DNA of 64,000 nt, taken from an uncultured Chloroflexia bacterium. Its GTDB lineage: Bacteria; Chloroflexota; UBA6077; JACCZL01. The stretch is from the NCBI GenBank assembly GCA_963765765.1, contig CAVXYC010000018.1, positions 139,002 to 203,001 on the forward strand, read 5' to 3'. Shown here piece after piece: positions 1-64,000 of this stretch (positions are counted from its first letter, which is position 1; the number at the start of each line of letters is the position of its first letter). Under the pieces are notes generated by a model. The model had not been told where the DNA came from. It did not search any database and saw only the letters and a list, made by a program, of their open reading frames with translations. The position numbers and the translations under genes are program-made.

Positions 1-457
1 GTCTCAGGAGCTGATTGAGGTATCCCGTCTGCGGACTGGCGAGAATTGTCCAGGTGAGAAGCTTTCCGAGTCCCGGGAAGAAGAAGCTGAGGACAACCAG
101 GAACTCGAGCTGGCGCCGGAAGGGGCAATTCGTGCGGGCAAGGATCCACGATAGTGTGACGGCTGTGCCCAGAGCGAACACAACTCGTACAATCGCAAGC
201 CATAGCGTGGTCCAGGCGATGTTCCAGGTGGACGGATCATTCACCGCCGTGGCCAGCCCCTGAAGGGTCCAGGTCCCTTCACGACCGGGCGAATTGTCCC
301 GCACGGCCGAGATGACGATGACCGCCGCCGGCGTGATGGTCAGCACGGCAATGATCACGAGGAGCAGCCACATCAGGGCTGTCCCCATGTCAAATTGCCG
401 TACGGGCTTTAAGGCGACCGGCCTCTCGGCCGGTGAAGCACTAACCGCTGAGCTCAC
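1..457 (-). CDS. ABC transporter permease (FbpB/iron-type), partial, runs off window edge
   Basis: Manual translation MGTALMWLLLVIIAVLTITPAAVIV...SWILARTNCPFRRQLEFLVVLSFFFPG; downstream of a substrate-binding protein. Confidence 0.8.
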   Translation of the reverse strand, partial: MSSAVSASPAERPVALKPVRQFDMGTALMWLLLVIIAVLTITPAAVIVISAVRDNSPGREGTWTLQGLATAVNDPSTWNIAWTTLWLAIVRVVFALGTAVTLSWILARTNCPFRRQLEFLVVLSFFFPGLGKLLTWTILASPQTGYLNQLLR

Positions 458-502
458 GGGCGGAGACGCCGGTATATTGTCAAACGCTCAACGGAGCGCA
501 TT

Positions 503-1663
503 CTAATAATCGAAGAGCTTGCCATCCGTGATCCATTTGATGTTTTCACGGGTGGGCAGCTCGTGCTGGTCGTCATACCAGAACATCTGCGGGTGCGTTT
601 CGGGCGCAACGCTCGGGTGGATCGGCACGTCCTTGCGCGCGACCGCTTCGCCATTCTGAGCGAGAAACTCCTGGGCGGGCTTGGTCAACCAGAACTCAGC
701 CCACACCTTTGCCGCGTTGGTATTCGGTCCGCCCTTCACCGTGACCGGAATGGTCTGCGTGATGGTGCATCCCGGCAGCGGGCAATGCGTGATGACCGGG
801 TCCTTGTTCTCCGTGTTCTTGAACGTCGGACCCACACCGATGACCGCGTGAAATTCGCCGCGGAGCACCGGGTCCATCGTGGCCACATTGACGATTCTTG
901 GCTTGTACGAGGCCAGCGTACGCACCCACTCATCACCATATTCAGCCTGGTTCAAGATCCGCAAGCCGTAGGAGAGGATGTGTCCGTGTCCGCCACTCAG
1001 TCGCGGATCATAGAGCGCCACGAGGTTGCGCTTGAACAGGTCGACCCAGAACGGGTCCCTCAAGACATCCCACCACGTTTTGGGCAGCTTGTCCTCAGGC
1101 ACGAGGCTCGTGTTCACACCAAGCCCGGTAGGGCTAGCCTGCCAGACAGTCAGCTTGGTTTGACTGAGAACGATCGGGAAGTGATATTCCACCGACGGGT
1201 CCAGCGCTGACGGCGGGACAAACGACTCCGAGACGCCACGTCCGGCGAGGTTGCGCGCAGAAGTGCCGCCGCAGAGGAAGCTGTCAGCCTGAATTTTACC
1301 GGCGGCGGCTTCCGCGGCGATCTTCTCCACCTGGGCGTTGCCGGGTCCGTAAATATAGTTGACGGTGATGTCTGGGTACGTCTTCTGGAAGAAGTTCACC
1401 ATAGGCTCGCCCTCATCCGCCTGGCGACAGGTGTACCAATTCATCTCCCCTTCCTTTTTCGCGGCGGGGACGATGACGGTGTCGAACTCGGCGCGGGCCT
1501 GCTGGTAGGCTGCCTGAGCCGGAGTGAGGTTGGCCACCTGCTGCGGTGAGAGCGTGGGCGCAGCGGTGGGAGCCGCGGCCGTTTGACTCTGGCACGCCGA
1601 GAGCACCAATGATCCAACGACGGCCAGCGCTCCAAGCGCTTGACCTAATTGCAATCTCTTCAC
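503..1663 (-). CDS. ABC substrate-binding lipoprotein (Fe3+/thiamine-like family)
   Basis: Lipobox LSAC, AAKKEG, PNTNAAKVWAEFWLTKPAQ. Confidence 0.85.
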   Translation of the reverse strand: MKRLQLGQALGALAVVGSLVLSACQSQTAAAPTAAPTLSPQQVANLTPAQAAYQQARAEFDTVIVPAAKKEGEMNWYTCRQADEGEPMVNFFQKTYPDITVNYIYGPGNAQVEKIAAEAAAGKIQADSFLCGGTSARNLAGRGVSESFVPPSALDPSVEYHFPIVLSQTKLTVWQASPTGLGVNTSLVPEDKLPKTWWDVLRDPFWVDLFKRNLVALYDPRLSGGHGHILSYGLRILNQAEYGDEWVRTLASYKPRIVNVATMDPVLRGEFHAVIGVGPTFKNTENKDPVITHCPLPGCTITQTIPVTVKGGPNTNAAKVWAEFWLTKPAQEFLAQNGEAVARKDVPIHPSVAPETHPQMFWYDDQHELPTRENIKWITDGKLFDY

Positions 1664-1765
1664 AGACGTTCTCCTTGCATCATTGCGTGAGGGCCGAGGC
1701 AGGCTTCGATTCTATGCCCGGGCCGACAAGCGCACAAGGATTTGAAGGTGCAGCAGGCCAGACCG

Positions 1766-1865
1766 TTCGGACCGCGGCGGTCTTCGCTGCTTTCCCGCCG
1801 GCTGGAAGCCGATGGCGGACGCGCTCCGCGCTCGTAGAAAGCGGCGAAGACGGCCGCAGTCAAAA
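1766..1865. repeat. REP-like inverted pair (GACCGCGGCGGTCTTCGC family)
   Basis: Two complementary ~28-bp palindromic arms; near-identical copy at 15598-15703. Confidence 0.75.
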
Positions 1866-1935
1866 GCCGTTCATCAAGAAGAGCGGGACTGATCGAAATC
1901 AGTCCCGCTCTTCAGTTCTGGCTATCTTCGTAGAT

Positions 1936-3148
1936 CTAGCGGAAGAACGCCTTGTCGAAGATGTCGATGAACTCGTTGTTGCGGGAAACCTGGTCGTCCG
2001 TCCGCTTGGAAGGGTTCACCTCCTCGAGCGGCGGCTGTCCGGCCGGTGGCGGGTAGCCCGGCAGGACGGAGTAAACATTGCGCTTGTCCACGACGACCTT
2101 CTGCCCTCGGGAGAAAGGATCCAGGAATGAACATCTTCGCAGCGTCCTGACCGGGCGCACCCTTGACGACGCCGATGGTGCTCTCCTGGATCGTCGTTCC
2201 GCCATCCTTCATGTAGAACACCTTGACCGGGGCCGCCTGCTGGAGATCCAACAGCTCCGAGGTGACCGACGCTGGATAGAACAGCGAGTATTCACCCCGC
2301 GCGACCTGGCTTGGCGCATTGTCGCGGTCACGTGTAAAGGTCGGCTCCTGGGCCTTGAGGTCTGCCAGCCACTGGTCGCCGAGCTGGACGTAGTTCACCG
2401 TGCCAACGTCCAGGCCGGGGCCATTGCCTCGAGGATCCTCGAGGAGCAGCTTGCCCTTGCCCTTGAAGAAGGGAGTCAGGAGGTCCGTGCGCTTTGTCGG
2501 GATCCTATCCGCGGGAACGAGCTCGGTGTTGACGATTCCGGAAAAGAGGCTGAAGCTGTGCGACCAGCGCGTCTTTCCCTCGGTCAAGCCGGCCGGCGGA
2601 ATGTACGGCGCGGTGGGCGGCCCTTCCCACTCCGTCAGGTCACCCTGCTTGTCAAAGGTTGACATGGTCGTCTGCCCATGCGTCACCAGGTTAGCGATCA
2701 GCTTACCGCTGGCCTTCTCGGCCGCGAGGCGCTGGAGCATCCCGGGCCCAAGAAGGTTGACCTTCTCCATGGAGATATCAGGGTACTTCTTGCGGAACTC
2801 GGAGATGACATCGTTCCAATCCTCAGCGAGTCCACCATAGATGACCAGGTTGGTCTCACCCGAGGCCTTGGCCTTCTGGTAATAGCCATTGATAACGGCG
2901 TCATTGTCGGCCTGCGAAGGGAGCGGACCGCCCCTCGCCGGCGGAGGAATGTTCGGCAGAGCCCCGCCAGAGGTCCCTGCTGCCGCTGCCGGCGAAGCCG
3001 CGGCGCCTGGTGAAGCCGCCGCGGCTGGCGATGCAGCGGCCGCGGGGGCAGACGTCGGCTTGGCCGGCGCGGCGGTTGGACTCGCGGGCGCCGGCGAGCT
3101 GCAGGCTACGGCAAGCAGCGACGCGAGCAAAAGGACAATTGCGCGCAT
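1936..3148 (-). CDS. ABC substrate-binding lipoprotein, frameshift near 2130
   Basis: Lipobox AVAC, Ala/Pro linker, KGAPGQDAAKMF; C-terminus in ORF 1936..2205. Confidence 0.8.
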
Positions 3149-3353
3149 TCCTGAGATACCCTCCATCGGGGTCCGGGTCAAATTGCTTTTGCAATCAGCC
3201 AGTGGACTTTTGAACCTCTTATAGTAGCGTGAGCGAGGAGAAAAGACGCAATAAATTCCGATCGCTTGCCAAAGCGCTGGGCGAGTTCCGAGGTGCTCCG
3301 CGCCTGAGCTACACTCATTTCCGCCTGAAACCATCAGAAAGACGGAGAAATCT

Positions 3354-4522
3354 ATGACCACATCGCAGACGCCCGCGTGGCATCGCGTAGACCAGATCGG
3401 CAGCTTGATTCAGACCCGCCGGGCTGGTAGAAGCCTTTAAGAAGTTTGATCTGGGTGAGCTGGACGAGGCTTCCCTGCGGGCACAGCAGGATCAGGCCAT
3501 CCGCGATATCCTCGCGCGACAGGAGGCTATGAAGTTCCCCGTCGCCGTCGATGGCGAGTTTCGGCGAGAGGGATTTCAGGACAGCTTTGGCCAGGCGGTC
3601 AGCGGCTTTGTGGGCGGCGATGAGAACCCCAGTCAAGAAGGGGCAGCTCGCCCCGGCCGAGTTGAATCCGGCCTGGAAGCTCTGGGACGCCCTGTCAGCA
3701 CTCGGCAGCCGGCGGTTGCCCGATTGAAGCTAACGAACAATGTGCCCCTGGATGAATACCTATGGGCCAGCGCCGCGACCTCACTGCCTGTCAAGGTAGC
3801 CATCATTGGACCCGACCGTGTGGCGCAACGCTTTCGATGGGAAGAATCGCTTTCTGTCTATGACGGTCTCGACGATTTCGTGAACGACGTCGTGTCGATC
3901 GAACGGGAGATGATCTCAGGCCTGGCCGAGGCGGGCTGCCCATACGTTCAGATTGACGCCCCTGGATACACCGCCTACGTGGATGCGCCGTCTATGGAGC
4001 GCATGCGGAAGCGCGGGGAGGACCCGCAAAGAAACCTGGCACGATCTATTGCAGCGGACAACGCGCTCATCGATGCCTTTCCGAATGTCGAGTTCGGCAT
4101 CCACATCTGCAAGGGCAACTCGCGGATGATCGATCCGACCTCCGGAAAGGTCGTTGCACGATGGCATCGCGAAGGGTTTTACGATGCCATCGCGGAGCAG
4201 CTCTTCAGCGAGCTGAATCACAAGCGCTTCCTGCTCGAGTACGACGATGAGCGATCGGGCTCATTTGAGCCCTTGCGGTTCGTTCCTAAAGACCGCATTG
4301 CGGTAGCTGGGCCTGGTGTCCACCAAGCGATCGGACGTGGAGACAGTGGACGAGCTCAAGCGGCGAATCGAGGATGCATCGAAGTATCTTCCCGTCGAGC
4401 AGCTTTCCATCAGCCCACAGTGCGGCTTTGCATCAGGAATCGGCGGCATCACCGTGGGCGAGGACGCGCAGTGGCGCAAGCTGGAGAACCTCCTGGAGAC
4501 GGCTCGGCAGGTCTGGGGCTAA
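3354..4522 (+). CDS. Cobalamin-independent methionine synthase II family (catalytic domain only), frameshifted
   Basis: DQIGSL, DGEFRR, GIHICKGN, LEYD, SPQCGF zinc motifs across frames. Confidence 0.85.
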
Positions 4523-4533
4523 GCAGGCCATGG

Positions 4534-4567
4534 TCTGACACGCGGGATACGTATCCCGCGTGTCAGA
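4534..4567. repeat. Perfect 34-bp palindrome
   Basis: TCTGACACGCGGGATAC|GTATCCCGCGTGTCAGA. Confidence 0.95.
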
Positions 4568-4577
4568 GTGGGAAGCC

Positions 4578-5138
4578 ATGCAACGCGTCTGTGTTATCGG
4601 CGTCACGGGATCAGGCAAAACCACGCTGGCCAAGCGTCTCGCTGGCCAGCTCCGTTTGGATTACGTCGAGATGGACTCGCTGTACTGGAATCCGCACTGG
4701 ACTCCTATAGATCCTGAGATTTTCCGCTCACGCATCGCGGGCGTGGCGGAGGGCGATGCCTGGGTCACCGATGGAAACTACTCGCGAGCGCGCGACATCC
4801 TCTGGCCGAGAGCCGACACGTTTGTGTGGCTGGACTTGCCTTTCCACGTGACGTTTATGCGTCTGGTGCATCGGACGTTCAGGCGATGGCTCCAAAAAGC
4901 CGAGCTCTGGAACGGCAATCGAGAGAGTCTTCGAGAGCATTTCTTCTCGAGAGACTCGATTTTTCTGTGGGCCATCAACACTCACCCGCGTTACCGTCGG
5001 GAGTTTCCGCCGCTGCTCGCGGAACAGCGGGCGCTTGGAAAGGCGGTCTACCGGCTGCGGTCCGTACAGGCTGTTGAGCGCTGGACCCACACTGCCTGCC
5101 GACAAAGCGGACCGCGGCGCGCAGAGTCGGCTCGTTAA
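4578..5138 (+). CDS. Adenylate kinase-like / FlaR topology-modulation P-loop protein
   Basis: GVTGSGKTT, WVTDGNY, LWNGNRES. Confidence 0.85.
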   Translation: MQRVCVIGVTGSGKTTLAKRLAGQLRLDYVEMDSLYWNPHWTPIDPEIFRSRIAGVAEGDAWVTDGNYSRARDILWPRADTFVWLDLPFHVTFMRLVHRTFRRWLQKAELWNGNRESLREHFFSRDSIFLWAINTHPRYRREFPPLLAEQRALGKAVYRLRSVQAVERWTHTACRQSGPRRAESAR

Positions 5139-5174
5139 TGCAGGCGTCATTAGCGCATTGCGACACGTCTTAAT

Positions 5175-5190
5175 GTAAGTATATGCTTAC
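5175..5190. promoter_or_regulatory. Putative repressor operator
   Basis: GTAAG-TATATG-CTTAC inverted repeat ~45 bp upstream of a start codon. Confidence 0.4.
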
Positions 5191-5232
5191 GCAATCCCGT
5201 GACGTAGCGACTCAGCGGGTGGAGGTCTATCT

Positions 5233-5796
5233 GTGAGCTCGATTGACGATCTAGAGCGAGTGCTCGACATGGCGGAAGCGGTGATGCTCAAAGTCACTTC
5301 AGACGATCTGGCAAAGCCAACGCCGTGTAGCGAATGGGATGTGCGCGCGTTGGCGAATCACATGACTGGCGTCTGCCTTATGTTCGGCCGCGCGGCGCAG
5401 GGAGAAGCCATCGAAGGTCGGCCGACTTTCACTGACTTGATCGGGGATGACCCCGGAGCAGCCTACATCCGAGCCGCGGAGGCGAACAGGGAAGGCTGGA
5501 ACTCGCCCGGCGCCCTGGAGAGGACGCTCACCGTCCCCGCCGGCCAGCTCCCCGGCAATGTCGCCATAGCGATCAATACGGCAGACCAGCTTCTTCACAC
5601 CTGCGATCTAGCACGCGCCCTCGGCCACGACGTCGCCTTGCCCGAAGATCTGGCCGAAACCGGTCTGAAGTACCTGCAAATGCTCATGAGTCCCGAGCGC
5701 CGAGGCCCAGGCAAGCCCTTTGGCGAAGAAGTCCCCGTGCCCGACGACACCCCGATCCAGCAACGATTACTCGCGTTCTCGGGGCGACAGCCTTAG
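5233..5796 (+). CDS. TIGR03086 family (DinB/MDMPI superfamily) metal-binding protein
   Basis: PTPCSEWDVRALANH, HTCDLARA, RLLAFSGR. Confidence 0.85.
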   Translation: MSSIDDLERVLDMAEAVMLKVTSDDLAKPTPCSEWDVRALANHMTGVCLMFGRAAQGEAIEGRPTFTDLIGDDPGAAYIRAAEANREGWNSPGALERTLTVPAGQLPGNVAIAINTADQLLHTCDLARALGHDVALPEDLAETGLKYLQMLMSPERRGPGKPFGEEVPVPDDTPIQQRLLAFSGRQP

Positions 5797-5882
5797 TCCG
5801 GCGCCGAGCGCTTTGAATACGGCGAGATCGTCGCTTTCTGGCGTGGCTAGCCGCTGGACACCACTCACAACCGCGGCGGCCT

Positions 5883-5972
5883 TGTCATCCTGAGCATTTA
5901 GCGAAGGATCTATCCCAACTGCCTCAAGGAATCCAGCCGGGAAGATCCTTCGCTAGTCGCTCAGGATGACAG
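5883..5972. repeat. REP-like inverted pair GTCATCCTGAGC..GCGAAGGATCT / AGATCCTTCGC..GCTCAGGATGAC
   Basis: Complementary arms, intergenic. Confidence 0.8.
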
Positions 5973-6086
5973 GGCCATGAATCAAGCGTTGCGCCAATTC
6001 CGAACCAGGAGTCTTACAAAGTCCATCCTCTGTGATACTCCAAGACGCACCTGCCCGGACTCTCCGGGCCGGCCCGTCAGGTACAC

Positions 6087-7410
6087 TTGCCTCCTGCATT
6101 CCACGCACGAGGCTCCCAGACGCTCTCCGACCAAACCTCCGCTCCTACTTCCCAGGCTCGACCGGGCTTCTTTTACGGCTGGGTCATAGTTGCCGTCGCT
6201 TTTCTTTGTGAGCTCGTAGCATTCGGCACTGGCAATGCAGCCTTCTCTGTCTTCCTCAAACCCATGAGCGATGACCTGGGCTGGAATCGCATGGTGCTTA
6301 GTGGCGCTGTCACGCTTCAGGCTGTGGGCAATATCGCGGTCTCGCCCGTGGCCGGATGGGTGCTGGATCGACACGGCCCGAAGATGATCATGGTCTTTGG
6401 CGCCACCGTCGCCACAATCTGCTTTCTTTTAATGGGCTCGGTGACGGAACCCTGGCAGTTTTATTTGCTCTATACCGCCGCGACGGTGCTGGGCCTCAAT
6501 GAAATGGGCAGCCTTGTCACCTCTACCACGGTGGCGAAGTGGTTTGTGCGCAGGCGGGGCCGAGCTATGTCTCTGGCTAGCATCGGACTCAACGTCGGCG
6601 GCGCCGTGCTGGCCCCACTCATCGCGCTCATCATCACAGTCGTCGGCTGGCGACAGACCTGGAGTGTGCTCGGCATCATCGTGGCGTGCACCGTCCTGCC
6701 CGCGGCGATTCTCTTCTTCAAACGGTCTCCCGAAGACATGGGACTGTTACCTGATGGGGACGCTGCTGGAAGCACTCCCACGCGTCCCGGCGAGCGAACC
6801 GCGTCATCAGAGCAACAATGGAAGCTGGGTGACGCGCTGCGCAATCCAACCACCTGGGTCATCGTGGCTGCGTTCAATCTCATTCTCGTAGCCGCGTCAG
6901 CCATGTCGCAGCATTCCGTTGCCTATCTCGAGGACACTGGAATGTCTCTGGTAGAAGCGAGCGCCATGTTCGGCGCTTCGCACCTAGTCACTATCGGCGC
7001 CAAGCTGACCTGGGGCGCCATATCTGACCGGTTTCCGGTGCGCTACTGCTTGATCATCAGCAGCTTCGCGCGCATCGTCGGCCTGCTGAGTCTCATGTTC
7101 GCTACTGGCCCATCCAGAATGGCAGGATTCGTGATCGGTCAGGGCATCGGGCAGGGGATGGGCCTGCTGGGCCCCAAGCTCTGGGCCGACTACTACGGCC
7201 GTACCTTCCTGGGCACCATTCGCGGAGTGCTGCAGCCCTTCAGCGTCGTCGCCAGTCTCGTTGGACCTCTCTTCGCGGCGTACGTTTACGATACCTCCGG
7301 CAGTTACAACATGGCCTTCTGGGTCATCATCGTGTGCCTACTGCTGTCGGTGGTACTTCTCTGGCTAGCACGGCCGCCGAGGAAGCGTCAGCGCTCGTTG
7401 CGGACTAGAG
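6087..7410 (+). CDS. MFS transporter (end approximate)
   Basis: FFYGWVIV, DRHGPK, many TM segments, DYYGR. Confidence 0.85.
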
Positions 7411-7486
7411 CGGTACCGCGGCATCACAGGCTCGGAAGTCAGGCGGCCACCGCAAATGAGCGAATGACTCAACCCCATACCACTCA

Positions 7487-7828
7487 TCACTCCACCACCC
7501 GATCCGAGCCCTCGACAAACCCCGGCCCATTCATCACGACGTACGTCATGTGCCCCTCGAACACGTACGGGACGCCCATCGGAATGAAGACGACGTCACC
7601 GGCGCCAACGCGGTCAGGCGAATCGTCGCCGACTTGAAACTCGGCCGAGCCGTTGATGATGTAGTAGACGCGGTCGCTTCGGTCGCAGACGACTTTCTCA
7701 TGCCGACCCCAGATGTTCACCCAGGTCAGGCTGATGTGCTCGCTCAGTGATTGATTGATGACCTTCTTCATTCGCAGCGGCCGGGGCGGCTGAAGAAGAT
7801 CGGGAACGTCGTTCAGGTGGATGATCAT
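7487..7828 (-). CDS. Cupin domain protein
   Basis: RVYYIINGSAEFQVG..GDVVFIPMGVP. Confidence 0.75.
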   Translation of the reverse strand: MIIHLNDVPDLLQPPRPLRMKKVINQSLSEHISLTWVNIWGRHEKVVCDRSDRVYYIINGSAEFQVGDDSPDRVGAGDVVFIPMGVPYVFEGHMTYVVMNGPGFVEGSDRVVE

Positions 7829-7844
7829 GATGTCTTCGCGCCGC

Positions 7845-8627
7845 TCAATTTGCCCGACGCTCCCGTGGCAGCCAGTCAAGCCCTTCAAGCGTGCCGTTGG
7901 CGGGGCGATACTCGAGCGAGACGTAGCCTGAGTAACCAGCAGCGTCGATGGCCGACAGCAGATTGGGATAGTTGATCTCGCCGGTGCCGGGCTCGTGTCG
8001 GCCGGGCACGTCGGAGATCTGGATGTGACCAATCTTGTCCAGGTTGCCCGTCACGGTGGCGGTCAAATTCCCCTCCATGATCTGCATGTGATAGGCGTCG
8101 TAGAGGAACTTGACCGACGGGCTCGCCACGGTATCCACGATCTCGAAACCGACGCTGGACCTATCGATCAGATAGGTGGGGTTATCGATGGTATTCAAGC
8201 CTTCGATGCACAGCGTAACGCCGGCGGATTCGGCCTGTGGGGCGATGCGTCGCAAGTTCTCGATGGCGACAGACTTCGCCGTATCAACCGCTACGCCATC
8301 TGGGACGAGCCCTGCCAGCGGATTGATCAAGTGCGCACCGAGCCGCTCGGCCACTCGTAGCGCGTCCTCCATCCCAGCCTTGAAACGAGCCTCCTGACCG
8401 GGGTGACACATGTAGCCGCGCTCGCCTCGAGCAAAGTCTCCACGGTCTGAATCGAATAGGATCATCTCGACGCCGCTGTCCTTGACCGTCCGCTCCAGCT
8501 CATCGAGATCGTGCTCCTCGGGGAAGAGGAACTCCACGTGGGTGAATCCCGCATCGGCCGCGCGTTTGAATCGCTCGAGCGCTGGCCACTCACTGAACAT
8601 GAATGAGATATTCGCGGCGAACTTCAT
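7845..8627 (-). CDS. hyi: Hydroxypyruvate isomerase family
   Basis: KFAANISFMF, YDAYHMQ, HIQISDVPGRHEPGTGEINY. Confidence 0.9.
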   Translation of the reverse strand: MKFAANISFMFSEWPALERFKRAADAGFTHVEFLFPEEHDLDELERTVKDSGVEMILFDSDRGDFARGERGYMCHPGQEARFKAGMEDALRVAERLGAHLINPLAGLVPDGVAVDTAKSVAIENLRRIAPQAESAGVTLCIEGLNTIDNPTYLIDRSSVGFEIVDTVASPSVKFLYDAYHMQIMEGNLTATVTGNLDKIGHIQISDVPGRHEPGTGEINYPNLLSAIDAAGYSGYVSLEYRPANGTLEGLDWLPRERRAN

Positions 8628-8816
8628 GGCCTACGCTCCCGGACTTGTGGATAGCGAGCTCCGAAGTACATATCGGAGGTGTTAGATCGGCTGAAGACTA
8701 CCACGATTCCGGACGCTATTCTCTTCACCGCTGGTACCATTGACAGCGGATGCCGCCCTTACCGCCGCTCGAGTGATATCGGCGTCTGGCTCGCACGACC
8801 ACGAGAGGAGCAGCCT

Positions 8817-9131
8817 ATGGCAGTGCACAGCGCGACCAGCCCCCTGACCCAGCGAGAGCTCATCGAACAGCACTTCGTGGAGCATCGAACGATGGTGCTT
8901 GACATCGCGGCCTTCCTCGATCGTCTGGATCGCGCCCGTGAGATCGACGCTTCGGACGACTTCCGGCTCATCGCCTTCCGCAAGGCGCTCGAGGTGCTCT
9001 GCTCGGATGATCCTTCTCGGATTCACACAATCCAGATGGTCCTGAGCGATCCGCGCTCCGAGCTCCTACCCGAGCTGGACCGCAAGAGCGCCTTCGGTGC
9101 CTACCCAACGCAGGAAACGGAGACCCGCTGA
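8817..9131 (+). CDS. Conserved hypothetical protein coupled to the TatD/EboB gene
   Basis: [22 protein letters not shown] motif, TGATG overlap with next gene. Confidence 0.7.
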
Positions 9132-9961
9132 TGGAATATATCGACATCCATTCACACATGGGCTCCCGCACCACCGACGATTACGAGCAGATGGCGCTCA
9201 CCGGCTGCGTGGCATTGACGGAGCCTGCCTTCTGGGCAGGCTATGACCGAGGCTCCTCCCAGGCATTTCGCGCCTACTTCGAGCAGCTCACCGATTTCGA
9301 GCCGAAGCGCGCCGCGAAATACGGCATCAAGCACTTCACCTGGCTGTGCTTCAATCCGAAAGAGGCGGACGATCGCGCGCTTGCCGCGGACGTGCTACCG
9401 CTCATCCCGGAGTACCTGGACCGGCCGAACGTCATAGGCATCGGTGAAATCGGGCTCAATCGCGTGACGCGCAATGAGCTGGCGACCATGGTGGATCACA
9501 TCGACCTGGCCATGCAGTACGACCAGATCATCCTGGTGCACACACCACACCTCGAAGACAAGTACAAGGGTACGAAGGTGATCGTCGACACCATGGCCGC
9601 GGACCGGAGGATCAGTCCGACCCGCGTGTTGATCGATCACGCAGAAGAGCACACCATGCCGATGATCCAGGAAGCCGGCTTCTGGGCGGGCATCACGCTC
9701 TACCCACAAACCAAAGTCTCGCCCGGGCGCGCGGTCGACATGATCGAGATGTTCGGGAGCGACAAGATTTGCGTTGCTTCTGCCTGTGATTGGGGGCCGT
9801 CCGTTCCCACCGCCATGGCTCACTTCGTCCTGGAAATGCGCCGACGGGGCCATCCCGATCGGCTGATTCGGAAGATCGTCTACGAGAACCCGATCGAGTT
9901 CCTGAGTCAATCACCCAAGTTCGAGCTTCCGCGCCTGGAAGCAGCGGCAATTGCGCGTTGA
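9131..9961 (+). CDS. eboB: TatD-family hydrolase, EboB-like
   Basis: [32 protein letters not shown]. Confidence 0.8.
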
Positions 9962-10124
9962 TGAATGACAGAGTCGCATCCCGTGAAGGTGCGGCTCCTC
10001 TCGTGATGTTCGCTGAATCGGTCAGAGCCGCGACCGTGAGGAAGCGGTTCCTTCACGACCGGTCGGACGGCGATCTCGCGAGGAACCGCTTACTTACGTG
10101 CGCGGCTCGAAGGCTGGCTAGGGA

Positions 10125-11090
10125 GTGTCATCCGGGACGGAAGTGTTCGTGAGAGGGTCCGCACCCTTACGGGATGCGGCTCTGTTGGTGAGAGTGACCA
10201 TGTCTCCTGAAGCCCTTCCTTCCAGGGTGACTCACCGGAAGCGAATCCTTGGCTGGCTCACGTCAATGCGCCTGTCCAATAGCCCCACGGTCGTAAGTAA
10301 CGTGTTAGTGGGGGCGGCGCTGGCTGGCATTCTCCAGCCAGATCATCCGTCTGTGGTGATGCTGGCCGTAGCAATGGTGCTCTATTACACAGCCGGCATG
10401 ATTCTGAATGACGTGTGTGACTTCGCCTGGGACACGGTGCACCGCCCCAGCCGTCCCATGCCCGCCGGAGTCGTCTCGCGTGGGGCCGGCGCGGTGGCTG
10501 TCGTCGTGCTTTTCGCCGTCGGTACAGTGCTGCTCTGGTACGCCGGCGGCATCAACAGCGTCATCAGCGGCGTCATCCTCATCGGAGTCATCGCCCTGTA
10601 CGACTTCTGGCACAAATCCAACCCAGCAAGCCCCCTGGTGATGGCATTGTGCCGTGTGCTGGTATACGTCACCGCGTTTGTTGCATTCGCATGGCCACTC
10701 ACGGCATCACTCGGGATCGCGTCGCTCTTGCTTGTGCTTTACATGACGGGACTCACGGCGATCGCAAAGAGCGAAGTGCGCCCAAGCATGGTGGGTTATT
10801 GGCCCGCGGCGATTCTGTTCATGGGGCCATTCTTTTATGGAGTTCGCGGTGGATCGTTCCAGGCGGCCATCCTGGCAACCATGCTGGCAGGATGGATTCT
10901 GTACAGTCTTCACACGGTGTATCGAGAGGAAAGCAGAAACGTCGGTCTAGCCATTGGTCGCCTCATCGCCGGAATCTCGATGTTCGACGCGCTTGTGCTG
11001 GCTTCAGCGGGCGCCACGCAATCCATCATGGTGGCGCTGGTCGCCTTTGGTACAACGCTCGTCTTCCAGCGATACGTCGAGGGCACCTAG
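10125..11090 (+). CDS. eboC: UbiA prenyltransferase, EboC-like (start uncertain)
   Basis: RLSNSPTV, GMILNDVCD..RPSRP, YDFWHK. Confidence 0.8.
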   Translation: MSSGTEVFVRGSAPLRDAALLVRVTMSPEALPSRVTHRKRILGWLTSMRLSNSPTVVSNVLVGAALAGILQPDHPSVVMLAVAMVLYYTAGMILNDVCDFAWDTVHRPSRPMPAGVVSRGAGAVAVVVLFAVGTVLLWYAGGINSVISGVILIGVIALYDFWHKSNPASPLVMALCRVLVYVTAFVAFAWPLTASLGIASLLLVLYMTGLTAIAKSEVRPSMVGYWPAAILFMGPFFYGVRGGSFQAAILATMLAGWILYSLHTVYREESRNVGLAIGRLIAGISMFDALVLASAGATQSIMVALVAFGTTLVFQRYVEGT

Positions 11091-11092
11091 AT

Positions 11093-12494
11093 ATGCAGAA
11101 GACCGCTGTCATTGACGTCGTCGGGCTGACACCCGATCTCATTGGGCCGCACACCCCCCGCCTGCAAGCGTTTCAGGCCGCCGGTAAAACAGCGAGCATT
11201 CAACCGGTCCTCCCCGCGGTAACGTGCGCCGCTCAGGCCACGTATCTCACCGGCACCCTGCCCACTGAGCACGGCGTCGTTGGAAACGGCTGGTATTTCC
11301 GCGACGAGTGCGAGATCAAGTTCTGGCGACAATCGAATCGACTCGTGCAGCGTCCCAAGATTTGGGAACAGGCTCGCGAAGCTCGACCCCGCCTTCACCT
11401 GCGCCAACATGTTCTGGTGGTTCAACATGTACTCGTCCGTGGACGCCGCCGTCACTCCACGTCCGATGTATCCAGCCGATGGACGCAAGCTACCAGACGT
11501 CTGGGCCTCACCGGAGCATCTTCGAGGAAGGCTCCAGGCGGAGCTCGGGCAGTTCCCGCTCTTTCAGTTCTGGGGTCCCGGAAGCTCCATTGCCTCCAGC
11601 CAGTGGATTGCAGACGCCGCTCGCCTGGTGGATCAGTGGAACGATCCAACCTTGAACCTGATCTATCTACCGCACCTGGATTACAGCCTGCAGAAGTACG
11701 GTCCTGACCACCAGCGCATCTCACAGGAACTGAAGGCCATCGACAAAGTCTGCGGTGACCTCATCGACCATTTTCAGGCTCGAGACTCCAGTATCGTCAT
11801 GCTGTCTGAGTACGGCATCCGAGCCGTTAACCGCCCCGTCGATCTCAATCGTCTTCTTCGGCAGCGGAGCCTCCTGGCCGTTCGCGAGGAGATGGGCCTC
11901 GAGCTGCTTGATGCGGGGGTGAGCCGAGCATTCGCCGTGGCCGATCATCAGATCGCACACGTATACGTGAATGATCCCGAGTGCATGAACGAGGTCCGCT
12001 CGCTACTGGAGCAGACGGACGGCGTGGCGGAGATCCTGGACGACGAAGGTAAGCGCGCGCGGGGTCTGGATCATGAGCGCGCGGGCGACCTCATCGCTGT
12101 TGCAGAGCCAGACGCATGGTTCACGTATTACTACTGGCTGGATGACGCGCGAGCACCGGACTATGCGCGCACAGTGGAGATTCACCGAAAACCGGGCTAC
12201 GACCCGGTAGAGCTGTTCCTGGATCCGGCAATCTCACTACCGAAACTGCGCATCGGTTCCATTCTGCTGAAGCGGAAGATCGGTTTTCGGTCACTCCTGG
12301 ACGTCATCCCGCTCGACGCCTCGCTGGTCCGAGGATCGCACGGGCGCGTGACAACCGATCCCGGGCAATCACCCGTACTCTTGACTAACCGACCGTCGCT
12401 TCTCGAAAGCGAGGTCCTTCAGGCAACCGATGTCTACGGTGTGCTTCTCTCGCATCTACAGGATGCTGTCCGCGCTCTGAGCCCATCACGTTAG
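11093..12494 (+). CDS. eboF: Alkaline phosphatase/nucleotide pyrophosphatase, EboF-like, frameshift near 11370
   Basis: VIDVVGL, PAVTC, YLPHLDY, IHRKPGYDPVELF, GSHG. Confidence 0.85.
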
Positions 12495-12905
12495 ACGTGC
12501 GGCGATGATCGCCGCTGTGCGCATTGTCCTCACCCGAGTCGGGAGATCGAGAAGGCGGCAGTTCTCTGCGCACTCCAAGGATCCTCGCGCCGGCTACGCA
12601 CTTTCCAGAAGCGTCTAACCCTCGCGTCGAAAGCCCCACCCGGCTAACACGTCCTCGCGGCTCCGCGGGAAATCACAGCGGCTATCCCAGCCGAATTGGG
12701 TTGCAAGCACTGCCAGCATGACGAGTGCCCCCAGCGTAATAATTAGGTCCACAGCACAGTCCCCCTATCCAGGAGTCCAATCCAACACGCACGAATGACG
12801 ACTGAATTGGTACTATTTGCAAATCGAGATCGGTCCACTTGCTCTATGCAACCAGAATAGACCGACAATAGACGAGGTAAAGTGGTCCAATTTGACATTA
12901 TTGGT

Positions 12906-14384
12906 ATGAATTCAAGCACACCTGATGTCGCGACTGCTCTAGGGGCATGGATCCAGGCGCCCGGCCCGATGTACCGCCGTCTGGCACGGGCCATGACCCG
13001 CGCGATAGAGAACGGCTCTATCGCGGCGAGCTCACTCTTGCCACCGGAGCGATCGCTTGCTGAGCAGCTCGCAATAAGCCGGAGTACGGTGATCGCGGCC
13101 TACGATGTACTCCGGGCCGATGGCCTGGTGGAGAGCCGGCGCGGGAGCGGAACTCGGGTCTGTCCAAGGCCAAGCCACATCCTTGCCAGCGGCAACAGTG
13201 GTCCCGTTGAGGCGGTGGGTGGCGCCCAGCTCCCCGGTGTGTTGGCCGGTGCGACACACGTTACAGACAGCGTCGATCTAACAGCCGCCGCGCCAGCCGC
13301 GCTCTCCCAACTGCTCGCGGACCAGCTTGTTGCGTCGGCCGAAGAGATTGCTCCACTTCTCAAACAGCACGGATACGCCCCCGCTGGACTGCCCGCGCTT
13401 CGTTACGCCGTAGCCGATTACTTCACGCGTCAGGGCGTGACCACACATCCCGACCAGATTCTGATCACCAATGGCGCCCAGCAGGGCATCTCATTGCTCA
13501 GCACCATTCACCTTCGCGAAGGGGACGCCGTGCTTGTTGAGAACCCATCGTATTTCGGCGCGCTTGACGCATTCCGACTCCTGGGCGCGCGAGTGATCGG
13601 TGTGCCGATGGATCACGACGGGATTCGACCAGAGGTACTGCGTGAGAAGATCGAGGCGGCTCGTCCCCGGCTCATCTATCTCATCCCGACCTATCAGAAC
13701 CCAACCGGCTCGGTGCTGCCTGAGTCTCGGCGCCGGCAGATCGCGGACATGATCGAGGCGCTTGGCATTCCACTCATCGAAGATCTGAGTCTGGCGGACA
13801 TCGTGCTCCACGGGCACCCGCCCGCACCAATCGCACAACACACGTCGTCAGCAGCACTTTACACACTTGGGTCATTGAGCAAGTTATGCTGGCCCGGTCT
13901 TCGCATCGGCTGGATTCGTGGCACGCCTGAAGCCATTGGGGAGCTCGCCCGAGCCAAGGCTGTGGCGGACCTTGGATCCCCATTGATGGATCAGGTGGTG
14001 GCTGCCAGGCTTATGTCTCGCATCGATCAGATGATCGATTGGCGCGCAAAGGAGCTGACTCCACGCTACGAAGCCCTCGCCCACCATCTCGCGCGAGAGC
14101 TTCCCGAATGGCATTGGCGGCGTCCCAACGGCGGTCTCTATCTCTGGATCAAGATCCCACGTGGCGACACACGAACACTCGCACAACGGGCGTTACGCCA
14201 GGGTGTGCGGATCATTCCCGGTTCGGTCATGTCTGTGGACGACAGCCAGAGTCAATGCTTCCGATTTCCGTTTGTGGAAACACCGGAAGTTCTAGCCGAG
14301 GCGGTCGGAAAGCTCAAACAGGCCTGGCTTGAGATGGAATCCCGCCCCGTTCTGCATGTCACAAGCTCGCAGGTGCTGGTGTAA
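12906..14384 (+). CDS. MocR/GntR-family PLP-dependent transcriptional regulator
   Basis: LPPERSLAEQLAISRSTV HTH, QNPTG, GSLSKLCWPGLRIGW. Confidence 0.9.
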   Translation: MNSSTPDVATALGAWIQAPGPMYRRLARAMTRAIENGSIAASSLLPPERSLAEQLAISRSTVIAAYDVLRADGLVESRRGSGTRVCPRPSHILASGNSGPVEAVGGAQLPGVLAGATHVTDSVDLTAAAPAALSQLLADQLVASAEEIAPLLKQHGYAPAGLPALRYAVADYFTRQGVTTHPDQILITNGAQQGISLLSTIHLREGDAVLVENPSYFGALDAFRLLGARVIGVPMDHDGIRPEVLREKIEAARPRLIYLIPTYQNPTGSVLPESRRRQIADMIEALGIPLIEDLSLADIVLHGHPPAPIAQHTSSAALYTLGSLSKLCWPGLRIGWIRGTPEAIGELARAKAVADLGSPLMDQVVAARLMSRIDQMIDWRAKELTPRYEALAHHLARELPEWHWRRPNGGLYLWIKIPRGDTRTLAQRALRQGVRIIPGSVMSVDDSQSQCFRFPFVETPEVLAEAVGKLKQAWLEMESRPVLHVTSSQVLV

Positions 14385-14502
14385 ATTCCCGGTAATCACT
14401 AAGCCTTGTGAGTGCGCCGCTGGATCCCGGTGGCGCGCGCCAGGCCACCCTAAGCATCAGCAACATTCTTGCTTCCGGACGGCGAGTATGAGTCCTAAGC
14501 CC

Positions 14503-15520
14503 CTACTGGGAGCGAGCCTTCAAGGTCCGATCCAGTCTGGGATAAACATGGCGCGCATTCCCTCGAACACCTTATGACGATCCCCATCGGTGAGGAAGTC
14601 CAGCTTGTCTAGATAGAGCTTCGTATCATCGAAGTACGTGTCCGTCTTGGGGTCCTTACCCCGCACCGCTCCGATCATCTCCGATGCAAAGATGATGTTC
14701 TCCATTGGTACGGACTTGAACAATGTCTCAATGCCTGGCTGGTGATAGACACAGGTATCGAAGTAGATATTGTCCATGAGGAATTCGTTCAACTCGGGCC
14801 TGCCCATGCCAGCGCGATGCCACGGTATCGTCCCCAGTGATAGGGAACCGCGCCGCCGCCATGAGGGAGCACAAACTTCAGCGTTGGGAAATCCTTGAAG
14901 ATCTGCGGCTCCTGAATGCACTGCATGAAGACCGTCAGGTCACCGTTAAGATAGTGTGCCCCAGTGCCGTGGAAGTTTGGATTGCAGCTTCCGCTCACGT
15001 GGATCATCGCCGGTACTTCCAGCTCCACCATCTTCTCGTAAAGCGGGTACCAGTGCTTGTCCGTCATAGGCGGATCGATCCAGTAGCCGTCAGACGGGTC
15101 CGGATTGAGGTTGCAGGCGACGAAGCCGAGCTCGTTGACGCAACGCTCCAGCTCCTCGATGCAGTTTGACGCGGGCACGCGAGGCGATTGAGGCAGCTGG
15201 CAGACGGGGATGAAGTTCTCTGGAAACAGCGTGCAAACGCGATGGACCAGGTCATTGACCGTCTCGGTCCAGTAGCGGCTAACGCGAGCGTCACCAATGT
15301 GGTGTGACATGCCGCCGGCCGTCGGAGAGAAAAGGGCAAGATCGGTCCCGCGATCGTTCTGCATCTTGAGCTGGCCCTTGACGATGGACTCACGAATCTC
15401 ATCGTCAGTGACGTTGAGCGAGCCCTTCGTTGGGTTGTGCAGGTTCTGCTGCTGCCATGCGCGGTAATCGCGCAGGCCCTGTGGCGCCGTGGTGTAGTGC
15501 CCGTGTACGTCGATGATCAC
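14503..15520 (-). CDS. ligJ: 4-oxalomesaconate hydratase (amidohydrolase), frameshifted
   Basis: IIDVHGHYTTAP, NLNPDP, PHGGGAVPYHWGR, DTCVYHQPG, YFDDTK. Confidence 0.85.
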
Positions 15521-15597
15521 CAGTACATCCCCCCGTATTTCCTCGCGGGACTTAGGATACAGGGATTGAGCGGATTCCGACGAGGAGGTCCCACGCG

Positions 15598-15703
15598 CTT
15601 TAGACCGCGGCGGTCTTCGCCACTTTGGCAACAGAGCGGAGAGACACGGAAGGGCGGCTTCTAGCTTGAGTGAGAATGCGGCGAAGACCGCCGCAGTCCA
15701 AAG
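15598..15703. repeat. REP-like inverted pair, same family as 1766-1865
   Basis: GACCGCGGCGGTCTTCGC ... GCGGCGAAGACCGCCGCAGTCCAAAG. Confidence 0.75.
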
Positions 15704-15715
15704 TTCTGACGGAGA

Positions 15716-16012
15716 CTAGCTGGCGGGCGTGACCACAACCACCCCGATCATCGTGGGGTGCAGCGGGCAGTAGTACGGGTACTCGCCAGGCTCGGCGAAC
15801 GTGTAGCTAAAGCCGTCTCCGGGCATGATGAATGGCGACTCGAAAAGCTGTCCCGTCATTCTCGCTATCCACGACTTCGGAGGCGACGTTGTGCGGGCAT
15901 AAGATCCTCGGTGTTGGCTCCAGAGCACTGAGTCACCCTGCGAAACGGTGATTGAGGAATGGGCTGAATGCGAGGTCCCGAATCTGAATTGATGGAATCG
16001 GTCGGGGCCCAC
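15716..16012 (-). CDS. Cupredoxin (plastocyanin/amicyanin-like), N-terminus degraded
   Basis: YTFAEPGEYPYYCPLHPTM. Confidence 0.7.
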   Translation of the reverse strand: MGPDRFHQFRFGTSHSAHSSITVSQGDSVLWSQHRGSYARTTSPPKSWIARMTGQLFESPFIMPGDGFSYTFAEPGEYPYYCPLHPTMIGVVVVTPAS

Positions 16013-16076
16013 GGGCGGCTGAGAAGCTATTGCGAATTATTCCTGCACTGTCTCTGCTCTGATGTCGACTAAGAGC

Positions 16077-17469
16077 TCAGCGTTGAACTCCGGCGATCCC
16101 TGCATCAACGAGAGCCCGAATGCTCTCGGCGTCATCGATGCGCTGGCACACGCCGATGAGCGTTTCCACCTGCTCCGAGCCTCCAGGAATCTCCGGAATG
16201 AGCGCCCGTACGATCTCCGTGTCCGCTGCGAAATCGAGCTTGAACTCATTCCCCGTGGCCTGCGCCCGATACGTTGTTCCATCCTTCAGCTTGATCGATA
16301 CGAGTGGACTGAGCGGTGCGGTGTCGGCGGAGCCAACGACCTCAACCCGCTCGGCCAGCGCCTGGGAAGCCTGATGTGTAGGTAACCGGTCGATGCCCTC
16401 GATGGGCGATGACCAGCCGTCGGGACGATCCGCCGGCAGCGCAAATCCGCGATTCACGCATGCCGCCGCAACGACGAACGCGGTGGTGCCCAGCCCCCTG
16501 CGTCGCCCGTATGCGCTGGCGAACTTGGCGCCAGGATAGCTCGTCTCGAAATCGTTCATTTCGACGCGAGCCGACTCGATTTGATCGGGGTGAATATCGT
16601 GACCCCGCGTAAGATCGAGCATCATCTGCGTGGGTGGCTGGTTGAACATCGATGTCGGGTAGCGCTTGAGGGTCACCTCGAGGATCTCCCAACGCTGTCC
16701 GAGATGGTCCGCTATGTGATCGAGGCCATCATTGGAGCCTGTGAACGAGTAGTAGAAGCCAATCGGGCCTTCAAGTGATGTATCCGACGCACGAGCGCCC
16801 TGAGCCGCAAGCTGGGCGGCCAGTAGACCACTTCGTGGTGCTTGTGACACCTGCAGCACCATGACGTCGGTCCCATCACCACCCTCGAAGGTTCCCGCGG
16901 AGAAGGTAGCCGCGAAGCCGATTGCGTGGGTCATCTGCTCTTCGTTCAACCCAAGCAGCTTTCCCACCGCCACGGCCGCGCCAAAGGTGCCATAAATTGG
17001 GCTAGACCGGAAGCCTTGCTCATTGCTGCGGGGAATGAAGTCGGCAGTAATCGCTGTCTCCACCTCATAGCCTGCCACCAGCGCGGTCAGTAGATCCCGA
17101 CCATTCGAGCCCAGAGTCTCGGCCGCGGCAAGCGCCGCGGGGATGATCATCACTCCGGGGTGACTGCCCGTGTGATAGGCATCTTCTTGAAGCTTGCGCG
17201 TGCATCAAGGCGCTGTTGACGAATGCCGCCGCGCCCGGCGTGGCGCGTTCTCCGGTGACCAGGATCGTGGCGCCACCGTCTTGCACCGATTCATCCATCA
17301 GGACCGCCGCTTTCGCTCTGTGCGCGGCACCGCTACCATGGCCCGCGAGACCAACGCCTATGTTGTGAAGCAAGCAGGCTCGGGCTTTATCCAGTACCTG
17401 TGGCGGAAGGTCCTCGCAGTTCAGACCACTGGCAAAACGGGCAAGTCGACGCGCGAGTGTATCGGACAT
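16077..17469 (-). CDS. MmgE/PrpD family protein, frameshift near 17190
   Basis: AAFVNSALMH, IPAALAAAE, AGYEV, LKRYPT. Confidence 0.85.
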
Positions 17470-17574
17470 CCATTGATCCTCTCAGACGCATGGGGGACGA
17501 GATCCAGTTGGTGGCATTATCCATGGGGAGGAAACAGCGTCAGCAATCTCGGGCTGGATCAGTCCCTTCGCCAA

Positions 17575-18688
17575 CTACCCTCCGGAAACCTGCGACGGGA
17601 ATTCCACTCCGCACTCCTCGGCTAGCTCTGTGAGATCCCGCACTAACACATCGTGCAGCGGCACGCCGTTGGCACGACGGTCATCGGTGTTGCGGAATTC
17701 GATCTCACCAGGAATCAGCACCCGCTTTGCTGGATCGAGTGGCGGGGTTGCGCGCAGGTCGCGAATCATTCGGTCCATGTTGATTTTGAACTCCTCGGAC
17801 TCCACGAAGCCATCGATCCGCCACGCGCCAAACCACTGGCCCACGCCCTCAACGTCGTTCAGCATGACGGACGAGCCCATGCCTGTCAGCATGCCCGAAA
17901 GCACATCCACGAAGGCGCCCAGCCCGTAGCCCTTGTAGCTGCTGGTGTCCGGCCGACCACCTAGTGGCAATAACCAACCACCTTCAACTGGCGCAAAGGG
18001 ATCATCGCTGTACTGACCGTCCGCATCTTGGGACCAGCCCACTGGGACCTTCTTGCCCGTGCGACGCGCGAGGAGAAACTTACCGGACGCGACGACGCTG
18101 GTGGCCATGTCAAGGACAAACGGTCGCTCTTCGTTGGCCGGCACGGCTACGGCGATTGGATTCGTACCGATCATCGGGCGCGCCCCAAACGTCGGCGCCA
18201 CCCACGGACGGCTATTGCACACGCTGATGCCGATCATGTCATGAGGCAGCGCCATCATCGGATAATGTGCGGCCATCCCGTAATGGCGACCATCCCGTAG
18301 TCCTACGAATCCGCTACCCGCGTCTCGCGCCTTGGAGATCGCCAGCTCCATCGCCTCTGTGGCGGAGGCCGCGCCGAGACCGCCATCGTTGTCCATGAGC
18401 GCCGTGCTGGGCGTCTCCCGCACGATGCGCCGATTGGGTCGCGTGTTGACCGTGCCGTCTTTGAGTCCCGGCACGTACGCGCGGTTATGCGTAAACATGT
18501 TGATGCCATGCGAGTCCACGCCTCGCAGGTCGGCGTGGTTCAGCGCAGATGCGGTTGCGTTGGCATCCGGTTCGCTGGCGCCGAGGCGGACCATGAGCGT
18601 TGACCATGAACGCTCGGAGCGCATCGGCGGGGTAACGGTGAACGCCGCCCGCGACTGACTCAGGATCCGGCCTCGCTTCACCGCGCAT
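17575..18688 (-). CDS. Ldh2-family (malate/lactate/ureidoglycolate) oxidoreductase
   Basis: DLRGVDSHG, HYGMA, GTNPIA, LDMATS, YKGYGL. Confidence 0.9.
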
Positions 18689-18707
18689 GTCTCACATTCT
18701 CCCAAGC

Positions 18708-19961
18708 TCACTCGTTCACCGTCACGGCGTTCTTTATCGGCTGTCCGCCATTGTTCTTGACTTCCCAATCGGCGATGAATGCTTTTACCTTCGATTCGAA
18801 TTCGGCCTGGGAGATGCCCTTGGGAAGCTGCTGGACGATATCCGCCGCATGGAGAGCGTTGCCTAACCGAGACTGGTCAACGCTGAGCAGCGTGATCGGG
18901 CCCTTCTTGCCTCCACCCACGACCTGTCCCTTCAAGAGATCTGGCAGGTAACTCGGGACGTCGCGTCGAATGCCATCATCGTTGCGCTTCATTTTCTTGA
19001 TGAAGTCCTGGCCCTCTTTACTCATCGTCCAGTTCATGAAGACGAGGGCGGCATTGGGGTTCTGGGCCGTTTTGGTGACGCCCATCATGGCCGGCTGGCT
19101 TACCAGCGGCCGCTCCGGGAATGCCATGATTCTTACGGGTGCCTCTGCCTCGGCCAGGCTGAGAATGCGATCGCTGCCCAACCCCAGTCCCAATGCAATC
19201 TCGCCTCGACCGACCGCCGCTTCCTGGTCGCCCGAGCGCGCAAGTGTCATCACTTCCTGCACTCGGTACATCGACCAGATTTCGGCTAGCGTGATGTTGT
19301 CGGTGGCATAGCTGTGCTGCATCAGGAACGACGTCACCGCGGCACTCGCGCTGGGATCCAGCCAGGCGATCTTGCCCTTGAAGCGCGGATCGGTGGCGAG
19401 CTCATTAAACGTCTTTGGTTCCTCACCGGAGGCGACCATGCGCGTGTTGAGGATGTAGTGGCCCTCCATCTTGCCCAGGCGGCTCACCGTCACGTCCATC
19501 GCGTCGCCAAAGAAGGTTGGCGCTGTGAGCCAGACGCTTGCCGGTTCGGCAAGAACAGGCAGCGGCTTATCCCGCAATGGGAGGAACGCGCCTTCGGTTC
19601 GCAGGGCCGTGAGCGTGGTGGGTGATCCTTCCATGAGGTCCGCCGAGGGCTGCCCAGCCTTCGACTCCTGCTGGTAGCGCGGAACGAGCTGCGCGCCGGT
19701 GGCACTGATGATGTCCACGGTGATGCCGGCGATCCGTTGCAGCTCAGTATTGATGAGCGTACCTTCCTGGCCGGTGAACCGCTCCGCGTAAATCAGGAGC
19801 TTCCCCTCACGCCGAGCCGCGTCAAGGACTTGCTGCCACTCGGCCGAGACGGGGGCGTTAGTGGACGGAGCCGAGCCGCTGGGCGCGGGCGACGCACTCG
19901 GCGAACAGGCAGCCAGCGTGAGTAACGCCGCTACGAGGAGTGCGCGGTGCATATGAGACAC
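18708..19961 (-). CDS. ABC substrate-binding lipoprotein
   Basis: LAAC lipobox, AARREG, NPNAALVFMNWTMSKEGQ. Confidence 0.85.
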   Translation of the reverse strand: MSHMHRALLVAALLTLAACSPSASPAPSGSAPSTNAPVSAEWQQVLDAARREGKLLIYAERFTGQEGTLINTELQRIAGITVDIISATGAQLVPRYQQESKAGQPSADLMEGSPTTLTALRTEGAFLPLRDKPLPVLAEPASVWLTAPTFFGDAMDVTVSRLGKMEGHYILNTRMVASGEEPKTFNELATDPRFKGKIAWLDPSASAAVTSFLMQHSYATDNITLAEIWSMYRVQEVMTLARSGDQEAAVGRGEIALGLGLGSDRILSLAEAEAPVRIMAFPERPLVSQPAMMGVTKTAQNPNAALVFMNWTMSKEGQDFIKKMKRNDDGIRRDVPSYLPDLLKGQVVGGGKKGPITLLSVDQSRLGNALHAADIVQQLPKGISQAEFESKVKAFIADWEVKNNGGQPIKNAVTVNE

Positions 19962-20000
19962 GGTGAATCACCTCCAGGGCTCAACTCCCGGCGCGGAGCG

Positions 20001-20090
20001 CTTTAGCCTGCGTGCGAGCATCGCCGCTTTTCAGACTTCACGACTAAGGCTGGGATATCAAGAAAGCGGCGATCTCTCGCCGCACTCTAA
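20001..20090. repeat. Diverged REP-like inverted pair
   Basis: TTTAG..GCG..CATCGCCGCTTT ... AAAGCGGCGAT..CGCCGCACTCTAAA. Confidence 0.6.
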
Positions 20091-20118
20091 ACTGCTTCGC
20101 GCCAAGTGGTCCAGCCGC

Positions 20119-20579
20119 TCAATCGCCGAAGAACTGGCCTTCCAGGATCTTCGCATCGATCTTCTCGCGCAGCGGCGGACCGAGTCGCTCGAGGCCGCCC
20201 GGCTCATTCTGCCCCATTGCGCCGATACGGACGTAGACCAGTGTCTCATCCGACGCGCTTTCAAACCAGTAGCGCCCCATGCGAGGCACCAGGATTCCCT
20301 GGTAGCGGCCGATAGTGGCCACCTCGCGATCTTCATCCGTATAGAAGGTTGCCTGCCCCTGCAACACCAGGAAGATCTGGTCCTCCCCGGGTGATAGTGG
20401 AAGATCGTCTCACCACCCGGCTTGCCTACGGACACCTGCGCCGTTATCAGGTCCGTGGCCGCAAGCGTGGTCGTCATCTTGCCTTGTTCGAGCAGCGGCG
20501 GACGCACATCGAACTTCTTGAACGAACTTACTGGCGACTCGTCATCAACGCGTGCACCCATGCTCGGCTCAACTGCCAT
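20119..20579 (-). CDS. Cupin domain protein, frameshifted
   Basis: PLLEQG, GGETIFHYHP, VLQGQATF, YWFES. Confidence 0.75.
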
Positions 20580-20633
20580 ATCCCGCTCTCCCGTCGATCT
20601 CGCTCAAAGTCTACTCCTAGCAGAATCCGCCTT

Positions 20634-22200
20634 TCAGCCTAAGGACTGGCCCCTCCCGTTAGTGAAGAAATTCACGTCGTCAGGGTTGATGAGGTCGGGC
20701 ACGGTCCAGCCGTTAGTGTCGTACTCCGCCATGCACTTCTCCGCGAAGGCCTTGAATGCGGCCGTCTGTCCACTCTGGGTCGCGCCCATCAAGGCAGCCA
20801 GGCGCGTGTCCTCGTGGCTACCGGCGTAGTTCATCTCGTACAGCTCATGGCGACCGCCGAACTCCGTGCCGACCGCGTCCCAGAGCAAGCGCATGAGCTT
20901 GATGCGGTCGATGGCCTCGATGCCGTTGCTGCCGCGCAGGTACTTATCCAGATAGGGCCGTAGCTCCTCGACGCCCCAGTCCTGGACATGCGAGTTCTGA
21001 TAGATGAGTCCGCTGGCCACCACCTGATAGATGATGTGCTTAATCTTGGCGTAGATCTCCGGCCCGTAGACGCGGACCGTGGAGCCGTACTCCTGGTTGG
21101 GCAGCAAGTAGCCATCGCCCCAAGGAGTGGCCGCCTGGATCTGCGCGTCACTGAGCGCCCAACAGATGTTGCGCCAGACCACCACCTCGCCGATCTGGGC
21201 TTGCACGCCGCGAAACTCGTTTGTGCCGGCGATCTCCGTCGCCTTGAGCAGCAGGCCCAGAATGAAATCCAGCTTGACCGCCAGGCGCGTGATGGCCTGA
21301 AAGGTGAAGCGACCCAGAAAGCCTGAGTGGTGATAGAAGGAGTTGGCCTTCTCGAGGTCGCCGTAAACGAACACGTTCTCCCACGGAACCAGCACGTTGT
21401 CGAACACCATGATGGCGTCGTTCTCATCCATGCGGCTGGACAGCGGATAGTCGAACGGGCTGCCGATGACTGAAGCTTGGAGCTCATACGACGGTCGGCA
21501 AATGAGCTTGCAGCCCGGCGAGTCCATATCTGCCAGGAAGACGAGCGCGAACTCCTTCTTCTTGAGCGGTATTCCTCGGTGCGCGATGAAGTTCAGATGC
21601 GTGAGGGCGGAGCCGGTCGCCACTACCTTGGCACCGCTCACAATCAGCCCTGCGTCCGTTTCCTTTTCCACGTGCACATACACGTCAGCCACTTCATCAG
21701 GCGGGCGATTGCGATCTACCGGAGGGATGAACGATGGCGTGGTTCATGAATGGCATCTGCTCCTGCGAGATGCGATACCAGCGCCGCGCGTTCTCCTCGT
21801 ACGGGGCATAGAAATCGGCGATACCACCGAGCGTGGCCATAAAGGAGGCTTTGTAGTCGGGAGTGCGGCCCATCCAGCCGAAACCGATTCGCTGCCATGC
21901 GGCAATCGCGTCACGCGAGGCCACGAGGTCCTCGCGTGTCCTCGGGGCCTTGAAGAACGGATGGGTGAAACCACCGTTGCCCGTATCGGTCTCGGTGGTG
22001 AGCACGGATTGCTGAGCAGGGTCGTGGAGGGCGTCATAGAGCCGAGCGATCATGCGTGCTGAGTTCCTGAAGGCGGGGTGCGTTGTGACGTCCTTCACCT
22101 TCTCACCGTAGATCCAGATCTCGCGCCCGTCCCTGAGGCTCTCGAGATACTCGTCGCCGGTGAATGGTCGCGTCACCGTTCGCGTGGTATCCAGGGCCAC
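20634..22200 (-). CDS. hpaB: 4-hydroxyphenylacetate/phenol monooxygenase oxygenase subunit, frameshift near 21720
   Basis: [41 protein letters not shown]. Confidence 0.9.
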
Positions 22201-22362
22201 GTTGCCTCACCTCCCGGTTGCCCGCTGGGCATTAGAGCGCCATGCGTCTGCACCGAGGTTATACAGAGCCGCTCACTCTCCAGGACGCACATCAGGCGCC
22301 GGCACAGTTTGTGTCTATGTCTCCATCCAATATCGACCGGATCGGACGGTGCGGAGGATTAG

Positions 22363-22710
22363 ATGACACAACCAGGCGCCTCAGATCTCAATAAGCTCCA
22401 GAAGGGAGCGCTGGTACTGGGAACAGATCTGGAGATCGGAGCGCTGGAGGAAGTGAAGCCGGCCGAAGGATCACAAGGCGCGCGATTAATCGTGCGTCAC
22501 GGCTATGCCGATTACCTTCTCGCAATTCCCGCTGAGTCTATCAAGGACGCCGAGCCGACGCGTATTCATCTCAATCTTCGGCGTGAAGACGCCGAACGGC
22601 TGGTCTACGAGCAGGACGGGGACGCTGGGCCCGCAAATGCGAGCCCGGACAACAGCACCGTCATCGGCGCCCCGGAGCCAGAGCTGCCCGGCGGGCCGAG
22701 TACAGGTTAG
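22363..22710 (+). CDS. Hypothetical PRC-barrel/DUF2171-like protein
   Basis: RBS GGAGG; IGALEEV..LIVRHG..IP..I..IHLNL pattern. Confidence 0.55.
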   Translation: MTQPGASDLNKLQKGALVLGTDLEIGALEEVKPAEGSQGARLIVRHGYADYLLAIPAESIKDAEPTRIHLNLRREDAERLVYEQDGDAGPANASPDNSTVIGAPEPELPGGPSTG

Positions 22711-22768
22711 AGCACTTTCACCGTTGCTGCGTCCCGGGCAGAACCTCATCGGGCGCGGCAACACCCGC

Positions 22769-24019
22769 TTACGGCGACGTGACTTTGTAGATTCCGCCGG
22801 CAAGTGACAGCAGATACACTTCGCCGGCTTCGTCCTCGCCAAACGAGCTGATCTGATGGTCAGTATCCGCAAGCAGTCCGGACGTCCACTGGCCCGAGTT
22901 GTCACGACGGAGCATCCAGAACCGACCAGAGCAAAAATCTCCGAACAGATATGTGCCCTGGAGCGCAGGAGACTGGGCTCCCCGATACACGTAGCCGCCA
23001 GTTACCGAGCAATCTCCATCGGCGTGTGAATACTCCGCGATTGGGAGAATGAAGCCATCCGTTGAACAGCTTGCGTTCGCCGGATAGCAGTGCGAGCCCT
23101 CTGTGACGTTCCAACCGTAGTTCTCGCCGCCGGTGCTCGTGGCCGGTTGGAGATCGATCTCCTCATAGTCTCCCTGACCAACGTCCGCGATGTAGATCTC
23201 GTGCGTCAAGCGATCGAAGCTGAATCGCCACGGGTTACGCAGACCGTATGCCCACACCTGGCCGCCCTCCCCGCCGCGATCCGCGAACGGATTGCCTGGC
23301 GGGATCGCGTACGGGAGCCCTGGATCCGCACCGTTCACGTCGATGCGCAGTATTTTTGCGAGCATGGCCTGGGTCTTCTGCCCGTTACGATCTGGGTCTC
23401 CGGCGGCGCCGCCGTCTCCAGTACCGATATACAGGTATCCATCAGGCCCAAACGCAAGCATGCCGCCATTGTGGTTGTCGCGCGTGTCTGGAATCGCAAA
23501 CAGTATCGAACCGCTGTTGGGGTCAGCCACATTGGGGTCAGCGGACATGATGTATCGCGCTACAGTGTTGGCCTTATCGGTCGCCGTGTAATAGATGAAG
23601 AACTGGCCGTTGTTTGCGAAATTCGGGTGGAATGCAAGTCCCAACAAACCCTGTTCCGGTCCGGACGTTGTGATCAGCCCACGAACGTCAAGAAATGGCG
23701 TTGCCAACGTCTCTCCGTCCTGGACGATGCGGATTGTGCCGCCCCGTTCCACGACAAACACCCGGCCGCTGCCATCCCCAGCGTGCGTGAGGTAAACGGG
23801 CTGACGAAAGCCTCGCCCGAGCTCAACCAGGGATGTCTGAACCCCGGCAGAGGCGGCACCTCTTCCAGTTGGAACACTGATCGTGCTGGTCTGAGCCGAA
23901 GGCCGAGCTCCCGCACGACCGGGAATGACTCCGCAAGCCATGATGACAACGGCGATCATTGAAATGAGGGCGAGGATCCGCGTTGCCTGCCGCCGACTCT
24001 CTGGAGCTAACCGATTCAT
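22769..24019 (-). CDS. PQQ-dependent glucose/sorbosone dehydrogenase family
   Basis: GLLGLAFHP, NHNGG, GLRNPWRFSFD, SFGEDEAGE. Confidence 0.9.
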   Translation of the reverse strand: MNRLAPESRRQATRILALISMIAVVIMACGVIPGRAGARPSAQTSTISVPTGRGAASAGVQTSLVELGRGFRQPVYLTHAGDGSGRVFVVERGGTIRIVQDGETLATPFLDVRGLITTSGPEQGLLGLAFHPNFANNGQFFIYYTATDKANTVARYIMSADPNVADPNSGSILFAIPDTRDNHNGGMLAFGPDGYLYIGTGDGGAAGDPDRNGQKTQAMLAKILRIDVNGADPGLPYAIPPGNPFADRGGEGGQVWAYGLRNPWRFSFDRLTHEIYIADVGQGDYEEIDLQPATSTGGENYGWNVTEGSHCYPANASCSTDGFILPIAEYSHADGDCSVTGGYVYRGAQSPALQGTYLFGDFCSGRFWMLRRDNSGQWTSGLLADTDHQISSFGEDEAGEVYLLSLAGGIYKVTSP

Positions 24020-24058
24020 GGAGTACTTACAGCATATACAGGTCGGGCTCAGCTCCAG

Positions 24059-24270
24059 CTAGAACGAGCCCGCGCCGCCACCCACGAATGACGGCCACGT
24101 CCCGCATGCATCCGTCACCGTGAACCGCACCGTCGTCGCCACTCCCCGGAGGAAAACAGCGATTCCGACCCGGCACCATTGCTTTGACGCATGCGCGTTG
24201 CACCTTCCAGCAGCGTGTTCGGTTCGGGGGCGAGCGTAGGGTTCACAAGGCCCCTGAGCTGAGTCCGACG
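24059..24270 (-). pseudogene. Orphan C-terminal domain fragment
   Basis: Ends TVRFTVTDACGTWPSFVGGGAGSF; no clear start. Confidence 0.4.
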
Positions 24271-24321
24271 CCGCTGGCTGATATATCCTGGCTTTGCATT
24301 CGCACGAGGACTGTTGCCCCA

Positions 24322-24697
24322 ATGGAACGAATTTTCTTCATAATTGGATCCCTTCTGGCGTTCCTGGGCGTGGCGGCCGGTGCGTTTGGCGCACACGGCT
24401 TACGTGGACGTGTCTCGCCTGAGCTGATCGACGTATTCGAGACGGCCGCGCGCTACCATATCTATCACGCGCTGGGGCTCCTAGCCGTGGCTTGGGCAGT
24501 CTCGCGCTGGCCCGGCACGGCAACCACGGCCGCTGGATGGCTGTTCTTCAGCCGGCGTGGTGCTCTTCTCCGGCAGCCTCTATTTGATGACCTTCACCGG
24601 AATGCGCTGGCTCGGCGCGATCACCCCGCTCGGCGGAGTAGCCTTTCTGGCTGGTTGGGCCGCGTTGGCCTGGGCCGCCTGGCGCGGAACTGCATAG
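24322..24697 (+). CDS. DUF423 (YgdD) membrane protein, frameshifted
   Basis: [34 protein letters not shown]. Confidence 0.9.
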
Positions 24698-24742
24698 GTA
24701 CTCCACTAATTCGTCCTTTGCGTCCCTGCGGTCCCTTTAATC

Positions 24743-27700
24743 TCACCGGAAACTCTTCGCCGGCGGGATGGCGGGCAGGCGAGCTTTGGCCGCTTCTTCT
24801 CGGGGATCGTTACCTGGGCGGTCGCGTGACTCCAATGTCGGCAAGTCGCCCTCGCGTAGCGCTTCTATGTCGTCCACCAGGATGTTGATATTGCCGTCGC
24901 GGCACTGAAGGCGGCCGCGGACGATGACCATGGTCTCGCCACGAATGATCGGTCGCTTGCGCTCATAGAGCGGCGGACGAATGATCGCGTTGGCCATACC
25001 CGTCTCGTCCTCCACCAGCAAGAACGTGAACCCCTGAGCGGTGCCCGGTCGCTGGCGGCACACCACCAGCCCGGCCACGCGCACCGGCCAGCCATCCGGT
25101 AACGCCTCCAGCTCCTCCGCTGAGACAATGTCGGACGGCAGCCGTGCCCGCATGAGCCCCAGAGGATGGAGTGACGGCGAGAGCCCCAGCGTGTGGTAAT
25201 CCGCCACCATGCGCTCCCACGCGGTCATCTCTGGCCGCTCGATCATGTCCTGTTCCGTGCCGAAACCGAGAGGGAGGTTGCGGGGCGTGCCTGGGGAAGC
25301 TTCCTCGCCCCCTGGGAGAGGGTTGGGGTGAGAGAAGCTCGATTGCTTCTTTCGCGAGGCCCTCACCCCAGCCCTCTCCCAGGGGGCGAGGGAGCTCTTC
25401 CGACTTGGCTGCGGCTTCTTTTCCCGCCTCGATTGCTCCAGCAGCCCGTACTGCCACAACAGCTCACGACGGTTGAGCTGGAACGAGGGAAACGCGCCCA
25501 GCAGAATGAGGTTCTCCATGGCCGGGCGCTTGATGTCATACGCCGCGGTACGGTGAACGAAATCCTCGAGATCTCTGAACGGCCCGTTCCGCTCCCGTTC
25601 CGCTACGATCAACGCACTCATCTCTGAATTCAGGCTCCGCACCCGATCCAGCCCCAGGCGAACCGCGGACAACGTCGAGTGATGAGTCATGAGTGATGAG
25701 TCATGAGTACGGTCATCTTTACTCATCACCCATGACTCATCACTCGACACCTGGTATGTCACCGTGCACTTCACGCCGCTCCGATTGATGTCCACCGGCA
25801 GCACGTGCACGCCGTGGCGGCGGCCGTCACCCACCAGCACGTGCGGCGCGTAGAAACCCATGGGCTGGTTGTTGAACAGGGCGCAGAGATACTCCGCTGG
25901 GTAGTGGTAGCGCAGCCAGGCGGATTGGAACGCCAGGATGGCAAAGGCCGCCGCGTGGCTTTTGGGGAAGCCAAATTCGGAGAAGCCCACCAGCTTGTCG
26001 AACACCTTGGTGGCGGTGGCTTCGTCCACATCGCGCTGTATGGCACCGTTCAGGAACTCCTCACGGAACGCCTGCATCGCTTCGGCAGAGCGCCGTCGGC
26101 TCATCGCTCTACGCAGGCCATCCGCTTGCCCTGAGCTGAAACCGGCCAACTCCTCGGCCACCTGCATCACTTGGTCCTGGAAGAGCACCACGCCCAGGGT
26201 GTCGCGCAGCACCTCCTTTAGAGAAGGGTGGTCCACCTCGTAATCCGTGGCGCCCTGCCGCTGCCGCTCACGCTGGCGGACGTAGGGATTTACCGCGCCC
26301 CCCACGATGGGCCCGGGCCGAACGATGGCCACCTCGATAGCCAGGTCATCCAGGTTGCGCGGCTGGGTGCGCGGCAGCATCTGAATCTGCGCACGACTCT
26401 CTATCTGAAACAGCCCCACGGTATCGCCCGCGCAGATCTGGTCATAGATCTTGGGGTCGTCGTAATCGATCCGAGTGAGATCCTCCACTCGTCCCGTGTG
26501 TTGCCAGATGAGCTCCAGGCATTCCTCCACCAGTGAGAGCATGCCCAGCGCCAGGAAGTCCACCTTGATGAAACGCGCGTCATCGCACGAATCTTTGTCC
26601 CACTGGCAGATGTAGCGACCCTCCATGGCCGCCGGCTGCACGGGCACCAGCTCGATAATCGGGCGCGATGAGATGATCATCCCGCCCACGTGCTGACTCA
26701 TGTGGCGCGGAAAGCCGGCAATCTGCCGGGCCAGCTCAATGAGGTGACGCCAGATGGGTACGTGCACCAGGTCCTTGAGATCCGGCAGCCGCTCCATCTC
26801 CTGCTCCACGGTAGCCGCGGAGCCCCACTCGCTCAGCTTGGCCAGCTTGTCCAACGTGGGCGCCGGCAAGCCCAGCACCTTGCCCAGATCCCGCACGGCG
26901 CTGCGAATGTGATACGTGGCAAAGCTGCACACCAGCGCCGCGTGGTCCTTACCGTAGTGCTCGTACACCCGCAGGATGAGCTGCTCCCGAATGTCTCGCG
27001 CAAAGTCGAGATCGATATCCGGGACGGAGTGCATCGCATCGTTGAGAAAACGCCCTAGAAACAGATTGTTCTTGACCGGATCCACCTGAGAGAGGCCAAT
27101 CAGGTAACAGACGATGGAGCTCACCGAAGAGCCGCGTCCCCGCCCGCAAGGCAGATTTGATTTGCCGCGCGCGGTATTGGATCCACCGCGGACGTCATTG
27201 GCCACTTCTCTGGCCATCTGCAGCAGATCGCGATACACGAGGAAAAACCCGGACAGCCCGTGGCGCTCAATAAGCCCCAGCTCCTCACGCAGCCGCCCCA
27301 CCGCGTCAACTCGTCCCGATGATCCTTCCGGATATTTCTCCTCCAGCGCCGCCCAGCAGTACTCACTCAACACCGCGTCTGCATCCGTGGCCATATCCTG
27401 CAGCGCGCCGATATTGGTGCCCGGAGCTTCATCAGAGGAGGCGCTCCCTCGCCCTTTGGGAGAGGGTTGGGGTGAGGGCCCTACGGTGGGGGATATCGAG
27501 CTTCCCTCACCCCAACCCTCTCCCAGGGGGCGAGGGAGACGCCTCCCCACCCCAGCCCTCCCCGTGCGCGGGGAGGGGGCCGGATTCTCCAGATTTCTCT
27601 GTCACAGCCCCCTCCCGGAGCAAATTTTCTCCATATCCGGCCCCCTCCCCGCGCACGGGGAGGGCTGGGGTGGGGTCGTCCCCTCCGTCGCATCAGTCCC

Positions 27701-28713
27701 CTGAGTCCCAGAGGCCCCATACACCCCGCCCGGCCGCACATCCCTCCGAAACTCCGGAAACCGATACCCGAGATCCTCAGTCAGATCAAACTCGCTGCAA
27801 CGCTCGGCAATCTCGCGGGTAGATTGAATGGCCTGAGGCAAATCGTGGAACCGTGCCGCCATCTCCGCCGGGGTCTGCAGAAAGAACTCACTGTTTGGTC
27901 GACGGAGCTGATGGGAGCCTTCCAATGTAGAGCGATGCTTGATGGCCACCATGGCGTCCTGCAGCCGGTGTCGGGCGCGCTCGTGATAGTGCACGTTGCC
28001 CGTGGCCACGATGTCCACATTCAGTCGCTCAGCCAGCTCCACCAGGCGCAGCACGCGACGCTCATCGCCCTTCACCAGATGACGCTGCAGCTCCAGATAC
28101 AGCGCGTGCCCGCCAAACAGATCGCGCAGCCAGCGACCGGCCGCTTCCGCCTCCGTCAGCCGCCCTTCATCGATAAGCTGGCACAGTAGCCCGTGTCGAC
28201 AGCCAGACAGCGCGATCAATCCGCGCGTGCGCCCCTCCAGCGCCGCCGCCGGCAGACACGGCGCCTTCGCCCCTGGGAGAGGGTTGGTGAGGGCTCTTTC
28301 CACCGAACGAGGCTGATTGCTCTTCCCTCACGCCAACCCGCTCCCAGGGCGAGCATGGAGCCTGACACATTGCGACGCTCCGGGTCGCACGCATCCGTCA
28401 GCAGCCGACACAGGTTGGCGTAGCCCTCGGGATTCTCGGCCAGCAGCGTCAGGTGGCAGCGTCGACCGGATACGTCAAGCGTCAGCTCCGCCCCGGTGAT
28501 CGGCTGGATCTCCACAATCTTTGCGTACTGGGCAAAGGCCATGGCGCCGGCAAGGTTGTCATGGTCGGTAATCGCCAGCGCCCGGTAGTCGAATTCGCAG
28601 GCGCTATTCATCAGCTCCTCGATCTGCGACGCGCCGTCCAGAAACGAGTACGCCGTGTGGAGATGCAGCTCTACATAGTGATGAGTAGTGAGTGATGAGT
28701 GATGAGTCACCAT
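24743..28713 (-). CDS. dnaE2: Error-prone DNA polymerase DnaE2, interrupted by repeat inserts, a frameshift and one in-frame TGA
   Basis: PHP ELHLHTAYSFLDGAS/ITDHD; GRGSS, PDIDLD, HVGG, FGFPKSHAAAFA, NNQPMGFY, RQRPGTAQG, C-terminal KSFR. Confidence 0.92.
25300..25397. repeat. CCCTCACCCC..CCCTCTCCC inverted pair, in frame within dnaE2
   Basis: Translates SLAPWERAGVRA...SHPNPLPGGE. Confidence 0.85.
25677..25746. repeat. Heptamer (TGATGAG) inverted tandem repeat, in frame within dnaE2
   Basis: Translates SDESWVMS..THDSSLMTHHS. Confidence 0.85.
27400..27750. repeat. Composite repeat insert between PHP and polymerase domains
   Basis: Two inverted pairs (~27443-27538, ~27542-27678) plus GTCCC-containing 9-mer units. 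Confidence 0.8.
28262..28360. repeat. GGGAGAGGG family inverted pair inside the PHP domain
   Basis: Same family as the 25300 and 27443 copies. Confidence 0.75.
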
Positions 28714-28772
28714 CGGCAAGGATCTCTACTCATTACTCATGACTCATTACTCATGACCCATTACTCATCACT
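28678..28772. repeat. TGATGAG heptamer inverted repeat spanning the dnaE2 start
   Basis: GTGATGAG runs facing CTCATTA/CTCATGA runs. Confidence 0.85.
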
Positions 28773-28778
28773 GCGTCT

Positions 28779-29036
28779 TTAGCGCTGGGCGTACCACTGG
28801 CCGTCCACCAGGTCTTTGTAGATCTCCAGGCGCTTTCCGCCTTCCAGCAGCACGCCAAAATACAGCCGGCTCACCGGCCGATTTCGCCACCACTCGTCAT
28901 CAATGCGCCAGCGCTCCAGCACTTCAGCCACTCGGCGCCGGCTTCGCTGCCAGGTCACCGTTATCGGCGCGCCATCCTGATGCTCCACGCGAATTGCGTT
29001 CGGCTCGTTCAGAAATTGCAGTCGACCAGTGCCCAG
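28779..29036 (-). CDS. DUF6504-like small protein between imuB and dnaE2
   Basis: VLERWRIDDEWWR..RLYF..IYKDLVDGQW; start uncertain. Confidence 0.75.
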   Translation of the reverse strand: MGTGRLQFLNEPNAIRVEHQDGAPITVTWQRSRRRVAEVLERWRIDDEWWRNRPVSRLYFGVLLEGGKRLEIYKDLVDGQWYAQR

Positions 29037-30384
29037 CGACGCTCGGGAAAGCGTGACCACGGCTCCACCTCCATGATTCGATACAGTTGTCCGGCCGGGG
29101 CATCGCCAAAGCGCATGCGTAGCTGGCGCGCGGCCTCGGCCACACCCGTAAGCTGCCGGCGACGACCGCTCCACAGCTCCTCCTGCATCACGCTGGCGCC
29201 CTGCTTCAGCACCAGCGTTACTCCTAGCTCTGCCACCGCGCCCTCCGGATGCGCATTGCCCAGCCGCCCACGCAGATGCTTCAGCGCCGTAGCAGCGCTG
29301 GCCACCGGCTCGCGCAGCGTGAAGGTGCGTTCCCAGGACGAGTGAGCAGAGGTGAGAGGTCGGAGGTCAGAGGTCAGGAATCGTCTCCGATCACCTCGCT
29401 CATCACTGACCTCTGACCTCTGACCTCTGACCTCTCGTCCTTCGCCCCACGCCCGCAATGTGATCTGCTCCACAGAACGGCCTCGCGTCACCGGCAGACT
29501 GAAGGCGCGCACCAGCACACGCTCTAGCCCGGCCAGCAGCCCTTGAGAGCTCGCCACGGCGGATGGAAAGCGCAGCCGCGCCTCGGCCTTCAGCGCGCGA
29601 GCTCGGGGCTGGAACGGACGATCGTCCTGCCCGCACGCCAGCCTCCAGGCACGGCCGCCGGCCAGCGCCAAACTGTGCCTGTACCGGCCCCAGCGGCAAC
29701 CCTGAGAGGGCGCCCAGCGTATGGAGCCCCTGCTGCTGAAAGCTGCGCGCAAGGTCCGGCGTGACCGGCAGCAGCACCGCCGGCAACGGCGCCAGAAACG
29801 ACTTCTCCGCCCTCGCGGGCACAATGCTCACCTGCCCCGGGCTGTGCCTGCCGCGCCGCCGCCTCCGCCACAAACTTCCCCCGTGCCACCCCCAGCCGCG
29901 CCCGGAACATCGAGGGCACGGAGCGGAGGATGATCTGGAGATCGCTTTGCGAAGTGAAGAGTGAAGAGTGAAGAGTGAAAGACGGCAGTGTGGGTGGCTC
30001 ATTCTCCACTCTTAACGCTTCACTCTTCACTTCCTTCCCCAGCGCCTCCACATCACAGAACACCACCCCCAGCCCGGCCGGCTCCACCGGGCCAATGACC
30101 TTCTCCAGGTCATCCAGCACCTGCTCAAACCGCTGGGCGTAGAGCACCGGATCAGGCGGCACCATCACCAGCTCACGACACAGCGCCAGCGCCTCCCGAG
30201 CCGGCATGCCCGGGCGCACACCCACGGCCGCGGCCTCAGGAGAGCACTCCAGAATCTCGGGCCGTTGCCCCACGCCGGAGGTGAGCGCCAACGGCGCGCC
30301 GTCCTGCGCGGCATTACGCATCGTCTCCACACGCAGCGCAAAATGCGGCAGCAGGAGGCAGCCGATCATTTGCCTGGCCATCAC
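29009..30384 (-). CDS. imuB: ImuB / Y-family polymerase-like protein, two frameshifts
   Basis: ECSPEAAAVGVRPGM..EALALC, GVARGKFVA, LGALSGLP..QAQFG, EPWSRFPERR; adjacent to dnaE2. Confidence 0.85.
29342..29435. repeat. TCAGAGG heptamer inverted repeat, in frame within imuB
   Basis: Translates EVRGQRSEVS..LTSDLRPLTS. Confidence 0.85.
29951..30030. repeat. GTGAAGA heptamer inverted repeat, in frame within imuB
   Basis: Translates EVKSEALRVEN..FTLHSSLFTS. Confidence 0.85.
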
Positions 30385-30404
30385 TCGTCCCCTCCAGCCG
30401 GGCC

Positions 30405-30566
30405 CTGGGGCCGCGGGCGTCCTACCCGTCCCCGGCTTTCCGGTGGGACGGGCGTCCCTGCCCGTCGCGGCCTGGAGGGCCGCCCCTCGAACACAGCGAG
30501 CGGTGACGGGGAGTACTGGAGGCGGGCTCGACGCCCGCGACGGGCAGGGACGCCCATCCCACCGGT
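30405..30566. repeat. GGGACGGGCGTCCCTGCCCGTC REP-like cluster
   Basis: Three to four palindromic units in alternating orientation. Confidence 0.75.
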
Positions 30567-30934
30567 GGAAAAGGAACGCTCCCCGGCCCTGCGGTACAGC
30601 CGTCCATCACTCGTCTCCCCGGAGCGTTCGTCCCGGCCGCCATGGACCCGCGCGAAGACCGCACCCGCACGCCGGCGGCAGAACGCCGCCCCGCGCTGAG
30701 CTGGGTGTCCACCGCGGCGTACAGTCCGCTGGCAGAAAGCCCCAGCGCCAGGCCGCGCATCACCGCGCCGGCCATCGTGATGCCGTCATCCGCCGCGATG
30801 AGGCTGAGCGCCAGGCCCAATGCCAGCGCCATCGGAGCCGCCCACCGCGCGCTCAGCCCCGTACCCTTGGCCACCTCCACCAGCCCAATGATCACCGGTA
30901 CCACCAGCACACCGAAGAATTCCGTTGTATCCAC
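30422..30934 (-). CDS. Phage holin-like protein (C-terminal extension reads through repeats)
   Basis: VPVIIGLVEVAK..G...RWA....LALG..GLSASGLY. Confidence 0.75.
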   Translation of the reverse strand: MDTTEFFGVLVVPVIIGLVEVAKGTGLSARWAAPMALALGLALSLIAADDGITMAGAVMRGLALGLSASGLYAAVDTQLSAGRRSAAGVRVRSSRGSMAAGTNAPGRRVMDGCTAGPGSVPFPPVGWASLPVAGVEPASSTPRHRSLCSRGGPPGRDGQGRPSHRKAGDG

Positions 30935-30952
30935 AACCGTCCCCCTGACGGG

Positions 30953-31050
30953 AGTTAAGAGTGAAAAGTTAAGAGTGAAATTGAGATTGTCGAAATCAAA
31001 TCAGCTTCCCCAGTGCCATTCTTAACTCTTAACTTTTTCACTCTTAACTC
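30953..31050. repeat. GTTAAGA/GTGAAAA heptamer inverted repeat, intergenic
   Basis: GAGTTAAGAGTGAAAAGTTAAGAGT and its exact reverse complement. Confidence 0.9.
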
Positions 31051-31057
31051 AACCTCC

Positions 31058-32878
31058 TCACGCCTCCAACAACCTCAAGCTGCCTCTCAACTGCGTTCCC
31101 ATCCGTTGGCTCATCTTGGCCCCCTTCTCCTCGTAGTCCAGCAGCCACACATTCCGACTCACCCCGTCCAGATCCACATACGTCAGCGGCCCCGCCTGAC
31201 CGGCAATGCCCCACAACGCCGTGCTGAGCTGCGCGCTTGTCTGCGAGCTATTGCTCCCATCCAGCAGCACCATCGGCATCTGCCCGCTCCCCTCGATGAG
31301 GCAATCGAACTCCCACACGCGCTTGACGCCCGGCGCCGGCCGACAGCGCATCTCGAGCGAGAAGAACCGCAGCGGCGTGGCCCCGCCAGCAGGGCCCGTC
31401 AGGATCACTCGGAACGCGATGAGCTTGCCCGCCACCGCCGCGCCAAACGTGAACGTCGCCGTGGTGCTACTCGTCGTGCTGTTCGTGCCCAGGCTCGTCC
31501 ACGCGCCGGTGTCCTCCAGGCGGTACTGCACCTGCACGCTCTGACCCGCCAGCAGCGCCGCGTGGTTGATCGTGACGCTCCGAAACACTTTCGTCACGCC
31601 CGGCAGCCGCGCATCGATCAGCCCCGTCTCCAGCGTCGCCGCCGCCTGATGGAGGTCGCTCCGAACCCTGAGCATGAACCAGTTGGTCGTACTGAGCTGG
31701 GCAATCACGTAGAGATCGCCACCAAACCACGCCAGGCTCTGCGCGCGACCATTGCCGGCCATCGCGGCCACGGCCACCGGCTCGCTCCATCCGACTGATC
31801 CGCCTGAGGCGGAGGCCGCTCCGTCGTAGCGCTTCAGGCCCACGCCGGCCCCGTCCGAGAACGCCATCCAGAAGCCCCCGCGACCGCTTGCCGTGGCGCC
31901 CAGCGCTCCGCCCGCGTACGGGATCGTCAGTGGATGCGGGATGGGCTCAACGTCGCCATTCCGCCAGCGGTACACCACCGGGTAGGCCGATGAGCCGCGC
32001 TGGCCCACCAGGTAGCTGGCATCTCCCAGCACGCTCCCACCCAGCAGGCTCACGCCATCGATCGTCGTCGTAAACGCCCATTGCTCGGAGGCCGCGTTGT
32101 CCTTCAGGGTGTACACGCCCGTCCGCGCGCCGCTGCCCATCTGTGTCCCGCAGAACACCGCCGTTGTCCCAATCACCTGCGGCTGCACGCGACAGCTCGG
32201 CTCGTTGAGCTGGTAGCGCAAGGCGGAGAGCGTTGCCCCGTCCGTGTAATAGACTCGGCACCCGTCCGGCGCCTCACCCACCAGGTACAGGTAGGCCACC
32301 GAGCCCCGATAGAACACGCCCATGCTGTAACACGCGGTGACCGGCGGCGGCAGCGTCACAAAGACGTCGGTGTAGGTCGCTCCATCCCATCTGGCAATGC
32401 TGCCGTTGCCCGTTTTGCCAACGTAGAGCTTGCCCTGATACTCGGCAAAGCTCGCCGCTCGACCGCCCGTGGCCAGCGTAAACGGCGCCCCCAGCGACGC
32501 CCCATCCCAGCTCACCACCGCGCCGCCGTTGGCCCCGTGGTAGTACTTGCCGAGTGCCGCGATGGATGGTCCGGGCGAGAGGTCATTGACGCCGGCGTTC
32601 ACCTGGGCGGCATGCGGCCCCTGCCGAGCCGCGCCGGGCTCGGTCCATGGATCCAGGCCCGGACCAAACCGGTATCGCCCGGGCTCGTCCTCATCGTGCC
32701 GGGTGAAGCCCTCACCGCCGCTCCAATCGTCGATGAGCACAGCCATTTCGTTCCGCAGGTCCCCGTAGCCGCGATCCCCCGAAGACGTCTTCGGCGCAAA
32801 CGGGTCGGCCAACGTCCGCCGATAGCTCTGCACATCCAGCAGCAGCCCCTGCCCGGCCAGCATCACGTGATAAGTCAT
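31058..32878 (-). CDS. Putative phage tail/nozzle-like beta-rich structural protein
   Basis: ~606 aa, propeller-like WDG/YxG repeats, located between capsid and holin. Confidence 0.55.
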   Translation of the reverse strand: MTYHVMLAGQGLLLDVQSYRRTLADPFAPKTSSGDRGYGDLRNEMAVLIDDWSGGEGFTRHDEDEPGRYRFGPGLDPWTEPGAARQGPHAAQVNAGVNDLSPGPSIAALGKYYHGANGGAVVSWDGASLGAPFTLATGGRAASFAEYQGKLYVGKTGNGSIARWDGATYTDVFVTLPPPVTACYSMGVFYRGSVAYLYLVGEAPDGCRVYYTDGATLSALRYQLNEPSCRVQPQVIGTTAVFCGTQMGSGARTGVYTLKDNAASEQWAFTTTIDGVSLLGGSVLGDASYLVGQRGSSAYPVVYRWRNGDVEPIPHPLTIPYAGGALGATASGRGGFWMAFSDGAGVGLKRYDGAASASGGSVGWSEPVAVAAMAGNGRAQSLAWFGGDLYVIAQLSTTNWFMLRVRSDLHQAAATLETGLIDARLPGVTKVFRSVTINHAALLAGQSVQVQYRLEDTGAWTSLGTNSTTSSTTATFTFGAAVAGKLIAFRVILTGPAGGATPLRFFSLEMRCRPAPGVKRVWEFDCLIEGSGQMPMVLLDGSNSSQTSAQLSTALWGIAGQAGPLTYVDLDGVSRNVWLLDYEEKGAKMSQRMGTQLRGSLRLLEA

Positions 32879-32882
32879 AGCG

Positions 32883-32945
32883 AGAGTGATGAGTAATGAG
32901 TCATGGTGACGAGTAGATGAGTGATGAGTCATAAGTAATGAGTGG
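32883..32945. repeat. TGATGAG heptamer run
   Basis: GTGATGAGTAATGAGTCATG... Confidence 0.8.
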
Positions 32946-33765
32946 GGAGGGATGCGTCCGCGTCCCGCTGCTGACTACTCATTCCTTTCTGGGCATTTCC
33001 GAAGGCCGCCATCAGGCCGGGGTCGCGCAGGAGACTGAACTGCCAGAACGCCTCGTCCGGGCTATCCAGGATGAAGTACACCGCGCCTTCCAGGCCGGGC
33101 GTCTCCGCCAGATCGCGGCATACGCGATCGAACGGCACGCGGTTGAACTCGGTCACCAGCAGCGGCCGCTGGATGCCCGCCATCTCCAGCATCTCTCGGC
33201 AGCGTCGGTGCAGCCCCCAGCCATCCGCGTAGGCGTGCACGTCCACCACGTCATAGAGCGGAATCACCGGCTCCAGCTCACGCCAGTACTGGATGGCGCG
33301 CTCGCTGTTCTCGCCCGTCCAGCCGCTCCACGGAGCCGGCAGATGCAGGCGATCCTGCGGTCGCAGCGCGCGATAGACCTCCGCAAACGCGCTGAGCCAG
33401 GTGCGATGACGAGCGTAATCGTCGTGCCCGTTCTCCGCCGCGCCCGGCCAGTTCATCTCATTGGCCGGGATCACCTCACCGGTGCTGGACTCAAAGAACA
33501 CCGTGGCGCGGCGAGCACATTCCACCGCCCAGGCAGCCGGGTCGCGTTGCGGAATATCGCGCGCGTAGCAGCGCAGCAGTGGCACGCTGCCGCGCGCTCG
33601 AAGTCGGGCCGCCAGCGTGCTGTGCTGGCCCAGCCCCTCCCACTCCTGTATGTCATGCGCCAGAAACAGCGTGTGCCGCGGCCGCAGCCGCGCCAACGCC
33701 CCCAGCGTCGGCCGATCATACGCCCCGGCCACATTAGGGGTTTGAATACCTAAGAGATGCTGCAT
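32929..33765 (-). CDS. Clan GH-A-like glycoside hydrolase
   Basis: ANEMN acid/base-like, DVHAY, VTEFN nucleophile-like motifs. Confidence 0.6.
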   Translation of the reverse strand: MQHLLGIQTPNVAGAYDRPTLGALARLRPRHTLFLAHDIQEWEGLGQHSTLAARLRARGSVPLLRCYARDIPQRDPAAWAVECARRATVFFESSTGEVIPANEMNWPGAAENGHDDYARHRTWLSAFAEVYRALRPQDRLHLPAPWSGWTGENSERAIQYWRELEPVIPLYDVVDVHAYADGWGLHRRCREMLEMAGIQRPLLVTEFNRVPFDRVCRDLAETPGLEGAVYFILDSPDEAFWQFSLLRDPGLMAAFGNAQKGMSSQQRDADASLPTHYL

Positions 33766-33780
33766 AAATCCCTTCCAGAC

Positions 33781-33879
33781 GGCCCCCTCCCCGCGCACGG
33801 GGAGGCATGGGTGGGGTCGTCCCTCGCTCGCTTATAGCTAGGAGACCCCCTCAGTCCCCCCATGCGCGGGGGGAAGGCG
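33781..33879. repeat. CCCCCTCCCCGCGCACGGGGAG inverted pair, intergenic
   Basis: Nearly identical to 27638-27680. Confidence 0.8.
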
Positions 33880-33890
33880 GTTATTGAGCG

Positions 33891-34757
33891 CTAGGCGTTA
33901 TTGATTCCTTTGATTCGGGCCAGGGCGGAGTCGCGCAGGATGGCGATGCTCACGTACCAGCGGATGCGCACGCGGGTGGCGTCCTTGGTCTGGAGCTGGC
34001 CCACGTCCAGCACCTCCAGGCCGCCGTTCTGCAGACCCACCACGCCGTCACCTTCATCGAAGTGGATGGCGTAGATGCTGGAGGTGGCGTTGTCCGTGCC
34101 CTGCGTCTCCGCATCAGGCTGGAAATCGCTAATCTCCACGGGCACGCCGTCGTACAGCATGACCTGTCGACCAAACGCGTTCTCACCGCGCTCCACGTAG
34201 TGCGCGCTGGCCTGCAGCAAGCTCTTCAGCTTGCGACGCGTCCGTCGACTCATCAACAGCAGCGTGGGCTTGCCGCCCAGAATCAGGTCCATCACCTGAT
34301 CCAGCAGCGCCAGCGTCAGCGGCCCGCCGTTGGTCGCCACGCTGATCGTCTGACCCGCGGCCACCTGCTTGCGAATGCCGTCGAACGCGTTCGCATCCAC
34401 GCCGGTATCGCCGGTGATGAACGTGTCCTCAAACTTGCGGGCCACGCTCTTGGCCTTGAGCTGAGTCTGGATAGCCTGCTGATTCTGGAGACTGGAGCGC
34501 GTGCGCTGGATGAAGTTATCCACGTCCGCGTCGCCACCCAGAATCGCCAGACTGGCCGTCTTGTTGGAGAACGTGCTGGTGGCCTCCGTCCAGGTGCCAT
34601 CCACCGCGTAGAACGCCGCGCCACCCAGCACATTCTCCTGGTTGTATTTGTAAAACTGGACACAATGTGCTCGTCCTGACGTGGACCGACCGAAACGAGG
34701 CGGCCTCGAAGGGGGTCTGAGAGGCCTTGGGACAGCCTCAACGCTCTGGCAAATCAC
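33891..34757 (-). CDS. Phage major capsid protein with atypical N-terminus
   Basis: YNQE, ILGGDADVDNF, FITGD..FDG, LLMSRR, GVP, KDATRVRIRWY; RBS GAGGAG 5 nt before GTG. Confidence 0.85.
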   Translation of the reverse strand: MICQSVEAVPRPLRPPSRPPRFGRSTSGRAHCVQFYKYNQENVLGGAAFYAVDGTWTEATSTFSNKTASLAILGGDADVDNFIQRTRSSLQNQQAIQTQLKAKSVARKFEDTFITGDTGVDANAFDGIRKQVAAGQTISVATNGGPLTLALLDQVMDLILGGKPTLLLMSRRTRRKLKSLLQASAHYVERGENAFGRQVMLYDGVPVEISDFQPDAETQGTDNATSSIYAIHFDEGDGVVGLQNGGLEVLDVGQLQTKDATRVRIRWYVSIAILRDSALARIKGINNA

Positions 34758-34784
34758 TCCGACTCCTCACACTCTTCATCACTT

Positions 34785-34802
34785 ATAGAACTTATGTTCT
34801 AT
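34785..34802. promoter_or_regulatory. LexA (SOS) box, Gram-positive/Chloroflexi type
   Basis: ATAGAAC-TTAT-GTTCTAT perfect 7-bp arms, overlapping a TATAAG -10-like hexamer on the minus strand. Confidence 0.8.
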
Positions 34803-34835
34803 TTCTAGAGTAGTCCTTAGTGGTCCCTTGATGCG

Positions 34836-35160
34836 TCATGAGGCGCACCAATCCGGGCATTCTGGCGACGGAAATAACCCCTGTCGCAGATCGGAAGTTA
34901 TGGGTAGTGAGGCGGGTGGCTGGCGCCGCGACGCTAGCGCCGGTTCTCGAGGAAGCTCGATCAAGCCGCGACGAAGAGCGACCGCGAGGGCCGCTTGCGC
35001 CGTGTGGCAACCCAGTCGCTTCATTGCGGAGCGGACGTGCGTCCGAACCGTGTGCTCGCTCAGGACGAGCTGGTCAGCGATCGCCCGTCGCGACTTGCCA
35101 AGAGCCAGGAGGCTGAGCACTTCTCGCTCACGTGGCCGCAGGTACGGCTCGTTGTTACCG
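34836..35160 (-). CDS. LuxR-type HTH protein (start unclear)
   Basis: LRPREREVLSLLALGKSRRAIADQLVLSEHTVRTHV. Confidence 0.8.
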
Positions 35161-35187
35161 GCTCGACCCAGAATGATTCCAGGTTCC

Positions 35188-35970
35188 TCAGGGCAACTCG
35201 AGGACGGGCTGGAAGTGCTTTTGCTCGCACCACGAGCTGCCTAAGAGCTGAGAGGTCCGCTCGTGCAGAATCTCTTCGTGAGCCCCTGCTGGCATGATGC
35301 AGAAAAGCCTGCGTGAGCCGCGACAAAACTGGACAGCCCAGACTCGATTGACATTCAGTCGTTCACGGATCTCCGCAATCCGACGGCGAGCTTGCACCTC
35401 GGCCGATGCCCTCCGGTCGACATGCTGATACACCACGAGACTTTGGCCACGCTGCAGGAACGGCAGTAGCTCATCGAAGAACGCGTATTTAGGCCCGCGC
35501 GCGCGGAACGGCCCCGTGGAACCGACCTGGAGCCCGTTATCGGGATCGACGAACACAAGCTCACACCCCTGAGTGGCCGCCATAGCGTCCTGGACCCACG
35601 TGTGCCTATAAATCCGGCGCTCGCCAGGCACCATATCCCGAAATGAGAGTTGTTCGGCGAAGTATCGAGTCGAGCTCGGGAAGAGATTAAGCTCGTGGAT
35701 CGCAGAGACACGACGCTCTCCTCGCGTAATCAGTGTCGCGAGTCGCTCGTACAAGTCAGGGTCGCAACTCCTGAACCGAGCATTTAAGAGATTCTCACCG
35801 AGCAGGTAGGAAACATGCTTCCCGTCATCATTGTGGGACTCGTCGGGCACCAAGTACCAAACGATCCCCAAATCGAGAAAGGGCTCCGCTCGCGGCTCGA
35901 CCCCGCAGAGCCACCGAAGAAGTCCGAACTTTCCGAAGTCGCCCACGTCACCCGCGTATCGGTCCTGCAC
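35188..35970 (-). CDS. Conserved hypothetical protein, possible methyltransferase-like fold
   Basis: MQDRYAGDVGDFGKFGLLR, VFVDPDNG, VVYQH. Confidence 0.65.
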   Translation of the reverse strand: MQDRYAGDVGDFGKFGLLRWLCGVEPRAEPFLDLGIVWYLVPDESHNDDGKHVSYLLGENLLNARFRSCDPDLYERLATLITRGERRVSAIHELNLFPSSTRYFAEQLSFRDMVPGERRIYRHTWVQDAMAATQGCELVFVDPDNGLQVGSTGPFRARGPKYAFFDELLPFLQRGQSLVVYQHVDRRASAEVQARRRIAEIRERLNVNRVWAVQFCRGSRRLFCIMPAGAHEEILHERTSQLLGSSWCEQKHFQPVLELP

Positions 35971-36251
35971 GAATGTTTACTCCACAACCCATCCGGCGTT
36001 TCACAAGGATCGCCCTGACTTCAGGCCGATCAGAGGTGCCGCGAGCAGCGAGCCGATTTGCTCCTGCAATGCACTTGAGGACGTAATGACGACCACGTTG
36101 TCAGACGATGGCTACAGAACACCGTCCGCAGCGTCCAGAGCGTCCAGGCCACAATCCCCAGACTGGGCGCTGTGGACGGTGTGGACGCTGTGCGGGGCCC
36201 CTGTTTGGAGGACGAGTCGAAATTGTTCGCGATGGGCCTGGCGCGTTCGCC

Positions 36252-36527
36252 TTAACTTGCTGATCGCGGTGACCAGGGGGTGTCGAGATCTGCCGGCAGT
36301 GCTCGATCAGGTCGCGGCCGCATCGCGGTCGTCGAATCCACCGGCTCGAGCTCTTCGGGGATGTCGGGAGCGGCGCGCTCGAGCTGGTTGTACGCGGTCT
36401 CGACGTCAGTGCTTGACTCGGATGGAGCCCGCAGTGCGGAATCAAGTTCCACGAAGATCGCCCCCTCGTCCGTGATCCCGTCGACCGAGATAAGCGTGCC
36501 GGTCCTGTCGAGCGTGAGGATCTTCAC
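36252..36527 (-). CDS. Hypothetical protein
   Basis: 91-aa acidic ORF, no recognisable motif. Confidence 0.35.
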   Translation of the reverse strand: MKILTLDRTGTLISVDGITDEGAIFVELDSALRAPSESSTDVETAYNQLERAAPDIPEELEPVDSTTAMRPRPDRALPADLDTPWSPRSAS

Positions 36528-36605
36528 TCGTTAGAGCCACCGACGGGGTCCAGTTACTTCGTGCCATCGGTTCCTCCTTCTTCGCGGTTACAGGACGAGC
36601 AGGTC

Positions 36606-36757
36606 TGCGATGCGTCCTACCCCGACCGTCTGCATTCCGCCGCCTTCCGACCCCGAACTCGACTGTCCGGAGATCCCCCACCGTGGCTTCGCGGTTAGGC
36701 CACCCGACCCGCACCAATTGACGCCGACCGGGACAGGGATCTAGCTGCGAGCGCTAG
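36606..36757 (+). pseudogene. Excalibur-like Cys/Ca-binding domain remnant
   Basis: CDASYPTVCIPPPSDPELDCPEIPHRGFAVRPPDPH. Confidence 0.6.
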
Positions 36758-37221
36758 GCGCCTCAAATACCTGTATGTACTCGAGCTCCACGTGCACCAG
36801 TGAATCAACACCACGGTACCACACCACTAAACATAATGAAAGATGTCACTATAGGGCCCCGCGGCTATGATCCCGAGTTGATGAGCAAAGCTGTGTCCCT
36901 GCCACGGGCTCGTGTCCTGCGGTGCGAGTTAGCAGGTCCACAATCGTCGCTTGATAGGGCACGCCGTGCCGCAGCACGTAGATAATGGGGCCCAGCACTC
37001 TGTCGACTGCGTCGCCAGTTGGGGCCGCCGTGGCGGTACCGGATGGCGTTGATTGCGTCTTTCGGGTCGGCGCCCGCGCAGCCCCGGTCTGCTGGACTCA
37101 TGCCTCGTCAGCATATCCTCGGGATCTACGGTTCCGGGCGGTACATTCGTTGCTGGAATGCTCGCGCACGACTATGATCGCGGTACATGCTGGAAGCCAT
37201 GCACCGGGGAACTGAGTACGG

Positions 37222-38194
37222 ATGACAGCGACCGAGAATGGCGACAAAGAGGGCTCGGCGCCTTACGATGGGTTGCCCGGAGTTACCTTGCATCAGCTTC
37301 GCATCTTCCGGGCAATCGTCAACGAGGGCGGTTTTGCGCGGGCCGCTGAGGCGCTTTTTCCTCCGAGGCCACCGTTTCGAATCAGATCAAGACGCTGGAG
37401 CAGGTTTTGCAGGCGCGTCTGTTTGAGCGGGCTCCCGGCCAACGCAAAGTCCAGCTTACGGCCGCTGGACAAATGTTCTTCCAGACGAGTACCGAGGAAT
37501 GTTTGACGTGCTCCGGCAGGGCTTTGACCGGATCACCTCGCTAACCAACGGTCAACACGCCTCGGTCAGTGTCGGCACAGCATCGTTCTTTGGCGTCCAC
37601 GTATTGCCACGACTGTGCGAGTCATTTAGGCGTGAGCATCCAAGCGTCATGGTGCGCGCCGTTTTGGAGTCCAGGCGAAGCGTTCTCGACCAGCTTCGAC
37701 ACCGGCATCTGGATCTTGCCGTGGTTATCGGCGGAGTGGAGGACCCGGAGCTCGTGTGTAATTCGCTAATGCGCTTTGAGATGGTGCTCGTAGCGGCTAC
37801 CGGCCATCCGCTGGCCGGGCGACGCTCCGTATCTCTCCAGGACCTAAAAGCGGAGACGTGGATTCTCGGCGACGAGACGAGCGACCTCGCGGAAGTGGCT
37901 CGAGCAGCTTGCCGCTGAGGCCCACCTGCGATTGAACGTCGCCCTGGAAGCGAATAACGTCGACGTTCGACTGCAAGCGGTCAGAGCCCGGCCTGGGCAT
38001 CGCCCCACTTGGTCACTCCGCGGTGATCAAGGCCGTTGAGTCCGGAGAGCTCGAGCTTCTGAACGCCGAGAATTTTCCCTTCTACGAGGAATGGTGCTCT
38101 GGTTTCTTCGCGAGACCCACTGTCCCCAACAGCACAAACTTTCAAAGAGCACATCTTGCACCATTGCAACGATGAGCGGTCCGTCAGGCCCTGA
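37222..38194 (+). CDS. LysR-family regulator, several frameshifts
   Basis: TLHQLRIF..GGFARAAEAL, QIKTLE, FRREHP, LDLAV. Confidence 0.85.
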
Positions 38195-38263
38195 ATTACT
38201 TCATCGACCGGAAGCAATGCGTGGACATCGCGCTGCAAGGACAGCGTGAGAGACAGGATCTCC

Positions 38264-38849
38264 ATGGCGCCCGGAAAGTCCGGCCTACGACGCCGTCACA
38301 CCCAACGCCCACCCGCTCGATCTTGATAAGGCCCGTTCACTACTCCAGCAGGCGGGAGTTCCCAACATCGATTTGACTTCGTCTATAACGTAGATCCGAC
38401 ATCGGTCAGTTTGCCCAGATTTACCAGCAAAATCTCGCCAGCATCGGGGTCAAGATGCATATCGTGCCGCTCGAGAGCGCGTCGGTTGCGGCCGCGGCGC
38501 AGGGGCGCACGTACAGTGGGATCTACGGCGGCTCGAATCTTCAGCACCCAATTCTCGGAGCCCAGCACGGTCCTGCAGCGCAGCGTATCTTGTGGTCCCG
38601 CAGAACAACCGATCGGGATTCAAAGACGATCGCTATAACGCTCTGGTGGACCAGCTAGCCACTGAGCCTAATCTCGCGAAGCAAAAAGAGCCTGTGTCCT
38701 ATCGCAAACGCCATGATCCGCGATGAGGCGTTCACCTGCGCCGTGGCAGTTGCGCAAACTATCTAATGACGCAACCAAAGGTCCACGACCCCACCTGGGG
38801 GTGCGGTGTGAACTCGAGATTGAAGCTCACCGATACGTGGGTGAGCTAG
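38264..38849 (+). pseudogene. Peptide ABC substrate-binding protein remnant
   Basis: LDLDKARSLLQQAG fragment, multiple stops. Confidence 0.55.
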
Positions 38850-38889
38850 CCATCGGCTCCCGGCGGCCGGCCCTAGCCCGAGCCCATCT

Positions 38890-40047
38890 GTGACTCGCTT
38901 TATCGTTCATCGCTTCTGGCAGGCCTCCTGTCGCTGTTCAACTCGAGCGTGGGCGTCTTCTTGCTCCTGCGACTGCTTCGGGTGATCCACGCTGATGCTG
39001 GCCGGCACGGAAGCGTCAAGTCCCGAGGCCGTGACGGCAAATACGCCGCGACCTGGGACTGGAGGAGCCATTGCCCGTCCAGTCTGGGCTCTGGTTGAGC
39101 CGCGTCCTGCGAGGCGATCTCGGGACATCCGCGCAGAGCAATTTCCCGGTGTCGCGCCTGATCATTGAGCGTGCGCCCGCTACCATGGAGCTCACCTTCC
39201 CGGGCTTCATCCTGTCTGCCCTGATCGGCCTGGCGCTCGGAATCAAGGCGGTGGTCAAACAGCACAGCGCCATCGACTGGGCCATCCCTACGTTCATGGG
39301 ATTCGCAATCGCAACCCCGAAGTTTTGGCTGGGCATTCTCTGCATCATGCTCTTTGCGCTGGTGTTGGGGTGGCTCCCGGCGGGCGGCCACGGTGACTTC
39401 ACTCGTGATCCGGTGCAGGCGCTCAAGTTGCTGTTGCTGCCAGCCGCCTGCCTGGCGCTCCATCCTGGGGTGGGGTTGTCGAGCTTGGTAAAAGCTTCCA
39501 TGCTAGAAGTGCTCTATGAGGACTACATTCGTACCGTCCGTGCAAAGGGTGTGGCCAATGGTAGCGTTATTCTGGGCCACATGCTACGCCTCGCTCCGTC
39601 TCAATCATTACGGCGCTTGGTCCCGAGTTCGGTCGGGTATTGGGCGGAACTGTGATCATTGAGAACGTCTTGATTAGGCCCGGGGATGGGCACGTCGATG
39701 GTTCACGCCATCCGCAACCGCGACTATGTGGAGGCCGCTCGCGCGATTGGCGCGTCAAGTGCCCGCATCATGTGGCTCCACGTGCTGCCGAACGCCGTGG
39801 CCCTGTTCTGACCCAGTTGAGCCTCGTCATGGGGTTCGCCGTACTGGCCGAATCAGAGCTTTCCTTTCTGGGGCTAGGAACACATCCGCCGGACCCAGCC
39901 TGGGATCCCATGCTCAATGAAAGCCGCAACCACATCCGACAGGCACCGTCGTTCGGGATATGGCCTGCCTGGCGCTGGCTCTCCTGCCGCTTGGTCTGAA
40001 CTACTTCTCGGACGCGCTGCGAGATGCTCTCGATCCGCAGCGCGTGA
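38890..40047 (+). pseudogene. DppB/DppC-type permeases, degraded and fused
   Basis: GDLGTS, PATMEL, EDYIRTVRAKG, then YVEAARAIGA, ESELSFLGLG. Confidence 0.75.
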
Positions 40048-40280
40048 ACGGCTAGGAGTCAATGAGGCTACTGCTACTCGGTGCGGCCGGGCAATGATCA
40101 CCGGCCCGCAACAATTACTTCGGAATTTGGCTATTGCCCAGGGCCAACGCCGCTGGTAGTTTGGACCCACGGGCGCGGACCGTCCGCGGAAGCAGTCGAA
40201 CCCCGGCGGTACAGCCACGTGGCCACGCGACGTACTGCGTAGGAGTACGGTCGCATCTTCAAATGCATGAGGAGTCATTC

Positions 40281-41344
40281 ATGACAACTGAGGCCCCAAG
40301 CCACGGCGGCAGCATCGCAAGCAAGACCGGGATTTTGATCTCATCAGATAGTCACGTCATCGAGCCGCACGACCTGTGGACGAAGGCGCTGGGAGGGCGG
40401 TTCGGTAATCGAGCCCCCGCGTTCGAGCCTTTGAAAAAGGGCGAGGGGTCCACTTCCACGCCGGTGGTCAGGATCCGCATGCTCGCGTCAAGGAGATGGC
40501 TCAGGACGGCGTGAGCGCCGAGGTGCTGTACCCAACCGTGGTACTGGGCATGTTTGGGGAAGATGACGTAGAGCTCCAGGAAGCATGTTTTCAGGTCTAC
40601 AACGATTGGCTCATGGAATATTGCGCGGTTGCTCCAGAGCGACTCGTGGGCATTGCAGCGATCTCGACCTACAACATTGACCATGCCGTTCAGGAGCTAA
40701 GGCGCTGCCACGCAGCGGCCTCCGAGGGGGTTTGATCTGGGAGGCGCCAGCATCCCAGCCTGCCGTTCACATCGGAGCACTACGAGCGGCTCTGGGCAGT
40801 GGCTGCCGATTTGCAAATGCCGATCACGATGCATATCTTGACGGGTCACGGATACATGAAGCAGCCGCGCACGGGGCTCGAGATCCATCGCGGCAGTGTG
40901 ACACTGAAGACGCTCGAGGCACTCGAATGCCGTGTTTGACTTCATCTTCTACGGCGCCCTGGATCGTCACCCCGGTCTCAAGCTGGTGATGGTTGAGCAC
41001 GAGATCGGGTGGCTCCCATTTCTGGTCCAACAAATGGATTACTACGCGCAGCGCCACGCCAGACGGCACGGTTGGGCGTTGTCGAAGCTACCGGGCGCAT
41101 ATGTCAATGATCAAGTGTACGCCACGTTCTTCAACGATCCCATTGGCACGTTCACACTTCAACGGTGGGAGGCGACAACTGTATGTGGTCCAGTGACTGC
41201 CCACACGAGAACTCCACCTGGCCGCATTCTCTGGACGTCATCGCACGCGACCTGGGTGATTTGCCGGAAAGCACGCTCCATAAACTGGTGCGGGAGAACG
41301 TAGACCGGCTGTACAACCTCCGCGTCCCCGAACCGATCGCCTGA
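40281..41344 (+). CDS. Amidohydrolase family protein, frameshifted
   Basis: ISSDSHVIEP, DGVSAEVLYPT, YNDWL, EIGWLP. Confidence 0.85.
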
Positions 41345-41374
41345 AGCCCCTCATGATGTGGAGATACGCGATGC

Positions 41375-42150
41375 ATGTCCTTTCTCGACATTGCCGGCAC
41401 CCAGATTTCGTATGAAGACGCTGGCGGCGGCGGGAGACCAGTGGTTCTCATTTTTATCCCGGCGCCGCGACCAGTGAGTGCTAGGAGAATAAGCTACCGG
41501 CGTTCTCCGAGCCGGGTTTCGCTGTATCACTTACCACCTGCGTGGTCGTGGGTAATCACGCTTCCTATCGGAAGATTCGGACCCCGGCTGCGCCAGCGAT
41601 GATCTCGATGCTCTGGCGCGGCATCTCCAGCTGGAGCGCTTCATGATCGCGGCTGCGGCCTACGGTGGGTTCGCGGCCACCGATTTCGCGCTTCGTTTTC
41701 CTGAGCGGATAGCTGCCTTTGTGCTGGCCACAAGCCATGCAGAATTGGTGGATCCGAAGTACCCGGATGCGCGCCAACGCATTGCTGGACCGGAGCTGCG
41801 CGTGCTACCTGTGCATTTCCGCGAACTCGGACCATCGTATCGCGCTGAGAACCCAGAAGGAGTCGAGCGCTGGATAGCAATCGAACATGCCGCCGGGCGG
41901 CCACCCAGGCAGCAGAGGCTGCACTTCCAGATCACGCTACCCATGCTGGAAACCCTGTCCGTGCCCACACTGGTCTTGGCAGGTGACCCCGATCTGCTCA
42001 CCCCTCCGGGGATCATACGGATGGTGGCGGCACGAATCCCGAGTTGTGAGTTCGCCGCTATACCAGAAGACCGGGCACTCGGCTCACTGGGAACGCCCGG
42101 ACGAATGGAACCACATCGTGCTGGAATTTCTCAGGCGCCACGCGGGCTGA
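41375..42150 (+). CDS. Alpha/beta hydrolase, frameshifted
   Basis: YEDAGG, AAYGG, PTLVLAGDPDL, GHSAHWERP. Confidence 0.75.
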
Positions 42151-42308
42151 TGCGGCGTTTGGACCCATTACTGATACTTAGTCTGAACATGGGCGGGCGT
42201 GACCCGGCGCCAGCGCCCAACGCCGGCCTTCCCGACAGCCATATTACCGGTCCGTTGGCTCAGCAGCCGTGTCTAACGCGCTACGAGCTTGATTGGAAAC
42301 TGTGACTT

Positions 42309-43160
42309 ATGGCGCCCATCATTGATGGACACGCTCACGCGGTCGCGATTAACATCGAGCGCTACCCGCGCGATCCATTGGACGGTCGACTCCCCAACAG
42401 GCTTGCTGAACGGGCGGCAACGGGACCCGAGCTAGTGGCAATGATGGACGCTGCGGGAGTAGCGAAGGCCGTCCTCATCCAACTGGTACTGGTGGACGGT
42501 CGTCGGAATGACTATCTGGGCAATCTGGCTCGTGAATATCCCAGATCGATTTGCCCGGTGGGCTGCTTGGACATGCTTGCACCGGACGCGGCGAATCGAC
42601 TGCGCTACTGGGTGGAGGAGCGAGGGGCCGAGGGCTTCCGTCTTTCTTCCATTGGCGCCGTCCGGGAGGCGAGATGGCCTGGCTTGAACGGCCAGAAGTG
42701 TGGACCGAGGCGGATCGGCTCGGCGCCGTCCTGTGCGCCCATTTCTCCGGGGCCGTGGAGGCCGGGAGCATCGGTGGCTTGCAAGCTATGCTGATCGATA
42801 CCCCGGGGTCAGCGTGATCCTGGACCACGTGGGCAACCCTCCATGGGGCGAGGGGCCGCCGCACTACGGAATGGGCCAGGTGCTCGAGTTCGCCGAATTC
42901 CCCAATCTCTTCGTGAAGGTTTCGACGATCAACCTGAACCGTATGCAGGCCGCCGGCGTTGCCGCCGAGACGCCCATGGCGCTGCTGGTCGGCGCCTTCG
43001 GAGCGCGGCGTCTTCTGTGGGGCTCCGATATGCTCAACACCCTGGTGAATACGAGGACATGATCCAGCGCATGAACGCGGCCCTGGCCGGGCTGACCGAG
43101 GAAGATCGAGGCCGGGTCCTCGCGGGCACGACACGCGCACTGTTTCCCCAATTCCAATGA
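42309..43160 (+). CDS. Amidohydrolase_2 family protein, frameshifted
   Basis: IIDGHAH, ILDHVG, LWGSD. Confidence 0.8.
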
Positions 43161-43183
43161 CCTTCACAAGACGGAGGACTGAC

Positions 43184-44304
43184 ATGACGACGATCCCTGA
43201 AACGCCAGCCATTGAGACATCCGCGGCAACACAAACGTTTCTGACCAACCAGGAAATCATTCAGGCGGCGCATCAAAACCTGGGCAAGGGTCAATGGGAC
43301 AACCTGGTTGGCGGGTCCGAGTCTGAGACAACCATGCGTCGCAACCGCCTCGGGTTCGATCGGATCGCATTTCGACCCCGCATTCTCGTGGACGTCTCCC
43401 ACACCAATACGTCCACAACGCTTCTAGGCCACCGTCTCCGAATTCCGGTAATCCTGGCGCCAATGGGATCGCTCCAAGAGCTGACGCCGGCGGGAGCGAT
43501 CGCAGCCACGCGAGCTGCCGCAGAATTCGGATCTCTTCATGTCATCAGCTCCGTCACGCAGCCCAGTCTGGAGGAGACCGCGGCCAGCGTCGATTACCCG
43601 AAGGTCTATCAGCTCTACGTGACCAATCATTGGGACTGGGTCAAGGAGACATTAACGCGGGTGAAGAGCTCAGGCTACTGGGGCTTCTGTTTGACTGTGG
43701 ACACGGCGCATTACAGACCGGCGCGAACGACCCATGATGAGCAATTACCTGACTCCGAATCGACGGACCCCGCCCGACCCAAAATGGCGAGCTTCGCTCA
43801 CCTGGGAAATGATGGACCGCATCAAGGACTTCGTCGATCTGCCGTTCATGCTCAAAGGCGTGGCAACGGCCGAGGACGCGGCCATCGCCGTGGAGCACGG
43901 GGTCAACGTGATCTGGGTATCCAACCACGGGGGCCGGCAGCTCGATCACGGCCGTGCGACGATCGATATCTTGCCTGAGATCGATCCGGGCGGTGAATGG
44001 CCGGGCTCAAATCGTTCTTGATGGCGGCATTCAGCGGGGCTCTGATGTGGTGAAGGCTATAGCCCTGGGAGCCGACGCGGTAGCTATTGGCAAGCTTCAG
44101 GGGTGGGGTCTGGGCGCCGACGGTCAGGCAGGCATGCTGCGTGTTCTTGAAATACTGGAAGACGAGATTCACGTAGCCATGGGTCTGCTCGGAGTCACAG
44201 CGATGGATCAGCTCAGCAACGCGTACCTGTGCCGCGAGGACCCCGTGATGTGGCCGCACGAGATGAGTCAATTCTCGAACCTTACGGAAGGGCCTCTGCG
44301 CTAG
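43184..44304 (+). CDS. FMN-dependent alpha-hydroxy acid oxidase, frameshifted
   Basis: LTVDT, VSNHGGRQLD, DGGIQRGSDVVKA. Confidence 0.9.
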
Positions 44305-44375
44305 ACGCCCAGTCATTCGGCGATGCCATGGGCATCTGGGGCCGTGGGCGGAAAACCAATATGGGAGTAGCGACG

Positions 44376-46149
44376 ATGATCGAACCGCGAACGTTCGCCG
44401 GAACACTCGGTGGGGTGAATTCCCCGCCGAAGAGTATGCCGACGCGCTCTTGACGTCCATGAAGCTCGGAGGCATCGACCATTTCTTTTTGTTCCGGATC
44501 AGAGTTGGCGTTTTGGCAAGAAGGTGTGGCTCGAGCCATCGCTCGAGGCTGGCCCACACCGAGTCTCTTTACCGTCATGCACGAGTCAGTAGCGCTCAAC
44601 GCGGCACTGGGCTCAGCAATGGTCTCCGGTCAACCGACCGCCACGGCAGCGCACGTTGACGCTGGCACCCTCAACTATGGTGCGGCCATTCACACCGCAT
44701 GGCGCGGATGCTACCCCATGCTCATCGCCGCGGGGACGGCGCCGCGGGCCTTCCCCGGCTCATGACCGGGTCACGCAATAGCCCGCCGCAATGGGTGCAG
44801 GAGCCGCGCGACCAAGGGTGAGATCATGCGCCAGTACACCAAGCTGGATCACCGGCTCGAGCACCAGGACAATCCCGGGCATATGGTGAGCCGCCTCCTG
44901 CAGGTTGCAATGAGTGAGCCCAAAGGACCAGTCTACCTGAGCGTTCCGCGCGAGGTGGCGATGCTTCAAGCTCCGGGCGCAACTCGGTTCCCGACCCGCG
45001 ACCAAATGGGCTTGGCCAGCCAGGCCTGGCCTGACCCAGCCGATTCACGGCGCGCAGCCAAGTGGCTAATCGAGGCCAAGAATCCGGCGGTCTACGTTGG
45101 CCGTGCTGGCCGAAACGCCGAATCGGTGGAGGTGCTGGTGCAACTCGCCGAGCTTCTGGCGCTACCGGTGATGGGGGGTAGGGCCGACCGTATCAGAACT
45201 TCCCACCACCCACCCCCTATTTGGCACGGGACCCACGCCACAGGACGCAGACGCTCTTCTCGTGCTGGAGTCGCCGCTTCCCTCGGATGCCCGGTCGGAA
45301 TTCCCCGAGGCCGATGCGCGGATCGTTCGGGTGGATCCTGACGCCGTGGAAGGGCGCTACAAGACGGTTGAATTCTGTGCCGATCTGTGGTTCCCTGTAA
45401 CGGCCGCGGCGGCGGTACGCGCACTCCATGAGGCTGCCACCAGCATGCTCTCGACTTCTGACCTGGAGTCGAATCGAGACCCGTCGCGCTCGCCTCACCG
45501 AGAAAAAGCAGACACTTCCTCGCGGCCTGGGAGACGAAGGCTCAAGATGCTGGACGACGAAGTCCTATTGATCCGCTCTGGGTCCGGTACCAGGTTGGAA
45601 AGATTCTCGCTCCCGATGCCGTCCTCGTGGATGATCTCGCCGCCGGCATGGAGCCGAACAACCATCGTCGAGTGCAACCCAGTACGTACTTCAAGAGCGG
45701 GGGCACGTCGGGTGGGTTCGGATCACGGAGCCGCGTTTGGCGCCAAAGTTGCCCAGCCCAACCGCGATGTCATTCTGACAAGTGGGGATGGTTATTTGAT
45801 GTTCGGCACGCCGCTCCCCGCGCTATGGTGCTCGAGCCACTACAAAGCGCCGTACCTGACCGTAGTCATGGTCAACAAGTCTTACTCCACGGGAACCACG
45901 GCGTTGCGGTCGGGTTACCCGGAAGGCGTCGCTGTGAGCGCTAGCAATTACGAGGGCGGAATCTTCGACCCCCCGCCAAACTTTGCTCGGCTAGCGGAAG
46001 CCGGAAATGGCTATGGGGAGCAGTCACCGATGCCGATCAAGTTGCGCGGCCCTCCAGCGGGGCCTCCAGCACACGCGCAACAGAACACCGGCCCTTATTG
46101 CTGTTGACTTGCCGACCTTCGTCCAGGAGCAGAGCGCTCACGCCAGTAG
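44376..46149 (+). CDS. Thiamine-pyrophosphate-binding enzyme, frameshifted
   Basis: HESVA, HVDAGT, PKGPVYLSVPRE, GDG..N. Confidence 0.85.
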
Positions 46150-46278
46150 ATTGACGTGGCAACGGCGCTCGCGACACAAGGTAGGACCTAACTCGGCGCA
46201 AGCGCGTCAATGCGCCCACTAATGCGACGAAATCCGAAGTACTCTTATGCCGTACTGGCTCATTTGAGGTAGCTATTC

Positions 46279-48057
46279 ATGCGAGTTTCATCCAGACCCA
46301 CCGCGAGCTGGCGCTGGCCTCCCTGGTCAGGGCCGCCGCCGTGGCCAGCCCGCCCTGGAGAGTCCGGCAGTGGATTCTCACGACTCTCCTACGCGACCGT
46401 GGTATCGACTCTCGTGCTGGGCGTTGTGGGATTTCTGGTGGTGGTGCCGGTGGTGATCCTGTTCCTTAACAGCTTCCAGGTTGGCCAATTTGGAACCCAA
46501 ACCCAATTCGGCTTTGAGAACTGGACCACGGCACTCAGCAACCCCAGGATTGCCGACGCGCTGAAGAACACCTTCACCCTCGCGCTGACCCGGCAGGGTA
46601 TCGCCCTGGTGATCGGCCTCTTGATCGCCTGGCTGCTAGCCCGTACCGACCTGCCAGGGCGGAACTGGTTGGAATTCGGATTCTGGGTGGCGGTGTTCTT
46701 GCCCTCGCTCACGGTCACGCTGGGCTGGATCATGGTCATCGACAACTTTAACGGGCTGGCCAACCAGGCGTGGAGGGCCATCTTTGGTGTAGACGGTCCG
46801 TTCAACATTTTCTCCTGGTGGGGAATCATCTGGGCCCACCTGATGACGGGTACGTTAGCCATCAAGATGATGCTGCTGACACCCGCCTTCCGGAACATGG
46901 ATGCGACCCTGGAAGAGCTTCTCGCGCCTCTGGTGCGAGCACGCTGGGCACGCTGTTTCGGGTTGTCATACCCCTGGTCGCGCCCACCGTTCTGGTGGTG
47001 CTCCTGCTCGGCACCATCCGCTCGCTCGAGGCGTTCGAGATCGAGCTGATCCTGGGTTATGAGGCGAAGATCAATGTGTACAGCACGCTGATCTACCGGC
47101 AGGCACTCGGCTCTCCGCCGGAGTACGGCCAGGCGACGGTGCTGGGCATGGTGGTCCTGGGCGTCTTGATGCCGTTTATCCTGCTGCAACAATGGCACAG
47201 CGGGCGCCGCAGCCATGCCACCGTCAGCGGCAAGTTCCGCACATCCCCTCAGCGACTGGGACCATGGCGGTGGCCCCTGTTCGCGGTCGTGTTCGGCCTG
47301 GTCCTGATCATGACCGTGCTGCCCCTCATCCTGGTGCTCATGGGCACATTCATGAGTGTGTTCGGCATGTTCGGCGTGCGTGAGCCATGGACCATGAAAA
47401 ATTGGAACACGGTGCTGGGAAATGCAAGCTTTCTCCAAGCACTGTGGAATCGCTTATCATCGCCGGCGGCACGGCGGTATTTGCGATGGTGTCCTTCGTT
47501 GGGGTGGCATACATCATCGTGCGTACAAAATTTTGGGGCCGCGGCGCGATGGATTTCCTGGTCTGGCTGCCATCCACCCTTCCCGGTATCGTCATGGGGC
47601 TGGGCTACCTATGGCTGTTTCTGGGTACGCCATTCCTGCGGCCACTTTACGGCACCACGTTCATCCTGATACTGGTGGCGTCGCTGGGAAGCATCACGCT
47701 GACGACGCAGCTTGTGAAGAGCAACCTACTGCAGCTGGGTGATGAGCTTAAGGAGCCTATAACTTCGGGGCTCCCTGGTGGTACACGTTCTGTCGCGTGA
47801 CCATGCCGTTGATTGCGCCGTCTCTGGCCGTGGTGGGCGTACTGGCGTTCTCAGCGGCGGCGAGGGCAACCAGCCACGTAGCACTGCTATCGACAGCGGG
47901 CAATCAACCTTTGTCGATCTTGCAGCTTAACCTCATGAGCGACAACAATTTCGAGGCGGCGTCGGTCGTCGGCGTGTTCATCCTGCTGCTGACCGTGGGT
48001 GTGGCCTTTGTGGCCCGCTTCCTGGGTCTGCGACTGGGGCCGGGTGCCGGACGCTAG
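46279..48057 (+). CDS. Iron-type ABC permease, frameshifted
   Basis: LARTDLPG, FRNMDATLEE, duplicated TM domains. Confidence 0.85.
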
Positions 48058-48062
48058 TGTTG

Positions 48063-48111
48063 CGTGGCACCGGTCCTCGGTGAGACTCACGCACGAGGAA
48101 ACGGTGCCACG
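48063..48111. terminator. Hairpin between convergent genes
   Basis: CGTGGCACCG..TCCTCG / CGAGGA..CGGTGCCACG. Confidence 0.55.
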
Positions 48112-48117
48112 GTCGGG

Positions 48118-49353
48118 TTACTGAAACTCCTTGAGTACTTTGATGGTTCTGGCAAGCACAGCTTCACCCTCCGCGGTCCCGATCTTGAGCGTGTATTGGG
48201 CCAAGTTGGAATAATCCGGGGACTCCTCGGCGGCGTAGCTCTCGATCCCTACCCGACGCGTGCTTGTCTCGAGGGACTGCGCCATCGCTTCCTGGCCCTC
48301 CTGGCTTAGGTACCAACGCAGGAACACCTTGGCGGCGTTCGGATGGGGGGCATTCTTCAGGACTTCCGTGCCATAGGCGATCAAATGCGACGTTGGACGA
48401 ACGTTCTCAACCTCAGTCCCAACGCCCTGCTTCTGGAGGTCCGCATCATGTCAGCGTTGGCGTAGATTGAGATCGGATACCGGCCCTGCGCAACATACTC
48501 GGTCGCCGAACGGATGTTGTCTAGTAACTTGACCTGGCCCATCAGCTTGCGGATGAAGTCCTCACCGTAAGGTTCGAGCAGCTCGGCCATCACGAAGGCG
48601 CTGCCCGTCGCGCCAAACGGATCGTAGAGTAGGATCTGGTCTTTCCACTTCGGCTTGAGGAGATCTTCCCAGCTATTGACCCCTCCTTTGGAGCGAGCCG
48701 TCGGTTAACGAAGAACCCGCCCGTAATGTCGAAGTGGGTGATGAACGTCACCGGTTGCACGGGTCTGTGAGCATGCGGAACCCGCCGGCCCACTTGGTGT
48801 CGTCGGACACTTCCGCGGGGAGAACGTCCAGATAGGGCGTGATGTTCTCAAAAGCGCCTGCTGGTCTGAGCACGGTGAACATCTGACCCGAGGGTCCCAA
48901 GTGCACGTCCCATAGATACTGGTCATTGCGCTGCTCCACAATGACGCGCGGAGACCAGTCCGTCGATTTCATCGCCGTAGATTGGACGTTAAGGTATGGA
49001 AGCGCCTGCTTCACCCGCTCGTTAATGTTGTCCCAGACCTCCGCTCCGGCGTGGGTGGACAGCACCAGCACGCCCTCCCTTTTTGCCGCGGCCTCGATCT
49101 CATCCCAATTACCTCCGGTACTCGAGGCGGGCTTGGCCGTGGAGCCGACCATAGTGGGGACGGCTTTCGCCGACGCCACCGTTGGAGGCGGAGCTTCTGT
49201 CTTCGGCGCGGGCGCAGTGGTGGCCGCGGGCAATAGAGCAGGCGGGGCACAGGCCACGAGAAGTGATGCGAATGCCACGGCGACTCCATGACGATAGATG
49301 CTCGAAGAAGGCTTCGACGGCTGATCCAGCCGGCCCACCCAGGGCTTGCGCAT
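48118..49353 (-). CDS. ABC substrate-binding lipoprotein, frameshifted
   Basis: LVAC, AAKREG, APHPNAAKVFLRWYLSQEGQ. Confidence 0.85.
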
Positions 49354-49923
49354 TTGTGGCTCCCCCTCACTTTCTCACTCAGTCGGCCTGCGCACTCGAC
49401 AGGTCAGGCAGCACGCCCTCAGGTACCGAGACCAGCCGACCTTCCAGACATTGCGAGCACATTCATAGACCCGATGACGGCAGTACACCAGATGAGATGA
49501 GGCGACTTCGCGATCGGATAGCGACCCGCTCCGCGCTGCAGAACATTTCGCAACGCGTAGCACCGTAACAGTGGCCGTGCGGTCGTGCCAGATTGAAAAC
49601 CCAATCAAATTGTTCAATTGAGCCGATCATTGCCTTGATCCAGCGGGACGCAGGTATTCCCTGCCTAGGAAGTCCGCGCCAGCGGCGTCCCCGAGTCGGT
49701 AGAAGACGTCGACGCAAGACGCCACACCAAACGCACCCCAATACAATCACGAGCGCGGAGCGGATGAGCCGCCCGGCTAGTTCAGTCCTTCTGACCATAT
49801 TCCTCGTGAAAACAACATGGTCACACTCAGTTGGTGCTGGTAGGCTTGACTCGCGAGGGTGAGCAGACCCGAGACACTATGCTGCCAGATCACTCGCAGA
49901 GACCTGCAAGGGAGGCCAGAAAC

Positions 49924-50449
49924 ATGGCAACGAACGTAGTGGATCGAAGGCCCGACGGAAGCGCGGTCGAAGTCGCAGTCCGCCCAGACGGCAGTATGCG
50001 CGAAGTGGTCGAATAGCTGCTTCGTGGGAGAGGTCTTTGATCTGAGGTCACCCTATCTGTTGCAGGGGCGAACGACCGACGTCCGCACCAAGACGGAGTT
50101 GATGCGGGTGGCGGTCAAGGTATACGCCGGCGGCGGTGAGAATGCCATGCATGCGCATGGGCATGAGGACCATACGTTTGTCGTGTTGGAAGGTGAGGCC
50201 GAGTTTCACCTGGGAACCGACGAGAATGCCGTCAGGGTGGGCCGCTACCAGGGCGTAATGCTTCCGAAGCACGCCCCATATTGGTTTGAGGCGGTGGGTG
50301 ATGAGAACCTCGTCATGCTGCGCGTGGGCACCTCCGACAACGGGTTTCAACACATACACATACAGACGGACGGTCGCACGATCGCGGGTGATTCTCCTGA
50401 GAACAAGACGGTGGAGCGGATCGAAACCGGGCCCAGGATTCGGAGGGTA
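49924..50449 (+). CDS. Cupin domain protein
   Basis: VKVYAGGGENAMHAHGHEDHTFVVLEG. Confidence 0.8.
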
Positions 50450-50683
50450 GTCACTCAGCGTGGTGGACTAAGGCGCATCTGCATTGCGGAGCGGGAATGC
50501 AGATACGCGCTCCTGGTCTCACCTTGTGTTAACCAAAAGCAACGATAACCCTTGGCAAACATCGCGCCGCCGACGCTGTTACTCAACTAACGGGATACAC
50601 CGAAACCGCCTACTGCGTCCAAGGCCCGACAATGCATGGCCCGCCAAGAATGCATTGATACCGGGCCGCCGCGGTGATCACCG

Positions 50684-51781
50684 ATGAAACTAGATCGCGA
50701 GGAATCAATTCCCATAACCACCGGAACGCTGGAACGATCTGCTTCCACGCGGACAGAGTTGCAACTTATCTCTGCGGATTCACACGTCAGTGAAGACCCC
50801 AACCGCCTGGCAGGAGCGCCTGCCCGCGAAATTCAAGGCCCTGCGCCAAGTTCCCGCAAACGCGCCACGGAAGAAATGGCAAAGTTTCACCCTGGTGCGG
50901 TGGGATGGGCCAGCACGTCTCGAGGAGATGACGCAGGACGGGGTAAGCGCTGACTCCTATACGCAAGTCTCGGCGGCCGATCGTTCGCGCCCATTAAAGA
51001 CCCGGAGCTGCAAGAGGCGGGATTCAAAGTCTACAACGATTGGCTGATGGAGTTTTGTTCAGCCGATCCCACGCGCCCTCGTCGGTATCCCACAGATTTC
51101 GCTCTACAACATTGATCACGCCATTGCCGAGTTGGAGCGTTGTAAGCGCGGCGGCATGGTGGATAGCGGTCTGGCTCGTTCCGCCAGACGATCTACCGTC
51201 TCCTGGCCTCACTACGATCGTTTCTGGGCCGCGAGTCAAGAGATGGACATGCCAGTAACAGTCCATCTTCGCACCGGCTTCGGTTCCAATAGAGATCGAG
51301 ATGCCAGCCGCGGTCAGGAGCGCTTTCGACGCAACGTGAACATCAAGATCCTTGAGTTCGAGAGAACGCGCTCTTCGACTTTATCTTTTTCGGAATTCTC
51401 GAAAAGTATCCATCGTTGAGGTTCGTGCTCTCCGAGCCCGAGATCGGCTGGGCGCCGTTCGTACTTCAGATGTGGGACTATCATTTTGAGCGCTTCCGCA
51501 AGAGCGACCCACTGCCGATGAGCGAGCTACCCAGCACCTCTTCCGTCGTCAGGTGTCAGTGAGCTTCATCAACGACCAGGCCGGGACTCGCTTTTTCCCA
51601 GTGGGGCGTGGACAACTGCATGTGGTCGAGTGACTATCCGCATCCTGCCTCCCCGTGGCCACACTCGCGAGACTTCGTTGCCAGGCAGCTTGCGCACGTC
51701 CCGGATGATGACCTGAAGAAGATTCTGAGTGAGAACGTGATAAGGGTGTACGGGCTGGAGCGCCCGGAGAGCAGGATCTAG
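50684..51781 (+). CDS. Amidohydrolase family protein, many frameshifts
   Basis: ISADSHV, YNDWL, MWSSDYPH; paralog of 57644-58707. Confidence 0.8.
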
Positions 51782-51842
51782 TCGGTCGGCCAGTTGCGCA
51801 GCCCGGGGTTGTGGGCTATCAATCCGGGTAGGAGGAATTGAG

Positions 51843-52277
51843 ATGGCGACAGAAACATTGACCAAAGATGGCGTCTTTGATTTGCGCACGCCGTTGTTAA
51901 AACAGGGACTGACGACGGACTTTCGAGCCCGAACCGATCATCTGTCGGTCTGCATCAAGGTGTATGCGGACGGCGGCAACCTCTACCACTCGCATTCCGC
52001 TGAAGACCACGCCTTCGTGGTGCTCTCGGGTGAGGCCACGTTCCTCAGGATCATTGACGGCGAAGAAAAGGAAACGGTTCTGGGAAAATACAGCGGGATC
52101 ATGTTGCCCAAGGATATGGAATACAAGTTTCAGAGCACAACAGGATCAGGTGGAAATCTGGTCATGCTACGCATTGGTGCGCCCATCCCGGGCTTCACGT
52201 CAGTCGGCAAGGACAAGTCGTTTATCCCGGAGCGGATAGAGATCCCGGGCATGTTCTTCCCGGACGATTGCCCTTGA
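51843..52277 (+). CDS. Cupin domain protein
   Basis: HSHSAEDHAFVVLSG. Confidence 0.85.
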   Translation: MATETLTKDGVFDLRTPLLKQGLTTDFRARTDHLSVCIKVYADGGNLYHSHSAEDHAFVVLSGEATFLRIIDGEEKETVLGKYSGIMLPKDMEYKFQSTTGSGGNLVMLRIGAPIPGFTSVGKDKSFIPERIEIPGMFFPDDCP

Positions 52278-52613
52278 AGCTCCACGAATGGGTCATTGAA
52301 CCCGAGGGCTTCACGACTTCTCCTGGATACGACAGAGCCACGATCCATCCATCCAAAGTAGCGATGCGTTCGGTGCTGCCGATTACTGTCAGTCGTACCG
52401 GACGGTAGATGCCTTCCGTCCAGTCTTGGCCAACCCAGCCGCCATCGCATTCGCATGGGGAGATCGTCTTTAGAGAGCGATCGAGTCGAGGGATCGGGAT
52501 GACCATGCTAGGTGATCCGAGCCTTCCGTGCGATTGCCATGCTTGATTCTCTCACGCGAGTTGCAGACTAGCTGGGAACGTCCCGCCCTTCCATCGCGAG
52601 GTTGATTTTCACT

Positions 52614-53074
52614 TTGGAGGAGAAAGAAGGAGGCTGCGACGTTCGAGACGCACAAGATCCAGCCACAACTCATGGAGTACGGCAAGTCCGCATACGGCTT
52701 GCGCGGACCGATCTGTTAGGCGTCGGCGTCCCGGGGATCGCCTCAATCGGGAGACCAACTTCCACGCGCACCGGCGAGGACGCAACCTGGTTCGTGCTCC
52801 AGGGCAGCGCCCGCTACTACACACCGGCGACGAACTCGTGGCGACACTGAACAAGTTCGAGGGCCTGGTCATCCGCGCGATGCTCCGTCCTGGTTCGAGA
52901 GCGCCGCAGACAAAGAGAACCTGATCATCATGCGCATCCGCGCGTCCGCCCCGAACGAGCCAAAGTGCCGCATCGACCACAGCCCGAGCCAGTTAATAAC
53001 CCGGCCGACGACGATGGTCTCACCCGCGCCATCCGCGACGTCAAGTACGTCGAAGGCAAGTACTCGGCGACTAG
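52614..53074 (+). CDS. Cupin domain protein, frameshifted
   Basis: RLARTDLL, HAHTGEDATWFVLQG, WFES. Confidence 0.6.
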
Positions 53075-53266
53075 TCTCAGCGAACCGGCGGTTGTATTCC
53101 GCACTCACGGTGTGGCACAACGGTGGCGTGATCACGGAATTGCCTCCCACCCAGGATGGCGACTGGCAATTGACGCCCGGCCTCACCGGGACTAGCATCA
53201 GTCCCAGACCAGCATGCACGATGAGAAGTCGACTCGCTGCGTCCCACACGCCCTAGGAGTACGCGA

Positions 53267-54617
53267 ATGCTGACGAGGGAAGACAACGAGCTGGTTACCC
53301 GTGTCGGGCCGGGCACGCCCCTGGGCAGACTCATGCGTGAGTACTGGCTGCCGTTCCTTCTTTCCGAGGAGCTTCCCGCGCCCGACAGCAGTCCGCTCCG
53401 TATACGGCTATTGAGTGAAGACCTAGTCGCGTTCCGGGCAACGGACGGTACGGTCGGATTAGTCGGGAACCACTGCCCGCACCGCGGTGCTTCCCTTTTC
53501 TTTGGCCGCAACGAAGAGAACGGGATTCGATGCGTTTACCACGGTTGGAAGTTCGACGTATCGGGGGCATGCGTGGATATGCCCAATGAGCCATCGGAGT
53601 CCAACTTCAAACACAAGGTCCGGGTCACCGTCTATCCATGCCGCGAGCGCAATGGCATCGTCTGGACATACATGGGCCCTCGAGCCCGCCACCGCCGCTG
53701 CCGGAGCTCGAGTGGAACATGGTCCCGCCCGGCCACGCCTACGTGTCCAAGCGAGTCGCCGCCGCGAACTGGCTGCAATCGCTGGAGGGCGCGCTCGACA
53801 CGGCTCATAGCAATTTCCTCCACGCCGGCCTCGAGAAACCGGGACAGGGCGGAACCAGTGTCTTCCCGGGCCAATTCCCGGCGCACAGCGAGGTATGAGG
53901 CTGTCGGCGGTTGACAGTCACCCGCGCTTCGAGACGCTCAACGTCGAGGCGGGCGTCCTTATAGCCGCATGTCGTCAGACGGACGAGGGCGCCTACTGGC
54001 GGGTGAACAACTTCATCTTGCCGTTCTACACTCAGTTCCCACCACGAGGGGTCAATCCGCCGTCTAACGGCCACGCCTGGGTGCCCATCGACGATGAGCA
54101 CACCCTGGTGCTGCACTACAACTACCACCCGACGCGCCCGCTGACAGACGCTGAGCTGGACTTCTACCGTCACGGCAAGGGCGGCGTTGAGGCATTCCAC
54201 CCGCGGGTTGACGGCTTCCTGCCAGCCACCGGCGAGGCATATGGAGCCTGGAATCCCATCATCCGCAAGGAGAACAACTATCTCCTCGACTACGAATATC
54301 AGCGCACCGAGTCCTTCTGCGGCATCAAGGCGGGGTGGGCACAGGACTCCGCCGTGCAGGAGGGGATGGGCGCTATTCAGGACCGTACTCAAGAGCACAT
54401 GGTCAGCAGCGACGTCGGGATCATCGGCATGCGTCGCTTTCTCCTGGACTCCGTGAAAGCCTATAGGGACGGCAGCGCGGCGGCGCCCGGTCGAGCGGAT
54501 CCCGCAGCGTTCGCACTGCGGCCAGCATCCTTTCTGCTCACCAAAGATGCCGAAGTCTGGCCGGTCGCAATGTCCGAGATTACAACCCGCCCCGGTCATC
54601 CGCTTACCGTCGTATAG
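53267..54617 (+). CDS. Rieske oxygenase (phthalate 4,5-dioxygenase/LigX-like), frameshifted
   Basis: CPHRGASL..CVYHGW, NWLQSLEG..DTAH..FLH, QD..VQE. Confidence 0.9.
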
Positions 54618-54794
54618 CCAGTGGGTGTCGACCCTGGCTTTACATGAATCCTTCGAGCGGTCTGGAGTAATCTGAAGGACGGATACTCTCGAAGAAACAT
54701 TAGCAGTCCATCTCGTCGGTCAGAATGAGCCGAGGACAGCAATGAGACCGAGAAAGCCAGCAAGAATGTCGGACCACCCATACCCACGGGTTGA

Positions 54795-56333
54795 GTGCAC
54801 ATGCTAGAAGCCTACGGCAGTGCGTTTGGCATCCTCTTCACGCCGCCATTCCTGCCACTATTGGCACTACTGCTTGGCACTGGACTCGGTCTGATCAGTG
54901 GCGCCATGCCCGCCGGTGGCCTGCCCGTCCTGGTAGTCATGCTGGGGTTCGCGTACCATCTCGACCCGTACATTGCTATTCCCATCGTCATCGGCCACAT
55001 GGCCGTCAACGGGACGACGGATCCCATACCTTGCATCTTGATGGGCATCCCCGGTTCATCGTCGGCCCAGGCGACGATCCTGGACGGATATCCCATGGCC
55101 AAGCAGGGCATGGCCGGTCAAGCGCTGGCGGCTGCTTATTTCGCCTCACTGCTGGGAGGCCTGATTGGAGCGTTGGGGCTGGCGCTCGTCATCCCGTTGG
55201 CCCGACCAATCATCAACTTCTTTGGTTCGCCCGAATTCTTCATGATGGCGCTCCTGGGCATAGCCATAGTCGGCATCGTCAGCAGTGGCGCGCTCGTGAA
55301 GGGGCTGCTGGCGGGAGCGTTCGGTCTGTCTCTGGGGCTGGTGGGCTTCGATAGCATCGCAGGCATCCCCCGTGGCACGTTAGGGATCGACTATCTCTGG
55401 GATGGTCTGCCACTCATCCCGGCAATCATTGGCCTGTTCGCTATCCCTGAACTGCTCGACATGGTCGTGAGCGATACACCAATTGCCCGTAGGCGGATGG
55501 ATGAATTAGTGGCAGGCGTGAACACAGGGCGCTTGGAAGGCATACGCATGGTGCTGCGGCACAAGCTTCTCGTGCTTCGATCGTCGCTGGTCGGTCTGTT
55601 AGTCGGCATCATGCCCGGGGTCGGCGGCTCGACAGCCCACTGGCTTGCGTATGCGCAGGCACGGCAGTCAGAGCGGGATGCCTACAAAACGTTTGGCACT
55701 GGCGACGTCCGGGGAGTGATCGCGCCAGAGAGTGCTAACAACTCGATCGACGGCGGAGTGCTAATTCCTACGCTGACGTTTGGGTTACCTGGAAGCGCTG
55801 GCATGGCCATCATGCTAGGATTCCTCGTCCTATTAGGGATCCAACCCGGCCCGGAGATGCTGGGGAAGAACGTCCACATCACGGTACTCATCGCCGTATG
55901 CCTGGCGCTCGCCAACGTAGTAGCAACGCTCGTTGCCCTCTTCTTCACCCCTCAGCTCGCAAAGATATCGACAGTACCGCCGAATGTGCTGGTGCCGTTA
56001 GTGGTTGCGATGCTCACCCTTTCGGCATTTCAGGCCCGCGCTTCCGTGGGCGATCTCCTTGCTGTCGCGGTTTTCGCTGGCATCGGCTGGTACATGAAGC
56101 GTTACGGCTGGCCGCGCCCTCCCATCGTCATTGCCCTGGTCCTGGGCGAACAGATGGAGAAGTACCTTTGGCTCTCTGTCAACACCTACGGCTGGTCCAT
56201 GTTGGCCCGCCCCCAGGTACTCGTCCTGTTGGCCATCACCATTGTGTCGGTCTACTCGACGCTTAGGTTGGAGCGGAGAACTAACCGCGAGATCGCTCTA
56301 AGCACCCAGGATGTGTCAGTCCCTACCAACTGA
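54795..56333 (+). CDS. tctA: Tripartite tricarboxylate transporter permease
   Basis: GIPG..ATILDGYPMA, APESANN, PTLTFGLPG. Confidence 0.9.
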   Translation: MHMLEAYGSAFGILFTPPFLPLLALLLGTGLGLISGAMPAGGLPVLVVMLGFAYHLDPYIAIPIVIGHMAVNGTTDPIPCILMGIPGSSSAQATILDGYPMAKQGMAGQALAAAYFASLLGGLIGALGLALVIPLARPIINFFGSPEFFMMALLGIAIVGIVSSGALVKGLLAGAFGLSLGLVGFDSIAGIPRGTLGIDYLWDGLPLIPAIIGLFAIPELLDMVVSDTPIARRRMDELVAGVNTGRLEGIRMVLRHKLLVLRSSLVGLLVGIMPGVGGSTAHWLAYAQARQSERDAYKTFGTGDVRGVIAPESANNSIDGGVLIPTLTFGLPGSAGMAIMLGFLVLLGIQPGPEMLGKNVHITVLIAVCLALANVVATLVALFFTPQLAKISTVPPNVLVPLVVAMLTLSAFQARASVGDLLAVAVFAGIGWYMKRYGWPRPPIVIALVLGEQMEKYLWLSVNTYGWSMLARPQVLVLLAITIVSVYSTLRLERRTNREIALSTQDVSVPTN

Positions 56334-56377
56334 TCCACTTGACATTACTTGGGGTTACTCGCGAGAAAGGAGCCTGA

Positions 56378-56948
56378 ATGGACGGAGCAGCTACAGGAGT
56401 GCCGCCACATGGCGAGATCACTAGCGCTCCTAACCCTACTCCGGGGCCATCCGGAGGAGTCAGCGCCAACCTCGCGGCAGAAATGATCTTCTTGGGACTG
56501 GTTGCCGCCGTGTTCGTCTACTTTCTCGTGGATGCTCGCTCGTGGCCCATCGGCGCGGCATTGCTGCCAACCGTTGTGGCCTGTGCTGGCTTGGTGTTAC
56601 TTGTGTTGCACATTGCTGACCGTTTTCGTCCGAGAACGCGTCCGACGCGCCAGATCCTCGACATCGGATTTGGGAGCCTCGACGTAGGTGCGCGTGAACA
56701 AAGTGCGGTCCCTGAAGATGCTCGGCTCAATCCTGTTCCTGTTCGTCGGCATCTGGGTGGTGGGATTCCACATCGCGCTCCCCACCTACGTATTTGGCTA
56801 TTTGCTGTTTTTCGGCCGCGTCCGCTGGTGGTGGGCGGTAACCGCTGCCGTCGTCTTTGAGCTGCTCATTCTGGGGGTTTACGACCGCGCGCTGCATACA
56901 ACGTGGAACACGCCCATCCTTCACCAGTTGCTGGGCATTAGCCGCTAA
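56378..56948 (+). CDS. tctB: TTT small permease, frameshifted
   Basis: About four TM segments directly after tctA. Confidence 0.7.
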
Positions 56949-57125
56949 CAAGCGGCAGCGAAATGACGGCCGAAAAAGAGGTCGGCCCTGCACGTTGCGG
57001 GGTCAATTTGTAACCGCAACCGAAGCCTGAGTTTGGCCGGGTAAAGACGCCGGTGAATGTTCAGCATCTCATCTGGAATCGACCGATTTTAGGCCCGGCG
57101 GATCGCCTTGCAGCGGATCGGCACT

Positions 57126-57162
57126 AATCGCTCAGCGCAGCAAGGCGCCGCGCTGAGCGATT
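57126..57162. terminator. 13-bp stem hairpin between convergent genes
   Basis: AATCGCTCAGCGC / GCGCTGAGCGATT. Confidence 0.65.
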
Positions 57163-57175
57163 CAAACTCGCACGC

Positions 57176-57610
57176 TTAGGGGCAGTCGTCCGGAAAGAAC
57201 ATCCCGGGGATCTCGATGCGTTCGGGGATAAAGGACTTATCTTTGCCGACTGAGGTCTCCCCGGGAATCGGTGCCCCAATGCGCAGCATCACCAGGTTTC
57301 CGGCGGGCCCACTGCTCTGGAACTTGTACTCGGTATCTTTTGGCAGCATGATTCCGTCGTATTTGTTCAGTATGCGCACCCGCTCCTCGCCGTCCTGGAT
57401 GGTGTGAAACGTGGCCTGGCCGGATAGAACCACAAACGCGTGATCGTCGGCCTTGTGCGCATGGAACAGATTTTCGCCGCCCTCGGCATACACCTTGATC
57501 GTGACTATCAGGTGATCGGTCTTCGCCCGGTGATCGGTGGTCAGCCCCTGCTTCAGCAGCGGTGTGCGCAGATTGAACACACCATCTTTGGTCAATGTCT
57601 CGGTAGCCAT
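57176..57610 (-). CDS. Cupin domain protein, paralog of 51843-52277
   Basis: Identical termini MATETLTKDGVF / IPGMFFPDDCP. Confidence 0.88.
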   Translation of the reverse strand: MATETLTKDGVFNLRTPLLKQGLTTDHRAKTDHLIVTIKVYAEGGENLFHAHKADDHAFVVLSGQATFHTIQDGEERVRILNKYDGIMLPKDTEYKFQSSGPAGNLVMLRIGAPIPGETSVGKDKSFIPERIEIPGMFFPDDCP

Positions 57611-57643
57611 GAGCCTGCTCCTTCTACGTGATTCTCAGCGAAA

Positions 57644-58707
57644 TTAGTCCAGCTGCGGCCGCGTTAACCCGTACACCTCGATTGCGTTCTCGCTCAGGAT
57701 CTTTCTGAGATCGTCTGCCGGTACATGCCCGAGCTGCTCCTCAACCAGCTGTCGGGAATGGGGCCACTTGGTTGGATGATGAGGGTAGTCGCTCGACCAC
57801 ATACAGTTGTCTACACCCCACTCAGGGAAGTGGCGGGTTCCCGCGTGGTCGTTTATGAACGTCACGTATACCTGGCGGTCAAAGTAGTAGCTCGGCGGGT
57901 GGCTGATTGGGAGCGGGTCGCTCTGCTGGAAGCGATGATAATGGTAGTCCCACATCTGCAAGACAAACGGCGCCCAACCAACCTCTGGCTCCGAGAGAAC
58001 CAGCTTCAGACGCGGATACTTTTCCAGGATGCCGTAGAAGATGAAGTCAAACAGCGCATTCTCGAAGTCCAGAATCTTCACGTTCACGTTGCGCCGGTAG
58101 CGCTCGGGGCCGCGGCTCACGTCACGATTCTGGTTGGAGCCGAAACCGGTGCCCAGGTGCACCGTGACGGGCATGTCGAGCTCCTGGCTCGCCGCCCAGT
58201 AGCGATCGTAGTGCGATGATGAGAACGGCAGCTCAGACGGTGGAACAAGCCAGATCGCTGAGCCCACCATGCCGCCGCGCTTGCAGCGCTCTAACTCTGC
58301 AATTGCGTGGTCAATGTTGTAGAGCGAGATCTGCGGTATCCCAATCAGCCGTGTGGGGTCGGCCGAGCAGAACTCCATCAGCCAGTCGTTGTAGACGCGG
58401 CAGCCCGCCTCTTGAACTTCAGAGTCAACCAGCGAGAGGAAACGTGATCCAGATCCCGCATAGAGAATCTCCGCGCTCACACCGTCCTGGGTCATCTCCT
58501 TCAGGCGCTCGTGCCCGTCCCAGCCGCCTGGGTGGAACGTCGCCTCCTCATCAGCAGTGCGGGCGCGAAACTTGGGCGCCCTGTCGCGGAGCTCCGTCGG
58601 CAGGCGCTCTTGCCACAAATTGGGGTCTTCAGTAACGTGCGAATCCGCTGAGATCAGCGGAGCTTCGTCTCGGTTAATGAGCCTTGCGCCAAAGTTCCAA
58701 CAGCCAC
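57644..58707 (-). CDS. Amidohydrolase family protein
   Basis: ISADSH, YNDWL, SEPEVGW, MWSSDYPH. Confidence 0.88.
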
Positions 58708-58723
58708 AGGTCCTCTCCTTGTG

Positions 58724-60001
58724 CTAACTCTTCACCTTGTACATCTGCTTCAGCAGGCTCAGTACGTCCGGGGGCAGGTTCTGTAGCTCATCGATGTCAG
58801 CGCGAATGTCCTCGGGCGTCTTGAGTCCGACCTCGAACTTCCGGTCTGCTATGTCTTTGCGGAACGCTGGATCCGCCACGGTGTCTGCGAATGCCTTGCG
58901 CAACGTGTTGGTCGCGAGCTCGGGCGTGCGGGGTGGCAGGGCAAACATTCGCTGCCCGGTCGTCATTCGGGAGTTCAGCTCAAGCGCATGCTTGAGCTGG
59001 GGCGACAGCTCCACAACGTCGTAGATCTGTTTGTACCAGGGGTACTTTCCCTTGGCTACCTCAACCTTCATAAACTCCGGCATCTTCTCGAAATAGAAGA
59101 GTGGCGTCACCAGGTTTTCGGTGAACCAATGCGGGAACGTCACCAGATCGTCGTCGGTGCACCGGGTGGTGAGGTCGAGCTCGCCTCGCTCCAGAGCCAC
59201 ATTGATCTCAGATGTGCCCGCGTAGCCAAATACCGCCTGCACCGGCGAACCCGCCAGCTCCATCCAGGTATCCAGGGCGCCGGTACCACTCTGCGTTGCG
59301 GACTCACCGATCTTCAACTTGCGCGGGCTCTGCAAGAACGCATCCAGGGAATTGGCGACGTCCGTGCGAGCGCAAATCTGGCGTGGGGAGATCTCCAGTC
59401 CGGCGCCCCAGATAGGTGGCCTCCGAGGGATCGAATCCCTGCAGCTTTTCACCGAGAGCAGACTGCACCAGGAGCCCCTGGGTGAAGACAACCAGGTCCA
59501 TGCCGTTCCCGGGCGCCTTCCGCATCACGGTCTGCACGGCGCTCAGGGAGCCAGCGCCGGGCATGTTGGTAACAACGATCTCCGGCGTGCCAGGAATGTC
59601 CGGCCCATGTGGACCGCCACGATACGCGCGTAGGTGTCGTAGCCACCACCTGGTGCGTAGCCCACCGTGAAGGTGATGGTCTTCCCGCCGAAATAACTGG
59701 CGGCCTGCGCCACGTCGACCGCTGGCGCAGCCGGCTTTTCCGCCGTCTTGGGTGCGGCGGCTGGGGCGGACTTCTCGGCCACCGGCGCCTCGCTCTGGCC
59801 AGTTGGCTTAGCCGTCGCTGATTGGGGAGCCGCCGTCGGTGCAGCGGCAGTGGGCTTCGGCGGCGCACTTGTGGGTGGGGCGGGGGACGCAGCCGGCGCA
59901 CATGCAGCCATAGCCAGGAAGACGACCGTACCCACGAGTGTGATCATGCGACGATGACGTTCAAGCATCTTTGTCCCCTGCTGGTGTGCTACGGCAGACA
60001 T
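58724..60001 (-). CDS. tctC: TTT substrate-binding lipoprotein (Bug/TctC), frameshifted
   Basis: GKTITFTVGYAPGGGYDTYAR, NMPGAGS, GYAGTSEI..ALERGE. Confidence 0.85.
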
Positions 60002-60139
60002 TCACCGTATACGGCACGTACGGGTTCGACTCATAGCGCGCCCCCCCTGCAGTGTCAAGCACGATTAGAAGGATGAGACCGCTTGCGGATACGCCCCCAA
60101 AGCATTCAGACGGGTTTGAGGCTTTATTCGTCCGTCTCG

Positions 60140-60917
60140 CTAGATCGTTGCTTCAAGCAGTTGACCGAAGCCGCTTACCGTATTTTCGACCCGCGCCTCG
60201 CGAAGGGACGCCCAGATCATTGCCTGTTTGCTGCTCACCACGGGAAGCCCGAGATCGCGCTCAGTGGATCGATAATAGCCACGCTCGGCATGGCCGCGCC
60301 CGGCAGCCAGATGCCGTCGACAGCCCCAACCCCCTTGTAGCTTCTATGACCTCCTGGTACTACCGACAAGCGCTATTCCGTATAGACCGCCGTATTCCGC
60401 CACCAATACGCGATGTGCGCTCAACGATCTCAATTCCGGCGTGGCTAACGTATTCACCGACATGCGCGCTTGCTGGCTCGGTAAACGGGCTCACCATGAG
60501 CACTGGTGACATCCCCAGGCTTTTCATGGCTTCAATTGATGCGTGCGTATCCATGATGAACGGAATATCTGTGATCTCGCGAACCTGGGCACGCAGCTTC
60601 TCTTCGAAGCCCCACCCCTGGGCGGTGATGTGGGGAACACCTGCCTGAACGATGACGTGCACGCCCTGATCGGCAAGTAGCTTCACGCCGTTAGGTATCC
60701 GGCTCACCGGGCGGCTCAGCGACGTGGTGCTCAGGAACTCGCCTTCTGAGTCATCATACGAACGAAGGCCCGCGATACTAATGGTCACGCCCTCTGGCAC
60801 GATCATATAGAACTCGTGCGGGTGGTTCGGGTTTGCCATCCCCGGCTGGAGAAATCCGATCCGTGCTCGCCAGCCGTACGCGGCCCCGGAGTTTGCAAGC
60901 GCACTCATGAGCGCCAC
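60140..60917 (-). CDS. Maleate isomerase/arylmalonate decarboxylase-like protein, frameshifted
   Basis: YGWRARIGFL, LERDLGLPVVSSKQAMIW. Confidence 0.75.
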
Positions 60918-61126
60918 TCTCCTCTGTGTGACATCCTGGCTATTGATTGGGCCGATGACGTGCCATCTTATAACACCCGACTAACTGCTGGACAACGGGT
61001 ATTCGATGAACAACGTTCCTGAGTACGCTACCCACGGTTCATAAGTTTTGGCCCCTCAGGAATGTCTTCATATGCTGAAGGTTTTGTTAAAAAATCAAGA
61101 ATCTAGTTCCTAATCCCGAAAAGACA

Positions 61127-61569
61127 TTGAACCGCGTGTCACTTTCGAAGATCGCCCCTGCCCCTCGGCCCGGTGCGGGTCCAGCGTGGATGGCGCTGTT
61201 TTATTTTGAGAACCTTCCGAACCATATGGCTGGGCGCATGGCACAGGGGCGCAACCCTTGGTCTCGCCACGTAGCCAACGTGGTCAAAGTCACACTCGAT
61301 CAACGGGCTGCACTCCAGGGCAACGACAGGTCGCTCTGGAGAACGCCTCTTTGCGCTACCCCCGCGCTCCCGACAACATCGTCGCGGCGATCCGGAAGGA
61401 ATTTAATGGCACCAGTGGCCGACCCAGCGTTCCAGGCTGAGATGACCAAGCGAAATCTTGATATCGGCTTGAAATCCGCCGAGTCGCTCAGGGAGGTCAT
61501 TGAAGAAGCAAGACACTTAAACCCGAAGTGTTCGCCATCCTGAAGCAGATGTACACGCCGAAAACTTAG
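61127..61569 (+). pseudogene. TctC C-terminal remnant
   Basis: LFYFE, VADPAF, IGLKS, ILKQMY; resembles 58724-59100. Confidence 0.65.
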
Positions 61570-61682
61570 AAACCGCGACTCAATAGGTTAGCTAGCAAGG
61601 AAAATAGGCGTCTGTGCCGACTCGCCGACCTTTGTGTCTTCGCGCAGACAGCCAAGATAAGGGCGTTTCCCTTGAAATTCAG

Positions 61683-61890
61683 TTATCGAGCTTGAGTCGT
61701 GGCGTTCCACAAGGACTGGGCGGCCTGCTTTGAAAACTTCATTGCCCGTCTGAGTGCGCTCGTCAGTTGACCAGCATTATCGATTCGGCCTTCGGCATGC
61801 ACCCCATGGGTAGAGTCATGGCGGCGAAGTACGTAGCGGGATCGTCCAGGCGCTGACCGAGCATGGCATTTGGCGGAATAAAAAAACACC
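61683..61890 (-). pseudogene. TPP enzyme C-terminal remnant
   Basis: HGVHAEGRIDNAGQLTSALRRA. Confidence 0.55.
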
Positions 61891-62154
61891 TACCAGATCA
61901 AGCGCTTCAGTTGCTCTCCGCGATTCGCGTGCGCCCTGGATTGAATCGGTAAGCGAAATGGACGTTGCGGCCGGAAAGCCGCTTCCTCATTTTCGGAGCG
62001 CGCATACAACCAAGCCCTACGAGTAACTCGAGCGACTTAAGTATTCTCCGTCAGCGCCTTCACGATACCTGGGCGACTACCGCGTCGGTAATCGTCACTC
62101 GCCCATTCATGCCTGCGATGGATTGATTAACGGTCGTCTCCTCTGCAGGTCGAG

Positions 62155-63911
62155 CTACCGAACCTGGGTAATGACGTCCACCAGGGCCGGGCTCCCCTGC
62201 TTGACGATATCGACTGCTCGACGGACGCGCAGGCCACTTCTACCGGAGTGTCGATCGGCCCTTCCGCGTGCACGCCCATGGATCGAGCCATGGTCGCGAA
62301 GTCCGGGGCGGGATCGTTGATGTCCTGACCCACCCAAGCGTTCTCCTCAGGACGACCGCGTCGTCGAGCAATCCGGATCTGATGATCCCAGTCGTTGTAA
62401 TACGATCGATTATTGAGCATCACAATGAGCATCGGCAGGCGCGAATGGGCGGCTACCCAGAGTGCGCCCGGGTCAAACATCAGGTCGCCATCAGGTTGGA
62501 CATTCACCACGAGCTTCCCGGTGCCGCGGTATGCCAAGGCGACGCCAAGCGAGACCCCGGCTTGACTGCCCGTACCCATGCATCCCGTCGTTCCGGGGTA
62601 ACGCTCCGGCTTATCGAAGTCCCGCAGTCGCAACGCCCAATTGCGCAGCGTGTTGGACGTGAGCACCCGTCCTCTTCCTTGATAGCGTCCCACAGCTCAA
62701 GGGCTAACCGACTTATCGAAACTGGTGAGACATCCCAATTCTCGCGCGCCTGACGATCCCACCGATCGTGCGCTGCCTGATGAATCTGGCCGATCGCCCG
62801 AATTCGATCGGCCGCCCTTTCCCGATCTCCTGAGCTCGACGTGAGCCGTGAAATGATGCGCGCATTGAGCTCCGGCAACGCGAGTGACGTATCGGCGAGT
62901 ATCTGGATGTCCACCGGGACAATCTGCGCAAACTCCTCGGACCATCGGCTGACCGTCACGTCGCGGAAGCCAATCTCGGCAATCCTGCAGGACGACGGGA
63001 TAAGGTACGAATTGCTTGCCGTGTCCTCGTCGTGCTTCGAAATTGCACCGTAGAGGTTCTTCACATCAAGCGCGAGCACGAGATCGGCCTGAGCAAGCGT
63101 AGAGGTCTCCGTGCCGGTGATGTTGAGCGGGTGCCGCGAAGGGAAGTTCAGACGGTCGTATTCGTCCATCACGGCTGCGCCGGTCGATTCGGCGAGGCGC
63201 ACGAGCTCATGAAATGCAGTCGGGTTGCGTCCCGCGTATCCTGCGATCAGTACGGGGTGCTCGGCTTGCAGGAGTCGGTCGGCCAGCTCGTCCAGCGGCG
63301 GTCAGATCAGCCTGCATGCGCGTCCCAGGGCTGAACTTCTCCCGGGTCTGGCAGCTCAACCACTTCCTCGAGCGGCTCCTCCTGGAACCCAGCGTCGTAG
63401 CAGAGATGCACCGGCCCTTGTGGCTCCTGGAGCATGATTCGATATGCCCGCGCGAACGAATCAACCACCTCCTGGGCTGTGAGCGGCGTCCGGTCCCACT
63501 TGAGGAAGTCATGGAGCGGTTGCGCCTGAGGGATGGCCGTATGAATCCAATCCGCTCCGGGACGGCGCTTCGCGGATCTAGCGGGCCCGTGCCGCCCACC
63601 AGCAGAAGTGGCACGCGGTCGAGATAGGCGTGGTAGACGGCCTGCGCACAGTGTAGGAGGCCAACAGTGTCGTGAACCGCCGCAATCATCGGCCTCCCGG
63701 TCGCCTTGGCGTATCCCAGCGCCACGGACACTTGCGATCTCTTCGTGCGGACAGAGGATGATCTCGGGGCGATTGTCACCATAGTTCACCAGGGAGTCGT
63801 GCAGCCCCCGATACGAGGCTCCCTGATTCAAGGCGATCCAGGGGAGCTCGTACTGATTCATCAGGTCCACAATCAGATCGAGCCGAATCGGTTCGGCGTA
63901 GAGCCCGTCAT
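62155..63911 (-). CDS. Thiamine-pyrophosphate-binding enzyme, frameshifted
   Basis: GASYRGLHDS, HEE, QPDGDLMF..NNRSY. Confidence 0.88.
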
Positions 63912-64000
63912 TTTCTCACCTGATAAATTAGGGAACAGCGTACTCACCGGCTTGCGCGAGCTGATTCCTGCGACAGAGATCTCTCACGTGAGTGCGAACG

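What the first reader, a model, noticed from the sequence alone, without database searches (positions are those of the whole stretch)
24743..34802. Candidate SOS-controlled operon joining a minimal phage-particle module to the ImuB-DnaE2 mutasome
Seen: seven co-oriented minus-strand genes follow a GAAC-N4-GTTC palindrome and RBS, in the order capsid, GH-A hydrolase, tail-like protein, holin, imuB, DUF6504-like, dnaE2. The spacers are short and filled with repeats. No terminase, portal, integrase, phage repressor or imuA is recognisable. Known: imuA-imuB-dnaE2 cassettes are LexA-regulated mutagenesis units, and GAAC-N4-GTTC is the LexA box of Bacillota, Actinomycetota and Dehalococcoides. Inference: virion and lysis genes occupy the space between the SOS box and imuB. 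This suggests a domesticated GTA-like, nanocompartment or lysis module co-induced with error-prone replication. I know of no description of this linkage.
Basis: partly seen in the sequence, partly recalled or inferred. Interest (0 to 1): 0.9.

Follow-up and report, generated by a model that had tools for sequence, protein, structure and literature searches.

The report
SOS-controlled phage-particle genes joined to mutasome
A soil Chloroflexota bacterium carries a cut-down copy of a phage-derived capsid, tail-tip and lysis gene set that its whole order keeps behind a DNA-damage switch; here it runs straight into error-prone DNA polymerase genes, which hints that lysis or DNA-carrying particles and mutagenesis are switched on together.

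Summary
The seven minus-strand genes and the palindrome are real. Three of the genes are damaged: the capsid gene lacks its first ~43 codons, imuB has two +1 frameshifts, and dnaE2 is split into three ORFs by palindromic insertions.

The palindrome TAGAAC-N4-GTTCTA is this organism's LexA operator. It also precedes lexA, recA and ruvC.

Relatives explain the locus. In this uncultured Chloroflexota order, about 20 of 39 species keep single copies of terminase, portal, adaptor, scaffold, capsid, a lysin, a P22-gp10-like tail nozzle and a holin. These genes follow host taxonomy and are under purifying selection. A LexA box precedes 15 of 18 structural loci, even where the set is scattered.

In 7 genomes the holin or nozzle runs straight into the mutasome genes, which then have no box of their own (0 of 7). 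All 8 unlinked cassettes have one.

The mutasome here is the known ImuA-less iPolY / ImuB-C / DnaE2 type.

Best reading: a decaying copy of a domesticated, SOS-driven, GTA-like particle and lysis system fused to a mutasome operon. Function is untested.

This scan has noted similar SOS-controlled capsid modules, and one mutasome fusion, in other Chloroflexota classes.

The parts
34786..34801 (.). LexA operator TAGAAC-N4-GTTCTA, a perfect 16-nt palindrome. It is followed by GAGGAG and the GTG start at 34757.
   Evidence: It is the only such site in the window. It is one of 4 perfect and 12 one-mismatch-or-better sites in the 6.49-Mb genome. Others sit directly upstream of lexA, recA, ruvC, a PolX-like gene and a Rad52/22-family gene. 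It is orthologous to the box upstream of the portal gene in the same-genus genome G001.
33891..34757 (-). Major capsid protein gene, 5'-truncated. Homology to relatives covers only 33894-34652. The first 35 codons of the ORF are unrelated sequence.
   Evidence: phrog_212 E 1.5e-62, covering profile positions 49-296 of 301. The alignment with 10 relatives lacks the first 43 columns. Sequence upstream of the junction is unrelated to G001 and G005. dN/dS is 0.09 against G001.
32929..33798 (-). Protein B, a candidate cell-wall or glycan hydrolase sitting in the module's 'lysin slot'.
   Evidence: No Pfam or PHROG hit. NEMN and TEFN motifs are conserved in 3 homologues. Weak GH10/GH53 fold matches come from a low-confidence model. 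The same slot holds an amidase endolysin in G020 (phrog_1493, E 8.4e-18) and a GDSL hydrolase in G015. dN/dS is 0.16.
31058..32932 (-). Podovirus-type tail hub or nozzle protein. The likely true start is the ATG at 32878.
   Evidence: AlphaFold pLDDT 82, pTM 0.70. Foldseek matches include Pa223 tail at E 1.2e-12, P22 gp10 at E 1.9e-12 with TM 0.63, Sf6, VP1, Pam1 and T7 gp12. Homologues occur in 20 of 39 genomes of the order, in most as one gene. dN/dS is 0.24.
30422..30934 (-). Holin. The conserved part is 30671-30934. The stop codon is lost and the ORF reads on into an inserted palindromic element.
   Evidence: phrog_1299 E 3.2e-15. In G001 the holin TGA abuts the imuB GTG-ATG start. Here TGA has become CGA, and about 216 nt are inserted, flanked by a duplicated GACGAGTGATGG. 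dN/dS is 0.09.
30440..30565 (.). Palindromic insertion between holin and imuB, with 31-nt arms that are 97% complementary.
   Evidence: Inverted repeat I9. It is absent from G001.
29009..30384 (-). imuB-like inactive Y-family polymerase gene. It is interrupted by two +1 frameshifts near 29839 and 29662, and carries two heptamer-hairpin insertions at 29951-30033 and 29336-29447.
   Evidence: IMS domain E 2.3e-15. The gene reads in three frames against the intact 444-aa G001 protein. One low-depth soil-metagenome contig each at 29839 and 29662 lacks the extra base (run X5, table 4).
28779..29174 (-). DUF6504 protein, read as a standalone ImuB-C domain. The likely start is near 29099.
   Evidence: PF20114 E 0.0031, below the cut-off. 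It is conserved between imuB and dnaE2 in relatives. A profile-profile match to the C-terminus of full-length ImuB gives E 2.3e-4, probability 45%.
24743..28719 (-). dnaE2, split into three ORFs (28216-28719, 27602-28303, 24743-27550) by inserted GC-rich palindromic elements.
   Evidence: PHP, DNA_pol3_alpha (E 3.6e-68), finger, HHH_6 and OB domains. There is a frameshift at about 28375-28225 and an in-frame TGA at 27602, which lies in the loop of a 41-nt perfect palindrome. G001 dnaE2 stays open for 945 aa up to its contig end.

Best explanation
The block is a decaying copy of a system that the whole order carries.

The system is a phage-derived gene set of podovirus type: large terminase, portal, adaptor, scaffold, major capsid protein, a wall hydrolase, a tail nozzle and a holin. 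It has no integrase, replication or repressor genes. It is inherited with the chromosome and placed behind the host's LexA operator. DNA damage would therefore switch on particle assembly and lysis, as in a gene transfer agent or a PBSX-like defective prophage.

In several lineages the last gene of this set (holin or nozzle) abuts the first gene of an SOS mutasome cassette. That cassette then has no LexA box of its own, so one LexA-controlled transcript would carry the particle, lysis and error-prone-polymerase genes.

In this window a deletion removed everything from just after the operator to capsid codon 43. That left operator, truncated capsid, hydrolase B, nozzle, holin, then imuB, ImuB-C (DUF6504) and dnaE2. 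Recent palindromic-element insertions and two frameshifts have interrupted dnaE2 and imuB.

This organism therefore probably makes no particles and has no working DnaE2 mutasome. It would still express B, the nozzle and the holin on SOS induction.

Shown: gene identities, operator identity, conservation, purifying selection, the fusion pattern and the breaks.

Inferred: LexA binding, co-transcription, particle formation and DNA packaging.
For: Operator:
- The genome has 12 sites with at most one mismatch. Among them are the sites directly upstream of lexA, recA, ruvC, a PolX-like gene and a Rad52/22-family gene.
- A box lies upstream of recA in 23 of 30 loci across the order.

Module:
- The order portal, adaptor, scaffold, capsid, variable genes, nozzle, holin was mapped in G005 and in many relatives.
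- Terminase-like genes occur in 21 of 39 genomes, capsid in 20 of 39 and nozzle in 20 of 39, in most as one gene.
- Capsid was found in 0 of 27 genomes of the other orders of the class.
- Flanking genes are ordinary host genes.

LexA box next to the module:
- 15 of 18 loci that hold capsid or nozzle genes and have their 5' end on the contig carry a box. This includes pieces scattered to other contigs.
- Background density is 0.0025 sites per 300 nt.

Selection and descent:
- dN/dS between G000 and G001 is 0.09 to 0.24 for the phage genes.
- Capsid mean column identity is 77%.
- The capsid tree follows host families: 5 changes, the minimum possible, against a shuffled mean of 8.4.

Fusion to the mutasome:
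- The nozzle or holin lies next to mutasome genes in G000, G001, G005, G009, G002, G023 and G029, and within 5 kb in G016.
- Junctions are tight: about 0 nt in G001 and G029, 19 nt in G005.
- 0 of 7 fused loci have a box in front of the first mutasome gene. 8 of 8 unlinked cassettes have one.
- Two different cassette types, one with ImuA and one with ImuB-C, are fused in the same way.

Decay in this window.
Against: - There is no expression, LexA-binding or particle data for any member. All genomes are uncultured MAGs.
- No receptor-binding, tail-needle or small-terminase genes were identified.
- Lone terminase loci carry no box in 4 of 4 cases: G000, G005, G011 and G002.
- G019, G020, one G007 locus, and IMG/VR contigs with the same module show no box in the sequence available.
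- The fused state is found in only about 8 of 20 genomes that carry the module. The linked ImuB-C type cassettes are not monophyletic on the DnaE2 tree, so the history is not resolved.
- The window's own deletion junction (34652-34786) and the holin-imuB insertion are not bridged by any independent contig.
- The two imuB frameshifts could be assembly errors. One other population lacks both.
- The correlation of capsid and RecA distances is weak: Pearson 0.42, Spearman -0.06.
Confidence: 0.6

Rival explanations
1. The link is positional only. The phage-derived module and the mutasome are neighbours, but the mutasome genes are transcribed from their own unrecognised promoter. In that case there is no shared SOS transcript.
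For: - No transcript data exist.
- In G016 a 4.6-kb gap and a separate LexA box lie in front of imuB.
- In G005 dnaE2 keeps a weaker box of its own.
- In the window about 286 nt containing a strong hairpin now separate holin and imuB.
- Hairpin repeats fill most spacers and could stop transcription.
Against: - Junctions are about 0 nt in G001 and G029 and 19 nt in G005.
- 0 of 7 fused loci have a box in front of the first mutasome gene, against 8 of 8 unlinked loci.
- No promoter-like site was found on the minus strand in 24600-35300, and terminator-like sites are not above chance, 6 found against 4.7 expected.
Confidence: 0.2
2. The block is a cryptic prophage remnant with no present function. 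It was kept next to the mutasome by descent alone and is being lost piece by piece.
For: - There is a graded series of 5' deletions: terminase-first, portal-first, adaptor-first, truncated capsid, nozzle only.
- Genus g15 has lost the module entirely, 0 of 9 genomes.
- G001 has internal TGA codons in its portal and terminase genes.
- This window has lost its portal gene and the capsid N-terminus.
Against: - dN/dS is 0.09 to 0.24.
- Capsid ORFs are intact in all 19 full matches.
- Capsid conservation is close to that of RecA: mean p-distance 0.32 against 0.21.
- The operator is retained in front of whatever gene now comes first, and on scattered pieces.
- Terminase, capsid and nozzle tend to occur together across genomes.
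Confidence: 0.12
3. The block is a mobile phage satellite or island, of the capsid-forming PICI kind, that carries a mutasome as cargo and moves between these bacteria.
For: - Flanking genes differ between families.
- The region has higher GC, 0.65-0.67 against about 0.60.
- IMG/VR classifies related contigs as viral. One of them has an IS21-like transposase pair next to the module.
- Family f1 needs two changes on the capsid tree.
Against: - No integrase lies on the contig.
- No tRNA gene lies within 15 kb on either side.
- No replication or repressor genes were found in the mapped loci.
- Most genomes carry a single copy.
- The capsid tree follows host families.
- The set is split over several loci in G002, G014, G015, G016 and G023, which a mobile unit would not survive.
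Confidence: 0.06
4. The arrangement is an assembly or binning artefact of a metagenome-assembled genome.
For: - Genome contamination is estimated at 6.85%.
- The locus is rich in repeats.
- No independent contig bridges the two window-specific junctions.
Against: - The same gene order occurs in G001 at 66-91% protein identity, and in independent MAGs from other studies.
- The block lies inside a 203-kb contig.
Confidence: 0.02

Closest known systems
Gene transfer agents of the RcGTA and CcGTA type in Alphaproteobacteria (PMC5026251 and PMC9632790; search listings and abstract openings seen only)
   Same: - A phage-derived head, tail and lysis gene set without replication or integration genes.
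- It is inherited vertically in a clade and is under purifying selection.
- It is under host regulation.
- It is sometimes split over several loci.
- The abstract opening of PMC9632790 ties GTAs to DNA repair.
   Different: - The tail here is of podovirus type (adaptor plus P22-gp10-like nozzle), not siphovirus type.
- The host is Chloroflexota.
- LexA boxes sit directly at the structural-gene promoters. That RcGTA instead uses CtrA, GafA and quorum-sensing control is recalled, not checked.
- Packaging of host DNA and transfer are untested here.
- Physical fusion to a mutasome operon is not reported for GTAs in the literature I searched.
PBSX-type SOS-inducible defective prophages of Bacillus (recalled; no paper read)
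   Same: - A defective, chromosomally fixed phage-like element.
- It is induced by DNA damage.
- It lyses the producer cell through a holin and lysin.
   Different: - PBSX is myovirus-like and is controlled by its own repressor rather than by LexA boxes at the late genes (recalled).
- It has no link to a mutasome.
ImuA-less mutasome variant: inactive Y-family polymerase, standalone ImuB-C and DnaE2, presumably with RecA (Timinskas and Venclovas 2019, PMC6511836 section 17 read; 'DnaE2X' group in Timinskas et al. 2026, PMC12926913 section 20 read)
   Same: - The gene order is Y-family homologue, small beta-rich protein, dnaE2.
- No imuA is present in the genome.
- DUF6504 matches the ImuB C-terminus in a profile-profile comparison, E 2.3e-4.
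- The first catalytic aspartate motif of Y-family polymerases is not visible at the N-terminus. This was read by eye and not tested.
   Different: - The papers describe these operons as often including lexA. Section 17 of the 2019 paper does not mention phage genes. In the 2026 paper the word 'phage' occurs twice, in neither case about DnaE2.
- Here the cassette has no operator of its own and sits behind phage structural and lysis genes.
- Here it is also interrupted by frameshifts and insertions.
Short-tailed phages with P22 gp10-type tail hubs and SU10-type capsid and adaptor
   Same: - Pfam SU10_MCP and SU10_adaptor hits.
- Nozzle fold matches to P22, Sf6, Pa223 and T7 tail complexes.
   Different: - The best cultured-phage capsid match is only 44% identical (Streptomyces phage Rowa).
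- No tail needle, fibre or small terminase gene was recognised.
- There is no phage genome around the module.
LexA-regulated imuA-imuB-dnaE2 cassettes (introduction of PMC3919608, passages read)
   Same: G005, G009 and G002 carry imuA (RecA-like, E 1.3e-8), imuB and dnaE2 in a row.
   Different: The LexA box is not in front of imuA. It lies upstream of the phage nozzle or portal gene.

Membership tests
LexA operator of Gram-positive / Chloroflexota type (GAAC-N4-GTTC) | A palindrome that is present upstream of lexA and recA in the same genome | tested here: met
   There are 12 sites with at most one mismatch in 6.49 Mb. They include the sites upstream of lexA, recA, ruvC, a PolX-like gene and a Rad52/22-family gene. 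A box lies upstream of recA in 23 of 30 loci of the order.
LexA operator of Gram-positive / Chloroflexota type (GAAC-N4-GTTC) | Binding by LexA and release on DNA damage | not testable with these tools
   This needs a gel-shift assay or a reporter assay.
Gene transfer agent (viriform) | A phage-derived structural gene set that is conserved and inherited vertically in a host clade | tested here: met
   Capsid, nozzle and terminase genes are each in about 20 of 39 genomes, in all 7 families of the order. The capsid tree follows host families. dN/dS is 0.09-0.24.
Gene transfer agent (viriform) | No genes for its own replication, integration or lysogeny control | tested here: met
   Host genes flank the module in G005, G011, G013, G015 and the window. 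No tyrosine integrase lies on the contig. Small ORFs inside the modules were not all examined.
Gene transfer agent (viriform) | A complete head and packaging gene set in the organism | tested here: not met
   In G000 no portal or scaffold gene was found, the capsid lacks 43 N-terminal residues, and the terminase-like gene has a frame break. The feature is met in relatives such as G029, G018 and G016.
Gene transfer agent (viriform) | Particles that package random host DNA, less than is needed to encode the particle, and deliver it to other cells | not testable with these tools
   No cultured member exists and no particle data are available.
ImuA-ImuB-DnaE2 mutasome cassette | DnaE2 with PHP, pol III alpha, finger, HHH and OB domains | tested here: inconclusive
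   All domains are present, but the gene is split into three ORFs by a frameshift and an in-frame stop.
ImuA-ImuB-DnaE2 mutasome cassette | ImuA or ImuA' encoded in the cassette | tested here: not met
   A tblastn search of the genome with G005 ImuA hit only recA.
ImuA-ImuB-DnaE2 mutasome cassette | A LexA box directly upstream of the cassette | tested here: not met
   The only box in the window is 4.4 kb upstream, in front of the capsid gene.
iPolY / standalone ImuB-C / DnaE2 variant (PMC6511836) | A Y-family homologue, then a standalone ImuB-C, then dnaE2, with no imuA in the genome | tested here: met
   DUF6504 against the ImuB C-terminus gives hhalign E 2.3e-4, probability 45%, which is moderate support. 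No imuA was found.
Podovirus tail hub / nozzle (P22 gp10-like) | A beta-propeller plus C-terminal beta domains that superpose on solved nozzle proteins | tested here: met
   Model pLDDT 82. P22 gp10 (8eap_D) matches at E 1.9e-12 with TM 0.63. Pa223, Sf6, VP1, Pam1 and T7 gp12 also match. There is no sequence-family hit.
Glycoside hydrolase clan A (protein B) | A (beta/alpha)8 barrel with catalytic Glu after strands 4 and 7 | tested here: inconclusive
   NEMN and TEFN motifs are conserved in 3 sequences. The model has pLDDT 57.7. The best Foldseek hits are GH10 and GH53 at E 6e-4 to 9e-4, TM 0.32-0.41.
Integrated prophage | Integrase, repressor, replication genes and attachment sites around the structural genes | tested here: not met
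   Supported. Serine recombinases were not searched.
Encapsulin nanocompartment | An HK97-fold shell protein without portal or packaging genes, together with cargo proteins | tested here: not met
   Orthologous loci carry portal, adaptor, terminase and nozzle genes.

The most novel reading that the evidence does not exclude
An entire order of uncultured soil Chloroflexota maintains a domesticated, podovirus-derived gene-transfer-agent-like system whose promoters are direct LexA targets. In several lineages its lysis end has become the front part of the SOS mutasome operon, with two different mutasome types. One damage-triggered transcript would then couple three things: release of DNA-filled particles (repair templates for kin), lysis of the producer cell, and error-prone polymerase production. 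Together with this scan's notes of similar modules in Dehalococcoidia and Anaerolineae, which I did not check, this would be a phylum-wide, previously undescribed arm of the SOS response.
Probability: 0.35. Interest if true: 0.9.

Novelty: new variant of a known kind. Interest (0 to 1): 0.75.

Why it matters
- Gene transfer agents are known from few lineages, and their benefit to the host is debated. A clade-wide, LexA-wired, short-tailed particle system in Chloroflexota would add an independent origin.
- Such a system would have an unusually clear trigger, DNA damage.
- Its repeated fusion to the mutasome ties two ways of generating or repairing genetic variation to one switch.
- It also gives the ImuA-less DnaE2 systems a concrete regulatory context.
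- The hypothesis is directly testable with a LexA binding assay and with expression of an intact relative's gene set.
- For annotation, it explains 'orphan' capsid, portal and nozzle genes in these MAGs that virus-prediction tools label as prophage. IMG/VR holds such contigs.

Tried and rejected
Searches and scans that gave nothing usable:
- The search for related loci with the nozzle alignment failed because no stretch was conserved enough. I used the capsid alignment instead.
- Sequencing runs: no RNA holder is listed. The best DNA holder has only 0.27 of the sampled words.
- Laying four soil runs gave short contigs. None bridges 30400 or 34650, and repeat regions attract contigs of other organisms. 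The one usable result is that single low-depth X5 contigs lack the extra bases at 29839 and 29662.
- Rfam found no family in 22000-38000. No tRNA gene lies in 15000-45000.
- The promoter and terminator scan found nothing on the minus strand above chance.
- BLASTP of DUF6504 against full-length ImuB was not significant. Only the profile comparison gave a match.
- The fold of protein B was too uncertain to name a GH family.
- No holin was found between nozzle and imuA in G002 or G009.
- Earlier-findings look-ups by sequence for nozzle and capsid found no look-alikes.

Evidence weaker than hoped:
- RecA is too conserved to serve as a good yardstick for co-divergence. Spearman correlation with capsid distance is -0.06.
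- IMG/VR contigs with the same module had no LexA box in the stretches held. Genes upstream of one of them are an IS21-like pair, not phage replication genes.

Ideas rejected:
- Nanocompartment, because relatives have portal, terminase and nozzle genes.
- Tailocin, because capsid and portal genes are present.

Literature:
- Full-text searches found nothing that joins imuB and dnaE2 with capsid and prophage or with holin. The search for GTAs in Chloroflexi gave nothing relevant.
- The paper PMC1326238 (Erill 2006) is not held.
- Supplementary files were not consulted. The supplementary tables of PMC6511836 and PMC12926913 may list Chloroflexota operons.

Full report
**1. What is in the window**

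On the minus strand between 34801 and 24743 lie the following features.

- A perfect 16-nt palindrome, TAGAACATAAGTTCTA as read on the minus strand, at 34786-34801. It is followed by GAGGAG and a GTG start codon.
- A major capsid protein ORF at 33891-34757 (phrog_212, E 1.5e-62; PF17236, E 7.2e-9).
- Protein B at 32929-33798, with no family hit.
- A 624-aa protein at 31058-32932, with no family hit.
- A holin at 30422-30934 (phrog_1299, E 3.2e-15).
- A Y-family polymerase homologue, 'imuB' (IMS domain, E 2.3e-15).
- A small DUF6504-like ORF at 28779-29174 (E 0.0031, below the Pfam cut-off).
- dnaE2, with PHP, pol III alpha (E 3.6e-68), finger, HHH_6 and OB domains.

The flanks are ordinary host genes. 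A glucose/sorbosone dehydrogenase lies downstream and a LuxR/GerE-type regulator lies upstream. No tyrosine integrase lies on the contig. No tRNA gene or Rfam family lies nearby.

The spacers, and also the interior of imuB and dnaE2, hold hairpins built from 7-nt repeats and GC-rich palindromic elements.

**2. The 624-aa protein and protein B**

With an alignment of 14 homologues, the 624-aa protein gave a confident model (pLDDT 82, pTM 0.70). It is a beta-propeller followed by beta-sandwich domains.

Its best PDB matches are the tail hub or nozzle proteins of short-tailed phages:
- Pseudomonas phage Pa223, E 1.2e-12
- P22 gp10, E 1.9e-12, TM 0.63
- Sf6, VP1 and Pam1
- T7 gp12

Protein B has conserved NEMN and TEFN motifs. 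Its model is poor (pLDDT 57.7), and the matches to GH10 and GH53 barrels are weak (E about 6e-4). 'GH clan A' stays a reasonable guess. In relatives the same slot holds an amidase endolysin (G020, phrog_1493, E 8.4e-18) or a GDSL hydrolase (G015). B is therefore most likely the module's wall-degrading enzyme.

**3. Three of the seven genes are damaged**

- *Capsid.* The ORF matches relatives only from residue 36 of the ORF, which is column 44 of the alignment. The same-genus genome G001 and the same-family genome G005 start with MALTLAESAKLS and have a ribosome-binding site.
- *imuB.* It reads in three frames against the intact 444-aa G001 protein. There are single extra bases near 29839 (CCC against CC) and near 29662.
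- *dnaE2.* It is three ORFs. There is a frameshift inside an inserted palindromic element at about 28375-28225. An in-frame TGA at 27602 lies in the loop of a second inserted element whose 41-nt arms are 100% complementary. G001 dnaE2 is open for 945 aa up to its contig end.
- *Holin.* The stop codon is lost. In G001 the holin TGA directly abuts the imuB GTG-ATG start. In the window TGA has become CGA, and about 216 nt containing a 31-nt-arm palindrome are inserted, flanked by a duplicated GACGAGTGATGG.

The near-perfect arms indicate recent insertions, which argues for real events rather than assembly errors.

The two imuB frameshifts are less certain. In one independent soil run (X5), single low-depth contigs lack both extra bases. 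At 29839 a low-depth X2 contig does not show the deletion; at 29662 the only other covering depth (X4) shows no deletion but cannot be assigned to this organism (table 4).

No contig in the four runs laid bridges the window-specific junctions near 34650 or 30400.

**4. The palindrome is the LexA operator of this organism**

GAAC-N4-GTTC alone occurs once in the window, against 0.94 expected by chance. That is not significant on its own.

The 16-nt form TAGAAC-N4-GTTCTA has only 4 perfect sites and 12 sites with at most one mismatch in the 6.49-Mb genome. By Pfam, the genes directly downstream of five of the other eleven sites are:
- LexA itself
- RecA
- RuvC, followed by ORFs whose N-termini look like RuvA and RuvB (read by eye; only RuvC was scanned)
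- a PolX-type protein
- a Rad52/22-family protein

Across the order, 23 of 30 recA loci have the box upstream.

**5. Relatives show what the locus is**

The genome is a 33-contig MAG. Record titles of related loci name uncultured Chloroflexota MAGs. Two records carry other labels.

G005 is a 6-contig assembly of the same family. There one strand carries the following, in order:
- LexA box
- portal (PF05133, E 2.8e-29)
- SU10-type adaptor (E 3.3e-15)
- a 188-aa protein in the scaffold position
- capsid (phrog_212, E 9.4e-78)
- nozzle
- holin
- ImuA (RecA-like, E 1.3e-8)
- ImuB
- a 587-aa protein
- a weaker box
- dnaE2

The same module order, portal-adaptor-scaffold-capsid-(variable)-nozzle-holin, was mapped in G011, G013, G014, G015, G019, G020, G023, G029, G018, G004 and G016.

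A terminase-like gene precedes the portal gene in G029, G018, G020, G016, G014 and G023. It lies elsewhere in the other genomes. Its identification rests on PF17289 at E 9.4e-6 and phrog_5909 at E 4e-6 to 7.5e-4.

Distribution in the 39 species of the order:

| Gene | Genomes with it |
|---|---|
| Nozzle | 20 of 39 |
| Capsid | 20 of 39 (19 strong, all with open frames) |
| Terminase-like | 21 of 39 |

Most genomes show one gene of each (a few have two copies or split matches). All seven families are represented. Genus g15 has none of the three genes in 9 genomes.

None of the 27 genomes of the other orders of the class has the capsid gene. These counts include G006, which is unpublished. No claim depends on it.

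**6. The module behaves like a host gene set, not a prophage**

- Flanking genes are host genes and differ between families: histidine kinases, an M20 peptidase, glycogen debranching enzyme, a CHAD protein and PolX.
- In G002, G014, G015, G016 and G023 the set is split over two or three contigs.
- Capsid proteins are 61-82% identical across the order, with mean column identity 77%.
- Mean capsid p-distance is 0.32, against 0.21 for RecA.
- The capsid tree groups sequences by host family. It needs 5 label changes, the minimum possible, against a shuffled mean of 8.4; 0 of 200 shuffles were as low. Family f1 falls into two groups.
- Between G000 and G001 (dS 0.54-0.98), dN/dS is as follows:

| Gene | dN/dS |
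|---|---|
| Capsid | 0.09 |
| Holin | 0.09 |
| B | 0.16 |
| Nozzle | 0.24 |
| imuB | 0.17-0.33 |
| DUF6504 | 0.37 |

- The closest cultured-phage capsid is only 44% identical.

**7. The module is wired to LexA throughout the order**

I scanned for the box allowing at most 2 mismatches overall and at most 1 in the GAAC/GTTC core.

Of the loci that hold capsid or nozzle genes and have their 5' end on the contig, 15 of 18 have a box just upstream of whichever gene now comes first:
- terminase: G029, G018
- portal: G005, G015, G011, G013, G004, G002-C190, G016-C4
- adaptor or an unknown first ORF: G014, G023
- truncated capsid: this window
- nozzle: G009, G002-C16, G007

The three loci without a box are G020, G019 and G007-C45.

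G001's portal contig has a perfect box 11 nt before the start codon. Its flanks align with those of the window's box, so the window's operator is orthologous.

Boxes also lie upstream of the terminase gene in G015, 55 nt away, and about 0.6-1.1 kb upstream of the terminase-portal loci in G014 and G023. Lone terminase genes have no box in 4 of 4 cases: G000, G005, G011 and G002.

Background density under the same criteria is 54 sites per 6.49 Mb, or 0.0025 per 300 nt.

A shared motif of the form GC-A/T-TA lies 10-15 nt upstream of the box in many loci. G009 and G002 have a TTGACA further upstream. This would fit a -10 element abutting the operator (read by eye and not tested).

**8. Fusion to the mutasome**

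The nozzle or holin is followed directly by mutasome genes in seven genomes:
- G000
- G001
- G005 (holin to imuA, 19 nt)
- G009 and G002 (box, nozzle, hairpin spacer, imuA, imuB, dnaE2, with no holin)
- G023
- G029 (holin and imuB adjacent, then a contig end after DUF6504)

In G016 the two are 4.6 kb apart.

None of the 7 directly fused loci has a box in front of the first mutasome gene. Each of the 8 unlinked cassettes with imuB in view (G011, G020, G030, G028, G021, G027, G007, G016) has one within about 120 nt. These genomes are related to one another, so the contrast should not be read as 15 independent trials.

Two different cassettes are fused. An ImuA type occurs in G005, G009 and G002, which form a separate long-branch DnaE2 clade. 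An ImuA-less type with DUF6504 occurs in G000, G001, G029 and G023. The fused DUF6504-type genes are not monophyletic. Either fusion is old, with later separations and one replacement in place, or it arose more than once.

**9. The mutasome type**

[quoted passage not shown] These occur in genomes without imuA, and RecA is presumed to take ImuA's place.
- Timinskas et al. 2026 (PMC12926913, section 20) call the matching polymerase group DnaE2X.

The window fits this class. No imuA is present in the genome. A profile of seven DUF6504 proteins matches the last ~50 residues of full-length ImuB of the ImuA-type cassettes (hhalign E 2.3e-4, probability 45%). This is moderate support.

The 2026 paper's main text holds 'phage' twice, in neither case about DnaE2, and 'Chloroflex' not at all. 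Section 17 of the 2019 paper does not mention phage. I could not see the supplements.

**10. Reading**

The most economical account is a domesticated, SOS-driven particle and lysis system of podovirus ancestry. It resembles a GTA or a PBSX-type element. In some lineages its 3' end has merged with the SOS mutasome operon.

In this genome the system is being lost:
- the portal and scaffold genes are gone
- the capsid gene is truncated
- the terminase-like gene on contig C33 has a frame break
- dnaE2 and imuB are interrupted

In this genome, B, the nozzle and the conserved part of the holin are still open reading frames. G001 shows early signs of the same decay, with internal TGA codons in its portal and terminase genes.

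LexA binding, co-transcription, particle formation and DNA packaging are all inferred.

**11. Literature and earlier notes**

Full-text searches found no paper that joins imuB and dnaE2 with capsid and prophage, or with holin. They found no GTA reported in Chloroflexi. GTA background rests on search listings and abstract openings only.

This scan has earlier, unchecked notes of LexA-box-controlled phage-derived capsid modules in Dehalococcoidia and Anaerolineae. One describes a capsid-tail-lysis string fused to imuB-dnaE2 in Dehalococcoidia. Several others describe hairpin repeats inside mutasome genes. I did not test those loci. By sequence they are not close to this one.

Noticed in passing
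window 25298-25396, 27444-27538, 27545-27675, 28260-28359, 33780-33816, 30440-30565: A family of GC-rich palindromic elements is inserted inside dnaE2 and in spacers. One copy has 41-nt perfect arms and carries the stop codon that breaks dnaE2. Another sits between holin and imuB with what looks like a 12-nt target duplication. In G001 such elements lie in frame in imuB and dnaE2 and leave the ORFs open.
   Followed up: partly
window 25674-25748, 28677-28772, 29336-29447, 29951-30033, 30946-31050, 32873-32943: There are hairpins built from tandem 7-nt units (the AGTGATG type and its complement) in nearly every spacer and inside imuB and dnaE2. They translate as 'THHSSL'-like peptides at several predicted gene starts. 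G002 and G009 have the same design with a different heptamer (GGTAGGC) between nozzle and imuA.
   Followed up: partly
G000 contigs C10:202693, C23:297004, C23:192801 (loci L058, L062, L061): The predicted LexA regulon of this genome includes a Rad52/22-family protein, a PolX-type protein and possibly an N6/N4 DNA methylase. Other boxes lie next to a glycosyltransferase / F420 ligase pair and an alpha-amylase.
   Followed up: partly
L034:10963-12930 (G013): In G013 the gene that follows the holin region is a PolX family polymerase with a PHP domain. This is another repair polymerase placed downstream of the same phage-derived module.
   Followed up: no
G000 C33:16570-18202 and C17:122241-122877: Isolated terminase-like and adaptor-like genes lie on other contigs without LexA boxes. 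The terminase-like gene is 59-61% identical to relatives and has a frame break near 17910. The adaptor-like gene is 39% identical. They may be scattered remains of the same system.
   Followed up: partly
L069:6401-8718 (G015 contig C22): The terminase-like gene of G015 matches in two blocks separated by about 780 nt. This could be an insertion or a split gene.
   Followed up: no
window 35188-35970: A 260-aa protein with no Pfam or PHROG hit lies just upstream of the locus. It has a 68%-identical paralogue on contig C1 at 212184-212960.
   Followed up: no
window 28000-34000: GC content is 0.65-0.67 across the module and imuB, against about 0.60 in the flanks. GC skew is strongly negative, reaching -0.18 at 30-32 kb.
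   Followed up: no
L027:5526-8708 (G002 contig C16): A second pol III alpha-type gene lies about 2 kb upstream of the LexA box and nozzle gene in G002. It is 30% identical to DnaE2 and is probably dnaE1.
   Followed up: no
L112:218-2553 (IMG/VR contig): An IS21-like transposase and helper-ATPase pair, together with an HTH protein, lie divergently upstream of the terminase gene of a related module on a contig classed as viral.
   Followed up: partly
window 24184-24888 (+): An ORF convergent with the 3' end of dnaE2 has an internal Met followed by a hydrophobic stretch, which suggests a small membrane protein. I judged this by eye and did not scan it.
   Followed up: no
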